Shown: positions 1 through 64,000 of the stretch, piece by piece | Position numbering within the stretch: position 1 is the first letter of the stretch | Layout: every line of letters begins with the position of its first letter | Source of the DNA: Schmidtea polychroa | Taxonomy: Eukaryota | Length of the DNA: 64,000 nt | Assembly: GCA_044892525.1 (NCBI GenBank) | Contig: CM097885.1 | Span: forward strand, 30,010,001 to 30,074,000 | Direction of reading: 5' to 3' | Translations under genes and position numbers: made by a program | The notes under the pieces: model-generated | Seen by the model: the letters and a program-made list of their open reading frames with translations, nothing else | Databases searched by the model: none | What the model was told of the DNA's origin: nothing

Positions 1-2360
1 TATTAGTCGCAAACACTTGTATTGTTTTATTTAATACTTCCATTTGTGATTGTATTCTTAATGCCTCTTGGATTTCGTTGCATTCAGATTCAGAAGGAGT
101 AGGCGCGGTGATTTTTGGGGTGTTGATATGCTCAGTAATGTTGGTAGTATTAGGTTGAATAAATTCAGGCGTATTATGAAGAGAAGCTGTTGTCATTAGG
201 TGTGGATCAGTGACGTTGTTAGAAGGAGATGACATTGTGGGTTGGAGAGGTGAGTCTTCGTCGTTAGAGGGTATACTGCTGCTCGATAGATTCACATCAT
301 CTATGTCCGAGTTGAAAAGATCGGTATTTGGCTGGGGATTCGCAGAGGATTGTGGAGGGTTGTTAAGAGTTTGAGAATTAGTTTCATACATAGGAAGGGG
401 GCCAATCGTGTCATCGAGGTCACAGCTGTAGTGTGAAGTGTCAATGGTGTATTCGGAGCAAGAGGTGGACGAGGAGTTATTAGAGTTTTCAGAATCATTG
501 TCAGTAGAATCATTTAATGGAGAGCGTTTAATAAGAGGGAGGGCAATACTGGATTCATCAGTATTGATATTGGACAGAGATAGATGAGGTTTATGGGTTT
601 TCACTTTCTTGTGGTTATTAATAAAAATATTTTCCAAATTATTAGTTTTATTTTTATAAATAGAATATAGGGTTGTGTATTTACCCTTTTGAAAGCTTTT
701 TTTATCATTAAAAGATTTTATTACTTTATTATTATTAATATCATTAAGAGTTGGAGGAAGGTTTTTAACATCCTTGGGCTTATAGATGAAGTCATTGGGG
801 ATAGGCTCAGAAAAATGACGTTTCAAGGAGGTTCCAAGGTTTTTATTAGACAGAGTTTGAGGTATAGTGTGAGCATTTGGAGAGTTAGCTAAGTAATTGG
901 CCGTATTCATAGGAGTAAGAAAGGTATCAGTAGTTTGTGGATTTGGAGTTTGTTCTCCAACTAGATTGTCTAAGGTAGATGAAGAACTAACAAGATTTTC
1001 GCTGAAGGTGACAGTCTTTGAGGAGGCGAGTCGGCCGTAGGCCGGCGAGCTGCGTGTTTTCTCGTGTTCCGAAGGAACACGAGAAAAATTTTTTCTAGAA
1101 AGAGTGTGGTAAGAGAAATTGTGATATTTAAACAAGGAAATATTTTTGTTTAATATCGATAATTTATTTAATTCAATGAAATTAGATATATTAGATAAAA
1201 TAGTGTTAATTAATTCACCAGAAAATCCATTAGCATCAGGGACTTCTGGAGAATTTTCATAATAATTAGTAATAATTTTTTTAATTATATATTTAATTTT
1301 ACGTTTAAAAAATTTTTCATATTTACCATTTTGGTTATTAGTATAATTTGTTATCATTACAAGTTAAATTATCATTATCGTAGGTAGAAGTATTTTTATA
1401 TTTAAAGTTATGAGGAAGGTTAAAAGATTTATTATTTCAATTTATATTATAATTATTATCGCTATTCATAGTATAATTATCATTATTATATATATAAGAT
1501 TTATTTGTATTAAAAATAGAGTTCAGATTAAAATTGTCATATGCAGTATAATTATTAGTAGGTTTAGAATTATTAATATTAAAATCAAAGTTTCCATTAT
1601 TCAAGTTATCATTATTACAATCTAATACACAATTACCATCATTAAGTTTACAGTTATTACTATCATAGTTAAAGCAAATTGGTTTATTATCTTTATAATA
1701 ATTTTGATTATAATTACCATTTTTTAGTATGTGAATCTTTCAAGCTGGGCAAAAGGTTTTCCAAGAGGTTGCATAAATTTCAGATGTTTCATTCGCTTTA
1801 ACATTCTTCACGGAATAATAGCTCTTAGGCATATGGTTCATTTCATTGTTGCAGGTTAGAGAACTTCCATTATTGATCAGCTCCTTGTGAATAAATGTAT
1901 CCTTTATTTTAGTACATGTTGCAGCAAATGTGTCGTATTGCTTGAGGATTATCCTAGCTGGGCAATAAGATCTGATTTTCCTCATTTCATATGGATCAGC
2001 AGGTGATTCGTCAGGTGGGTTCTCATCGGTTCTATATATATGTTTAGGATGTAATAAGTTTACTTTATCGATTGATTTATCACTGGAAGAAGAGCCTCGT
2101 CCATGTGAATCTGGGGGAGCCGCAGGAGATCCGTGGAGTCGAATATCATCAGCTCTAAGAAAAAGTTTAGATAGTAATAACAATAAGTTTTTCTTAGTAT
2201 TGTCTCCATTATTGGGGTTTCTTTCATCCAGGTACGTATTATTGTTCCTGGTATCCTCTGCCGATTTCTGCCCAGTGCTATGGATGATATATAGTAGCAA
2301 TTCTGCTAAGCACTGGGTAACGGCGGGTAATGGGTTAAGATTTTTATTTAACATGCCCAA
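1..2360 (-). pseudogene. Degraded long low-complexity (Asn/Ser/Thr/Pro-rich) reading frame of unknown, probably mobile-element, origin
   Basis: 206-aa ORF 1740-2360 continues downstream as frameshifted N/S/T-rich stretches (e.g. NGNYNQNYYKDNKP, SENSNNSSSTSCSE); no recognisable domain. Confidence 0.25.
1032..1087. other. Two adjacent perfect GNA-triloop DNA hairpins
   Basis: CGGCC-GTA-GGCCG (1032-1044) and TTTTCTCGTGTTCC-GAA-GGAACACGAGAAAA (1057-1087). Confidence 0.85.
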
Positions 2361-2374
2361 AAATTATTTCTAGA

Positions 2375-3000
2375 TGTGGATGTTAATTTTTAAAATATAA
2401 AAGAAAAAACGTATTTTTATAAAATAAAATATTAAAAAATTTAAAATTTAATTAAATAATAGAATTTTAAATTAATTAAAGTAAAATATAAATTAAATAT
2501 AATTAAACCAATAGCAACTATAGATTGTGACGTGTTATTAATTTACTCCTATGGCACAGGCTTTGTAAGCTGTCTATGAGTCTGAGTAGAAAATGAGATA
2601 GCAACTATAGATAAGAACTCATAAATAGATTGAAATTTCTCCATTTTCAATTAGTTATTTTCCAGTAATAGTGCAATTGACAAACAAAGAGTAGGTTTAC
2701 ACTAAATACAATCAGTAAGAAGGGGATTATCGGCGACAATTAAGATTCAACTATTCAGTTTATTGAAAATTAATTTAATTAATAAAAAATTCTATTGTTG
2801 ACGAAAACGTTAAATCACAAATTATTCAAAAAATGTCAAACGATAAACGTTGCAAAATGAATTTTGGCATCCCACAAGCCTCCTATCCTCAGTGATGATT
2901 TAAAGTTTAAATAATGAACTCCGATCTAAAAATAAATGCTGACTTATCTCACATTGATACAAAAAAACAAAAATCAAAATCAAATTTTTAAGGATTTTTT
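2375..3000 (+). repeat. Dispersed duplicate (block A) of 28446-28992
   Basis: Near-identical sequence starting tgtggatgttaatttttaaaatat..., differing mainly by an internal indel. Confidence 0.9.
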
Positions 3001-3001
3001 T

Positions 3002-3195
3002 ACAATTTATTTTAATCGGTTGGTCGAATCGTAACATTGGGAAATTGCAAGTTTACAGATTACAGGTTATTTTCTAGAGCTTATGAGAAATTGTAAATAA
3101 AATAAATTTTTGTCTTCTTATTGGTTGAATTGTATCAAATTTTGGATTATTATTATTGATTACTATTATTTATTATTGTTATTGATTATTATTTA
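3002..3195 (+). repeat. Dispersed duplicate (block B) of 28112-28345, the last coding bases and 3' flank of the ZNF106-like gene
   Basis: acaatttattttaatcggttggtcgaatcgtaacattggg... identical at both sites. Confidence 0.9.
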
Positions 3196-3229
3196 TTATT
3201 ATTATTGGTTATTACTTATTGTTTAATGT

Positions 3230-3889
3230 TTGAAAGGAACATATTTGTTTTGATAAACTCTATCTGGTATTGGGCATGATATTCCTTCGAAGCATCAACT
3301 AAAAGTCTCCGACTTGATTCCTCAAATAGTAATAAATCATATTCGGAAATAACGGCACGCTTAAATTCCAATTTATGAGATTCATGTCTGTTTCAGTTTT
3401 ATTGTTCGAAGATATAAAAATTCATCTTTGGATAATGGATCCACTTAAAGTCAAAAGATTTAATTTGCATAAGATTACATAACCACATAAATCCACACTT
3501 ACAAGGAATGAGTTAGTTTCATTGATTAATTTTGTTATTGATTCTGATTGTCCATATAATATATCACTCTGTTTGCCATCTTCTAAACTCATTACAATTA
3601 TAGTATCATCCATTCCACCAGTGAATTTACCCTTTGATTTATAGTCAGAAACTTCTGACAAAACAACATTCGAATGACTACTCAAAACAAATTAATCATA
3701 AATTTTATCCTTAGCATTTTTATAATCCATATCACTTTCCATTTCGAAATTAATCAACGAATTTAAATCTTTATTTTCAAAAAAACACGATAAATTACCA
3801 AATTTAAACAACTCGAAATTCCAAATTTGACATAAACTTTTGACTGCCAAATAAATATCAAAACCGATAATAAACAAATCATTAATCAA
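3230..3889 (-). pseudogene. Degraded WD40-repeat gene fragment
   Basis: TGGMDDTIIVMSLEDGKQSDILYGQSESITKL...LVSVDLCGYVIL resembles WD40 blades; interrupted by stops. Confidence 0.4.
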
Positions 3890-4460
3890 AATGTATGCAA
3901 TACCGAGGCCAGTTGATGTAAACCCAGAAAATTGTATAACGGTGTTTCAGACGGGAAAACTAAAAATAAACCCCGAAATTATATTGAAGGCTAAATTAAA
4001 TTATGCGATACAGGAAAAAATTATCGAAAAAGGGACGATAAAGTCCAATGGCGAATGTGAAGGTGAACCATATAAAATGAGTGGGCAAATTATTGATAAA
4101 GTTGTGATGGAGAAATATTTGACAGAATTGAGAGAATTTAAAGGAGCTTTTGACGATTATATAAGCAAAAAAATAAACTCATCCATTCTGTATTATGAAA
4201 CAGACCAAGTGGCGTACGGTTAAGAGATAGACCATAAACCTTGAACGTAGAAGCAAAACCAGATATGACAGTTAAAATTATGCAATTGAGAAAGAGAAAA
4301 ACTCCAGTAGTTCTAATGTCAACTTTATTGGACGATGGTATTTGTTTGGTAGTATTTGTTTTCTAATTCGATTAACCTGAGCAGAACTACTTTAATAAAA
4401 TTAAACAGTATAAAAAAACTTACTCCTTGACAACTTTCTATATTTCTGTATACATTTATA

Positions 4461-5365
4461 CTAGCACGGTTCTATTTGTAGTAATTTGAATTCATTTTCA
4501 AATACTCCATTTATAATAACATGTACTGGTTCTGTAATGGCCTTTGCAAACTTTATATCCAGTCGTAAATTCCCGTTTTGTGGTAGTTGACTCTGATTAA
4601 AATCAAAATCGGGGGCTAAAACAAATGTAAAAAATGGATATTTGGTTATAAATTCTTCTAGAGTTATTTCACAATTCAAATTTTTATCTAAATAACCCAG
4701 ATTTCTAACAATACTCTGCATATATGTCACACAGTAATTATCACTTTCGAAATCTTGAGTATATGTTTCTCTATAATCAGTATTTTTCGACCAAGTCAAT
4801 GAAGTAACACCAAAGTTTTTGAAAATTGAGCTAGAAGCAGTATGAGACCCATTATATTGCGTTTCACTTTGAAATGTTACCAGAATAAAATTAGGCATTC
4901 TTCTGTCAACAAATATTTGTTCTTTATAGATTGATGAAGCACCTTTAGCAATAGCAAATTGTACAATTTCCTTCGTTTTTAAAGGATAAATTGCATGTTT
5001 TGAATTAAGACCCAATTGATGACCAGCTTATACTGACGGGTCTACTCGAACTCTTCTCACCAATAATTTTGCATCATCTAATTGGCATATTGGTGCACCA
5101 GTTGCACTAATAAGAGATAATGCAGAATCGGACCTTTTCAGTCTAATATGTTCATTAACTCCCGGTAGTAAATATTTCGGTTAATCGATAAAATCGAGTT
5201 GTAATGATAAGCACATGGTGAAAACCCTTGAGCCTTTAACCCACTTTTTTCTTTCATAATCTGCTGCTGCATAACCATAGTTGTAAGTCAGGTATTTTAA
5301 AATATTTTCTATTAATTCCTTGTGAATGAATGTATTATTTCCACCCTCAATCTGGATATTATTTT
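4461..5365 (-). pseudogene. Polinton/Maverick major capsid protein (double jelly-roll), middle and C-terminal part, lineage B
   Basis: NNIQIEGGNNTFIHKELIENIL...PKYLLPGV...IRLKRS...LLVRRVRVDP...PNFILVTF...GNLRLDIKFAKA motifs with in-frame stops; continues the N-terminus at 12927-13200. Confidence 0.8.
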
Positions 5366-5599
5366 TGAAATCAATATTTTGATGAAAATATTTTTAAATT
5401 CAATATTTAAACCTACAATTTTTTAATAAATATTGTGTTTTTAAAATGGTTTCCATTTTTATTTCTAAAAACTTTTATATCTTATTCAATATATATTTTT
5501 ATATTTTATTTGTTTTTTGTATATTTTCAATTATTTTTATTATTAAATTAATTTTTATCATTTAAATTTTCTTACGATTTTAATAACAATCTTGTATGG

Positions 5600-6245
5600 C
5601 AAGGGTGGGCACGCATGGGTTCAATAAGAGCCATTTTCCGAAAATTTATTTTTTACAGAGCCACCATAGTAAAGTACATATTTTTTTTTATTTCATTAGT
5701 TTGATTAAAGAGACTTAAACGCTATTAAAAAAAACAAAATAATTATTTCAAACATTAAGTAACAAACATAAAAATCCATTAATAAAAAGTAATAAAATTT
5801 CTTGAATTAACGAAGAGTTTTGGTCAAATCTTTGAAATTTGGTGTATACTTTGTTAAAGCTGTTCGCAGCAATTCTGTAAGATGCTGATTGGTCAACTGT
5901 GAACGATATTTCGACTTTACGAACTTCATTGTGGAGTACAAAGATTCACAACAATATGTTGTACCAAAAATTGAAATTAGACGGCAAGCAGCTTGTTTTA
6001 AGTGTGGATATTTTGCCTCTGGTACGAGTTTTCAAAATTCAACTATAGAAGTAGATTTATGGTGCATTTGCAAAGCCTGGTCCTCTTTCATATCTAATAA
6101 CTCCAATTCCCCAACCGCTTTTTTAACAAGTATTACTTCAGAAATTGGAAATCCATCTTCAATAATATCACAAATAAATGGGTTCACAAAAAATGCAAAT
6201 GTAGATTTATAAAATCGAATTCGATTATCAAGAATTCAATTATCA
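5600..6245 (-). mobile_element. hAT (Charlie/Buster, GTF2IRD2-like) transposon end with transposase C-terminal dimerisation domain
   Basis: Minus-strand KYPHLKQAACRLISIFGTTYCCESLYSTMKFVKSKYRSQLTNQHL; TIR-like caagggtgggca at 5600. Confidence 0.75.
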
Positions 6246-6289
6246 ATGAGCCGCAGTTTACTCAACGAAGAGCCGTCATGGAAGAACCC

Positions 6290-6965
6290 AGAAAATTCAA
6301 CCATGTCTGTTTGCTATACATTAATTGTATACAATGTATACAATTAATGTATAGCAAACAGACATGGTTGAATTTTCTGGGTACTTCTATGACTCGTAAC
6401 AAATATCAAGTGCACCATTTTTGGATGCGGGTGCAGTTATCCTGGTCCTGGCTCTTCGTGTTTTATGTGTAGAAACCTCTGTGGTGTTCAAATGTCTTTC
6501 GCGATCCTTTGATGACTCTTTCAATCATTTTGTCCTTTGTTTCACTTTATTCTGTGTATTTGAAACCAAGCTTTTATCTGAGTCGGGCATGCTGAATAGT
6601 AAATTTTCTGGATTTTCTAGGAAGTTCATTATATATTTAATAACGTATTTATTAGTTTGTGTTGGATAATTCGGGATATTCATTAGTTCGAATTCCGTGT
6701 CTTCATCAGAGGTTGTTATTCTGAGGATATTATCTATTTTCTTTTTGATTGTCATCTTTTGTTCTTCGGACATTTGATAATCAGGGTCCATATTTATCGA
6801 AGTTCTGGTTTTCTTTTAAGCAAGGTAAACAGTCCAATGACCTCCGTTCCAGCGTATTAACCAGATAGTTTGTTCCCATCCAACAAGGGCATCCATTTTC
6901 ATTCTCTTAAATAAGCCAGTCTTGTTGTTTGCTATTAAATTGTTGGGCCAAATCCCGAATGTTGA
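6290..6965 (-). mobile_element. 3' end of an RLE-type (NeSL/R2-like) non-LTR retrotransposon with an Ulp1-like cysteine-protease remnant
   Basis: IWLIRWNGGHWTVYLA.KKTRTSINMDP...NIPNYPTQTNKY (HW/D/Q pattern); tail 6340-6565 is homologous to 11650-11870, which follows an RLE domain. Confidence 0.5.
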
Positions 6966-9006
6966 TAGAGCTGAATCGGATACGAGAAAAGGAAACCCTG
7001 AAAAATAAATAAAATAAAAAGGTAACCCGAACCAGAAATCCCAGTAAAATAAAGGGAAACCAAAGAAATCTATTAAAAGAAACTGAAATAGTTAATAAAA
7101 TAATAAAATCATTAAAAGAAGGAATAAGATAGGAAATAAAGTACCTGTGACATACAACCAATAAGGAAAATAATAAAAATTAAGGAAATAAATAAAAATT
7201 AGAGAAATAGAATACAAAAATAAAACAATCCCCTAACAAAACCCGACTGAGAATTAAAACAAAAAATTACATTAAAAAGAAACAAGTAAAATCCATAGAG
7301 AAATAAGGAAAATATAACTAGCAGTAATAAAATAATAAAATAATAATAAAAATAAAATAAGGCAAATAAATTTTATTGAAAAAACAATAAAACTACAAAA
7401 ATAACAATAAATAATAAAAATACACGATAACTGCATCCTGATTGGACAAAAGTTACTATATAAGTAACACATAAAATCAGTCGATCACGACTTTACAAAA
7501 AACCATACAGGTAAAAATTTATTTTTTCTAAAAATGACTACTCTACTCATTACCGAAGAATAACTACAGCAGCGACAAATTACAAGGCCAAACTACTCAT
7601 TAGAATCTATTAGTTGCGAATCATCTTTTGGAAAGAAACTCGTCCATTTCGATTTAATTCTATCAGCATCGGGAAAACAGTATCCAAGTATGGTTAAAAC
7701 GATTTTATCATATGATTGCTAGATTATTTTATTTATTTATTGAAATCAATAAATTTATCAAATTGGACCTACTCTCTTCTTCACGGTACTGGCAACGGTG
7801 CTGTCTGGAGCTTCGATCACGAGGTCGGAAAATACCCAACCGAAGTTGAAGGGTGGGAAAGGGCAGGCGAAAGCGACCTACTGAGATTTTCTGCTCGACC
7901 ATCGTGAAATCGGCATTGGCGAATTTATAAAAATATTTCTCACACTTACTGCTGGGAATGTTAAACTCTTCATCATATTTGACTGGCTGAGGGATTCTCT
8001 TGTGCACACTTAGATTTTAATAGACTAATATCTGTCAGAATAACCCGCAGCGGCACTGCAAAAAATATTTCTATTACAACATCGCGTAGCCTACAACAAC
8101 CCAGGTATTCACAAGAGGGAGTTCTAAAAATGACGTTATTGATTACAATTACACGCCAAAGTCGCGCCAGAAAATTGAAATGACCTTATCATCGAATCTT
8201 TCGCGCCTCGGCAAACGCAGCAACACCCTCATGCGATCATCGTGTAATTATCTGTGTAAATTATTTAATAGATTATGTTTTGGGTTGACAAAAGAAGCTT
8301 TTATGACTCAACGGAGAAGATCTAAATTTTGGAGACATAAATTATTGATTAAATTTCGAATATATACGTGTTGACTCGATCAAATCTCTCCCAACCCTCC
8401 TTTTGAGTGACCTTGTCTAACTCTAGATAATTTTGGTTGAAATAGAAATTGGAAATATTTCATTGATGTGTTACATTTCGTTAAGTTTTAATTGGGAATT
8501 TTATTTTAGATCTTTGGTGAATAAATTAATTTTTTTTTAACCATCCTAGCCTAAGGATATTATAATATTGATTATAGGGTGAATTAGTGTCGAGAGTATC
8601 TGGCATTGGGTAGTAGGGTATAAATCATAGTAATCCGTCATTTGGACGGGTTACCCTCCATTCTATGGGTATGATTGAGTTGGGAAGCAATAACTGATTT
8701 GAGGGCTAATAAACGATAATAAACGGGGGGCTGTGTTTTTAAGTAGATAGTAATGATTTTCTTTCATTAAGTCGAGTAGAATTTATATGTCAACTGATTG
8801 TCGAGTGCTGAACCGTTAAGTAAGAAATAACCGAATGAAGATGGCTTGCATGGGGGTTCCATTTGTTAGTTCCTGGGGGGTCTTCTTTTTCTGATAATTG
8901 AAAGGGAAAGTTGCCGTTGACAGGTTGTGAGAACTAGCTTACCTTATTAGAAGGTAGGAATGCTTGTAACAGATTTTGATGGGAGATCTTCTCTTATTTT
9001 CTAGAT

Positions 9007-9801
9007 ATGTCAGCACCCAACGTTCCAAATAAAGAACTCCGCCCCTGCTTTTCTTGCGCAGACAAGAATGAAGATATCCGAAAGCTGCATGTATATATTG
9101 GGGCTCTGAAGAAGCGTATAGATACATACAAGGGCACGTGGTTCTCCCCGCCACAAATGAAAGAAGCGCGGACCAAAATCCTGCGATTGGAGTACTGCCG
9201 TGACAGTCTCCTGGAAGAGAACAGATGCAAGCGGCTGACCATCAAGGCCCAATCAGAGGCACTGCACAAAGTGTACATGGAAGCAGAAGTCGCCAAACGC
9301 ATTTGGGAGTACCCAATTCAGGACGGGACCAATGTGTTCCCGGTGGATCATCAAGTAGGCAGAGAATCAATATCATCAACCGGCTGTATGGGACACGGGC
9401 CTCAACTGCCGCCCCTCCCGAGCCTGTTCTGTCGAGTTCTATCCCAATATCGAATGGTCCATCGGTCGGCGTTCCAAATGTAGCCCTTCCTCCTCCAAAT
9501 TTTCAATCTACTACTGATGCTACGTCAACGATACGGAAGCATAAACGGCCTACGCGATCCAAGAGAAATCAAAAAGCCGAAACGCTATCGCGTCACTAGA
9601 AGCATCCTTATCGGTTGCACAATCAACTATCAAAGAGATCACAGCCACGCACTCCGTGCCTACCAAGGAGATATTCCGAGTTGTGCCAGCAGGAGGAACA
9701 AGGTTCCTAGAAGATCGCCGATATTGACGATGGATATAGACGAAATGTTGGCCGAAGGAGAAGTTTTTCTCGGAACCACGGAAGAAACGGCAAATCCCTG
9801 A
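9007..9801 (+). other. Overlapping GC-richer ORFs (158/124/94 aa) of unknown function, probably one frameshifted ORF of a retroelement
   Basis: ORF track; GC clearly above flanks; no recognisable domain. Confidence 0.25.
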
Positions 9802-10319
9802 CTCTCGTTGACTATTGTGATTTTCGTCATTAACTCTTGTGATTTTCATCCAGCTTACATCGTGTTTTATTTAATTTTTGCTGTTCTGCCTGATCTATCG
9901 TTTAGAACTGAGTTACATGTATTAGTAATATAGCTCACTATAATAAAATTTCTATCTGTGTTTTAGCGTATTTGATTGAGATTGCTAGGTAGTATGCGTC
10001 TGACGAGTAATTGTCTGGCAGTGAAATTTTCTAGTCAGGTCGTCCCCTTGGACCAGGGTCGTAGAACATTGTATGTTTGAATCAGGGTAAGACCTTCTAC
10101 GGCACCTTTGAACCCGAACTGCAAGTTTACTAAGAGTAGTTTTAAGGTAGGGGCTCACCTGTTAGTCGCCACGGGCACACATAAGGGAAATTAGCTAAGG
10201 TCATCTTGGGTATCCAGGGAACCACGCGCTGGGCAGACAGGGATAGATTTTTTTTCTTGTTTTAATTTTTCTCTTTCCCGGATACCCAACAAAATCTTTA
10301 GCGCCTTGAGGATTCAAGC

Positions 10320-11590
10320 AACATATTATGCTATCTTTGTTATTGGGCTCTTTTGTTATAGATATTATTTGAGCTTCGGAGGCTGCCTGTGATAGTCATG
10401 CGATGTTTGAAGGGATCTCGTTTTTATTTGGAATTATGACGTCCATTTTCGCATCTTTGTATTTATTTGTCATTTCTTTGTGGTTTTTAACATGTTCTTC
10501 AATTGCATTTTGTTTGATTTTGTTAGGACATTGATGGCATTTAGCATAGGTTGTCTTTATTTTGTGAGTTCTTGATACATGTTGTTGTATTCCTGGTAGT
10601 GAGTCTGATTTTGTTTGGCATCCAATTAGAGCACACTTATATATCATATCTTTAGTAATGTGTATGTGGAAGTTTTCATCATTGATTGTGAGAGTTTGGC
10701 TGGGTCCTCCTCCAATTAGTTTGTCAGTTTGATTGAATATGGATTCATTTGAGGTATGTTCTTCATCTCTTTGGTTGTTTGTCTTTTTCGGAAGATTTTC
10801 TTCGTCTTCATTAGTTGATATAATTTTCTTTCTTTTTCTGTTTGTCTCCTTTGGTTTATGTTGAATTTCGGATGTTAAAGAGATGATGTTTTTTGAAGAT
10901 ATTTGTATTTCTGTATTTATTTGGTTGGTTGGTGATCTTTTTGTGTATGGTATGATTCTTCTTAGGTTCATCGATCTAGGGATTCCAACGATAGTTCTTT
11001 TAACTAAAAAGTTGAAGAATGTTATAGCATTATGTTGGTTTGATTGGGTTTTGAATCCATATGATTTGAGGGTTCCCTCTATTAGATTAAGTAGTATTCC
11101 ATCCCCCTTTCTTAGTTCAGGATTCCTTGGATTGTGTTTTAATTTTTAAAACCATGTCTCAAGCACGGTGAAATAGTTGCTGATATTTTTCAATTGATGT
11201 TCCTTAAATTTTCTGATGATTTCCGCAATATCCTTTGTGATAGAGCCGCTGCTATTGCATGATCTTCGTCCGTTTCATAATCGAAGATCATGTTGACCAT
11301 GAAGAATCTTCTTATGTTGGCGAAATCATTTTACGATATTTCAGTTTTCGTATGATTTCTTTGTTAGCAATGGTCTGTTTGCCATTTCTTTTTTTGAAGG
11401 CCAATTTTCTGTTGGTTTTATTAACGTTAGTTTTGGCAGATTTAGCTTGTGTTGATATTTCTGGTACTTCAATGCTATCAATGTTAGCTTTGAGTGTTTT
11501 AGCGTAGTAAGATCTCATTGCTATTTTTTGTCTTCTGGTGTATTGGAACTCTTCTCCATGCTGTTCATTAGCTTGTTTGTTTGAGTTCAT
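10320..11590 (-). mobile_element. 5' part of an RLE-type non-LTR retrotransposon ORF with C2H2 zinc fingers (degraded)
   Basis: YKCALIGC...GIQQHVSRTH and KCHQC...IEEHVKNH fingers typical of R2/NeSL N-termini. Confidence 0.6.
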
Positions 11591-11599
11591 TTAGAAAAA

Positions 11600-12245
11600 G
11601 AATCCACTAGAAAGGCAAACTAATATTATTTTATACAAAAATCGTGAATACAATGAATGTATCAAAAACAGGCATGGTTGAACTTGGCTCTTCAATGGCT
11701 AGTAATAGATATCAAGTGCACCTTTTTATGGAAGCGGGTGCAGTCATCCTGGTCATGTCTCTCTCGTGTTTATGTGTTTACGTCTGTGATTTTCTTATGT
11801 CTTTCTCGACCCTTTTATGACAATCTCTATCATTTTTGTCTTTGTTTCTTTGTATTCTGTGTTTCCTGAGTATTAATCCATGTATCTTTAATCCATGTGC
11901 CGAGGGAGCAGACTATGAATATTTCTACTGATGTATGTGTATTTCTGCTCTTTGATGTCCTGTGCAAGTTTTCTGTATTTGTCCATGTTCTTAGCCCCTT
12001 CTAGCTCGACTGTTTCTTTGTGGACAAAGGGGCGCTTGATATCTGTTATGAATATTTGATTCTTTGTTCTAGCCACTATATCTGGTTTTAGGGCTTCTTT
12101 TACTTTGAATGGAATAGTTTCAGTTTCGAAGCTGATGTTCTTTGTCCTTAATATTTTCTCGAGGGCCTTTTGGATTTCATTGTGCTTGGCCGTTCTGGAT
12201 CTATTTCCCCTTTGGCACATGTTGATGACATGTGATGCAGATTCT
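11600..12245 (-). mobile_element. 3' end of an RLE-type non-LTR retrotransposon: zinc-knuckle remnant, restriction-like endonuclease and tail
   Basis: SHVINMC...RTAKHNEI, LKPDIV...ITDIKRPF...KNMDKY, and FIVCSLGTW in the adjacent frame. Confidence 0.8.
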
Positions 12246-12926
12246 TATTTGATTAGTTAATTCAAATATTTTTTCGTCTAGTACTTCTAATTGATGAATA
12301 TTTTTCTATAATTAAAATATTATTGATGATATATTCGAAAAGTTCCAAATTTAATATCGTTATAATATCTTCATAATTGTTTAATCTTATCATCATAAAA
12401 TTAAAATGGTAACGAAAATATTTTGTTATCTCATTTCGAATATTTCTTGATACGATTTTCATTTGAAATTTTCTTATTAATTTGATAATTCTGATCATTT
12501 TAAATGATAACAAGTTTTGTTGAAATTCTGTATTATTCAATAACAATGTTTGTTCACTGTTAAACTATATTTCATCCATTACGCCAATGTTTTCGATATT
12601 AAACTCCGGAAAATAATGTCTTGCAGCATGTACAATATAAATCGCTTTTTGATTTATATTTCTAAAACAGATTTGATCATCTAAAAAACACTGGGTAACT
12701 AGTTCGGTTTAAATATTTTTAATAATATATTTTCTAACAAACTGATAAATTTTCAGTAAAATATCTATCGCTAAAATACTGATAAATAGTAGTGGTATCA
12801 ATCCGAAATGATATTCTAAATCTACATTGGTACAGTCGGTCAATTTCTGTTTCAATGAAATAAATGGAGATTTTCCGTTTCTGTTTCTGTTGCTTATAAT
12901 AATATATTCTAAATCGATTAAATCAT

Positions 12927-13200
12927 CTAATTAAACAGAGTATGAAACAGGAAATTGTTTGGTAATACATCCGTATTGGCACTTAAAACCTTTCTATCTT
13001 TATCTACAACTTTGATCTGAACAGTCAATAAAGTATCGTTCAAATCTAAATATTCAGTTTGCGAACCATTAATATAAAACTCGATATCATTTCTACTATT
13101 AGTAATTGAATTCATAGGAAAAACTTCCTCAAATGCCCCAAATTCTATTACAGCTTGGGGCGATGGTCTATCAAATATTCATAATTCGGATTTACCACAA
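12927..13200 (-). pseudogene. Polinton/Maverick major capsid protein N-terminus, lineage B
   Basis: IFDRPSPQAVIE...IEFYINGSQTEYLDLNDTLLTVQIKVV...PNNFLFHTLF. Confidence 0.8.
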
Positions 13201-13201
13201 A

Positions 13202-13576
13202 TCATTTTGCAAATATAGTTCCATGTCCTTTCATTCGTTTGTTTATACGCAATATTCCATGTCCTTTACGTTTTGGAGCTGGGGCTGGAGCTGAGGTTGG
13301 AGGTGTATCTTTTTGAAACATACAAGCAACTCCAGGTAGAACCTTCCTTAACTTAGCTAAAGCATTTGTTTTTAGGGATGGTAATATTTTCTGTTCATTC
13401 ATAATCATATCTTTAGCAGTTTTCATGCCAAAACTACCAATACGTTTAAGAATAGGAAGTGCAAATCTCCCTATTGTTTTTAAACAACCTGATCCGTACT
13501 GTTTACCAACGAAATATGGTAATTCACCTCCAGATTGGCTATCACTATACATACAAATAATATCTGAATTAGTCAT
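13202..13576 (-). CDS. Small basic Polinton core-like protein between the minor and major capsid genes
   Basis: QSGG...FVGKQYGSG...RFALPILKR motif with a basic C-terminus; position in the capsid module. Confidence 0.65.
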   Translation of the reverse strand: MTNSDIICMYSDSQSGGELPYFVGKQYGSGCLKTIGRFALPILKRIGSFGMKTAKDMIMNEQKILPSLKTNALAKLRKVLPGVACMFQKDTPPTSAPAPAPKRKGHGILRINKRMKGHGTIFAK

Positions 13577-15180
13577 CTACTTTATGAAAATGTAGTGTCA
13601 AATGAGTTTTTGAGTCTTTTGGGAAGTTTATTAGTTTTCCACTATCGTCACGAATATTTATTTCTATATTGTTTATATATGAGCTTGAAATTGGTAAATA
13701 CATGGGATTATCGATATTAATATTGACAACTTCGTCGTGTTCATATCTTCCAATCCACACCGATTCCAATAGAGGAACACTGGAATCAACAATGATGGGC
13801 TCAATAATATTAGTATATATGAACATTTGTTGATGATGTTCAAGTATTCTTGGTTTACGTATACCAGTCGATTTTTCCATATATGTTTGCTTCTCTAATC
13901 AAAGTGTATTTGTCAAATTTTTATCAAATGTAACTTCGCAAATGTCATCATTCAAACTGAAGGAAAATAATAAATCTTTCATAATGTCCAAACTTTTAAA
14001 TATGTGTGAACAATTGTACTTTAAATATTTAAGTAACACATCAAGTTTATCAATATATAATTCGTCAGCAAAGGTGAATGATTCTTCAATTTCATTATTA
14101 TACGACAATCATATTTTGATTTCTTCTTTCATTACACTGTTTGCTTCAAATAGATCAAAGCGTAATAAGTATTCTGTTTCCATAACTTCATTTTTCAACT
14201 TATTGCAACCCATTCGTTTGGCATCTTCAATAGTTTCGAATGTTATTGTAAATGGTTTAAAATCACAACTGATATTTAATCCATCCTTGTAAAACATAGA
14301 GCAGGGATATTCAACTGGCCCTTTCAATATCTTGGAATATTACACATATATAAAAATATTTGGTGATATCTGCATAAAAACGCAGAGGTACTTTTTTTAT
14401 GTATAATATTTGACCTTAAGGCGTATTAAAATAGATCAGCTAATATGGGTTTGTTGATTTTTAAAAAATATATTTAAGGAATATACATTTCTTGCTTACC
14501 CCATAATTTTTGAATGCAGATTCGCATCGATTTGAAAGAGGAAATAGTTTGAATAGGAAACGGGGTTTACTTAATATTTAATAAAATTAATATGTGTTTA
14601 AGTGGCTGTGATCATTTAAATTTCTTGGAAAAATCGTCTAACACCATAAAAATTAAAAGAAAAAATGGCAATAAAGTTATTAATTTAAAATGCGCCAGGA
14701 AAATACATATTAATATAAAAATAAATGGTAAACATTATAATACTTGGTAATAGAATAACAATCACTAAAACCAGTTTATTTTTGTTACTTTGTAATCCGC
14801 TACAAAACTAACTACTTTTTAATTGATACGGCCCTCGATTGCCGTTATAAGAAAAAATTGGCCCTTCATAATATTTAGTTGAATACCCATGACATAGAGC
14901 AATGCGGATCTAATATTTGATTCGGAATATGATATGTTTTATCATAATTACTGATAACAAAGATACCACTACATATTTTCATAGCATTATTTTTGATATC
15001 AATCTTACATTGACTATAAAATGGGAATGTATTGTACACGAATGTAAAATCTTGCAGTGCAACTTCCCAGTCACTATTTAACGAAATCAGATTCTGGAGA
15101 TTGACCATGAATTTACTGGCTTGATGATCTGGATGAATTAATGGGCAGCTATTGCTTCGTAAAATAGTATAAAAAATCAC
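13569..15180 (-). pseudogene. Polinton minor capsid (penton) protein, fragmented, with a probable insertion at ~14350-14875
   Basis: N-term FYTILRSNS...FMVNLQNLISLNSDWEVALQDF; C-term MFIYTNIIEP...PLL...NPMYLPISSSYINNIEINIRDDSGKLINF...LTLHF. Confidence 0.75.
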
Positions 15181-15810
15181 TCTACTAGGTCCTTTTCTGA
15201 TATCCATGATGGGTTTTGATATCCATGCCATTTGACATAATATTGTTTATCCTTGCCGACCTTTTTAGTTTTCAATATATTTTGAAATCTAAATACTTTT
15301 GGAGGAGGAATAACTTGTGATTCTTGCTCATAAAAATTTCCTTGTACAACATTATTATTATTGTTTTTGATGACATACATTACAGGGCTCTGGCTAGTAT
15401 TTATTTTTGAAATTACAAAGACTTCATCACTCAAATTTGTATCGAAATTTTTAATAAATGGTGATGCACTATTTTTGCTAATTTTAACATGGTCACCTAC
15501 TTTATATTTAGGTTTTGTAATTGTTACAGGTTTGGTAGAATAGAATGTTTTTGAAGTGATATCAATCGGCCTTAATCCATTCAGTCCTCAATGTGATGAA
15601 TTATTATAACTGGTTATAATTTTTGGTAAAACCAATACCCATTTTTTATTACCTTGATGCACAAATAATTTCTGTAATCTTTCTCTCAATATTCTGTTAA
15701 ATCTTTCAACATGACCAGCTTTGTATTAAAAATGTACCAAGTGATGGTTTATTTTCAATTTATTGAGGATTTGCTTGACCTTTGCATGACTGTTATAGAA
15801 TTCTTTACCT
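15177..15810 (-). pseudogene. Polinton retroviral-like integrase, C-terminal half with chromodomain, lineage B
   Basis: GKEFYN...AGHVERFNRILRERL...SYNNSSH...KYKVGDHVKI...GNFYEQE...QYYVKWHGY...SWI. Confidence 0.8.
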
Positions 15811-15812
15811 AA

Positions 15813-15849
<37 letters not shown>

Positions 15850-18800
15850 CAATAAAAAATAATTTAAGCCTTTTGCTGCAAATAATGTATTTAATGAAAG
15901 AATTTTCGACTATAAGATAGTCCTTGTCAATCTCCGGGAATTTAGCAATGTTCTTCCCCAAAATACCTTTCAATCTTTCTTTTATTTCCTTTCTATTAAT
16001 TCTCATTGGTTGTAAATATAATGACTAACTAAAAATTTTTAAAATTTTTTACATTTAAAATTTCAAAATGACACAAACTAAAAATTTTTAAATTTTTTTA
16101 CAGCTTCTATAATTAGCTTCTAGAAGTCTAATAAAATATTTGAAAATATTCTAAATAAAGCCTCCAATAACCACTTATATATGCTATTTAAATATTTCAA
16201 TGAATATGTCAATTTTGATTTTAAAACCCTATTTTTTTAAAATTTTTTCTATATTATTCTAATTATTACTTTTTAATTTATTCTATTTTTTTTTATTTCT
16301 TTATATATTGTCAGTTATTCTCAAGGTCAATGACAACAGATCAAATTCATGATTTCATTGATTTCTTCTTTAGTGTTGATCTTTGGCTGTCTGTTTATGA
16401 TGAGAATTGCTTCTTTGAATCTGACATTTTTCTTTTTGATGTTTCCATTAGCTATGATTTCTATTGAAATATTTTTTCTTTCCTCTGTTGGCTGACACTG
16501 CCGGAGATGTCTGCCCAACGAGGATGTTCCACCAGGATCTAGATGTTCTTTGACTCTTTGGTGCAAGGTCCTAGGGATACTTCCAATGTAGATTTCAATG
16601 CATACATTGCACGTGATGCAATAGACGATGTTTTTTCTAAAGCACATATCTTTCGGTGTCTGGCAGTTTTTCATTGTGCAATTGTTTTCTCTATTTATGT
16701 TGCCTGCCAGAGCCCTTCTCAATGTCCAAGATTTATGTGCAATCCGAATTGGAAGACCGGTACGCTTAAGTTCTTTCAAGATCTTGAAGTCGAGAATGTC
16801 ACTGATGAATAGGATATTCAGATAGAAATATTTCTGATTCTCTTGTGTTAATTCCCTAGATCTTTTTGGGGTAGAATTCATTCTTTCAATGTCCTCACCT
16901 TGGTATCCGTTTCGCTGTAGGATTTTATTGAAATTTGATTGTTCTTTAAAGTTTTCGTTTTTCTCCGTGCATCGATTGGCTATTCTTCGTTTCTCTTATG
17001 ACATGTACTTTCTGTAAGTATGGAAGCGCTGATCTTTGGTTCATAAATATTTCTTTGCGAGATGGTTTTCTGTAGATCCGTATGTTGGAGTATTTCCTTC
17101 TATTTTGATTCTCAAATCCAATACATTGAGGGATCCATCTTCTTCCGGATATTCGATTTCGAACTTAATATCTTGATGAGCCGCATTGAATCTATGAAAT
17201 ATTTCCTCCGCTTCTTTTCTGCTTTTGGTCGTGATGAAGATGTCATCTACATATCTTGCATAGAAACCGATGGGTTGTATGGTCCTCAGTGTCTGTCGTT
17301 CGAGGTTATCCATAAAGATGATTGCTAGCAGTCCTGATATGCTAGAACCCATAGGCAGACCTTTAACTTGTTTAAAGATATTTTGTTCAAAGGTAAAATA
17401 GGTGTTCTCGAGGTTAACAATAAGTAGTTTGGTGATATTCTCAATATTCATTTCCTTTATTAACAAGTTGCTTTCTCTTAATTTCTTTTCTAAACATTGA
17501 ATAGCCTCTGTTGGTTCGATAGATGTGTATAGTGATACGACATCAAGACTGAATGGGTATTGGAATTCTCTATGACAAGTGAGTTTTAATTAGGTGGTAG
17601 AAGTTAGGAAGATCAGAATATTTTGTGACGAAGCTGTTGGTTATTCTGTTGTTGAACCTCATTTCCCAAGCTATGGCTTTCCATACTTTGTTGATCTTCA
17701 TTTCGATGGTGTTTGTGACATGCGGCTGACTTTCTTGTAAGTTTCGATGTTACCGAGGTGTTCGTAACCAGCTTCACAGTAACGATTCCTCTCTATAATG
17801 CAAAATTCTCCCCCTTGTCACTTGGTAAGTAAACGTACGGTTTCTTTTTAAGGGATTTTAATATTGCCTGTTTGTCTTTCGTTAGGTTTGAGAGATATGG
17901 TTTTCTTCTTTCCTTCTCAACTATCTCCATGATTTTGTGACAGACCTTTGAGAGTGTTGAATCTAATTCTGCATCAGGATTTGGTTGATAGAGTTTATCT
18001 GTGTTTATGTATACTGGGAGCTGGTTTTCGCTATTTTCATTTTCATGCTGTATTGTATTGTTCCATTTGATCTGGTACGCAATGCGACAAAGAGCTGTTT
18101 TGAAATTGAGGATGGCTGCTTCATCTATTTCTCTGTTTATACTGAACTTTGGTGCTAGTGAAAGTAATCCTTTTTCACCTTTGGATAGACAATTTGTGAG
18201 GTCGGTTACTAGTTCTTTGTTCACTGTAATGCTTTCGTTTCCGTCCAGTGTTTCATTGTTCGAAACAAGGCCTGCTTTGAGCTCCTTTTTCTCAAAAGGT
18301 GTTTGATTCTTTTCTCAAATCGCAGGGAATAATGTGCTTCTGCTGTCATGAAGGATTGTCTTTGTACCTCGTAGAACAATTCTTTTGGGTGGTTATTCAA
18401 ATACGTCTTCAAAATGTTTTCTTGATTCTTTTGTTCCCGATGAGTTTCTCAGTACATACTTCTAATAAAATTTTTTAAAATATACTCTTTGATGTTTTTA
18501 TTTCTCTTGATGTTTTGATCTTTGTTGAGAATCTGAGGTAAGTGGATGTTATCAATTGTTGTTGGATAGATCATTGTTTCCTTACATCGGCGAAGGAAAT
18601 TTATTTGGCAGTATAATTTCGCAATTTTCTCGTTGTTTCTAGCTATATTCCGTATTTCTAAGTATTTTGCCCGGCTCAGGCCTTTCGAAAGTATAAAATG
18701 ATGATTTCTTGGTAGCAGCATTTATTATTTAAAACAATAAAATAATAATTTAAGCCTTTTGCTGCAAATAATGTATTTAATGAAAGAATTCACAACCAAA

Positions 18801-18850
18801 GCCGGATTCTTGTACAGGGTTCGTCCACATCTTCCCTATTACAACAAGAA
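15811..18850 (-). mobile_element. Penelope-like retroelement (RT + GIY-YIG endonuclease), degraded, with partial direct terminal repeats
   Basis: RT: KQVKGLPMGSSISGLLA...YARYVDDIF (17041-17466); GIY-YIG: NIVYCITCNVCIEIYIG...RVKEHL...KEAILI...PKIN (16327-16640); repeat 15846-15904 = 18731-18790; (AAT)n at 15813-15847. Confidence 0.9.
15896..15935 (-). ncRNA. Candidate minimal type I hammerhead ribozyme in the Penelope terminal repeat
   Basis: Minus strand GAGA-UUGACAA-G-GACUAU(CUU)AUAGUC-GAAA-AUUC-UUUC: core with U3:A8, 6-bp stem II, palindromic AAUU stem III, 4-bp stem I. Confidence 0.6.
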
Positions 18851-18891
18851 GATTTAATATTAAATTTAATGTCTGGTAATGAAGGATTATA

Positions 18892-19239
18892 TCACCTAAT
18901 AATGATATTGCTAAAAATATCAATGCACGGATAATTTCTATCTTGTTGTTTATATATAATCTTTCTCATTTGTTGACGATATTTATTATTTACTAGTGAT
19001 AGCAAAGGTTTCCTATGTTTACTCAATAATTGCTTTTTAGATTTACTTATTTTAATCTTGCCTTTGACTACTTTAAGTATAATATCGAGTAAATCATCGA
19101 CAACATAATTTGGAAATGATTGCAAAATACTGTTTCTTTTTCTATTTGGTGCCTTTAACAATGTATTAAAAAACAGGTAACTCCTATGATTTTTAACAAC
19201 TTTACTTTTAGATTTAGGATTTTTCGAAATAAGATTCAT
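18892..19239 (-). CDS. Conserved small basic Polinton protein downstream of the ATPase (C-terminus probably lost)
   Basis: LLKAPNRKRNSIL...DDLLDIILKVVKGKIKISKSKKQLLSKHRKPLLSL...RKIIYKQ pattern; synteny with the ATPase. Confidence 0.55.
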   Translation of the reverse strand: MNLISKNPKSKSKVVKNHRSYLFFNTLLKAPNRKRNSILQSFPNYVVDDLLDIILKVVKGKIKISKSKKQLLSKHRKPLLSLVNNKYRQQMRKIIYKQQDRNYPCIDIFSNIIIR

Positions 19240-19275
19240 TGCAGGAAAATTTTCGGTAATAAGTTCTTTATGTTT

Positions 19276-19914
19276 TCAACTTTGTTTTGAACTTTGTTTA
19301 TAAACCATGGCACCTTTTGGGTTGAAAATATCTGTTTTTACCCGTATATCATCAGGACATTGTTGTGTGAAATCGAGAAATATATACCCATGAGGTATTT
19401 TCGTACCATCTTTTTATGCATTGATAAGAAAATTACGGTTATTAGGGTATGCTTGTCGTCCAAGAAAATCAATCACTGTTGCATCTCTAGGATTCTTGAA
19501 AATAACTAAATATTGTACATTTAAATTACGTGTTCCACGTGCACCACCTTGATGAAATAGATTTTGTGTTATGAAAATAACTGTTACACCAACATGTCTG
19601 CTGATTTTTGTTAATAAATTATTAAAATCCTTTTCTTTATTGGCTTCTTGGTACACATCATCAATAATGATGACATAATCTTTCTTCAAACGTCTTGACC
19701 ACTTTTTATCAAAACCCTTTACTATTTTCATGTTTTTCAACTGACAGAAACTTGATTGGGTCAATCCATATTCTTCGTCGGCGCCCTTATGCCAATAAAT
19801 ATTATTGAATTTTATTTTAAACAAATTTTATTTTAGTAATTTACAAACAAATAATGTTTTTCCAATACCACTTGGACCAACGATTTGGTATACTGCATCA
19901 TTTCTTAATTCCAT
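19276..19914 (-). pseudogene. Polinton A32/FtsK-like packaging ATPase, lineage B
   Basis: Walker A VGPSGIGKT, Walker B IIIDD, SRHVGVTVIFITQNLF, YLVIFKNPRD; in-frame stops. Confidence 0.9.
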
Positions 19915-20479
19915 TTTCCCAGTCATTTCTTTAATTTCTGGAGCCAACTCCACTTGATAATTCGTTTCTTCAATTTTTGTTTCTGGTTTCGTCAATAGTA
20001 TCTCCCTTAGTCTCGCATCAGGTGCTTTATTTGCGATGAGATCTTCTTCTGATCGTCCTGAATTTACAACTTCAGCTAAAGCTTTCCTTAGCCGTATCTC
20101 AAAAGCTGCAAACCTTTCATCATCTTCCTGTTCCATAGTTGCCAATTCTCTGATTTTGTAATTGTGAACGTATATAAGAACCGAGCTTTGGCTTTCACAT
20201 CAGTTGTTTCTTTTTCTCTGACGTTTCCCGACAATGTCTTTGCTTCTGCCATTAATAACACATCGAAAGTGCTTGTCAATCGCTGTCCATTTGTCAGCAA
20301 CCATTCTTCGATATCTCTAATCCATTCTTCGGCTTCTTTTAAACCTCGTCCATCATATCGCCTGATGTTCAGTGTGAGCATATCTTACATGATTTCGCTA
20401 GGCATTCCATCAGCGATTTTGTAGATTTCTCAATGGTGCTGATATTTTGATTTTCGGCGAGGTCGCCAGTTAAATCCAT
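19915..20479 (-). mobile_element. LTR retrotransposon (Gypsy-like) gag fragment
   Basis: IRRYDG...AEEWIRDIEEW and MHR-like QEDDERFAAFEIRLR; frameshifted. Confidence 0.6.
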
Positions 20480-21061
20480 CTTTAAATTTCGCAGCAAAAA
20501 TCTTGAAACCAACAATATATAATTAATCAATGAATTTATAAATAATAAGTTTTAAATTTTTTACAAAAACCGCCAACTCCAAATTATTTAAACAAAAAGA
20601 TATCTAACTTATTTATTTTTTAAAAAAGTTGAAGAATTTTACTTTAAAAAAAGAAATTTTTTTAAAATTATAATAAAATTGGATTAAAAATTTCAAGTTT
20701 CACTAAGGAAATAAATTGTCAAATGCGGAATTATTTATATTTCAAGTTTACTTAAATGAACTGATAATTTCACTGTAAAGCTTAAAATTCAACTTTGTTT
20801 AAATATTCACAATTTTTTGATAATAAATTGTTATTTGAAATTCAATGTCATACAGACAATTTGACAAGTGATCATATTTTAAATTTATTCAGATTAATTA
20901 TTTAATATTTAGGTATTACGAGGTTATTTATAAAGAAATTGTTAATGTATTTAGTATAACTAATTATTTCTTATTTAGAATAGTTTACGTCAAAATGATA
21001 ATAACAATAACAGGGGTAGTTTTAACTTATTAACAAATTGTAAATTAAATTTCAATGTTAG

Positions 21062-24000
21062 GCTTAGATCGTAAAATGCCTTTAATTCCAAATCAATATG
21101 ATCCGAGGAGATATATAGAACCTACTAATGAATATAATAGAATGAACTATTCAGAAATGAGAATGCAAAGCGTAATAAATATATTTTAACGGGTTTTTTC
21201 AAATTTAATGTAGTTAGATTATTATAATATTTCAAACCAAAGATATAATAGTAATATTTATAACGAAATACGAATAAATGTAAATAATCATAACCCAAAT
21301 CCTCCCAAACCATTTCATGAATATAATCCGCCCGTTCCAATGAATATTGCTCAGCCAATGACAGGAAATCGATATTATAACAGCAACAAAGCCCCAGAAG
21401 CTCCCAAATCAATCGGATACAAACCAGCTCATCGATCCAAACTATTTAATGCAAATGAAAGAACAAATGTGTTAGCAAAGGAGAGAATGTCACAATTATT
21501 ACTAAAGGCAAACACAAACAAAGATGAATCAAACCCGCCAGAAAAGAAATTGAAAGTCAATCACGATTCAACAAGCAATGCCGCCTCCCGATTGGGCGAG
21601 GGATTATCGAGGGAAAATCGACAGTTAAAAGAGTTTGAAAGCCTCGGTAAGGAATCGGCAGAAATGGAGAGAGAATTGAACGGGCTATTAGCGGATTATC
21701 GGCAGCAGAAGGAGGAATCGCTGAGGAAGCTCGATGCGTACCGAGAGCTGAAACGCAAGCATGAATCACTGCTGGAACGCATGAAAACGATTGGCAAAGG
21801 TAGGAGAAATGGATGGCTATGAATGATTGGATAAATTGTTATTTGGGCGCTTGCATTAAGGTACCGAGAGGGGGCAGGAGCAGGGGGAGCATTCCACGCC
21901 TGATTTGCCAATTGCCGCTGCTCAAGTGGACTCGATTGACGGGTAAATGTTTTGATTGGTTGGTTTTGATTGGCTGGTTTTGATTGGCTGGTTTAGGAGT
22001 GTCGGATTGGGCGGGGTAAGGGGCAGCAGGATGGCGGTGGCCAGGATTTGCCAACGCCTTTCTCAATCAGCACCAGCATTGAGTGAGAGCAATGCAGATA
22101 CCAACTGCTCCCATGCCCAGGTTATCGGATTGCCACAGGGCAAGGCGGCCATAGCAGATCAGCGAGCCCAGGCTGTCAATGGCAACACCACCAAGTCCAG
22201 TCAGGTCCACAGTGCACCAATGAATATCAAAGAGTCAAAAATCATCAAGAATCACCACAGATCAAGAAGTCTCAACAAGCTAAGCACTCGACAAAGATCT
22301 AGGAGTCACAACAGGTCAAGAAGACGCACTAGATCAAGGAGTTACACTAGATCAAGAAGACGCACTAGATCAAGGAGTTACTCTAGATCAAGAAGACGCA
22401 CTAGATCAAGGAGTTACACTAGATCAAGAAGACGCACTAGATCAAGGAGTTACACTAGATCAAGAAGACGCACTAGATCAAAGACTCGACAAAGATCAAG
22501 GAGTCACACGAGTTCAAAAAATCATCCCAGATCTAGGAGACGCACTAGATCAAGGAGTCACAACGGATCAAAATCATCAAAGCAGATCAAGTGCTCAACA
22601 AAGATCAAAGAGTCACAACAGATCAAAGATTTAAAACCGATCAAGGAATCACCACAGATAAAGGAATCACCACAGATCAAGGAATCACCACAGATCAAGG
22701 AATCACCACAGATCAAGGAATCACCACAGATAAAGGAATCACCACAGATCAAGGAATCACCACAGATCAAGGAATCACCACAGATCAAGGAATCACCACA
22801 GATAAAGGAATCACCACAGATTCAAGGTGATGCCAAGATTATTATCAATGAGTCACAAGGTCATGGAGTCCAGAGTGTCAAATTGGTCGTCGCCAGTTCT
22901 GATGCTAGGTCTAGTTCTGAAGATAGCGACAATGACGATCATCATCAAAAAGCGCCATCGGTTGTGAAAGGAAAGACAGCCGAGGCCAGTCAGGTCCATT
23001 CAAAAGAGTCAAAAGCGGTCATAGTAGATCAGGAAGCCCAGGTTGTCAAATTGGCCGATGTGAGCTCCAGTGACGAGGCTGGCTCTAGTGACGAGAATAG
23101 CGAAAGTGACGAGGGTAGCGACAGTGACGAGGATAGCGACAGTGACGAGGATAGCGACAATGACGATCATCATCAAAAAGCGCCATCGGTTGTGAAAGGA
23201 AAGACAGCCGAGGCCAGTCAGGTCCATTCAAAAGCGATAAAAGAGTCAAAAGCGGTCATAGCAGATCAGGGAGCCCAGGTTATCAATTTGGCCGATGCGA
23301 GCTCCAGTGACGATGGTAGCTCTAGTTCCGAGGATAGTGACAGTGACGAGGATAGCGACAGTGACGATGCTCATCAGAAACCGCCATCGGTTGTCAATGG
23401 CAACACCACCAAGTCCAGTCAGGTCCACAGTGCACCAATGAATATCAAAGAGTCAACACAAATCAATGAGCACAGCAGTGGTCCGATTGCAATAGCAAAA
23501 CCTGAGCCTAAAGTCAATATTAAAAGTAATTTGTGATCTTATTTCCTCGTGTCAATTAATATTTCAATCAATGACGGAAAATAATATTAAAGGGTGAATA
23601 TTGCGTCCTCATTATTATATATTCAATACCTCTATGTTAGCAACTCCCCTGATACTTATATTGATCATTACATAACTGAGTGAATGATTCTTGGTATCGT
23701 TACGTAATAGGGCATTCCTTAGAAATTGTTATTAATACTTATAACAAATGATGGACAAATATTTCTATTCAAATTAGTCAACATCAATAGGCCATATTAC
23801 GCAATAGGAGCCTTTACCTACTCACTCACATACCCGGATAATTAAATTTCATTTATTTTTGTTATTTATGATTATTTTTTATTTTATTAATTATTTTTAT
23901 TATCATTATTTATTAATAATATTTGTTATCCACAGAAATAAAATTAATTGCCTATTTTATATTATAATTGCAATAATATATAGATCGATAAAAATGGTAT

Positions 24001-27000
24001 TGATTATTGACAATTTTTAATATTGTTAGTTAATAATTAATAATTTTTATTAATTTTTTAAAATTACCTTAATTATATTATTTTATTATTAATATTCACT
24101 GAAGTCAATTCATTATTTATAATTGCTATTCCTATTATAACTGCAATAATATATAGATCGGTATCCATTGATAAATATTGTTATTTTTTTATCATTACTT
24201 TTAAATGATTCTGTTGGTTGGAAAGGATCTATCTCTTCCTCAGCATAATTTTTCATATTATTTACATAATTTTCCGTCTACTGAAAACAATATTACAAAT
24301 TGACAATTCATTAGAGACTCATAACCACCACCTTCGGATCTCGTTATATACCTGCATGTTACGCTGATAAAATTTGCGGTAATTCTATAGTAGCAATTAA
24401 TTCAAAGGATCGGACATTTTGTGTACTGAAAATTGCATTTGTGAGAATATTATTTGTAAATACGTAATGATTTCAACAGGAAATCAAAATATAACCTGAT
24501 TCAGTTAACAAAATTGAAATAAACTTGTAGCAATGCATTTATAAGTGCTTCCTACAAAATGTAACAAAATTAGTTCAATGAAAACATGATAGTGATAAAT
24601 TCACTCCAAGAATTTTTTTCAAAATTCTCAATTTGTCACAACTTAAAACAAAAAAATTATTTATGAAAGATTTATAATTTACACTTAACTATCAGACTGC
24701 ATTAGAACTGCAATTCAATCGCCAATGCTTAAGCTTTACAACTTGTTGGAATTGATTGACACTTATCCCCGTTTTCACTCATGATATCACTTCCTGATCT
24801 TCCAGCAACAAATGTTCAATCTGACGCTTTCAATAATTCTGGATATTGCTTTACTTTCTTACTAGTTGAATGCAATCTCTTCTTCCATTTTCATTGTATG
24901 ATTAATTCTTTTTTAATGTTGGTTAATCTTATTACTAGCATTTTTGTAATTTGAGTAAATAAGCTTTACTTCACATTCTTTTCTCCTTACATTGTACATT
25001 ACTGCTTTCCAATTGTTATTCAGGGCCCTGATAATTCCTATAATACTAAATAATTCCGATTTACAAAATTAAGCTTATCTTTATACATTTCCAATGAATT
25101 TAATAAGTCTTAGAATTCTCATATAGTTTTGTCGTTAACAAGGTTGGCTTTCCAAGTCGTTCACCAAAAATGCCAGGTTTCTCTGCTTTGGCAATCAATT
25201 CACTTACAATATAACCTGTTATGATGGTCGTGTTCTGTGTTTTTCCTTATTATTTCTTGTTCTTTTTTGACAAAAACTGATCCAGGATATTTAAATTTCT
25301 GATGTGACAAAAGTTTAAATTTTTAATTCATTCAACACATTCTGGTTTATCAGAACTAATGCTTGAAGGTTCGAAACCAAAAATCATGTTGATAGCTACT
25401 CCTTATCTTCCTCTTCTTTTCTTTTACAAATGACATTACTGAAACTAAATTACTGCAACTAACTAAAAATTAGAGTTGATAAAGAATTTAATATATTTCA
25501 AAAATTAAATTTTCCAGGCCCATAAAATTCTTACTCAAGCCCACTTTGAGAAACACTGGTTTATATGACAGTCGTTTAATTTATAGATTGAAATAAAAAT
25601 GTAATATTGTCGATTAAAATATGCAATTTATATGTAATCAATAATTGGAAAAATGTATTTATCATATATTTCTCTCCCTTACAAAAATACTCCTACAACA
25701 AATCTATAACCGAATACTTTCCAGATACGATTCCCGAATATGATACTAATTTTTTGCCGGGAAACTCTGGAACCAATGTGTCCAATAGTTTGCTAGTGAT
25801 GATGAAAGCAGACGAACAAAATGGGCTATTTGATGCGATTGAACCAAAATTGAACAAAATAATCATCACTGAAAAACGTAAAACCTCCATCACAGATATA
25901 AAGGTGTTCAACAATCGATTGTTTGTTTGTGCTTCACGCGGGTTACTGAAGCAATACCATTTGGGCACTCATGAGTGCATTATGGATTATAAAGGCCACC
26001 AATCATTGATCCATTGCCTGTTGCCAACAGTTCACCCGGTCGGTGTCAAGCGGATTCTCAGCGGGGGATGCGATAAGGCGCTATTAGTTCATGATATCGA
26101 CGTAATTCTTTCTCCATTGCCACCTCATTCTCTCTCATCTCCAATATTTCTTTATAGACTGGCGCAATTTTGCACAAAGTTCAAGAAGACAGCACAATTT
26201 TATCTATCTGTGTTCTATTGGATTTCGTTTACTACGGCACTGCCAAGGGAAATGTCGCTACGTTCTCATTGGAAAAGAATAGGCGAATGAGCAGTTTCAA
26301 AGCATCCACTGGGGGGATTACCTGCTTGAGCGCAACAAAGGAAGGCAATGTTCATCTGCTGTTTGTCGGTGCATATGTAAATCCATCAATATTGCCTATT
26401 TGTTGATGGTTTGTAACGGTTGCCCTTCTAGACAGGTAGTTACAGCGTCTGGGACGCAATCACCTATGTCAAGCTCAAGACCATTACTCCAGTGTCCCAT
26501 AAAGAAATGCCAATCGATTTCACCATTCTCCAGAAGCAGCGGGTGCTGGCATACACTAAAAATCATGTCCATTTCATTCCATATGCAGTGAGTATTTATC
26601 CCTTATATAATATTGCCATCCGAATATCTTTTATTATCATATCAATAAATATTGAATAAAATCATTATTTAGTGCATTCAAAACAAATTTTTTATACAGT
26701 AAAATCATTATTTACAATATCTTCTTTTATACAATTTCATTTAAATTATTAAAATAAAATTTCTTTCTGACAAACCGTGTTATTTCAAAATCGTGTAAAA
26801 ATAGACCATATAAGAAAAGATTTTACTTTATCATTTTTTTAATTGATTATTTAAATAATATTATTATTAATGCATTGACTTTTTGAATTGATCAATAATT
26901 GATATATTTAATTATTATTTTGTTAAAATATCAATGGAAATTTATCTACCACAGGAAGATTTTAATTTATTTATTTGAATTATTTCTATTTCTTGAGATT

Positions 27001-28144
27001 TGGAGAAGGAATACATCAGAATCTGTAAAAGGTTTGGGAATTGCAGAAACCGCTGATATATACTTCCTATAATATCAATTATCTTATTATACAAACATCT
27101 AAACTCTTTTTGATTTCATAAAATTTCTTATAAGTTTAAAATGCCATAAAGAAAAAAAAATTAATATATAAAAACATGAATAAAGATCTCATATAGAAAT
27201 CAAAATTCAAGCCTAAAAATTTACTTAAAATATTTTACATAAATTATCTGCCAGAAATATGAAGCAAAATCATTTATTTATTGCATTCAATACAAATTTA
27301 CAATTTATTAATAAAATCATTATATCAATTAATAATTGATTTATTAAATTAATATTATAATTATTAATGTTCGATTTTGAATATATTTGATATTGATAGA
27401 ATAATAATTAATGTTTTTATTAATTGATATTGGAACTGCTTATACAGGTGGGCTAGGAACATTGACACATTTAAATTTAAATAAAACCGAATTGAGATAA
27501 AAAAATAAAATATAAAATAAAGAAGTATTTTAAAAATAAAAGTACTTGTGTTGCTTGTAGGGACGGGATCATTTCAGCGAAGCTTAAAATGCACACGGAA
27601 TGGTCTTAGTAGTTACTTGGCCGTTTTAATGAATATTTCATTTAAGAATCAAAAATTATTTATTAATTTTATTTATTTTAATTGGTTTTGTATAAATGTC
27701 ATGCGTGTCAGATCTGTTTGCGCCATCCTGTACAGTGAGGAGTTTCCTATCAGTTTCTTATTGTAACGTTAAACATTAATTGATTTCCTAGAAAATGAAG
27801 TTTACGTCATCATTCAATCATTTCGATTCAATCAGCCGTTTATGCTTGACTAGCAATTACATAATCATTGGAGATGCGTGTGGGAAAATTGCGCTGTATA
27901 AAATCAAAGTAAAGCTTGCAAACCTTCAGCAAATGATATTATTTGCCATATTTACAGGGTTCTCATATACAAAAAATACCAAAACGAACAATTGCCAACT
28001 CTAATTCTCCCATAGTTTCATTGACATTTTACAACAATACAGTAGGAGCTTCGCGTAATTTTGCACTTACCTATTCGCTCTTTTCAGATTATAAGCGGGG
28101 ATAAAACTGCGACAATTTATTTTAATCGGTTGGTCGAATCGTAA
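21062..28144 (+). CDS. ZNF106: Spliced host gene, ZNF106/ZFP106-like (coiled coil, RS/acidic low-complexity middle, C-terminal WD40 propeller); 5' exons not resolved
   Basis: Phase-consistent GT-AG exons ~21062-21171, 21214-21799, 21861-21942, 21997-23525, 25725-26101, 26158-26376, 26432-26587, 27792-27908, 27958-28041, 28088-28144(TAA). WD40 part (SITDIKVFNNRLFVC, YKGHQSLIHCLLPT, YYGTAKGNVATFSLEKNRR, ITCLSATKEGNVHLLFVGAY, SVWDA) matches the ZNF106 WD40 domain as I recall it. Confidence 0.7.
22260..22565 (+). repeat. Coding 36-bp tandem repeat (TRSRRRTRSRSY)n, RS domain
   Basis: actagatcaagaagacgcactagatcaaggagttac units. Confidence 0.9.
22640..22822 (+). repeat. Coding 18-bp tandem repeat (IKESPQ) about 10 copies
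   Basis: atcaaggaatcaccacag units. Confidence 0.95.
24690..25558 (-). mobile_element. Degenerate hAT (Charlie-type) transposon in an intron; left boundary uncertain
   Basis: Terminus CAGTGTTTCTCAAAGTG (reverse complement, ending at 25558); remnant GYIVSELIAKAEKPGIFGERLGKP. Confidence 0.55.
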
Positions 28145-29194
28145 CATTGGGAAATTGCAAGTTTACAGATTACAGGTTATTTTCTAGAGCTTATGAGAAA
28201 TTGTAAATAAAATAAATTTTTGTCTTCTTATTGGTTGAATTGTATCAAATTTTGGATTATTATTATTGATTATTATTATTTATTATTGTTATTGATTATT
28301 AATTATTGATTATTATTATTTATTATTGTTATTGATTATTATTTTTGATATAATTATTTGTATTTATTGTTACAATATTTGGATTTGATATTTTCATGAC
28401 TGCCGTTAGAAGGTGTTATGTATTAACGTTCAATTCATTGCTATTTGTGGATGTTAATTTTTAAAATATATAAAAGAAAAAACGTATTTTTATAAAATAA
28501 AATATTAAAAAATTTAAAATTTAATTAAATTATAGAATTTTAAATTAAAGTAAAATATAAATTAAATATAATTAAACCAATAGCAACTATAGATTGTGAC
28601 GTGTTATTAATTTACTCCTATGGCGCAGGCTTTGTAAGCTGTCTATGAGTCTGAGTAGAAAATGAGATAGCAACTATAGATAAGAACTCATAAATAAATT
28701 GAAATTTCTCCATTTTCAATTAGTTATTTTCCAGTAATAGTTCAATTGACAAACACAGAGTAGGTTTACACTAAATACAATCAGTAAAAAATTCTATTGT
28801 TGACGAAAACGTTAAATCACAAATTATTCAAAAAATGTCAAACGATAAACAGTGTAAAATGAATTTTGGCATCCCACAAGCCTCCTATCCTCAGTGATAA
28901 TTTAAAATTTAAATAATGAACTCTAATCTAAAAATAAATGCTAACTTATCTCACATTGATACAAAAAAATTAAAATCAAATTTTAAGGATTTATTAGAAA
29001 GCTAACAAGGACAGAACCTCGGGGAGTGGGGTCAAATACACCCCCGCCCAGCACTCCAGGTTATGTTGATTTATTAACATGTTCCTTATTTTCAGTATAA
29101 AATTGACTAGAACCATTTTGAATTAAATCATAATGATGAAAAGTTAAATCGCAAAATTTTAAAGGAAACTGATATACTAAATATGGAAAAACCC

Positions 29195-29380
29195 TATTTA
29201 AAAATACATGTAAAATCCCTGAACTAATTACTTAGAACAAATCACCCCAAACTCATTACATTATATAAATGTCAGAATTAAGGAAACCTCGTTATATATA
29301 ACAGCAAAATGAACTAAAATTTCAAATATCCTACTAAAATGGAAACCTAAGGACACATAAATCCGTTATAAATCCAATTC
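29195..29380 (+). repeat. Diverged local duplicate of ~30130-30310
   Basis: aaaatccctgaactaattacttagaacaaatcaccccaaactca... versus aaaatccctaaactaattactaagaacaaggcaccccaaactca... Confidence 0.7.
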
Positions 29381-30540
29381 CACTGTAAATATCATTAAAA
29401 ATATAAGAGTCAAACTAAATAAAATACCAATATTAACGAAAAATGACTTAAATTTAAAATTTTATTAATTCATTAAATTATATAACATTAGACTTAACAA
29501 AAATTACATTTCAAATACAAAGAATCAAATTTACCTTCCTACTATGGCATACACTGAGATTTGAGAGCGCCTACAACGTCTAGTGAATGTGACAATTTTA
29601 GATTAAATTTAGTTTGCTTTTTGTGGTGTTTGACTGAATTTTTAATCAGTATTTATACTGATTTTGACTGTGCATTCATGCATTCTCTTCTACTCTAACC
29701 AATTAGAATGCGAGAAGTTTTGAATTACTTTTGCATGCATGCATGAGTGTGTGCAATAATTTATTTTTTAATTTAATAGATTTAATTAATTATTTAATTT
29801 TTTATTAATTTTAATAATTTATTTATATAAATTTTATAATTTAAATAATTTGAGTTATTTTAATTTTTATTAATTTACACACTTTTATTCTTTAAATTTC
29901 ATTAGTTACTTAATTCTAACCATTTAATTCTATAAACTTTACAATTTACATAATGTTAACTAATTTTATTATTTTGACGATTTAATTTTTATATAGTTTA
30001 CAACAATAGTTAAATTAAACAAATACTACAAATGCAATACGAATTCTGCTACCCACAATTCAACATAAGAAAATTGATGGAACAATGCGACATCAAAAAA
30101 GAATGGCTCAGTAAAATAAAAGAAAACCCGATTGTAAATTACATATAAAATCCCTAAACTAATTACTAAGAACAAGGCACCCCAAACTCATGACATATAA
30201 ATGTCATAATCAAGAAAATCTCGTTATATATTAACAGCAAAAGGAACTAAAATTCCAAATATCCTACTAACATGGAAACCTAAGGAAATACAAACAAAAT
30301 TCCAATTAGATATCCTGAATAAACTCAATGCCCGCCAACAGGAAAGAAGGATAATATCGCAACGAGCCTTTACAGATAAAAGAAAATTCTTCCTAACCAT
30401 ATACAACTATAAATTTACAATAAAAACAGAACAAGGGATAAAAATAGGTAATTCCATTTTTTCTAAAAAATCTAAAATTGTAAATAGAAAAAACAATAAT
30501 CAAAATATATCATTTACAGATAAATTTAACATTCTCATCG

Positions 30541-30652
30541 TGTTGAATTTTGTTTTGAATAAATTTGATTTTAGTAATTTTCAAACAAATAGTGTTTTTC
30601 CACTATCACTCGGACCAATGATTTGGTATACTGCATCATTTCTTAATTCCAT
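30541..30652 (-). pseudogene. N-terminal fragment of a second lineage-B packaging ATPase
   Basis: MELRNDAVYQIIGPSDSGKTLFV*KLLK, nearly identical to 19800-19914. Confidence 0.85.
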
Positions 30653-30753
30653 TTCAAATTTTATAAATATATATGTATTTGTTTATATTCGATGATTTAA
30701 TGAACACGCGTTCAATTTGTGTATAAAGACTAATTTTCATAAATGATTTAATA

Positions 30754-31055
30754 ATGTTAGCAAATATAAATTATCGAGGAAATTTTGATGTATCGAATAT
30801 GAGGTTCCCCACAGGAAAACCACAGCATATTGGTGATAGAAGCGGGAAATACCCGATAATATTTTTCAAGACAGGTAAATGCATAATCATGGTATGTAAG
30901 AAACCCTTGGATATTAATAAATTACAATATCGAATAAATAATATTAAAATCCAAATAATGGGACATAGTATCAATCTATATAACATGTCGAAAAAATGTG
31001 ATTGTATGTTTGAACCGGAATTGTTTCTGGCACTAGGACTATTAAAATATATTTT
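30754..31055 (+). pseudogene. TATA-binding-protein-like (TBP fold) ORF divergent from the Polinton ATPase, truncated
   Basis: NINYRG, IIFFKTGKCIIM (cf. TBP LIFSSGKMVCTG), SINLY...FEPELFLAL (cf. YEPELFPGL). Confidence 0.6.
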
Positions 31056-31059
31056 TCAA

Positions 31060-31541
31060 GATTCAATAATCAATAATCAATGGAGATAAGAGTCACTAAT
31101 CCCATAGTTACTTCCTTGGCCGTTGTCCAAACCTCACCGCCTTCGGCTTTCCGTAGTAGGTTGTCGATGTCATTTTCCAGTTGCGATTCTGCTACTCACG
31201 GGGTATCCGTTGCTGGTATGATTCTGAACAGAGGTGGTCCTGTTATTGTTTGGGTCGTGACTACTGAGGTGGAAAACAACGCAGCTTCGACGGCGACTAA
31301 TTCATCTTCCTTGCGCTTTGATCGCTCTGCGCGTGTGATAATTTTTCGTTTCGGACGAATAGTTAGATTTGAAGTTAGACCAGTGGAGCAACGAAAAAAG
31401 GTATTACCCCTTTACATTCGCCCAAAAATATTTGTGTCTAGTATTCCTATCGGACTGGAGTGCACATTACCACCTACTTATTTAATTAATATATCTAGTT
31501 TTCAAACGAGATTTCCCGCCCGATAGACCGGTTCTATCACA
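31060..31541 (-). mobile_element. Possible LTR-like insertion truncating the TBP-like ORF
   Basis: Abrupt GC increase; minus strand starts TGTGATAGAACC at 31541; no partner LTR seen. Confidence 0.25.
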
Positions 31542-32190
31542 ATTTGAGTAGGTATAATTTAATTTCATATAAGATGGTAAGATTCTATATTTTATATTTC
31601 GTTTAGTGTTTGCATCACACATGTTTTCTTGAATTTTTCACATTATCATCTAGTAAAAATAATTTTCTTTACTTTTTACTGTAACAATGTATAAATGAAA
31701 TTAATTTCTTTTCAAATTGGTATGATCAAAAATTAAAATATGTGTGCTACTCACAGATGTTTTGTTATAACATTTTTAGTTGAAATAAATTTATTGATAA
31801 GTTGCAATTCAACTCATTATTTTATTAATTTGATGCAATATTTTTATAATCTTGTTACAATTTGCTTAAATATTTACAACTACTTTGTTATTACCCCCTT
31901 CCCCAGCGCGCCGGGCTGTTTTATTTAATACTAAATTGGTATTATCTGGTAGTTTCCTAAGATTCATCCATCAACTACTCACCTCAAATGGCTATTGATG
32001 GTATCTCTAACACTAATGAGAATGAGATACAAGTGAAAGATGTGTCCTCAATTAACACGATTTAGCAAAGCATGCTATAGATTTTTGTCATTTTTTTATA
32101 TTTTAATATATAAAAATGAATAATATAAATCTTAAAATTCAAGAAAAAAGTTGTGTAGTATGAACTCATCATTCACAAGTTTAAATCGAT

Positions 32191-32388
32191 TCAAGTTCTT
32201 TCCTGTAATTGTTTCATTTTCTTTAACCTTATCTCAGCAACTTCTACAGCTTTCATGTAAAAATGTCGATACTTTCCATTCTCTACATCCAACTCTTCAA
32301 TATATACTAATGGTTCTTCTCTTCTTTTCATTCTCTCAAGTTTAACTTCTTTCAATTCATTTCTCATTCTTTTAATTATATCATTCAT
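32191..32388 (-). pseudogene. Truncated gene divergent from MCP, unknown product
   Basis: 65-aa charged ORF head-to-head with MCP across a 47-bp AT-rich gap. Confidence 0.35.
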
Positions 32389-32435
32389 TTTTATAAATTA
32401 TTTTTTTACTGGTATATTAATTTTAATATATAAAA

Positions 32436-33722
32436 ATGAATAATATAAAAATTCAAGAAAAAAATAAATTAAATCTTGATTACAATCCAGAATTTACTCA
32501 TGAAATCAAAAAAAGTGATCTTTTAAAAATATCTCCGACTTCAGGTTCTATTACAAATTTAAATCGTTCAGGTGATATAGTTTTTCAATCCCTTCAAACA
32601 TCAAATCCTATAGACATTTGTAATTCAAAATTATATTACAAAATTGAATTAGAGATTGAAGCAAATAAAAACATAACACTTGAAAATAATTTCTTTCCAA
32701 ACTTATTCTCTAACATGAGATTAAAACTTGGATCTACAGAGATTGAAACCATCTTAAATCCAGGTGTATATTCTACAATGTTAAATTTTGTTTTGACTGG
32801 CAGTGATCACAAAAATGAATATGGAGAATCTACAGGTTGGATACCTGATAGTAATAAAGGTGATACAGTTAAAGATGGTCTAGATGTAAACACTGGATAC
32901 TATAAGCGAGTTGAACTTTACAAGTCTAAAAAGTTTGAAGGTTATTTTGATTTAAAACATTTATTTAGATTCCTTCAAAACTATAACAGAGTGATACATA
33001 ATGTTTTTATAGAATTAATTTGTAATAGAATAGATGCTGATAAAATATTATTCTATGGAGAGAATGATACAAAAGCTGAATTAAAATTAAAAACACTTGA
33101 ACAACATATACCTGAATGGACTTTAAATCCAAACTCTGAAATCAAACTCCTTGAAAGATTAAATTCCAACAAGTCTATAAATGTAAATTATTTAAATAGA
33201 ATCTGTAGTGAATTTAGTATGACAGAGGGTTCAACATATTCTATAAAGGTAGCAAATTTAGCATACCGACCAAGATATATCTTGATTGGATTCAAAGAAA
33301 CAGATTCATCTTTCCAAAAAAATAACAATCTATTTATTCAAAAGATTCAAGATGATAATTTAAAAACAATTCAAATTCAATTAAATAATTCCTATTATCC
33401 TATAAATCGAATGGAATTTAATATTGAAAAAAATGAAAACATATTCCCTTATTTAAATTATATTGAAACATGTCATGATTTTAAAGTTGAACCGCAATTA
33501 AGTCTAGAAGATTTCAAAAATTTATATTCTATATTTTGTATAAATGTATCAGACCAAGATGATAGATTAGCCATAAATAATGTTGATGTTACACTTCATG
33601 TAACAAAGGATTCTAATTTTAAAGCTAAAGTATATACATTAATATTAGAAGAAAAGAAAATAGAAATGAAATTGTATGGTGGAAAGATTTCAATAATTGA
33701 AAATGTCAGAGGTGATTCCTAG
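32436..33722 (+). CDS. Major capsid protein (double jelly-roll, hexon-like), apparently intact
   Basis: 428 aa; LENNFFPNLFSNMRLKLGSTEIETILNPG, RPRYILIGF, IQIQLNNSYYP, YSIFCINVS; Polinton synteny. Confidence 0.85.
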   Translation: MNNIKIQEKNKLNLDYNPEFTHEIKKSDLLKISPTSGSITNLNRSGDIVFQSLQTSNPIDICNSKLYYKIELEIEANKNITLENNFFPNLFSNMRLKLGSTEIETILNPGVYSTMLNFVLTGSDHKNEYGESTGWIPDSNKGDTVKDGLDVNTGYYKRVELYKSKKFEGYFDLKHLFRFLQNYNRVIHNVFIELICNRIDADKILFYGENDTKAELKLKTLEQHIPEWTLNPNSEIKLLERLNSNKSINVNYLNRICSEFSMTEGSTYSIKVANLAYRPRYILIGFKETDSSFQKNNNLFIQKIQDDNLKTIQIQLNNSYYPINRMEFNIEKNENIFPYLNYIETCHDFKVEPQLSLEDFKNLYSIFCINVSDQDDRLAINNVDVTLHVTKDSNFKAKVYTLILEEKKIEMKLYGGKISIIENVRGDS

Positions 33723-33750
33723 AGAGTTTCTCTAAATATCTATAAATAAA

Positions 33751-35258
33751 ATGTCTCTAAGTAAACCATATTGGAAATGTGAAACCTGCCAGTGTCAAGT
33801 TAGAAAACATCATAAAGCAAGTCATGTTAAAACTAAAAAACATATACTTGGAATAAATACATCTAGACAAGATCCTAGTAGACAAGATCCTGGTAGACAA
33901 ATCTTTAAACTTTATTCCCCTAGAAGTCCTCCTAGAAATTCTCCTAGAAATTCTCCTAGAAATTCTCCTGGATTTATTTTTGAGAAACAAGGAGGAGACC
34001 TTCAATCTTCAAAAGTAACATCTTCAATCCAAAAACATTTTACTACTGAAAAATATCCAGGTGAAAGACATTTATTCAAACACAACTATACTGGACCAGG
34101 AACAAGATTGGATATTAGATTAGATGAAAATAATAATCCCAAACCTGGAGAAGAACCAATAAATAGAATTGATCAATCAGCTTTAAAACATGACATTGCA
34201 TACAATTCAGAAGATCTTAGAGATAGACATGTAGCAGATGTAAATTTAATTCATGATTTAAATAATATTGAAAATCCATCAACTCGAGAAAAGATTCAAA
34301 GAGCTTTAGTTAAATTAGCCATGAAAGGTAAAATCTTTTTAGGTGCAGGTCTACCAAGGATGGCAAAAGATGTTGCCAACAAAAAGATTATTGAACAAGC
34401 AGATATTGAGAATCACCCCGAGAAACACCCTGAGAATATATCCAAGACTAATTTACAAACCCCAACAGAATCAGAAATAAAATATGCCAAGGAATTACAC
34501 CATGAATTTAGAAAAAATAAAAAATATTTAAAAGTTCAAGTACATGAAAAAGATCAAACATGGTCTGCAGATTTAGTCTTTATCCCCAAATCATCAGACC
34601 CTGAAAAATATAAAATAATTTTAACAGTAATAGATTTATATACAAGATTTGCTTTTGCAAGATGTTTAGAAAATAAAACAGGATATTCCATTACAGAAGC
34701 ATTTGAAAATATATTTGAAGAATATCAAAGAATTCCAAAATATTTATGGTGTGATAAAGGAACAGAATTTTATAACAAAGTTTTTAAATGAAAATGATAT
34801 TAAATTATATTCAACAGAAAACGAAGGAAAAGCAGTCGTAGTTGAAAGATTAAATAGAACATTAAAAAATAAAATGTGGAAATATTTTACTGCTATTGGA
34901 AAACAAAAATGGAACAATGAATTGTTACAAAAGATTGTAAATGAATATAATAATGATGTACATAGTTCTATAAAATTAACACCTTTAAATGCTTCCTTGA
35001 ATCCTTTGGAACTCGTGAATCCTGAAATAGTTAAAGTGGTAAATGAAAAACCAAAATTTAAAATTGGTGACCGCGTAAGAATATTTAAATATAAAAATAA
35101 ATTTGAAAAAGGATTCACAGCAAAATGAACAAATGAAATTTTTATTATAAATAAAATACATTATACAACTCCAATAACATATAGCATCATTGATTTAAAT
35201 AATGAAAAAATATTAGGTAGATTTTATAATAATGAACTACAGAAAACAGATTTCTAAA
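33751..35258 (+). pseudogene. Zn-finger-PLA2-integrase fusion, copy 1 (11-bp deletion frameshift at ~34785 and TGG>TGA at 35126)
   Basis: CETC...H...H finger; HNYTGPGT and KHDIAY (parvovirus-type PLA2); WSADL, CDKGTEF, VVERLNRTLK (DDE); lesions seen by comparison with 59118-60524. Confidence 0.9.
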
Positions 35259-36050
35259 TCAAAACAAACTTTTCTTCATTTCAGCTTCTTCTCTATCCAA
35301 ATAAATATAATTATATTTTTCTTTCCAATGATTATCAACAAACATATCAAACATATTCTTATCAGGTTCAACATTTGAAAATAAATTATTATAAATCATA
35401 TTCTTGTCCCGTCGATCTAATTTAAAAAATATAAAACAATTAGAATTATTTCTTATAGAGTTTTTATCCAAAGCATAATAAGTTTGAGATATATAAATAA
35501 CATTACAATTATTATGCCGTCCTCGTGTAAAGTAACTCTTTTGAATCTCTTGGTTTTTCATGTTGACAACATCATCAAATATAACTAAATTCTTTTTATT
35601 TCTAGGAAGTAAATCACAATGTATTACATCTTCAGGTTTATTAGAGAATAAAACTTGAATTGTCTCACCTTGGCTCTCGCAGATATAATCATTTTTATTA
35701 TTAATATCCGATTCCATGATCTTTTCCTTGTACCAGTCTACCATATCACAAGGTTGAAAAACTTCTTTAGGACACTCCTCTTGATGTTTAAAAATATCAA
35801 TCATTCCTTTTTTAGTTAATTTATTTTCAAATCCACATTTCAAAAGTTGTAATTCCGGTTGATTATTGGTTGTAGAATAAAATATTAAATTATTATAATC
35901 TAGAAAAGCATCTTCAAGTAACATCCTCAAAAGAAGTACATTCTTTCCACATCCAGAAGATCCAACAATTAATAATCTAAAATTATCAGGAAATACCTTA
36001 TTATTAAATTTACTCTTGTGTCGAACTAAAATTGGTTTCCAATCATCCAT
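35259..36050 (-). CDS. A32/FtsK-like packaging ATPase, copy 1, apparently intact
   Basis: VGSSGCGKN Walker A, VIFDD Walker B, FTRGRHNNCNVIYISQ, IRNNSN; likely start MDDWKP at 36050. Confidence 0.9.
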   Translation of the reverse strand: MDDWKPILVRHKSKFNNKVFPDNFRLLIVGSSGCGKNVLLLRMLLEDAFLDYNNLIFYSTTNNQPELQLLKCGFENKLTKKGMIDIFKHQEECPKEVFQPCDMVDWYKEKIMESDINNKNDYICESQGETIQVLFSNKPEDVIHCDLLPRNKKNLVIFDDVVNMKNQEIQKSYFTRGRHNNCNVIYISQTYYALDKNSIRNNSNCFIFFKLDRRDKNMIYNNLFSNVEPDKNMFDMFVDNHWKEKYNYIYLDREEAEMKKSLF

Positions 36051-36065
36051 TTTATTATTTAAAAA

Positions 36066-36599
36066 ATGACAACATGGGAACCTTCGGAGGAATCTTTGCA
36101 AGAATTAATAAATTCAAATAAAAGTAAATCAGTAGTAATTGATGGTAAAAAATATTTTATTGGAAAACATGTAAAGGAACAAGTTAAAGAGCGACAGAAG
36201 GAGCAAGCTAAAGAGGGTGGTTTTCTTCCATTAGCTGCTTTAATACCTGCAATCATTGCTGGTTTATCAGGTGCTGCTGGAATAGCTGGAGGAATTGCAA
36301 CTACAGTTCAAAAAGCTAAAGAATCTCAAAAGACAGACCTAGAAAAAGAAAAACTACAAACTGAAATCGATTCAATGAAGAAGAAGGGGAAAGGGTCTGT
36401 TGGAAAGGGTCTTTATCTTGATCCTTATAAAGGTAGAGGTTTAAATGATTTTTTCAAGAATCAAATTTCATCATCTAATTCTTTATCTCCAAAGGATAAA
36501 GAGGATTTAAAAAAAATATGTAAATCCTTAAAGAATGGGTGCATGTGTAAAACTAAAAATGGTATAGGGAGGTATAAATGGTATAAAAATGGTATAAAA
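36066..36599 (+). CDS. Adenovirus pX-like Polinton protein (stop lost, so read through into the next ORF in this copy)
   Basis: EGGFLPLAALIPAIIAGLSGAAGIAGG hydrophobic segment after a GG site; GKGLYLDPY motif. Confidence 0.7.
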
Positions 36600-37421
36600 A
36601 TGGTATATGAAGAAAGGTTGGCTCTTTTAAAAAAATTACAATCTGAACAAAACAACTATAATAAAAAAAATTTAAACCAACAGAATGAATCTCTGATATT
36701 AAATGAAGTGATGATGCAACAACAACAACCAACCATTAAAGCCATAGAGACTTTAAAACCTTTGGGATTAAAACCTTTAGAATTAAAACCTTCAGGATTA
36801 AAACCCTTGGAACAACCTTTGGAATTAGAGCCCCTTGAGATGATGAAACCTTCGGAGATGAAACCTCTTATCGTTGATCCTAAAATTAATCAAGGTTTGA
36901 GTCCTTCAATTAAACCCTCATTTATTATTAATGATCATGGATATCAAATAATAACAATTAATAAACAAAACTTTACTTTTTATTTAGATCCAGAAAATAA
37001 TTCACACATTCGTTCACAAAATGTTTATAATAATAAACATTTAAACCTTGAATTTTCAGATGTTTTTTTAAGATTAATTTGTGGATATCCCCTAGAGGAT
37101 GATTCCCCAGATGAAATTAAAAAATATTTAAGTTTAATGAAATTAATAGGAGCTAGTTCAAATTCAAAATATATTCAAGAGTTAAAGAATAAAAATGAAA
37201 GGGGTTATATTGTTACAGAGGGTACGGAGTTCAAAGATACAAAGTTCAAAGGTAAGGGATTCAATAATCCTATCAATCTTTTTATTGAATTAAGAAAATT
37301 ATTAGGAGCTAAAAAAGCAGGATATAATAATTTAAATTCTGATATTTTAAAGATTTCAAAAGAATTATTAAATCAAGGAATAATTTCAAAAGATAAATTT
37401 TTAAAGTATACAAAGTTTTAA
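36600..37421 (+). CDS. Conserved Polinton protein of unknown function
   Basis: Starts MVYEERL as the separate ORF 61936-62796 does; C-terminal NPINLFIELRKLLGAKKAG...ELLNQGII motif. Confidence 0.65.
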   Translation: MVYEERLALLKKLQSEQNNYNKKNLNQQNESLILNEVMMQQQQPTIKAIETLKPLGLKPLELKPSGLKPLEQPLELEPLEMMKPSEMKPLIVDPKINQGLSPSIKPSFIINDHGYQIITINKQNFTFYLDPENNSHIRSQNVYNNKHLNLEFSDVFLRLICGYPLEDDSPDEIKKYLSLMKLIGASSNSKYIQELKNKNERGYIVTEGTEFKDTKFKGKGFNNPINLFIELRKLLGAKKAGYNNLNSDILKISKELLNQGIISKDKFLKYTKF

Positions 37422-37474
37422 GATACAAAGTTTTAATATACAAAGTTTTAAGATACAAAGTTTTAAATATAGAA

Positions 37475-37993
37475 ATGTCTATACTAGATTTTTTAAAAAC
37501 TTTTGGAATAAATGAAAAAACAAATTTTGATTTGAAAGATTATGCAGATTATTTAAATTTAAAAATTAAAATATTAATGAATAATGAAAAATTATACAAG
37601 ATTTGAAAAACTAAAAAGAATAATATTATTATAAACTATCAAAATTCAAATGAAAAAGGATCTCATTGGGTTTGTATATTTCAAGATTCATTCCACAAGT
37701 CCGTTTTAGACTCTGTATACTTTGATTCTTTTGGGATTAAACCTACTAAAGAAGTACAAGACTATCTTGAGTCTAGGGACACTTCCGTAGGGACTTCCAA
37801 AGGTTCCTCCAAAGGTTGTTCCAAAGATTATACTTTTAATAATATACAAGTTCAACCTAATAATACTAAAATATGTGGTATTTTAAGTTTATATATCCTT
37901 TATAAACTAAATAGAGATCAAGATTTTAAATCTATAATCCAAGAAATTTATAATAGTTTAGAACCTTTAATCTCTGAAAGTCTGAAAGTTTGA
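37475..37993 (+). pseudogene. Adenain-like (C5) maturation protease, copy 1, frameshifted
   Basis: GSHWVC, YFDSFG, QVQ, KICG; homologous to 62819-63283. Confidence 0.85.
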
Positions 37994-38001
37994 TATAATA
38001 A

Positions 38002-38738
38002 ATGGAAGATGATTTAAAAAAAATGGTAAACATAATGTCTAATAAATATTCAAGAAGTTTATTAATAAATTCAAATGAATCAGATTTTACTATAAATTTT
38101 GAAGACTCAATAAATTTAGATAAAGATTTAAATTATGAATTAGGACTCTTGTGGTTTTCATGTTTTAATACTATTTTTAATATAAACTCTAATAATAATA
38201 AATTTATACTTGAGAGTAATAATAATATTATACGAATTGAACCTGGATCATATGAAATCTTAGATTTAGCAAAAGTAATTTCAAAAGAAACAAATGGAAA
38301 TGTAGAAATAAAAGCAGATGTTCAAACCTCTAAATGTATATTAACTTTAAAAAATGTTGGACTTTCTTTTAATACTTCTAGTTTCTTTCATACTATTTTA
38401 GGTTTTGAAGCTAAAGAGTATACACCTGGAACAACCTATGGAACCTTTAAATCTAAAAATATTATACAGATTACAAATACAAATTCTATAAATATTGAAT
38501 GTGATTGTATAACAGGTTCATATAATAATGGTAAACATGCAAATATTTTATATTCTTTTCCTTCAAACATTGTAAGAGTTGGATATAAAATGGTTGAAAG
38601 AATGAATCCTCCAAATTATTTACCAATATGTAGAAAAACATAATGAGTATAAGTTTTAAAATTGTTGATGAAAACGGAGAATTGATTAGTTTTAATGGAG
38701 AAAAAATTTCAATGTGTTTATCTTTAAGACAGGTCTGA
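38002..38738 (+). pseudogene. Minor capsid (penton) protein, copy 1, frameshift near 38640
   Basis: DFTINFEDSINL...YELGL...FNI...NNKF...IEPGSYE...INIECDCITGSYNNG...ILYSF...GYKMVE...YLP, then IVDENGELISFNGE in the shifted frame. Confidence 0.85.
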
Positions 38739-38810
38739 TCCTTGATAAAGGTCTGATAAAGGTCTGATAACCTAGCCAGGCTAAACTATCAGGATTTTAT
38801 TAGTAAATAA

Positions 38811-38953
38811 ATGAATTATAATAAATTTGGTTTATATAATGAAGGATTAAAAGATGAAGATGTTTTAAGCTTAACAGAAAAAAAATATATTAATGAAAAA
38901 GGTGATTCCATGAAAGGAGATTTAATTTTAAATGGACATAGGATAAAAGAACT
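38811..38953 (+). pseudogene. N-terminus of a fibre-like protein, truncated by a rearrangement
   Basis: KYINEKGDSMKGDLILNGHRIKEL resembles the GDxMxGxL fibre/adhesin motif; follows the penton gene. Confidence 0.5.
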
Positions 38954-39688
38954 TACCTTTACTCTCATGATTTCTAATTCTGTTGGAGCAGAAGGCAGTG
39001 GTTCTCTACCTGAGAGTTCTCTTATCTCTGGATAGACCCCTGGGGGGAACCGTTAGATAAATTTTTTCAAACTTTACATCCTCCATTTTAATAGTTAAAA
39101 AATAATTAATTAAACTCTCAACAAAACTTTATTGTCTGGTACCAATACTCGCATATCATAAGAATCTCTTGTTGAGAGAATGTCTTTATACAATTCTTTC
39201 AATGCTTTACGAACTTCATCAACATCAACCTTTTTTTCATAAAATATTAAATCTATATAATCCACAAGTGTGCTTTTAAAAATAATATTCTTACTTTTAA
39301 CTTTATGTGTTTTGTGTGATTCAGTATTATCATGCCAATGTCCATGTGGTAAATCATAACCACTCATTATAACATCACCCTTTTCAAACTTACTATTATA
39401 ATCACATTTCACAAACCAAGACATTATTTCACCATCATCATTAAATAAAAGGAAATAAGGATCTATAATCTTTACAACCATAAAAACACTCCATTCTTTA
39501 CTATTTGTTGTTATTAAAGTTGGTTCTATAAAATGTTTATATGTATGGGGTAATAATATTTTATTCTGTTCTAATTCAGCAGCTCTTTTTCTAATACTAT
39601 GTGTGGTGTTAATGTGTGTTGTATGAGACTCTAATTTTACAAGTCTTGCATTAAATGATGTAATCATCTCATTTATTATGTTATATAT

Positions 39689-42153
39689 CAGAGCTGGCGA
39701 ACCTATGGCACGTGTGCCCAAAGTGGCACGCGAGACGATTTCGTGTGGCACGCCAAACCTTTGAGATAAAACAAATTTGTGTAAATTTTAGTAGTATAAA
39801 ATCATTGAAATCGCAATTTAACACTTCAGCATGATTTTATTGTGCAAATATTTTAGAAACCGTTAAGTAGGAATCGAACAATAGGTCATTTTCAGATGGC
39901 AGAATATATATTTCTTATGATTAAATCTATAAATTATTTTCTATCATTTTTTGTATATTCCGCATTTGTTTTAACAAGTAAAAATAAACAAGTTAAGATG
40001 CGCACAAATTTGATGACGCAGACATCTTGTTGACATTATTATTGGTGAAAAATTGAATTTATGTTGTAAATATTTAATATTTTAAAAATAGAAATTTTGC
40101 TAAATAAAATGTCGTGTTCAAAGTTAAAAAAAAAAACTTTCAGAAGGAAGTGGCAGGGAATTCCAAGATTAGTGGACTGAACGATATGGAGTAATCAACA
40201 AACAAAGTAAGGCCTTGTGTGTCTTGTGTTCTGAAAGCGTTGTTTGTCGAACATCTTCAGTTAAATGTCACTATGAAAGTAATCACAATTGGCTTCTTGG
40301 CAAAAGCGAAGATGAACAAAAAGAATATATATTGCGCCAGTTAAAAAATGCAAATTTACAATCCTGTTCGTTTGTAAAGTTTGTTAAAGTACATCTAACT
40401 TAGTGTCTGCAAGTTTCGAAATTTCCAAAATAATATCTAAGCATGGCAAGTCTTTCAGTGATGGTGATTACATCAAAGAAACTTGCGCCATATTTGTTTG
40501 AAGATTTTCCAAATAAAGACCAAATTTTTCAGCGAATAAAAGATCTGCCAATTAGTCGAAATACAGTAAAAGAGAGAATAATTAACTTGAATTCAAATAT
40601 TGAGAAATAATTAAAAGAAGACATCAAGTTATGTCAGGCCTTCTATATTTGCCTGGACGAGTACTGATGTAACATCGTCTGCTCGATTAGCCATCATTGT
40701 TAGATATTCGAAAGAAAACAAACTGCGCGAAGAACTAATAAAACTGACCAAGTTATTTGGAACAACAACGGGTGCAGAAATATGCCAAAAAGTCGTAGAT
40801 GAACTGAAAAATGCAGATTTAGACGTAAATAAAATAGTCTCTGTAACGACTGACGGTGCACCAAGTATGACTGGAAAAGATGCGGGTTTAGTGAATTTGT
40901 TTACGAAACATGTTGGACACCCACTGTTTGCGTTTCACTGTACTGTGCACCAAGAAGCCTTGTGTGCAAAATCCGATTTGAAGGAACTTGAAGATGTTAT
41001 GAAAATGGTAACAAAAATTGTAAATTTCATTACTACTCGTGCTTTGAATAAGAGAAAATTTGAACTGCTGTTAAATTAAGTCTAGTCCGTTTACTCTGGG
41101 TTACTAGTGTATAATAGTGTTCGCTGGCTTAGCAGAGGTCGTGTGCTGGAACGTTTCGTGGAATGCCTTGATGAAATTCAGCAGACTAATGTTCTTTACA
41201 GATTTTACTTCACATCTAAATGAACTTAACACTAAGTTGCAAGGTTTTGGAAAAACCGTTGACGAGGCTTTTGACGTTATAAAAGCATTTGAAAAGAAGT
41301 TGAAAATTTTCAAACGTGATTTAGAAAAACAAGAGTTTCAATATTTTCAAATACTTAAAAGATTTTATACTGAAATAGAAATCCATGAAACCGTTGTCAA
41401 AGAAGCTCAAATTTTGCTATTTTTAGAGACAATCGACGCAACCCTCGAACAATTTTCAGTGTGTTTTGTTCAGTTTAGAAAGTTTGAAGACACATAAAAA
41501 TTTTTTAAAATATCCAGATACAGTCGAGTTTGAAAATTTGGATTTAACAATGTTCGACTGGATGGAAGTTTTTGAAATGCAGTTAGTTGAGCTACAGTTC
41601 AGCTCAATTTGGAAACAAAAGTTTGTTGACTTACGAGTGCGACTTGAAAGAATTGAACGTGAGCGCTGCAATGGATCAGAACCGCTGCTACCAGCTGAAA
41701 ATGAGGTGCTCAGTGTATGGAATTGTCTTCCTGAAACTTTCAACTCTCTGAAAAAAGTAGCGATTGCGATTTTGTCAATTTTCTCATCTAGTTACTCGTG
41801 CGAATCATTGTTTTCATCGATGAACTTTATAAAATCAGACACCAGAAACAGTTTGACTGACGACTTGAGTGCAGCTTGTGTAGCTTTGGAGAATACAAAA
41901 TATTCTCCAGATATAAAACTTTTATCATCCACTATACAACAGCAAGTCACATTGATTTTACTAAGTCACTAAATCACGTTAAATATATTCTTATAGTAAA
42001 GTTATACTATTATAGTAATTGTAGTTTTGTTAAAATTGAAGTATGTAACGGAATCAATTAAAATGCTAAAAAATGTACTTGGCACGCCAGCGTGTTTTTA
42101 TTTTTCAATTTTAAAATATTGGCACGCAATCTAAAAAAGGTTCGCCACCCCTG
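39689..42153 (+). mobile_element. Full-length hAT (Charlie/Buster, GTF2IRD2/EPM2AIP1-like) transposon, 2465 bp
   Basis: TIRs CAGAGCTGGCGAACCT / AGGTTCGCCACCCCTG; perfect 8-bp TSD TTATATAT (39681-39688, 42154-42161); subterminal TGGCACG repeats. Confidence 0.95.
40109..41972 (+). pseudogene. hAT transposase, multiple stops and frameshifts
   Basis: BED-like CVLC...HY...H, CLDE.TDV, VTTDGAPSMTG, FHCTVHQEALC, VRWLSRG, IFSSSYSCESLFSSM. Confidence 0.9.
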
Positions 42154-42469
42154 TTATATATTGTATTAATTTTATTATCCATAAGTTGTTTATGCATTAG
42201 TCTTTTATTTTTTAAAATTGATATTGTATCAGTTAACCTTTGAGTTTCTTCAGCTATCTTTTTAGCTTCTTCATTTAACTGGGTTTGTAATTTATTTATT
42301 TTAGATTCTAGTTAAGATTCTAAAGAATTATTAATAGTAGGTAGATAGTGGCCTACGGGAACAATTACCCCCCCCCCGGGGGGGGGGGGGGGTTTGTTCC
42401 CAAATTTTTATTACGCAATTGTTCCCAACTCATTTTTTTGCTTTCAGGGATTTTTGGTCCAAATTTTTT

Positions 42470-42995
42470 TTTATCACACTATAGTGAGAGGGTCTTGATG
42501 GTCCTGGGAATTTCTATACAAAAATCCGACTATCAATAAAAAAGTCAAGGATTATTCACACTATAGTGAGGGGGTCTCGATGGTCCTGGGATTTTCAATA
42601 CAAATAAAATTTTTTCTATACAAAAATCCGACTACCACTAAAAAAGCCAAGGATTATTCACACTATAGTGAGGGGGTCTCGATGGTCCTGGGATTTTCAA
42701 TACAAAAATCCTACTACCAATAAAAAAGCCAAGGATTTTTCAGACTATAGTGAGGAGGTCTCGATGGTCCTGAGAAATAGGTGGTCTACACTAAAAAAGC
42801 ATGGTAATTTAAGGTCTCGGGATATTTTCAATACAAAAAGCTGGTCTACACTAAAAAAGCATGGTAATTTAAGGTCTCAGGATATTTTCAATACAAATAG
42901 GTGGTCTACACTAAAAAAGCCAAGGATTTTTCAGACTATAGTGAGGTGAGTCTCCTTGGTCCTGAGAAATAGGTGGTCTACAGTAAAAAACGTGG
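42470..42995 (+). repeat. Subterminal modular ~50-100-bp repeats with palindromic CACTATAGTG cores (mirror at ~56975-58050 with more copies)
   Basis: cactatagtgagggggtctcgatggtcctgggattttcaatac and ctaaaaaagcatggtaatttaaggtctc modules. Confidence 0.9.
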
Positions 42996-43820
42996 TAAAT
43001 TTTTCAATTAAAGTAAATAATGGTCCTAAAAATTAAATTACAGTAAATAATGGTTCTAAAAATTAAAGTAAATTATGGTTCAAATTTTTCAATTAAAGTA
43101 AATAATGGTCCTAAAAATTTAATTAAGGTCCTAAAAATTAAATTAAAGTAAATTAAGGTTCTAAAAATTAAATTAAAGTAAATAATGGTTCTAAAAATTT
43201 AAATTACAGTAAATTATGGTTCTAAAATATTAAATTACAGTAAATTATGGCTCAAATTTTTGAATTACAGTAAATTATGGGTCTAAAAAATTAAATTACA
43301 GTAAATAATGGTCCAAATTTTTAAATTAAAGTAAATTATGGTCTAAATAAGTAAATTATGGTTCTAAAAATTAAATTATAGTAAATTATGGTTCTAAAAT
43401 ATTAAATTACAGTAAATTATGGCTCAAATTTTTGAATTACAGTAATTAATGGTTCTTAAAAATTAAATTAAAGTAAATAATGGTTCTAAAAATTTAAATT
43501 ACAGTAAATTATGGTCTAAAAATTAAATTAAAGTAAATTATGGTCAAACATTTTAAATTAAAGTAAATAATGGTCCAAATTTTTCCAATACAGTAAATTA
43601 TGGGTCTAAAAATTAAATTACAGTAAATAATGGTTCTAAAAATTAAATTAAAGTAAATTTAGGTTCTAAAAATTAAATTACAGTAAATTAAGGTCCAAAT
43701 TTTAAAATTAAGTAATCAATGGTAAAAAATTTTAAATAAGTAAATTAAAGTAATAATTTTTAAATTAAGTAATCAATGGTAAATAATTTTAAATAAGTAA
43801 ATTAAAGTAAGATTTTAAAA
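42996..43820 (+). repeat. AT-rich minisatellite built on AAATTA(A/C)AGTAAAT(T/A)ATGGTTCTAAA (mirror ~56230-56970)
   Basis: Many degenerate tandem copies. Confidence 0.9.
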
Positions 43821-44019
43821 TTTATTAACAAAAAGTTGAAGGTGTTTGAGAATTGAAATTTTTTAATGAAAATTTTTATGGAATAATTTTTTTAAGTAAT
43901 TTTTAATGGAAATTTTTATGAAATATTTTTCAATGATAATTTTAGATGGAAATTTTTAAGATAATTTTTAATGAAAATTTTTATGAAATATTTTTCAAAG
44001 ACAAATTTTAATAATAATT

Positions 44020-45420
44020 CAACAACAAACCAACAACTTAGTACCAACAACCAGTAACTTATGAACATGTATTAACAACCAGATACCTACAACTAGTTAC
44101 TAACAACCAGTTACCTGATACCAGATACCTACAACTAGATACCTACAACTAGTTACCTGATACCAACTACTAACAACCACCTACCCATTAACTAGCTACA
44201 ACCCGCTAACAACTAGCTACCACCTACCAAGTACTTACAACTAGATACCACGTACTAAATAACTCTCAAACAACCAAGTACCTACAACAAATTACCAGAT
44301 ACCAAGTACCTACAACTAGTTACTAACAACTAGTTACCTGATACTAAGTACCTACAACCACCTAACAAGTACTAACAGCCAAAAACAAGCAACCAACCAG
44401 GTACCAGATACCACCTACTAAGTACCAACAACCAACTAGCTACCAGATACCTACAACTAGATACTAACAACTAGATACCAAGTACCTACAACCACCTACC
44501 CATTAACTAGCTACCAAGTACTAACAACTAGGTCTCAAACAACTAAATACTAACAACCAGTTACCAACTACTAAGCATTAATTACCTACAACTAGTTACT
44601 AACAACTAGATACCAAGTACTTACAACCACCATCAACCAGGTACTAAGCATCATCAACTAACTACTAAGTACCTACAACCTACAACTAGATACTAACAAC
44701 CAGTTACCTGCTACCAAGTACTTACAACTAGTTACTAACAACCAACCAACTAGGTACTAGATACCAAGTACTTACAACCGACAACAACCAGTTACTAAGC
44801 ATTATTAACCAACTACTAAGTACCTACAACCTACAACTAGATACTAACAACCAGTTACCTGATACCAAATACTTACAACTAGATACCAAGTACTATCAAC
44901 CAAAAACAACCAACCAACTAGGTACTAGATACCAAGCACTCACAACCAACATCAACCAGGTACTAAGCATTATCAACCAACTAAATACTAAGTACTAACA
45001 ACCAACCAACCAGTTACCTGATACCAAGTACTTACAACTAGTTACTAACAACCAGATACCTACAACTAGTTACTAGATACCAAGTACTTACAACCGACAA
45101 CAACCAGTTACTAAGCATTATTAACCAACTACTAAGTACTAACAACTAACTACCACCTACCAAGTACTAACAATCAAAACAACCAAGTACTAACAACCAA
45201 CAACAACCAGCTAACAACTAACTACCACCTACCAAGTACCTACAACTAGTTACTAACAACTAGTTACCCATTAACTAGCTACAACCAACACTCAACTAGC
45301 TACCAACTACTAAGTACCTACAACCAACATCAACCAGGTACTAGATACCAAGTACTAACAACCAAGTAACTTACCTAGTAATAAGCACTGTCAACTAGGT
45401 ACCAAGCACTTACAAGCAGA
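44020..45420 (+). repeat. Strand-biased C/A-rich satellite built from ACTAACAACC / ACCTACAACTAG / TACCAAGT words (mirror ~54870-55985)
   Basis: G-poor low-complexity array; organisation differs between the arms. Confidence 0.9.
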
Positions 45421-45721
45421 TGACCACATGAAATTATTGGTTAAATATGAAAATAAGGGTTATAATTAGTTGTTAAGTAAATTATGGTGTAAAATTAAGA
45501 AATAAAGAATAATTAGGTAAATTAAAGTAATAATTTTTAAAAAAGTAAATTAAGGTTCAAATTTTAAATTAAATAAGTAAATTAAAGTAATAATTTTTAA
45601 ATAATTAATGTACTAAGTAAATTAAACTAAGATTTTTAAATTTATTATCAAAAGATTGAATAACCACCAACTTTTTTGAGAAATGTAATTTATAATGTAA
45701 ATTTAAATGGAAATTTAAATG

Positions 45722-45722
<1 letters not shown>

Positions 45723-45800
<78 letters not shown>
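45723..45800 (+). repeat. (AAT)n microsatellite (imperfect mirror at 54476-54568)
   Basis: Pure AAT run. Confidence 0.95.
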
Positions 45801-46213
45801 TCAACAGTTACCAACAATCGGTTACTGATTATTTTTTAACTAGGTGCTAACAAATACTTACACCATGATACCACGTACTAACTAACTCTCAAACAACCAG
45901 ATACTTACAACTAACTACTAAATATTCTTTATTGTATTTTATGAAATGCTTTTTAAATTAATTTTTTATCTATCTTCAAAAATATATTTAATTACAATCA
46001 TTAGAAAAACCTTTTCAAATTTAACAAAAATGTTGATTTTCATCAAAAAACCACAACTCATCACCACGTGGAATTCAAAATAATTTAAATGAAAGACTAA
46101 TGAATTCTAATTTACAAAACATTCTTCTTTTAATTGATAACTACTGACTTATTATTGCAAAGTAAAAATCGCATTCAATAAATACTTATTGTTGATCAGT
46201 TTTATTATATATA

Positions 46214-49078
46214 CTCTGAGTTTATCCGACAGGATGTTTTGACCCCCCTAAGGGTACAGGTCGTAAGGGTACTAGTCGTAAGGGTACTGGTCGTAAGGGT
46301 ACAGGTCGTAAGGGTACTGGTCGTAAAGGTACTAGTCGTAGGGGTATTGATCACTCTCAATCCCCACCTACCCATTAAGTAGTTACTATCAATCAGCTAA
46401 CAACTAGATACCATGTACTAACAACCACCATCAAAACCCATCGAGAAATTAACAAATATCAACCTACAACTAGATACATACAACCAGATACCTGCTACCA
46501 AGTACCAAGTACTAACAACCAACTACTTACAACCAACAACTATGTACTAACAAATTGATCTTTAAAAGCAAATACTCATCACTTGAAAAATTAGATGGAA
46601 AATTAATTGAACTCAAGGCATCAATAACTTGATAAAAATTGATTAAATTATTGTAAAAAATTTAAATTATTCGAAATAAATATCATAAAAATTTAATTAA
46701 TGGACAAGAAAAAATTCTAATCATCCAATAAATAAAAAAAATGCTGATCATTCAAGTTGAATCAACTAAGATAATAAATTAATAAGATAAGATCTAGTAG
46801 ATAATTGATTTAGATTGAATAAATTATTTGAAATAAAATTTATTTTAAGTATTTTTTTAAAAGTAATACATGTACTCAAATCTATTTACTAATTCCTCAA
46901 TATATTCAAAAAATCAGTATGAATTCATTAAAATTATCAAAGTCAGCAATCTACAATAAAAATAATTATCATTAAATTCCAAAAGAGACTAGATAACTAA
47001 TGATAACATCTAACAAACCAGTAAATTCATTTAAATAATTGGTATATTCAAGCGAATTCTCTAATAAAATCATCTAAAAAGCATCAAATTTCCCTGAAAT
47101 ATATCAATATTTAAAGATTGGTATCTTATCGATAAGTACTTGTTAAAGATCATATATTCACCTCGAACTAACAAGATTCCTTAAAATCCCTCAAATGACT
47201 ATATTTCTACCCTTAATTCGTATTATTACAAATATTTCACTAAAATCATCTAAAAAGCATCAAATTTCCCTGAAATAACTATATCTTTAAAGATTAGTAT
47301 TTTATCGATAAATATCCTTAAAAGGTTATATATTTACCTCTGACTAATAAGATTGCTTTAATTCCTATTATCACGAATATTTCCTTATAAAACATGTAAA
47401 ATCATTAACCCTAAAGAATTTATAAAATCTAATGACAAAACCGGTTATAATAAAATTTTTGTTAATCACTGTAAATTTTTGTAAATCACTGTACTCGAAA
47501 TTTAAAATATATATAACTGACTAGGTCCCATTAAAAGATTAAATTTATCCATTCAATAAAATATATTTCTTCAAATGATCATTTTACCGATATTCAACCG
47601 ATTTAATTACTAATTAAAATCAAGATTTCTTCCAATAAAGATCAATTTTATTTAGTTGTCGATGTTTTAAATCAATATTTCTAAACTTTTGTCGTTGTCC
47701 GTCTAAATAAAGATAAAAATAATTTAAAGCTGATATCAATCCCAATTATCTGTAAAGTTTTCATCGTCAAAACCAAGTAAATCGATCATTATCCCTACTT
47801 AATAAAACATTGTTCTAAAATAATTTACTGTGCATTAATCACAACCTAATAAAACGATATAATTATTATTGATTCATAACTGACTAATGTATTGCAATTT
47901 CCTTAAAAAACATTGATATTTTACCAACATCACCCTTAAAAAATCATATATTCCCATCGAAACCCTTCCCTCATTAAAAGCAACCGACTATATCTCCCTC
48001 ACAATAATATATTCCCATCTTAACCCATCTCACATTAAATCTAACCGACTATATCCCCTTAAAAGATCATATATTCCCATCTTAACCCATCCCTCATTAA
48101 ATTTAATAACCGACAATATCCCATCTTATCCGATCTCTCAGCAAATATTTCTACCCTTTTAAACATCTAACCGAATATATCCTTCAATTCTACCCACTTG
48201 AATCCTCCTTTAATTCAATTCAGTCTTAAAATCTTTAAAGAACTTCAAAAATATGACTTAATTGTTATAGACACCAAATATTCTTCCATTGAAATAATTT
48301 AGTAGCTATGTAGTAAGAGTTCACTAAAAGATCAAAAATCAATATTTTCTACAAATATTTACCATCAAATACTGGAGATGATATATATTGATTGATCATA
48401 ATTCTTCATCGATTCAACCAATCATTTTCAAGCAATAATAGCAAACTACAATCATTTTCAAGTAAGTTAACTGGTTTCTTAGCTTATGTTTTTTAAAGTT
48501 CATCAATGAGTAAATATTCTTAGAAAAATATTGAAAACATTATTTAGTCAAATACATTACAAAGTTATCATCAAAAATCACTTAATTATTAACCTAATTG
48601 TCAATGAAATTAATTTTTATTTAAAAACTATTCAATAAAATACAACTAATTATCAAGAAATTAATTAAATTTATCATAGAACTAACTTTAAATATTCATT
48701 CAATAAACATGAAATTCACAAAAAACGATAAAAATTCACAAGAATGATAGAAATTCACAAAAAACGATAAAAATTCACAAGAATGATAGAAATTCACAAG
48801 AATGATAAAAATCCACAAGAATAATAGAAATTCACAAGAATGATAGAAATTCATAAAAATGATAGAAATTCACAAAAAAGATAGAAATTTACTTGAATAA
48901 AACCATCAACTCTAAAAATTATCAATGAATGCCTTATACAAATTTGCCTAAATAATCATTCAAATAAAAACATTAAATACCTTTACAACTAATACCCTTG
49001 CGACATGTTGAATGTGAGTAGTACCCTTGTGAGCAATACCCATAGGGGGACAGAATATTTTGTCGGATAAACTCAGAG
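46214..49078. mobile_element. Non-autonomous TA-flanked TIR element (Tc1/mariner-like ends), 2865 bp, left-arm copy
   Basis: TA|CTCTGAGTTTATCCGACA ... TGTCGGATAAACTCAGAG|TA with imperfect extension to ~45 bp; internal 15-bp (AGGGTACTGGTCGTA) and ~20-bp repeats; no ORF. Confidence 0.75.
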
Positions 49079-49620
49079 TATATATTAATTAACTCATTTT
49101 TCATTGAATTAGTCAAATTATCATAAATTTCGATAAAAAATCTAAAGTGGTAAGCAATGTAAAGAGAAATATTCTTTAAACTTTGATAAAATTAACAATG
49201 AAGGTGGTAAGAATCTTCATTAAAGTGAGTAAATTACTCGATGATAAATTCAAATGGGTGAAAATAATTGGTAGAATAATTCATTAATGGAGGTAAATAA
49301 TGAGAAGTGGCATGGATAACATGAAGGTTGATAAGAATGGAAGTATATTAATTTATTTAAAATTATTTCATAAAATTCATAAATTTAATAAAAAAAAAAC
49401 TTTTAAGACAAATATTTGTGGGGAATAATTAATCAAAATCGGGGGGATATTAGTGATTAATTAATGGAAAATAGAGAATCGGGGAATATAAGTGAATAAT
49501 TAATGGAAATTCTAGGGAATACAAATGATTAAATAGTGGAAATCGGGGGAATATAAGTTATAATAATTAGTGGGGTATTGAGAATCGGTGGAATATAAGT
49601 GAGAAGGATATGTAATTTAA

Positions 49621-50663
49621 ACTATTTTATTACATAACAAGCCATGACTAGTTTATTGCATAACAAGCTGTGAACGGGATTTTACCAACATTTTACCTAG
49701 TATTGAATTTAATTTTTATTGTATTTTTAAATTGTATATATTTTCAATATCATTCTATTGTTTTATTCCAATAATAAGTTTAAAAAGTATATAATGATTA
49801 ATAAATTAATATCGTGTTAACATTTATTTGAGAATTTAAAAAACTTTACTTAAAATTTAGTGAAATATTTAATTTTGATTGTATTTTATAAGACATATAT
49901 TTGAGTATTAACTTATTTTGATTGAAGTATTATATTCAATATTATGATGATTTTTTTTTCTAAATTAAAATATTTTAGTGTAAAATAGTAAATTTAATAA
50001 TGAATAGAATACAATATTAAAGGACTTTTTAAAAAGAAAAATTACTTTCTATTACCTAATTCCATCATTAAGTTTAAGAAGTCTATAACTGTTAATAAAT
50101 CAATTTCTTATTCACATTTTCTTATAAAATTTATATTTTTAAATTTAGTGTAAAGAATTTAATTTTAATTGTATTTTATAAGTCATTTATTTGAATATTT
50201 ATCTTATTTTTATTGAAAGGAGTAATATAATTAATAATATGATAATTGTTTTTGAAATATTTAGTGTAGAATAATAAATTTATTAATAAATAATTATTAC
50301 AATATTAAAGGACTTATACAACAAAATTTTTGTCTTATTCCATAAAAAAGTTTTAAAGTATATAACTGGTAATAAATTAATTTCTTATTTAAATTTATTT
50401 AAAAAAGCTTTACTTATAAAATTTGTATTTTCTAAGATATATATTTGAATATTCAACTTATTTTGAATGAAAAGGGTAATATATATATATATTATTTTCT
50501 TTTATGATAATTGTTTTTGAAATACATAATGTAAATTAAAACATTTTAGTATTAATTAGTTATTATTTTAGAATTTATTTTTGTCAAAAATTTAAAAAAA
50601 ATAAGACCATTCACAGCTTGTTATGTAATAAACTAGTCACGGCTTGTTATGTAATAAACTAGT
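49621..50663. mobile_element. MITE-like unit at the palindrome axis with imperfect ~54-bp inverted ends and about three diverged ~280-bp internal repeats
   Basis: ACTA(T/G)TTTATTACATAACAAGCC(A/G)TG motif doubled at each end; internal repeats near 49860, 50145, 50420. Confidence 0.5.
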
Positions 50664-51205
50664 TTAAATTACATATCCTTCTCACTTATATTCCACCGAT
50701 TCTCAATACCCCACTAATTATTATAACTTATATTCCCCCGATTTCCACTATTTAATCATTTGTATTCCCTAGAATTTCCATTAATTATTCACTTATATTC
50801 CCCGATTCTCTATTTTCCATTAATTAATCACTAATATCCCCCCGATTTTGATTAATTATTCCCCACAAATATTTGTCTTAAAAGTTTTTTTTTTATTAAA
50901 TTTATGAATTTTATGAAATAATTTTAAATAAATTAATATACTTCCATTCTTATCAACCTTCATGTTATCCATGCCACTTCTCATTATTTACCTCCATTAA
51001 TGAATTATTCTACCAATTATTTTCACCCATTTGAATTTATCATCGAGTAATTTACTCACTTTAATGAAGATTCTTACCACCTTCATTGTTAATTTTATCA
51101 AAGTTTAAAGAATATTTCTCTTTACATTGCTTACCACTTTAGATTTTTTATCGAAATTTATGATAATTTGACTAATTCAATGAAAAATGAGTTAATTAAT
51201 ATATA

Positions 51206-54070
51206 CTCTGAGTTTATCCGACAAAATATTCTGTCCCCCTATGGGTATTGCTCACAAGGGTACTACTCACATTCAACATGTCGCAAGGGTATTAGTTGTA
51301 AAGGTATTTAATGTTTTTATTTGAATGATTATTTAGGCAAATTTGTATAAGGCATTCATTGATAATTTTTAGAGTTGATGGTTTTATTCAAGTAAATTTC
51401 TATCTTTTTTGTGAATTTCTATCATTTTTATGAATTTCTATCATTCTTGTGAATTTCTATTATTCTTGTGGATTTTTATCATTCTTGTGAATTTCTATCA
51501 TTCTTGTGAATTTTTATCGTTTTTTGTGAATTTCTATCATTCTTGTGAATTTTTATCGTTTTTTGTGAATTTCATGTTTATTGAATGAATATTTAAAGTT
51601 AGTTCTATGATAAATTTAATTAATTTCTTGATAATTAGTTGTATTTTATTGAATAGTTTTTAAATAAAAATTAATTTCATTGACAATTAGGTTAATAATT
51701 AAGTGATTTTTGATGATAACTTTGTAATGTATTTGACTAAATAATGTTTTCAATATTTTTCTAAGAATATTTACTCATTGATGAACTTTAAAAAACATAA
51801 GCTAAGAAACCAGTTAACTTACTTGAAAATGATTGTAGTTTGCTGTTATTGCTTGAAAATGATTGGTTGAATCGATGAAGAATTATGATCAATCAATATA
51901 TATCATCTCCAGTATTTGATGGTAAATATTTGTAGAAAATATTGATTTTTGATCTTTTAGTGAACTCTTACTACATAGCTACTAAATTATTTCAATGGAA
52001 GAATATTTGGTGTCTATAACAATTAAGTCATATTTTTGAAGTTCTTTAAAGATTTTAAGACTGAATTGAATTAAAGGAGGATTCAAGTGGGTAGAATTGA
52101 AGGATATATTCGGTTAGATGTTTAAAAGGGTAGAAATATTTGCTGAGAGATCGGATAAGATGGGATATTGTCGGTTATTAAATTTAATGAGGGATGGGTT
52201 AAGATGGGAATATATGATCTTTTAAGGGGATATAGTCGGTTAGATTTAATGTGAGATGGGTTAAGATGGGAATATATTATTGTGAGGGAGATATAGTCGG
52301 TTGCTTTTAATGAGGGAAGGGTTTCGATGGGAATATATGATTTTTTAAGGGTGATGTTGGTAAAATATCAATGTTTTTTAAGGAAATTGCAATACATTAG
52401 TCAGTTATGAATCAATAATAATTATATCGTTTTATTAGGTTGTGATTAATGCACAGTAAATTATTTTAGAACAATGTTTTATTAAGTAGGGATAATGATC
52501 GATTTACTTGGTTTTGACGATGAAAACTTTACAGATAATTGGGATTGATATCAGCTTTAAATTATTTTTATCTTTATTTAGACGGACAACGACAAAAGTT
52601 TAGAAATATTGATTTAAAACATCGACAACTAAATAAAATTGATCTTTATTGGAAGAAATCTTGATTTTAATTAGTAATTAAATCGGTTGAATATCGGTAA
52701 AATGATCATTTGAAGAAATATATTTTATTGAATGGATAAATTTAATCTTTTAATGGGACCTAGTCAGTTATATATATTTTAAATTTCGAGTACAGTGATT
52801 TACAAAAATTTACAGTGATTAACAAAAATTTTATTATAACCGGTTTTGTCATTAGATTTTATAAATTCTTTAGGGTTAATGATTTTACATGTTTTATAAG
52901 GAAATATTCGTGATAATAGGAATTAAAGCAATCTTATTAGTCAGAGGTAAATATATAACCTTTTAAGGATATTTATCGATAAAATACTAATCTTTAAAGA
53001 TATAGTTATTTCAGGGAAATTTGATGCTTTTTAGATGATTTTAGTGAAATATTTGTAATAATACGAATTAAGGGTAGAAATATAGTCATTTGAGGGATTT
53101 TAAGGAATCTTGTTAGTTCGAGGTGAATATATGATCTTTAACAAGTACTTATCGATAAGATACCAATCTTTAAATATTGATATATTTCAGGGAAATTTGA
53201 TGCTTTTTAGATGATTTTATTAGAGAATTCGCTTGAATATACCAATTATTTAAATGAATTTACTGGTTTGTTAGATGTTATCATTAGTTATCTAGTCTCT
53301 TTTGGAATTTAATGATAATTATTTTTATTGTAGATTGCTGACTTTGATAATTTTAATGAATTCATACTGATTTTTTGAATATATTGAGGAATTAGTAAAT
53401 AGATTTGAGTACATGTATTACTTTTAAAAAAATACTTAAAATAAATTTTATTTCAAATAATTTATTCAATCTAAATCAATTATCTACTAGATCTTATCTT
53501 ATTAATTTATTATCTTAGTTGATTCAACTTGAATGATCAGCATTTTTTTTATTTATTGGATGATTAGAATTTTTTCTTGTCCATTAATTAAATTTTTATG
53601 ATATTTATTTCGAATAATTTAAATTTTTTACAATAATTTAATCAATTTTTATCAAGTTATTGATGCCTTGAGTTCAATTAATTTTCCATCTAATTTTTCA
53701 AGTGATGAGTATTTGCTTTTAAAGATCAATTTGTTAGTACATAGTTGTTGGTTGTAAGTAGTTGGTTGTTAGTACTTGGTACTTGGTAGCAGGTATCTGG
53801 TTGTATGTATCTAGTTGTAGGTTGATATTTGTTAATTTCTCGATGGGTTTTGATGGTGGTTGTTAGTACATGGTATCTAGTTGTTAGCTGATTGATAGTA
53901 ACTACTTAATGGGTAGGTGGGGATTGAGAGTGATCAATACCCCTACGACTAGTACCTTTACGACCAGTACCCTTACGACCTGTACCCTTACGACCAGTAC
54001 CCTTACGACCAGTACCCTTACGACCTGTACCCTTAGGGGGTTCAAAACATCCTGTCGGATAAACTCAGAG
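51206..54070. mobile_element. Non-autonomous TA-flanked TIR element, 2865 bp, right-arm mirror copy
   Basis: Same length as 46214-49078 and its near-identical reverse complement. Confidence 0.75.
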
Positions 54071-54475
54071 TATATATAATAAAACTGATCAACAATAAGT
54101 ATTTATTGAATGCGATTTTTACATTGCGATAATAAGTTATCAATTAAAAGAAGAATGTTTTGTAAATTAGAATTCATTAGTCTTTCATTTAAATTATTTT
54201 GAATTTCACGTGGTGATGAGTTGTGGTTTTTTTGATGAAAATCAACATTTTTTGTTAAATTTGAAAAGGTTTTTCTACTGATTGTAATTAAAATTATTAA
54301 TTTTAAAAAGCATTTCATAAAATACAATAAAAAATATTTAGTTGATTGTAAGTAGTTAGTTGTAAGTATCTGGTTGTTTGAGAGTTAGTACGTGGTATCA
54401 CGTTGAAAGTATTTGGTACTTATTTGTCAGCACCTAGTTAAAAATACATGATCGTTGTTGGAATCTGATTGTTGA

Positions 54476-54535
<60 letters not shown>

Positions 54536-57500
54536 ATTATTATTATTATAATTATTATTATTATTATTCCATTAAAATTTCCATTAAAATTTTCATTATA
54601 AATTACATTTCTCAAAAAAGTTGGTGGTTATTCAATCTTTTGATAATAAATTTAAAAATCTTACTTTAGCTTTAATTTAAAATTTGAACCATTGGATACT
54701 TAATTTTAAATTTTGAACCATTGTTTTCTTTAATTTAAAATTTTTAACTTTAATTTACTTATCCTTAATTTACCTAATTACTCTTTATTTCTTAATTTTA
54801 CACCATAATTTACTTAACAACTAATTATAACCCTTATTTTCATATTTAACCAATAATTTCATGTGGTCATCTGGTTGTAAGTGTTTGGTATCTAGTTGAC
54901 AGTGCTTTGTACTTGTTATCTAGTTGTTAGTACTTGGTTGATAATGCTTAGTTATTGGTTGTATGTACTTGGTATCTAGTTGTTAGTAACTAGTTGTAGG
55001 TAATTAATGCTTAGTACCTGGTATCTAGTTGTTAGCTGGTTGTTAGTACTTAGTTGTTGGTTGTAAGTAGTAGGTATCTGGTAGTTAGTTGTTAGCTGGT
55101 TGTTGGTTGTTAGTACTTGGTAGCTAGTTGTTAGCTGGTAGTTAGTACTTAGTATCTAGTACCTAGTTGGTTGGTTGTTGGTACTTGGTATCTGGTTGAT
55201 AGTTGGTTGTTAGTACTTGGTAGGTGGTTGGTTGTAGGTACTTAGTAGTTGGTTAATAATGCTTAGTACCTGGTTATTGTTGGTTGTGAGTACTTGGTAT
55301 CTAGTTGTTAGTTTTTTGCTGGTTGTTGGTACTTAGTAGGTGGTTGTAGGTACTTAGTATCAGGTAACTGGTTGTTAGCTGGTTGTAACTAGTTAATAGG
55401 TAGGTGGTTGTTGGTAATTAATGCTTAGTACCTGGTTGATGTTGGTTGTTAGTACTTGGTAGGTGGTTGGTTGTTAGTACTTAGTAGTTGGTTAATAATG
55501 CTTAGTACCTGGTTGTTGTTGGTTGTGAGTACTTGGTATCTAGTTGTTAGTTTTTAGCTGGTTGTTGGTACTTAGTAGGTGGTTGTAGGTACTTAGTATC
55601 AGGTAACTGGTTGTTAGCTGGTTGTAACTAGTTAATAGGTAGGTGGTTGTAAGTACTTGGTAGGTTGTAAGTAGTTGGTTGATTTTTTAGATTTTGATAA
55701 GAAGATATTGTATTTGATGAAGAATATTTTGTATTTAATTGCAATTATTTTTATGTGTTGTTAGTTGATTGTTGGTACTTGGTATCTGGTTGATAGTTGG
55801 TTGTTAGTACTTGGTAGGTGGTTGGTTGTTAGTACTTAGTAGTTGGTTAATAATGCTTAGTACCTAGTTGTTGTTGGTTGTTAGTACTTAGTATCTAGTT
55901 GTTAGTATCTAGTTGTAGGTATCTGGTTGTAACTACATGTTCGTAAGTTACTGGTTGTTGGTACTAAGTTGTTAGTTTGTTGTTGAATTATTAATAAAAT
56001 TTGTCTTTGAAAAATATTTCATTAAAATTTTCATTAAAAATTATCTTAAAAATTTCCATCTAAAATTATCATTGAAAAATATTTCATAAAAATTTCCATT
56101 AAAAATTACTTAAAAAAATATTCCATAAAAATTTCCATTAAAAATTACCATTGAAAATTTTCATTAAAAAAATTTCAATTCTCAAACACCTTCTATTATT
56201 TCAACTTTTTGTTAATAAATTTAAAAATCTTACTTTAATTTACATATTACATTACTTATTTAAATATTATTACTTTAATTTAATTTTTTTACCATTGATT
56301 ACTTAATTTTTAAATTTGGACCATAATTTACTTTAATTTAATTTTTTAGAACCATAATTTACTGTAATTTAATTTTTTTAGAACCATAATTTACTTTAAT
56401 TTAATTTTTAGAACCATAATTTACTTTAATTTAATTTTTTAGAACCATTATTTACTGTAATTTGAAAAATTTGAGCCATTATTTACTTTAATTGAAAAAT
56501 CTGAGCATATTAATTACTTTAATTCGAAAATATGAACCTTAATTTAATTTTTTAGGACCATAATTAACTTTAATTTAATTTTTTAGGACCATTATTTACT
56601 TTAATTTAAAATTTTGAACCTTAATTTAGTTATTTGAGCCCATTCATTACTTTAATTGAAAAATCTAAGCCCATAATTTACTTTAATTCAAAAATTTGGA
56701 CCATAATTTACTGTAATTTAAAAATCTTAGTCCATAATTTACTGTAATTCAATTTTTTTTAGACCATAATTTACTGTAATATAATTTTTTAGAACCATAA
56801 TTTACTGTAATTTAATTTTTTAGGACCATAATTACCTTATTTGAAAAATTTGAACCATAATTTACTTTAATTGAAAAATTTGGACCATAATTTACTGTAA
56901 TTTAAAAATCTTAGTCCATAATTTACTGTAATTCAATTTTTAGAACCATAATTTACTTTAATTTTAAAAAATTTACCACGTTTTTTAGTGTAGACCACAT
57001 ATTTCTCAGGACCAAGGAGACCCACCTTAATTTAATTCGAAAAATCCATGCTTTTTTATTGATAGTCGGATTTTTGTATTGAAAATATCCTGAGACCTTA
57101 AATTACCATGCTTTTTTAGTGAGACCGCCTTTTTGTATTGAAAATATCATGAGACCTTAAATTACCATGCTTTTTTATTGATAGTCGGATTTTTGTATTG
57201 AAAATATCATGAGACCTTAAATTACCATGCTTTTTTATTGAAGACCAGCTTTTGTATTGAAAATATCCTAAGACCTTAAATTACCATGCTTTTTTAGTGA
57301 AGACCAGTTTTTGTATTGAAAATATCCTGAGACCTTAAATTACCATGCTTTTTTATTGATAGTCGGATTTTTGTATTGAAAATATCATGAGACCTTAAAT
57401 TACCATGCTTTTTTAGTGTAGACCAGCTTTTTGTATTGAAAATATCCTGAGACCTTAAATTACCACGTTTTTTTAGTGTAGACCACCTATTTCTCAGGAC

Positions 57501-58185
57501 CAAGGAGACTCACCTCACTATAGTCTGAAAAATCCTTGGCTTTTTTAGTGGTAGTCGGATTTTTGTATTGAAAATATCCTGAGACCTTAAATTACCACGT
57601 TTTTTTTTAGTGTAGACCACCTATTTCTCAGGACCAAGGAGACTCACCTCACTATAGTCTGAAAAATCCTTGGCTCTTTTAGTGATAGTAGGATTTTTGT
57701 ATAGAAAAAAATTTTTCGTATTGAAAATCCCAGGACCATCGAGACCCCCTCACTATAGTGTGAATAATCCTTGGCTTTTTTAGTGGTAGTCGGATTTTTG
57801 TATAGAAAAAAATTTTTTGTATTGAAAATCCCAGGACCATCGAGACCTCCTCACTATAGTGTGAATAATCCTTGGCTTTTTTAGTGGTAGTCGGATTTTT
57901 GTATAGAAAAAATTTTATTTGTATTGAAAATCCCAGGACCATCGAGACCCCCTCACTATAGTGTGAATAATCCTTGACTTTTTTATTGATAGTAGGATTT
58001 TTGTATAGAAATTCCCAGGACCATCAAGACCCTCTCACTATAGTGTGATAAAAAAAAATTTGGACCAAAAATCCCTGAAAGCAAAAAAATGAGTTGGGAA
58101 CAATTGCGTAATAAAAATTTGGGAACAAACCCCCCCCCCCGGGGGGGGGGGGGTAATTGTTCCCGTAGGCCACTATCTACCTACT

Positions 58186-59088
58186 TATGGTGAATTAACA
58201 GGTTGGATTCCTGATGTTAATAAAGGGGATTTAGATAAAGATGGTTTAGATATAAATTATGGTTACCATAAAAGAGCTGAACTTTATAAATCTAAAAGAT
58301 TTGAAGGTTATTTTGAATTAAAACACTTATTTGGATTCCTTCAAAATTATAACCGTGTACTTCATAATGTTTTTATAGAATTCATCTGTAATAGACTAGA
58401 AGGTGATAAAAGATTGTTCTATGGAGCTGCAGATACAAAAGCTAAATTAAAATTATCAACACTTGAATTGCATATACCTGAATGGACATTAAACCCACAT
58501 TCTGAAATCAAACTCCTTGAAAGATTAAATTCCAACAAGTCTATAAATGTAAATTATTTAAATAGAATCTGTAGTGAATTTAGTATGACAGAGGGTTCAA
58601 CATATTCTATAAAGGTAACAAATTTAGCATACCGACCAAGATATATCTTGATTGGATTCAAAGACACAGATTCATCTTTCCAAAAAAATAACAACCTATT
58701 TATTCAAAAGATTGAAAATGATAATTTAAAAACAATCCAAATTCAATTAAATAGTTCTTATTATCCAATAAATAGAATGGAATTTAATATTGAAAATAAT
58801 GAAAACATATTCCCATATCTAAATTATATTGAAACATGTTATGATTTCAAAGTTGAACCGCAATTAAGTTTAGAAGATTTCAAAATTTTATATTCTATAT
58901 TTTGTATAAATGTTTCAGACCAAGATGATCGCCTAGCCATAAATAATGTTGATGTTACACTTCATGTAACAAAGGATTCTAATTTTAAAGCTAAAGTATA
59001 TACATTAATATTAGAAGAAAAGAAAATAGAAATGAAATTATATGGCGGAAAGATTTCAATTATTGAAAATGTTAGGGGAGATTCTTGA
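58186..59088 (+). pseudogene. Major capsid protein, copy 2, 5'-truncated by the foldback element
   Basis: Resumes immediately after CTACT with YGELTGWIPD (YGESTGWIPD, about residue 129 of copy 1); open to the stop at 59088. Confidence 0.9.
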
Positions 59089-59117
59089 TATAATCCCTGA
59101 TATTTTAACATTTTAAA

Positions 59118-60524
59118 ATGTCTTTAAATAAACCCTATTGGAGATGCGAAACTTGTAATTGTCAAGTTACAAAACACCATAAAGCAAGTCATCTTAAAAC
59201 TAAAAAACATACGAGAGTTGATATTACAGGAGGTGATCTACAATCTTCAAAAACAACATCTTCAATATTAAAACCTTTTACTACAGAAAAATATCTAGGT
59301 GACAGACATTTATTTAAACACAATTATACTGGGCCAGGAACAAGATTAGATATTAGATTAGATGAAAATAATAATCCTAAACAAGGAGAAGAACCAATAA
59401 ATAGAATCGACCAAGCAGCTTTAAAACATGATATTGCTTACAATTCAACAAATCTTAGAGATAGACATGTTGCAGATGTGAATTTAATACATGATTTAAA
59501 TAATATACAAAATCCATCAACCCAAGAAAAGATTCAAAGAGCTCTAGTTAAATTAGCAATGAAAGGTAAGATTTTCATAGGCTTAGGACACAGTCCGATC
59601 ACCATGGGTGCCAGACTTCCTAGGAAAGCAAAAGATGTTGCTAATAAAAAGATTATCGAACAAGCAGAGATTGAAAGATCCCTCGAGAGTACAGCTAAGA
59701 CTAGTTTACAAACCCCAACAGAATCAGAAATAAAATATGCCAACGAATTACACCATGAATTTAGAAAAAATAAAAAATATTTAAAAGTTCAAGTACATGA
59801 AAAAGATCAAACATGGTCTGCTGACTTAGTCTTTATGCCAACCAAATCATCAGACCCTGAAAAATATAAAATAATTTTAACTATTATAGATTTATATACA
59901 AGATTTGCTTTTGCAAGATGTTTAGAAAATAAAACAGGATATTCTATTACAGAAGCATTTGAAAATATATTTGAACAACATCAAAGAATTCCAAAATATT
60001 TATGGTGTGATAAAGGAACAGAATTTTATAACAAAGTTTTTACAAAGTTTTTAAATGAAAATGATATTAAATTATATTCAACAGAAAACGAAGGAAAAGC
60101 AGTCGTAGTTGAAAGATTAAATAGAACATTAAAAAATAAAATGTGGAAATATTTTACTGCTATTGGAAAACAAAAATGGAACAATGAATTGTTACAAATG
60201 ATTGTAAATGAATATAATAATGATGTACATAGTTCTATAAAATTAACACCTTTAAATGCTTCCATGAAGCCTGAAACCATTAAAGTGGTAAATATTGAAA
60301 ATGATGTTATTGAAAAACCAAAGTTTAAAATTGGTGACCGAGTAAGAATATTTAAATATAAAAATAAATTTGAAAAAGGATTCACAGCAAAATGGACAAA
60401 TGAAATTTTTATTATAAATAAAATACATTATACAACTCCAATAACATATAGCATCATTGATTTAAATAATGAAAAAATATTAGGTAGATTTTATAATAAT
60501 GAACTACAGAAAACAGATTTTTAA
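59118..60524 (+). CDS. Zn-finger-PLA2-integrase fusion protein, copy 2, intact 468 aa
   Basis: CETC...H...H; ITGG; HNYTGPGT...KHDIAY...ADVNL; WSADL / CDKGTEF / VVERLNRTLK; KFKIGDRVRI; no chromodomain. Confidence 0.92.
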   Translation: MSLNKPYWRCETCNCQVTKHHKASHLKTKKHTRVDITGGDLQSSKTTSSILKPFTTEKYLGDRHLFKHNYTGPGTRLDIRLDENNNPKQGEEPINRIDQAALKHDIAYNSTNLRDRHVADVNLIHDLNNIQNPSTQEKIQRALVKLAMKGKIFIGLGHSPITMGARLPRKAKDVANKKIIEQAEIERSLESTAKTSLQTPTESEIKYANELHHEFRKNKKYLKVQVHEKDQTWSADLVFMPTKSSDPEKYKIILTIIDLYTRFAFARCLENKTGYSITEAFENIFEQHQRIPKYLWCDKGTEFYNKVFTKFLNENDIKLYSTENEGKAVVVERLNRTLKNKMWKYFTAIGKQKWNNELLQMIVNEYNNDVHSSIKLTPLNASMKPETIKVVNIENDVIEKPKFKIGDRVRIFKYKNKFEKGFTAKWTNEIFIINKIHYTTPITYSIIDLNNEKILGRFYNNELQKTDF

Positions 60525-60535
60525 GTCGACAAGCC

Positions 60536-61329
60536 CTAAAACAAACTTTTCCATATTTCAGCTTCTTCTCTATCCAAATAAATATAATTATATTTTTCTT
60601 TCCAATGATTATCAACAAACATATCAAACATATTCTTATCAGGTTCAACATTTGAAAATAAATCATTATAAATCATATTCTTATCACGGCGATCTAATTT
60701 AAAAAATATAAAACAATTGGAATTATTTCTTATTGAATTTTTATCTAAAGCATAATAAGTTTGAGATATATAAATAACATTACAATTATTATGTCTTCCT
60801 CTTGTAAAGTAACTCTTTTGAATCTCTTGATTTTTCATGTTGACAACATCATCAAATATAACTAGATTCTTTTTATCTTTAGGAAGTAAATCACAATGTA
60901 AAACATCTTCAGGTTTATTAGAGAATAAAACTTGAATTGCCTCCTGCCCCCTTCTTCACAAATATAATCATTTTTATTACTAATATCTGATTCTAAAATA
61001 TTTTCCTTATACCAATCAACCATATCACAAGGTTGAAAAACTTCTTCAGGACATCTATGTTGATTTTTAAAAATATCAATTATTGCTTTTTTAGTTAATT
61101 TATTTTCAAATCCACATTTCAAAAGTTGTAATTCTGGTTGATTTATGGTTGTAGAATAAAAGATTAAATTATTATAATCTAAAAAATCATCTTCAAGTAA
61201 CATTCTCAAAACAAGTACATTCTTTCCACATCCAGAAGAACCAACAATTAATAATCTAAAATTATCAGGAAATACTTTATTATTAAATTTACTCTTATAT
61301 CTATTTAAAATTGGTTTCCAAATATCCAT
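60536..61329 (-). pseudogene. Packaging ATPase, copy 2, frameshift near 60945
   Basis: Two ORF pieces matching 35259-36050. Confidence 0.9.
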
Positions 61330-61344
61330 TTTGTTTATTATAAA

Positions 61345-61913
61345 ATGACAACTGAAGAATCTTTGCAAGAATTAATAAATTCAAATAAAAATAAATCAGT
61401 AGTAATTGATGGTAAAAAATATTTTATTGGAAAACATGTAAAAGAACAAGTTAAAGAACGTATTAGAGAAGGTGGCATTCTTCCATTAGCTGCTTTAATA
61501 CCTGCAATCATTGCTGCTTTATCAGGTGCTGCTGGAATAGCTGGAGGAATTGCAACTACAGTTCAAAAAGCTAAAGAATCTCAAAAGACAGACCTTGAAA
61601 AAGAAAAACTACAAACTGAAATCGATTCAATGAAGAAGGTAGGGCAAGCTAAATGGGAAGTGTCCGTTGGAAAGGGTCTCTATCTTAATCCATATGAGGG
61701 AGTCGGCAAAAGTCTCAGGGCAAAGGTCTCTATCTTGATCCTTATAAAGGTAGAGGTTTAAATGATTTTTTAAAAAATCGAATTTCTACATCTGAATCTT
61801 TATCTTCAAAAGATAAAGAAGATTTAAAAAAAATATGTAAATCTTTAAAGAATGGATGCCTTTGTAAAACTAAAAATGGTAAAGGATTATACTTGAAGCC
61901 CTTCGAACTATGA
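61345..61913 (+). pseudogene. pX-like protein, copy 2, frameshift near 61720
   Basis: REGGILPLAALIPAIIAAL; three GKGLYLxP motifs, ending GKGLYLKPFEL-stop. Confidence 0.7.
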
Positions 61914-61935
61914 TACCATTTTTGATACCATTAAA

Positions 61936-62796
61936 ATGGTATATGAAGAAAGATTAGCACTTTTAAAAAAATTACAATCAGAACAAGATAAATATAATAA
62001 AAAAGATACAACTCAACATGCTGAATCTATAATATTAAATGAGGTAATAACACAACAACAGGGGCCAACAATTAAAGCTATAAAAGAGTTGGAAGATTTC
62101 AATGAACAAGCAAAATTTAAAGAGTTAGAAGATAAAAAACAAAAAATAAAAGAACTAGAGTGGCAGGATAAAGAAAAAGAATCCAGTGAAAACCATCCTG
62201 AAAGAAATCAAAGAAAACGCAGAAGAATTTCTAATGTGGAAGAAGAAGAAATGTTTTTAAAAACAAAACCTCTTAAAGTTGATCCTAAAATTAGAGATGA
62301 TTTACCTCCTTCAATTAGACCCACATTTAATACTAATACTGAAGGATATCAAATAATAACAATTAATAAACAAAACTTTACTTTATATTCAAATTCAGAA
62401 AATAAATCACGTATTCATTCACAAAATGTTTATAATAATGAATATTTAGACTTTGAATTTACAGATGATTTTTATAGATTACTTTGTGGATATTCTTCAG
62501 ATGATGTTGAAGAAATTAAAAAATATTTAAATTTAATAAGATTAATAAGAGCTAGTTCTAAAGCAAAATATATTCAAGATTTAAAGAATTATTTAAATAA
62601 AAATGAAAAGGGTTATGTTGTTACAGAGAGAGAGGGATTGGATCCCATCAATCTTTTTATTGAATTAAGAAAACTATTAGCTGCAAGGAAAGCAGGACAT
62701 AATAATTTAGATTCTGATATTTTAAAGATTTCTAAAGATTTGTTAAAACAAGGAATAATTTCAAAAGATAAATTTAATAAGTATACGAAGTTATAA
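61936..62796 (+). CDS. Conserved Polinton protein of unknown function, copy 2
   Basis: 286 aa; DPINLFIELRKLLAARKAGHNN...LLKQGII; NLS-like RKRRR. Confidence 0.7.
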   Translation: MVYEERLALLKKLQSEQDKYNKKDTTQHAESIILNEVITQQQGPTIKAIKELEDFNEQAKFKELEDKKQKIKELEWQDKEKESSENHPERNQRKRRRISNVEEEEMFLKTKPLKVDPKIRDDLPPSIRPTFNTNTEGYQIITINKQNFTLYSNSENKSRIHSQNVYNNEYLDFEFTDDFYRLLCGYSSDDVEEIKKYLNLIRLIRASSKAKYIQDLKNYLNKNEKGYVVTEREGLDPINLFIELRKLLAARKAGHNNLDSDILKISKDLLKQGIISKDKFNKYTKL

Positions 62797-62818
62797 ATAC
62801 GAAGTTTTAAAATACAAA

Positions 62819-63283
62819 ATGACTCCTTCAATATTAGATTTTTTAAAAACATTTGGAATAAATACAAAAACAAATTTCAATTTAAAAGATTATGCAAATT
62901 ATTTAAATTTAAAAATTAAAATATTAATGAATGATGAATTATCAAGTCTGGAGAGTCCCCTGAATATAATAATCAATTATCAAAATTCAAATGAAAAAGG
63001 ATCTCATTGGGTTTGTATATATAAGAAATCTATCTACTTTGATTCTTTTGGGATTAAACCTACTAAAGAAGTTGAAGATTATCTCTTGAGGGGTTCTCCG
63101 ATTGATTCCCCAAATGGTTATACTTTTAACTCTTTACAAGTTCAACCTTTGAATACTAAAATATGTGGTATTTTAAGTTTATATGTTTTGTATAGATTGA
63201 ATAAGGGAGAGGGAAAGGGGCATACGCAGGATTTTGAATCTATAATTCAAGAAATTTATAATGATCTAGAATCTCTACTATAA
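62819..63283 (+). CDS. Adenain-like (C5) cysteine protease, intact
   Basis: Catalytic H (GSHWVC), D (YFDSFG), oxyanion Q (QVQ), C (KICG). Confidence 0.9.
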   Translation: MTPSILDFLKTFGINTKTNFNLKDYANYLNLKIKILMNDELSSLESPLNIIINYQNSNEKGSHWVCIYKKSIYFDSFGIKPTKEVEDYLLRGSPIDSPNGYTFNSLQVQPLNTKICGILSLYVLYRLNKGEGKGHTQDFESIIQEIYNDLESLL

Positions 63284-63331
63284 GGATTTTTACTATAAGG
63301 ATTTTTACTATATGAATTTACTACTAAAGAA

Positions 63332-64000
63332 ATGGAGCTTCACAACCCTCCGGAAGATAATTTAAAAAAAATGGTAAACATAATGTCAGATAAATATTCA
63401 AGAACTTTATCTATAAATTCAAAAGAATCAGACTTTACTATAAACTTTCAAGATTCAATTAAATTAGATCAAAATTTAAATTATGAATTGGGGCTATTAT
63501 GGTTTTGTGCTTATAATACTATTTTTAATATAACTAAAGATAATAATAAATTTACTATTCAAACTCGTGATGGACATAAACCAGAAATTATAACAATAGA
63601 ACCTGGGGCATATGAGATAAAAGATTTAAATGATATACTTTCTAAAAAAACAAATGAAGGTATTAAAATTAAAATGGATATACCAACTTCAAAATGTGTA
63701 ATGACTTTGAAGAATATAAAAATTAGTTTTTAGATAATTGTTTCTTTCACACAGTTTTAGGATTTAAACCTATGGATATAACAATAAAAGAAGATAAAAT
63801 AATAACATCAGAAAATATTATAAAAATAATAAATACAAACACAATAAATATTCATTGTGATTGTATAACAGGTTCTTATAATAATGGTAAACAAACAAAT
63901 GTTTTATATTCCTTTCCCTCAAACACAGTTCCAATGGGATATAAAATAGTTGAAAGAATGAATCCTCCAAATTATTTACCTTTATGTAGAAAATATATAA
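63332..64000 (+). pseudogene. Minor capsid (penton) protein, copy 2, frameshift near 63730, runs off the window
   Basis: Homologous to 38002-38738; INIHCDCITGSYNNG...GYKIVERMNPPNYLP in the shifted frame. Confidence 0.85.

Follow-up and report, generated by a model that had tools for sequence, protein, structure and literature searches.

A gene-free palindromic element of Polinton length in Schmidtea polychroa, probably a non-autonomous satellite of a co-resident Polinton family

Results

Architecture and coding content

A giant foldback in the genome of Schmidtea polychroa is very probably a palindromic, non-autonomous satellite of an active Polinton family that resides in the same genome. 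Coordinates are positions in the window, the stretch of 64,000 nt that was analyzed (GCA_044892525.1, CM097885.1). The ends and extent given in the earlier note were exact: position 42336 opens with AGTAGGTAGATAG and position 58185 closes with CTATCTACCTACT. The features are as follows.

42336..58185, no strand: the entire palindrome, gene-free and 15,850 bp long; a chimeric copy without TSD
42336..49677, plus strand: left arm, 7,342 bp
42336..44015, plus strand: left true TIR, common to the autonomous helper Polinton
44030..46137, plus strand: mid-arm segment restricted to the gene-free family, with degenerate 7/14-bp ACAACCAG-type arrays and (AAT)26
46138..49677, plus strand: inner arm, mirrored at 50607-54146 with 13 differences in 3,540 bp
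49678..50606, no strand: AT-rich spacer of 929 bp, containing a direct repeat of ~380 bp
50607..58185, minus strand: right arm, 7,579 bp
55986..58185, minus strand: right true TIR, common to the helper
42154..42335, minus strand: left flank, a fragment from another Polinton gene, oppositely oriented and containing a stop codon
58186..59088, plus strand: right flank, the 3' portion of a DJR major capsid gene belonging to a Polinton
32820..32825, plus strand: homologous empty site, with one TATGGA, within the upstream Polinton copy's capsid gene

The inverted repeat accounts for 94% of the element. The earlier description of two reverse-complementary arms around a ~0.9-kb spacer holds for the overall layout, but 500-bp bins of the outer arms match by only 73–97%, and the tandem arrays there contain large indels. 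Divergence between the arms gives way to near-identity at ~46140-46280, which is likely the crossover of the window chimera. The left TIR consists of an AGT-AG end, a poly-C/poly-G hairpin, and tandem arrays of 102/82/60 bp and 30 bp; the right TIR is longer because it has more repeat units.

Nothing credible is encoded, as the earlier note had stated. The ORF list of the window has no ORF of at least 120 aa inside the element, and the longest stop-to-stop frame in the left arm and spacer, at 113 aa, compares with a mean of 108 aa in 50 block shuffles. The ORF listed from 58093 belongs to the flanking capsid gene, of which it is a stop-to-stop frame. The window element encodes neither the pPolB nor the retroviral-like integrase of an autonomous Polinton/Maverick, and its interior gave no blastn or tblastx match to the helper or to the Polintons in the window. 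An Rfam search of the left arm and spacer (E up to 2) gave no match, and a tRNA scan of the 64-kb window found none. No RNA dataset was listed as containing the element center; one run (X8), only guessed to be RNA, covered 23 of 30 bins of the arm–spacer–arm center.

The terminus is shared with a resident autonomous Polinton

The co-resident helper Polinton is 17,389 bp long and flanked by the TSD CATAGT. Its ORFs include a 1,415-aa PolB with three polymerase motifs and PF03175-bearing homologues, a DJR capsid-like protein, an rve integrase with a chromodomain, an A32 ATPase, RING and TBP. Direct Pfam, PHROGs and PDB sequence searches gave no name to the polymerase, which was assigned as PolB because of its motifs and homologues. 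The helper terminus and that of the window element, within the left TIR, are identical over 165 of 165 nt, and ~1.4–1.7 kb can be aligned, confirming the suspicion that pPolB-bearing autonomous Polintons have the same end. Polinton termini are characterized by the micro-repeats (AGT)2 or (AG)3; the window element and the helper both end in AGTAGG-TAG, one base off the (AGT)2 given in a vertebrate Maverick survey (PMC8097293).

The terminus is multi-copy, as had been proposed, with 344 exact genome matches to its 30-mer; it had no match in viral contigs. A second terminus type was also found, and the identified helper carries the first; most spacer-bearing copies on C1, among the matches listed, lack the exact helper terminus. 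Eight of nine helper copies with a single pPolB measure 16.6–18.1 kb.

A dispersed family with 6-bp TSDs and near-unit length

A mid-arm marker (45417-45442) has 2,946 genome matches with at most two mismatches, or ~1,470 elements if paired, compared with 287 for a helper ATPase marker, and a spacer 24-mer has 107 exact matches. The element thus belongs to a dispersed multi-copy family, whose gene-free status beyond the window copy rests on these markers, the other copies having been read in part (ends and some centers). If most marker pairs are full length, the family may occupy some 2–3% of the genome.

Among 22 paired ends, 16 had exact 6-bp TSDs, one had its 6 bp preceded by an additional terminal ACT, two had one mismatch and three had none. 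The corresponding numbers for the 15 gene-free-type copies, including the window copy, were nine, one, two and three. An exact match is expected by chance in ~0.0006 of pairs, and the TSD sequences have no common motif. A 6-bp TSD is the signature of the Polinton integrase. The expectation of 5–6-bp TSDs holds for the family, but not for the window copy.

Most fully bounded copies have the length of a Polinton genome, as the earlier note had suggested for the window copy: 12 of 15 gene-free-type copies fall at 15.5–17.5 kb and three at 19–21 kb, in a sample that, like that for the TSDs, is biased to young copies with both ends recognizable. Of 31 inward-facing marker pairs among the places listed, 15 had gaps of 9–11.5 kb, corresponding to unit length, nine were below 7 kb, two were at 7–9 kb and five exceeded 11.5 kb. 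In the one short-gap copy probed, the terminus was absent where expected, in 901 bp examined. The existence of this second marker-spacing class weakens the argument from size.

The window copy is a chimera

Both ends cut Polinton genes, as previously observed. On the right, the capsid gene is interrupted at TATGGT (58186-58191), which is the TSD of a sister insertion (G000:C1:29620477-29636532), and the outer 4,039 bp of the right arm are ~100% identical to both arms of that sister. On the left, the minus-strand gene has a homologue among the ORFs of the downstream Polinton, and its remainder lies beyond a hAT element (39110-39688). Comparison of the flanks (ATTAAT and TATGGT) revealed no TSD. 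The window copy is a recombinant of two insertions, and its right junction and the sister insertion are one event, not two.

The earlier note had pointed out the location inside Polintons. A parasite that disables Polinton genes by inserting into them would explain why both window junctions and the sister insertion lie within such genes, but this is very improbable: of 30 fetched ends, a mixture from autonomous and gene-free elements, only two flank the window's Polinton family, one of these being the window copy itself, and Polintons are very abundant in the genome. Targeted insertion was rejected on this count, on the lack of a TSD motif and on the single shared event. The polymerase of the window's Polinton family is only 29% identical to that of the helper; since the interrupted Polintons belong to a different family, the nesting is incidental.

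Arms evolve together, and helper-derived palindromes exist

Arms were compared in 30 copies, of which three were skipped (no anchor or too short). Over the inner 1.1 kb, left–right identity within a copy had a median of 100%, with 22 of 27 copies at 99% or higher, while the median between copies was 91% (84–100%). In a tree, arms were mostly paired by copy or subfamily. The two arms of one copy evolve together, and near-identical arms in diverging copies are as expected from snap-back re-templating. In two gene-free copies (L059 and L060), which have re-folded within the spacer, the arms extend into it.

Palindromes bearing helper genes were also found. Among 100 exact pPolB-motif matches listed on C1, 18 of 22 close neighbors were mirror-oriented, with a median implied length of 16.5 kb, 17 of these 18 pairs being defined solely by motif spacing. 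One such palindrome, C1:14588190-14604110, carries a terminus on either side, and its two pPolB motifs lie ~2.3 kb inside the respective ends; it has its own 6-bp TSD (TATTAT) and was therefore inserted as a palindrome. Another helper-derived palindrome (C3:36856855) folds at a short imperfect inverted repeat, and mirror pairs of the ATPase motif are present as well. These pPolB-on-both-arms palindromes in the same genome, one with a TSD and one with its fold point read, support a snap-back origin. The gene-free element is likewise self-complementary with the same end on both sides. The pPolB-bearing palindromes take their interior from a single half of the parental genome. No such derivation was found for the gene-free family beyond the TIR: its interior has no DNA or translated similarity to helper genes, which lends no support to an origin directly from one folded half of the helper.

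Alternative explanations

The mobilization could be by Polinton while host repair, acting in the chromosome through TIR expansion, gene conversion and ectopic recombination, built the giant arms and keeps them alike, without extrachromosomal snap-back or packaging and with the length simply inherited. Galileo TIRs lengthen by taking up internal sequence and produce chimeras that lack a TSD (PMC3573991), and here, too, the window copy and two others have no TSD, and one copy (L045) has arms from two subfamilies. We nevertheless consider this explanation unlikely. Mirror derivatives of both helper halves are close to unit length despite their different sequence, the pPolB palindrome with its own TSD went in already folded, and the fold point lies at a short inverted repeat. 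An assembly artefact from fold-back chimeric long reads is scarcely credible: the inner arms are near-perfect, polishing could have inflated their identity, and neither a read nor any of the fragmented public contigs spans the structure, but differing left and right flanks are joined by 6-bp TSDs at many loci, spacer subfamilies are conserved at 107 places, the arms differ at scattered sites, and all 30 bins into which the arm–spacer–arm center was divided are covered by short-read contigs from three runs in two studies. On these grounds, it was rejected.

Equally hard to credit is a cut-and-paste transposon of the Foldback/Galileo/Mutator type, with very long repetitive TIRs and its own transposase, the alternative raised in the earlier note. 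The long arms of tandem sub-repeats, the chimeric copies and the rearranged flanks would fit such an element, but FB and Mutator have TSDs of 9–11 bp, the window copy has no transposase ORF, and a full Polinton carries the identical terminus. Galileo has a 7-bp TSD, versus 6 bp here, and TIRs of at most 1.26 kb (PMC3573991). The shared Polinton end largely refutes a P-superfamily element of this kind; the family's TSDs are of 6 rather than 7 bp, and no cognate transposase was found in the window copy. The reading of the element as a non-autonomous, almost-all-TIR Polinton derivative is supported.

Discussion

How a Polinton satellite might arise and persist

Polintons replicate by protein-primed strand displacement. 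In the satellite, both ends are complete copies of the helper's terminal origin and attachment sequence, and members of the family are inserted as units with 6-bp TSDs. Helper pPolB would copy the element from either end, and the helper integrase would insert it. The displaced single strand may then snap back over its full length, one arm re-templating the other, as the pattern of arm identity suggests. Palindromes would originate by template switching at a short inverted repeat, as read in the helper-derived relatives and presumed for the gene-free family. The 15.5–17.5-kb length might be maintained by packaging into helper capsids, a step that we judge about evenly balanced, leaning slightly against. 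The interior is repeat-rich filler.

The exact Polinton ends of the gene-free element, together with a copy number far above that of the helper, suggest that Polintons, as viruses do, shed fold-back defective genomes that later become parasitic. As a tentative extension, Polintons in this genome may replicate as free, linear, packaged genomes that shed capsid-limited snap-backs, one lineage of which would have lost every gene and become a satellite with stuffer arrays tuned to unit length; together with the polymerase-half and capsid-half palindromes, it could form an inherited defective-interfering swarm several-fold larger than the helper population.

Comparison with known systems

Repbase includes non-autonomous Polintons, and Kapitonov and Jurka reportedly described such elements in 2006. 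Like them, the satellite would depend on a helper for replication or integration. Polinton-N1A_NV still encodes a capsid protein (PMC11296320), whereas the window element has no genes. We found no description of gene-free, unit-length, whole-element Polinton palindromes in the literature searched; Repbase or paper supplements may already list them. The element resembles autonomous Polintons/Mavericks (Polintoviricetes) in the 6-bp TSD of its family, its length of ~17 kb and perhaps its AGT-repeat-like end (PMC8097293), and its TIR recurs in a resident element that encodes pPolB, DJR capsid, integrase and ATPase. It differs in being gene-less and nearly all inverted repeat, and its family has far more copies. 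Vertebrate Mavericks measure 16,862 ± 1,678 bp and have TIRs of 46–1,447 bp, compared with arms of 7.3–7.6 kb here (PMC8097293).

The 5'- and 3'-snapback genomes of AAV are self-complementary, consist of the left or right moiety plus a terminal repeat, and depend on a helper (PMC8235507); mirror forms of both halves are similarly present here for a Polinton. However, AAV snapback genomes are transient particles, whereas the Polinton palindromes are integrated with TSDs, heritable and arranged in subfamilies, and the gene-free family has no recognizable viral genes. Foldback-like elements (Galileo 2-TIR, Drosophila FB) have comparably long repetitive arms, almost all-TIR copies and chimeras without TSD, but another TSD length and another enzyme, and Galileo 2-TIR copies are 1.7–2.2 kb, about one eighth of the size (PMC3573991).

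Significance

It has long been asked whether animal Polintons replicate extrachromosomally and form virions. Strand-displacement replication is expected to yield palindromic derivatives as a by-product, and if a passenger without genes is held at genome length, it would provide a natural read-out of packaging. The survey of Mavericks required polymerase and integrase together (PMC8097293); surveys of this design miss gene-free palindromes, which may therefore have been overlooked elsewhere. The family delimits the cis-sequence sufficient for Polinton mobilization to at most the shared 1.4–1.7 kb, and it supplies the genome with kilobase palindromes that recombine and rearrange their flanks.

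Structure and setting of the window element

Self-comparison of the window (C1:30010001–30074000), from a eukaryotic assembly of 781 Mb, gave a foldback at 42336–58185. Its arms measure 7,342 and 7,579 bp and the spacer between them 929 bp, in agreement with the ~7.3-kb and ~7.6-kb arms and ~0.9-kb spacer given in the earlier note. The arms differ at 13 sites across the inner 3,540 bp; the outer arms are 73–97% identical per 500-bp bin and unequal in tandem-repeat number. The note's view that the element encodes nothing credible also held: an ORF scan found no ORF of ≥120 aa within it, the longest frame in the left arm and spacer (113 aa) was not above shuffle level, and neither an Rfam scan of left arm and spacer nor a tRNA scan of the window gave a match.

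Both ends do cut Polinton genes, as had been claimed. The right end interrupts a DJR capsid gene, followed by a PLA2-integrase, an A32 ATPase and further Polinton genes, and the left end interrupts a different Polinton gene, in opposite orientation, adjoining a hAT element. The description "sitting inside Polintons" fits both window junctions but not the family: the window's flanking Polinton family adjoins only 2 of 30 fetched ends, and nesting is therefore not a family property.

Window 39689–42153: hAT element with 8-bp TSD TTATATAT and broken transposase (PF05699), within a Polinton gene
C1:29620477–29636532: sister copy of the element, 16,056 bp, 430 kb upstream, TSD TATGGT in a capsid gene

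The empty site for the sister insertion is seen at window 32820–32825. The sister is 100% identical, within the tool's rounding, to the outer part of the window copy's right arm and the adjoining 215 bp of flank; its own left arm likewise matches that right outer arm at 100% (same rounding), so the sister's arms agree over the outer 4 kb. The window copy is a recombinant: another insertion supplied the outer 3.8 kb of its left arm together with the flank on that side.

The surroundings hold other rearrangements and elements. Relative to the downstream copy (L035), the upstream Polinton (window 38648–39688) flips orientation near 38960–39060, an internal inversion adjoining the element's left junction. 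A reverse transcriptase with a weak GIY-YIG match at window 16327–17589 represents Penelope-like retroelement fragments, which are also present in the flanks of L011 and L029. Directly downstream of the right-hand Polinton's polymerase lie Gypsy-type retroelement ORFs and an XPG-domain ORF (L035:8380–9693, L036:3–1094, L036:5128–6738).

An autonomous Polinton shares the terminus

The earlier note had asked whether the terminus is multi-copy, shared with a pPolB-bearing Polinton and bounded by 5–6-bp TSDs, and all three were found. The terminal 30-mer occurs 344 times in the genome without mismatch, 164 times on the plus and 180 times on the minus strand (control 0), and a looser pattern has 1,629 matches (control 16). 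One terminus pair bounds an autonomous Polinton, referred to in the following as the helper.

C3:111589546–111606934: helper Polinton, 17,389 bp, TSD CATAGT
L032:6043–6555 and L031:8361–9506 (stretches on the helper): TBP-like ORF (PF00352, E 5e-16) and RING-finger ORF

The helper polymerase is a 1,415-aa protein with all three family-B polymerase motifs and many PF03175-bearing homologues. A DJR capsid-like protein (score 0.98) belongs to a family found on 14–30% of cluster members, and the other ORFs are an rve-chromo integrase, an A32 ATPase, RING and TBP. The first 165 nt of helper and window element are identical, and similarity extends to ~1.4–1.7 kb (the TIR). The element carries the termini of an active Polinton. 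Beyond the TIR, blastn and tblastx of the element's repeat-rich interior against the helper and the window Polintons gave only one 45-bp low-complexity match. The Polintons on either side of the element are of a different family from the helper (polymerases 29% identical). Old fragments of a helper-type Polinton (79% identity), including its ATPase gene, lie at window 13410–13682 and 19281–19917.

Among 22 paired ends, a sample biased toward young copies, the 6-bp TSD was exact in 16, lay behind an extra terminal ACT in 1, had one mismatch in 2 and was lacking in 3; chance is ~0.0006 per pair. For the 15 copies judged gene-free by their markers, the split was 9, 1, 2 and 3. The proposed Polinton genome length stood for 12 of these 15 (15,510–17,507 bp) but not for 3 (19,268–21,314 bp), in a sample with the same bias; of 9 helper copies with a single pPolB motif, 8 measured 16,586–18,124 bp. 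The extra ACT precedes the TSD at the right end of C1:5691791–5708550 (L073, L074), and might have been left by a slip in jumping-back initiation.

The gene-free palindrome is a large, dispersed family. Its centre has at least 40 scored genome copies at 86–100% identity, a spacer 24-mer has 107 exact matches, and a 26-mer from the middle of the arm, beyond the TIR shared with the helper, has 2,946 matches at ≤2 mismatches, with strands balanced. Close pairs of the mid-arm marker were inward-facing in 31 cases and outward-facing in 5, among the first 100 matches listed. Many spacer-bearing copies end in a terminus of a second type, which has 259 exact matches. At C1:1830656–1853983, two markers that face inward flank an autonomous helper copy (1836403–1853479), which apparently sits within a gene-free copy.

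Concerted arms and palindromic relatives

The two arms of a copy evolve in concert. In 27 copies (3 of 30 were skipped), the inner 1.1 kb showed a median left–right identity within a copy of 100%, versus 91% between copies; 22 of the 27 were at ≥99%, and the minimum, 70%, belonged to a copy that has a deletion. In two gene-free copies (L059 and L060), the arms reach into the former spacer.

An unexpected finding was that mirror pairs made up 18 of the 22 close neighbours among the first 100 exact matches to the pPolB motif listed on C1, implying from motif spacing a median element length of 16.5 kb (range 8.0–18.7). Fold junctions occur in such relatives.

C1:14588190–14604110: one of these mirror pairs, a pPolB palindrome with both termini, TSD TATTAT and a pPolB motif 2.3 kb inside either end
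C3:36848210–36860296: helper-derived palindrome, fold at C3:36856855, 8.6 kb from the left end, short imperfect inverted repeat
C2:2386021–2397659, C3:106258359–106268604 and C3:106787182–106797442: ATPase-motif mirror pairs

Judged by motif spacing, Polintons that carry the polymerase half on each arm of a palindrome are abundant, and they apparently lack the integrase/capsid half. At ≤3 mismatches the helper's pPolB 30-mer has 1,197 matches and its ATPase 30-mer 287, a ~4-fold difference that is rough because conservation differs between motifs. Among 88 exact ATPase matches, three mirror pairs were spaced 10–12 kb and two lay at both ends of longer elements, which suggests palindromes of the other, packaging-ATPase half. 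A piece of a Polinton is tandemly repeated at C1:213933901–213945986, where four ATPase motifs recur with a 4.0-kb period.

Origin and propagation

Adenovirus-type protein-primed replication starts at either end, and the displaced single strand can anneal through the inverted ends. A template switch during such replication would yield a palindrome with two valid origins, which the helper pPolB could copy and the helper integrase insert; a full-length panhandle would keep the two arms alike. Vertebrate Mavericks have TIRs of 46–1,447 bp, 6-bp TSDs and lengths of 16.9 ± 1.7 kb, and the same source states both a jumping-back role for the end repeats and a capsid size constraint (PMC8097293). Galileo is described as having chimeric copies, 7-bp TSDs and TIRs that reach 1.26 kb (PMC3573991). 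The closest mechanistic parallel is with AAV snap-back genomes, which are made of either half (PMC8235507). A gene-free palindromic Polinton is not described in passages of PMC3014272, PMC6431247, PMC11296320, PMC5499653, bioRxiv 10.1101/2024.01.15.575659 or 10.1101/2023.08.22.554363, nor did our search of literature listings, outside the founding Polinton paper, Repbase and supplements, find one.

Packaging is the weakest step of this mechanism, because half of the inward-facing marker pairs fit unit length but 9 of 31 have gaps <7 kb; the satellite may be packaged, but we suggest this tentatively. A snap-back is the origin we favor as probable, and the window element itself is real and very likely a non-autonomous palindromic Polinton satellite.

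Follow-up and report, generated by a model that had tools for sequence, protein, structure and literature searches.

Results and discussion

Two copies of a Polinton-type cassette in the genome of Schmidtea polychroa

The DNA analysed here (hereafter the window) is a stretch of 64,000 nucleotides from the flatworm Schmidtea polychroa (assembly GCA_044892525.1, contig CM097885.1, positions 30,010,001 to 30,074,000). It carries two copies of a gene cassette with the same order of genes, i.e. capsid, a gene fusing a phospholipase A2 (PLA2) to an integrase, A32 ATPase (on the other strand), pX gene, cysteine protease and penton (table 1). Pfam recognizes the capsid (PF21738, E = 1.5e-27) and the A32 ATPase (PF04665, E = 3e-9), and the penton is retrieved by tblastn from locus L002 (E = 4e-26). 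The fusion gene thus sits in a cassette of the Polinton/Maverick type (adintovirus, Eupolintoviridae).

Table 1. Features of the window, with positions counted from its first nucleotide. The arrow marks a candidate cut.
Feature	Position	Strand	Remarks
Fusion gene, copy 1	33751..35254	+	88% identical; frame change near 34775-34790
Double-jelly-roll major capsid gene, copy 2	58186..59088	+	lacks the first ~128 codons, at foldback edge
PLA2-integrase fusion ORF, copy 2	59118..60524	+	468 aa, intact; zinc-finger leader, PLA2, linker, rve integrase
C2H2-type zinc-finger leader, accessory	59145..59210	+	C10, C13, H25, H31; variable among homologues
Candidate cleavage site 1, G38-G39↓D40	59229..59237	+	conserved; pLDDT<50 at aa 33-39
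Predicted released PLA2 unit	59235..59585	+	aa 40-156, ~13.3 kDa; Ca-loop YTGPG, H104/D105/Y108/D120
Candidate cleavage site 2, G155-L156↓G157	59580..59588	+	conserved; pLDDT<50 at aa 156-168
PLA2-integrase linker	59589..59732	+	in frame; no A6+ run in window's lineage
rve integrase, catalytic core and C-terminal domain	59733..60521	+	D236/D298/E332; no chromodomain
A32-like packaging ATPase, copy 2	60536..61329	-	broken
pX-bearing core-protein gene, copy 2	61345..62796	+	in pieces; REGG/KEGG site, repeated GxG motifs
Clan-CE cysteine protease, copy 2	62819..63283	+	intact (H63, D75, Q109, C116)
Penton-like gene, copy 2	63332..63999	+	broken, runs off window

In copy 1 the capsid gene is complete (32436-33722), the ATPase (35259-36050) and penton-like (38002-38643) genes are intact, the pX gene forms one ORF (36066-37421) and the protease gene (about 37478-37972) contains a stop. 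The reading frame of its fusion gene (33751-34791, 346 aa) breaks after the second Asp of the integrase triad and before its Glu. An intact DDE integrase had been predicted for both copies from the sequence alone (hereafter the original prediction); this is correct for copy 2, and copy 1 is frameshifted at about 34775-34790. The same prediction placed the pX-like segment on a gene of its own, where we indeed find it, with a PF05829 match (E = 4e-4) that is below the cut-off. The copy 1 pX gene has seven GG/GxG motifs and is joined to a downstream domain of ~280 aa in one ORF; judging by these motifs, its product is a candidate for a second protease precursor.

When the window was searched with two pPolB queries (tblastn), no pPolB gene was found; copy 2 leaves the window, a hAT-like element interrupts copy 1, and pPolB is present in relatives with the same fusion (L001, L028, L032, L039 and L042). 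Polinton element ends, with terminal inverted repeats and a 6-bp target duplication, were likewise not found for either fragment within the window. As both cassettes are damaged and no pPolB was found in the window, the window's copy is not an active virus, and its fusion gene belongs to a damaged element. The region 58200-63900 is covered in all 30 bins by four sequencing runs from four studies, and a contig of run X5 spans 59544-60187 (site 2 and the start of the integrase) with three gap letters and no net frame change. Two independent ENA proteins, P0001 (91% identical) and P0124, likewise join PLA2 and integrase in frame. The fusion is therefore not an artefact of assembly, nor is it unique. 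At the copy 2 breaks in the ATPase, pX gene and penton, contigs from other runs deviate from the window's sequence.

Domains and predicted structure of the fusion protein

The single ORF with a zinc finger, a PLA2 and an integrase is confirmed in copy 2, where both the PLA2 (PF08398, Phospholip_A2_4, aa 64-145, E = 2.4e-9) and the rve integrase (PF00665, aa 227-320, E = 5.8e-12) score above the Pfam cut-off. The predicted Ca-loop and catalytic HD..Y motif are both in the sequence (Y70-T-G-P-G74 and H104-D105-x-x-Y108), and are accompanied by a distal Asp (D120). Among the 116 homologues that align over the PLA2, out of the best 120 of 1068, Y108 and D120 are kept in all 116, H104 in 114, D105 in 113 and G72 in 107. 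The PLA2 parts of the two copies differ by 26 synonymous and 13 non-synonymous codons out of 120. The integrase triad (D236, D298 and E332) is complete; in an alignment of 117 rows both aspartates are invariant and the glutamate occurs in at least 90%. The absence of a chromodomain was also predicted correctly, as PF00385 finds no match in the 468-aa protein, with which the ORF ends, and the domain is likewise missing, by motif, in 18 of 25 intact in-frame junctions of relatives.

The N-terminal zinc finger can be seen as C10-x2-C13...H25...H31, modelled by AlphaFold2 as a strand pair and a helix, and has no Pfam match at E ≤ 1. It is not a constant of the family: among 99 scored homologues, a few of which may lack it only because they are incomplete at the N-terminus, 12 have a C2H2 leader, 13 a C4 ribbon, one a half finger and 73 no finger.

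Domain parsing by AlphaFold2, proposed along with the original prediction, gave a model of the 468-aa protein (built on the 117-row alignment) with a mean pLDDT of 86 and values below 50 only at aa 1-3, 33-39 and 156-168, the latter two being the two glycine sites. The integrase part (aa 206-468) matches the integrase of the prototype foamy virus with a Z score of 21.8. The match of aa 62-161 to a rice secreted PLA2 is middling (Z 6.9, rmsd 4.4, 88 residues), a Z range that the program used, VIA-align, calls possibly a common arrangement, so that the PLA2 assignment rests mainly on sequence motifs and Pfam. Integrase matches fill the Foldseek lists obtained with the full model, and no PLA2 is among the matches listed; a single-sequence model of the PLA2 unit (pLDDT 37) was left out. 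The hallmarks of a parvovirus-type PLA2, i.e. a YxGPG Ca-loop, HDxxY, a distal Asp and a helical fold, are found in the window's protein. A profile of 44 PLA2 units has AAV VP1 as its first match (E = 4e-4), with the Ca-loop and HDxxY aligned to the VP1-unique PLA2 (PF08398) of the parvovirus. That parvoviral PLA2 stays on the capsid protein, whereas the PLA2 in the window is flanked by candidate protease sites.

The fusion in sequence databases and literature

Whether the fusion had already been described was left open by the original prediction. It is, in fact, routine in sequence data, which by the terms of that prediction takes away its novelty: 105 of the best 120 of 1068 homologues have both PF00665 and PF08398, some of them with an added chromodomain or DUF5679 leader, and named coral and sea spider proteins are included. 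It is also already catalogued, as the accessible part of the supplement of Buck et al. 2024 (PMC11071296) labels genes of Adinto15303 and Adinto6405, which have the same single-ORF PLA2-rve architecture as the window, 'PLA2-Integrase'; the label stands on two among the 59 'PLA2' matches listed there (media-3.zip). Close relatives of the window's protein from uAdinto11140 and uAdinto15034, labelled merely 'Integrase' in the same material, also have its zinc-finger leader and GGDLQSSK site, and are preceded in the file by a capsid-like protein. The adintovirus integrase of Buck et al. is defined with a C-terminal chromodomain, unlike the integrase in the window.

The entries of Buck et al. are, in the material available, labels only, with no model of cleavage or packaging. 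The genes for which the accessible text predicts -1 slippery sites are Penton and Hexon-Adenain and do not include PLA2-integrase; the searched text of the supplement has no match to 'frameshift'. More generally, we found no discussion of a PLA2-integrase fusion, or of a frameshift at its junction, in the open Polinton/adintovirus literature, namely in the accessible parts of PMC8502044, PMC3671162, PMC5803895, PMC11296320, PMC4642659, PMC7805220, PMC12220804, PMC11071296, PMC12567637, PMC11131425, 10.64898/2026.07.28.741253, 10.64898/2026.06.19.733378 and 10.64898/2026.10.13.758929; an earlier mention is possible in Repbase, subscription papers, some supplements or figures, which lay outside this search. 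What we add to the catalogued fusion is a conserved cleavage frame around the PLA2 and, in relatives, a -1 junction with an A-run between PLA2 and integrase, which appears to be undescribed.

Candidate cleavage sites flanking the PLA2

The 468-aa protein contains only three GG/GxG motifs, i.e. the Ca-loop and two candidate sites that bracket the PLA2 at low-confidence borders of the model. Both sites are conserved among the 116 homologues: at site 1, G38 is kept in 96 and G39 in 81 (with 18 gaps each) and D40 in 94; at site 2, K151 and G155 are each kept in 115 and G157 in 95. The glycine motifs quoted in the original prediction (ITGG and KQGG at site 1, IFIGLG and IFLGAG at site 2) are all in the sequence. 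They had been read as sites for adenain, whose strict substrate rule is (M/I/L)xGG↓x or (M/I/L)xGx↓G. Only ITGG out of the four fits this rule, since P4 is K in KQGG of copy 1 and F in both GxG sites, and we have rejected the rule as a yardstick. P4 among 75 homologues is mostly Y (22), K (17), H (8) or S (7) at site 1, and K in 46 at site 2. A better guide is the mavirus protease MVP, reported in the accessible text of Born et al. 2018 (PMC6048507) to cut GG↓X and GX↓G; as a motif match, this rule fits all four sites. The profile of the element's protease family matches ASFV pS273R (E = 1.5e-6) and adenain (E = 6e-5). The idea of a polyprotein thus gains support from conserved glycine motifs that bracket the PLA2 and fit the mavirus rule, though not from the adenain consensus. 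We regard the two sites as candidate protease cleavage sites that would free the PLA2 and the integrase, with predicted products of 4.5 kDa (leader), 13.3 kDa (PLA2) and 36.8 kDa (integrase).

Alternatively, the chain may stay uncleaved and the glycine motifs may be structural hinges, with the PLA2 tethered to the integrase and acting, e.g. at the nuclear envelope or in egress. Besides the three sites that miss the strict adenain rule and the variable P4 of site 1, the model speaks for this reading and counter to cleavage, as the last PLA2 helix runs to aa 155 and G155/G157 could be its structural cap. However, a varied P4 is also tolerated at the pX site of the element family (V 8, K 6, F 3 and R 2 of 26 pattern matches, including a few spurious ones), which we take to be the homologue of an adenovirus cleavage site. 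Moreover, in the standalone paralogues P0305, P0306 (both 72-73% identical) and P0156, GG-D closes a basic leader and the protein stops naturally at site 2, and GG↓X or GX↓G is enough for the mavirus protease according to the text available (PMC6048507). We therefore consider a permanently tethered PLA2 very unlikely and retain cleavage as the preferred reading.

The junction between PLA2 and integrase in relatives

As protein databases can reveal in-frame fusions only, we fetched the DNA of the junction with integrase patterns, from 10 viral loci and the best 80 of 216 metagenome loci. Of these 90 loci, 17 without a PLA2 match, two with a distant PLA2 and one with an incomplete PLA2 were left out; the remaining 70 and the two window copies make up 72 junctions. 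Ranking the loci by their tblastn E-value introduces a bias towards intact integrases and, if there is any effect on the frame, towards in-frame junctions. Other routes were less productive: a single-protein scan of viral contigs found no relative, against 10 from the alignment-based search, a fixed-pattern scan for the integrase start yielded no stretch, and a PLA2 pattern scan yielded 16 stretches, with an integrase nearby only in L102 (the same contig as L002).

The integrase lies in the -1 frame relative to the PLA2 at 33 junctions, in frame at 28, in the +1 frame at nine and in frame behind a stop at two. Site 2 lies just upstream of the A-run and -1 junction, and a run of at least six A follows it at all 33 of the -1 junctions (A6-A10), 4/28 in-frame, 8/9 +1 and 2/2 stop junctions (Fisher 3e-13 for -1 versus in-frame). 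The association persists after clustering at 90% (23/23 -1 versus 2/21 in-frame) and at 80% identity (14/14 versus 0/15). In the -1 loci the PLA2 frame stops 4-27 residues past site 2. The -1 junctions are not a sign of decay, since the integrase is intact in 30 of the 31 -1 loci not cut by the contig end, and so are all 50 neighbouring core genes of -1 loci, over 45.6 kb with 39 runs of A6+; the corresponding figures for neighbour genes are 51/57 at in-frame, 10/13 at +1 and 0/4 at stop junctions. The first Lys-Lys pair after site 2 is encoded as AAA-AAA in 30 of 35 shifted loci, compared with 12 of 133 pairs in the integrase body (16/19 versus 7/74 after clustering), an excess from which we conclude that the A-run is selected as nucleotides.

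A -1 integrase might conceivably be reached by splicing or re-initiation rather than recoding, and the public gene model P0113 from a sea spider indeed skips the junction. Yet an intron-like pattern (GT...pyrimidine-AG) occurs in none of the 33 -1 linkers, 31 of which are merely 39-81 nt long, and splicing is hence rejected; re-initiation would require a usable Met, which is missing from the integrase frame before the first catalytic Asp in 31 of the 33 loci. We hold this explanation to be highly improbable.

The A-run might instead be a mutation hotspot at the DNA level (a contingency tract), so that integrase is made by the in-frame copies alone and the -1 and +1 copies, lacking it, are passengers that depend on help in trans; the excess of -1 would then reflect a deletion bias or assembly error. 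The length of the run does vary, from 6 to 12, near-identical loci can differ in frame (L050/L071 and L051/L053), one multi-copy family (the P0114 cluster) has both in-frame and other-frame products with variable Lys runs, and an RNA stimulator was not found after the A-run. Against this, the integrase is in frame at only four of the 47 junctions with an A-run, the intact -1 integrases belong to lineages down to 70% identity and below, and no shift is seen at the 39 A6+ runs in neighbour genes or at 24 such runs in the same integrase ORFs, all of which makes a plain hotspot quite unlikely.

These patterns point to programmed recoding at the -1 A-run junctions, similar to that of Gag-Pol but working without a downstream RNA structure. 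As in classical viral -1 frameshifting, an in-phase X XXY YYZ heptamer is found within the usable interval in 28 of the 33 -1 loci. The stimulatory stem-loop or pseudoknot expected 5-9 nt downstream is, in contrast, not seen: the 60 nt after the A-run show no more folding stability than shuffled sequences (mean z 0.06, n=32, in a fold model without pseudoknots), and the MFE z is weaker there than in control windows. A strict -1 mechanism also leaves the nine +1 junctions unexplained, as most +1 integrases are intact (7/8). Given the missing RNA structure, the +1 cases and the variable run length, polymerase slippage, which occurs in potyviruses and filoviruses, or ribosome sliding fits as well as a tandem tRNA slip. 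Sliding of ribosomes on A-runs has been reported (PMC4363877, text available in part), and we lean only slightly towards ribosomal over transcriptional recoding.

At 70% identity the -1 state falls into three clusters, 29 of the 33 loci being in one of them, which indicates few independent origins; 11 clusters are purely in-frame. A quick tree of 86 integrases (fragments below 160 aa left out, one row poorly filled), which gives no direction of change, requires at least seven changes between the shifted and in-frame states. The window's clade in this tree, with 20 rows, is mostly in-frame and includes one -1 locus (L012); the window's own lineage is a constitutive in-frame form.

It is also conceivable that the fusion is an incidental joining of neighbouring genes, that cleavage merely restores two independent proteins and that the PLA2 is not the integrase's carrier into the particle. 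The PLA2 cassette is certainly mobile, being fused to an integrase in only 24 of the best 150 representatives and standalone or joined to other ORFs in the others; catalogued elements include PLA2X, PLA2X-Adenain and Adenain-PLA2 forms, and some split forms (L003, L081 and AdintoBK012049) have an integrase start of their own. However, 31 of the 33 -1 integrases have no own start before the first catalytic Asp, so that their expression depends on the PLA2 frame, and the link persists over the state changes on the tree. An incidental fusion is, in our opinion, unlikely. In the 16 loci of at least 7 kb with such a junction, no PLA2 other than that of the junction was found.

A possible role of the fusion in integrase delivery

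We consider it probable that the fusion protein is a virion precursor cut by the element's own protease, delivering an entry PLA2 and an integrase, and that the family toggles between constitutive fusion and recoding. Leader, PLA2 and integrase would be made as one chain and packed together into the Polinton/adintovirus particle; the clan-CE protease would cut GG↓D and Gx↓G during maturation; the freed Ca-dependent PLA2 of ~13 kDa would breach the endosomal membrane and the freed integrase of ~37 kDa would travel with the genome. Packaging of the PLA2 and its aid to entry are suggested by analogy to parvoviruses, and a parvovirus-like entry role of PLA2 has been proposed for Polintons before (PMC4642659, accessible part). 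The link between PLA2 and integrase would exist in two interchangeable states. The constitutive in-frame state, as in the window, would yield PLA2 and integrase 1:1. In the recoded state most ribosomes would stop a few residues past the PLA2 and a minority would enter the -1 integrase at the A-run, giving much PLA2 and little PLA2-integrase, like retroviral Gag and Gag-Pol.

In the Gag/Gag-Pol system of retroviruses and LTR retrotransposons, an abundant virion protein lies upstream, the integrase follows downstream in the -1 frame or in frame, and the protease releases it. The Polinton case differs in that the element is a dsDNA one, the carrier is a lipase and the A-run has no detectable downstream stem or pseudoknot-like stability. 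The more general proposition, to which we give about an even chance, is that in a large group of animal Polintons the integrase enters the capsid attached to an entry phospholipase, as Pol is to Gag, with the PLA2:integrase ratio set by programmed recoding on a bare A-run without an RNA stimulator, and with repeated switching to and from constitutive fusion.

A closer parallel in some respects is mavirus, where native virions contain the integrase MV02 and two fragments of the predicted hydrolase MV13 (PMC6048507, accessible text). The likeness extends to a clan-CE protease with the GG↓X and GX↓G rule and to an integrase and a cleaved hydrolase in the virion. In mavirus, however, these are products of separate genes, the hydrolase is an alpha/beta hydrolase rather than a PLA2, and what was shown by experiment there is deduced for the window. 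The adintovirus PLA2X, as far as described in the accessible part of Starrett et al. 2021 (PMC8502044), shares with the window's protein a parvovirus-type PLA2, a preceding Gly-rich site and a KxKxGxG end. PLA2X is joined to pX, whereas the PLA2 in the window is joined to an integrase, with pX encoded by another gene.

According to the available part of a recent report (10.64898/2026.06.19.733378), no Maverick-Polinton virion has been observed. A cleavable PLA2-integrase precursor would offer a concrete route by which integrase could reach a new cell, and from it the sizes of two virion proteins can be predicted. The -1 junction further means that, among elements whose annotation lists a short 'PLA2X' and an integrase that is truncated or broken, many are probably intact, with consequences for estimates of how many elements are active. 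Should recoding be confirmed, the A-run would be a compact natural signal working without RNA structure in animal cells, and the integrating dsDNA virus would use a retrovirus-style strategy of expression and packaging.

Other observations

In further homologues (P0161, P0162, P0164, P0165 and P0168) it is a long, unrelated C-terminal ORF that is fused to this PLA2 cassette; one of these ORFs has tail-fibre-like repeats. Contigs of ~3.3 kb from IMG/VR (L092-L100 and L103-L106) encode no integrase but a PLA2 that shares the HxPGHNFTGPGT motif, and are possibly small genomes of the ssDNA type.

Next to copy 2 the window contains a non-coding foldback of ~15.8 kb (42336-58185) with ~7-kb arms full of tandem repeats, whose innermost 3540 nt are 100% complementary around an AT-rich spacer of 929 nt. 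Both ends start with AGTAGG, a Polinton-like terminus, and continue with a C-run/G-run palindrome; no 6-bp duplication is shared by the flanks, and on the right the foldback directly adjoins codon ~129 of the copy 2 capsid gene. A second Polinton-like element, in a more advanced state of decay, has left remains at about 3900-20100; these are mixed with fragments of RT/GIY-YIG retroelements and include a C-terminal piece of an integrase at 15315-15809 (minus strand). An ORF of 501 aa at 22031-23536 has Arg/Ser-rich and 18-bp tandem repeats as well as acidic blocks, and no confident Pfam match. Directly after copy 1 lies a fragment of a hAT-type transposon (39690-41972; PF05699, E = 3.8e-9).
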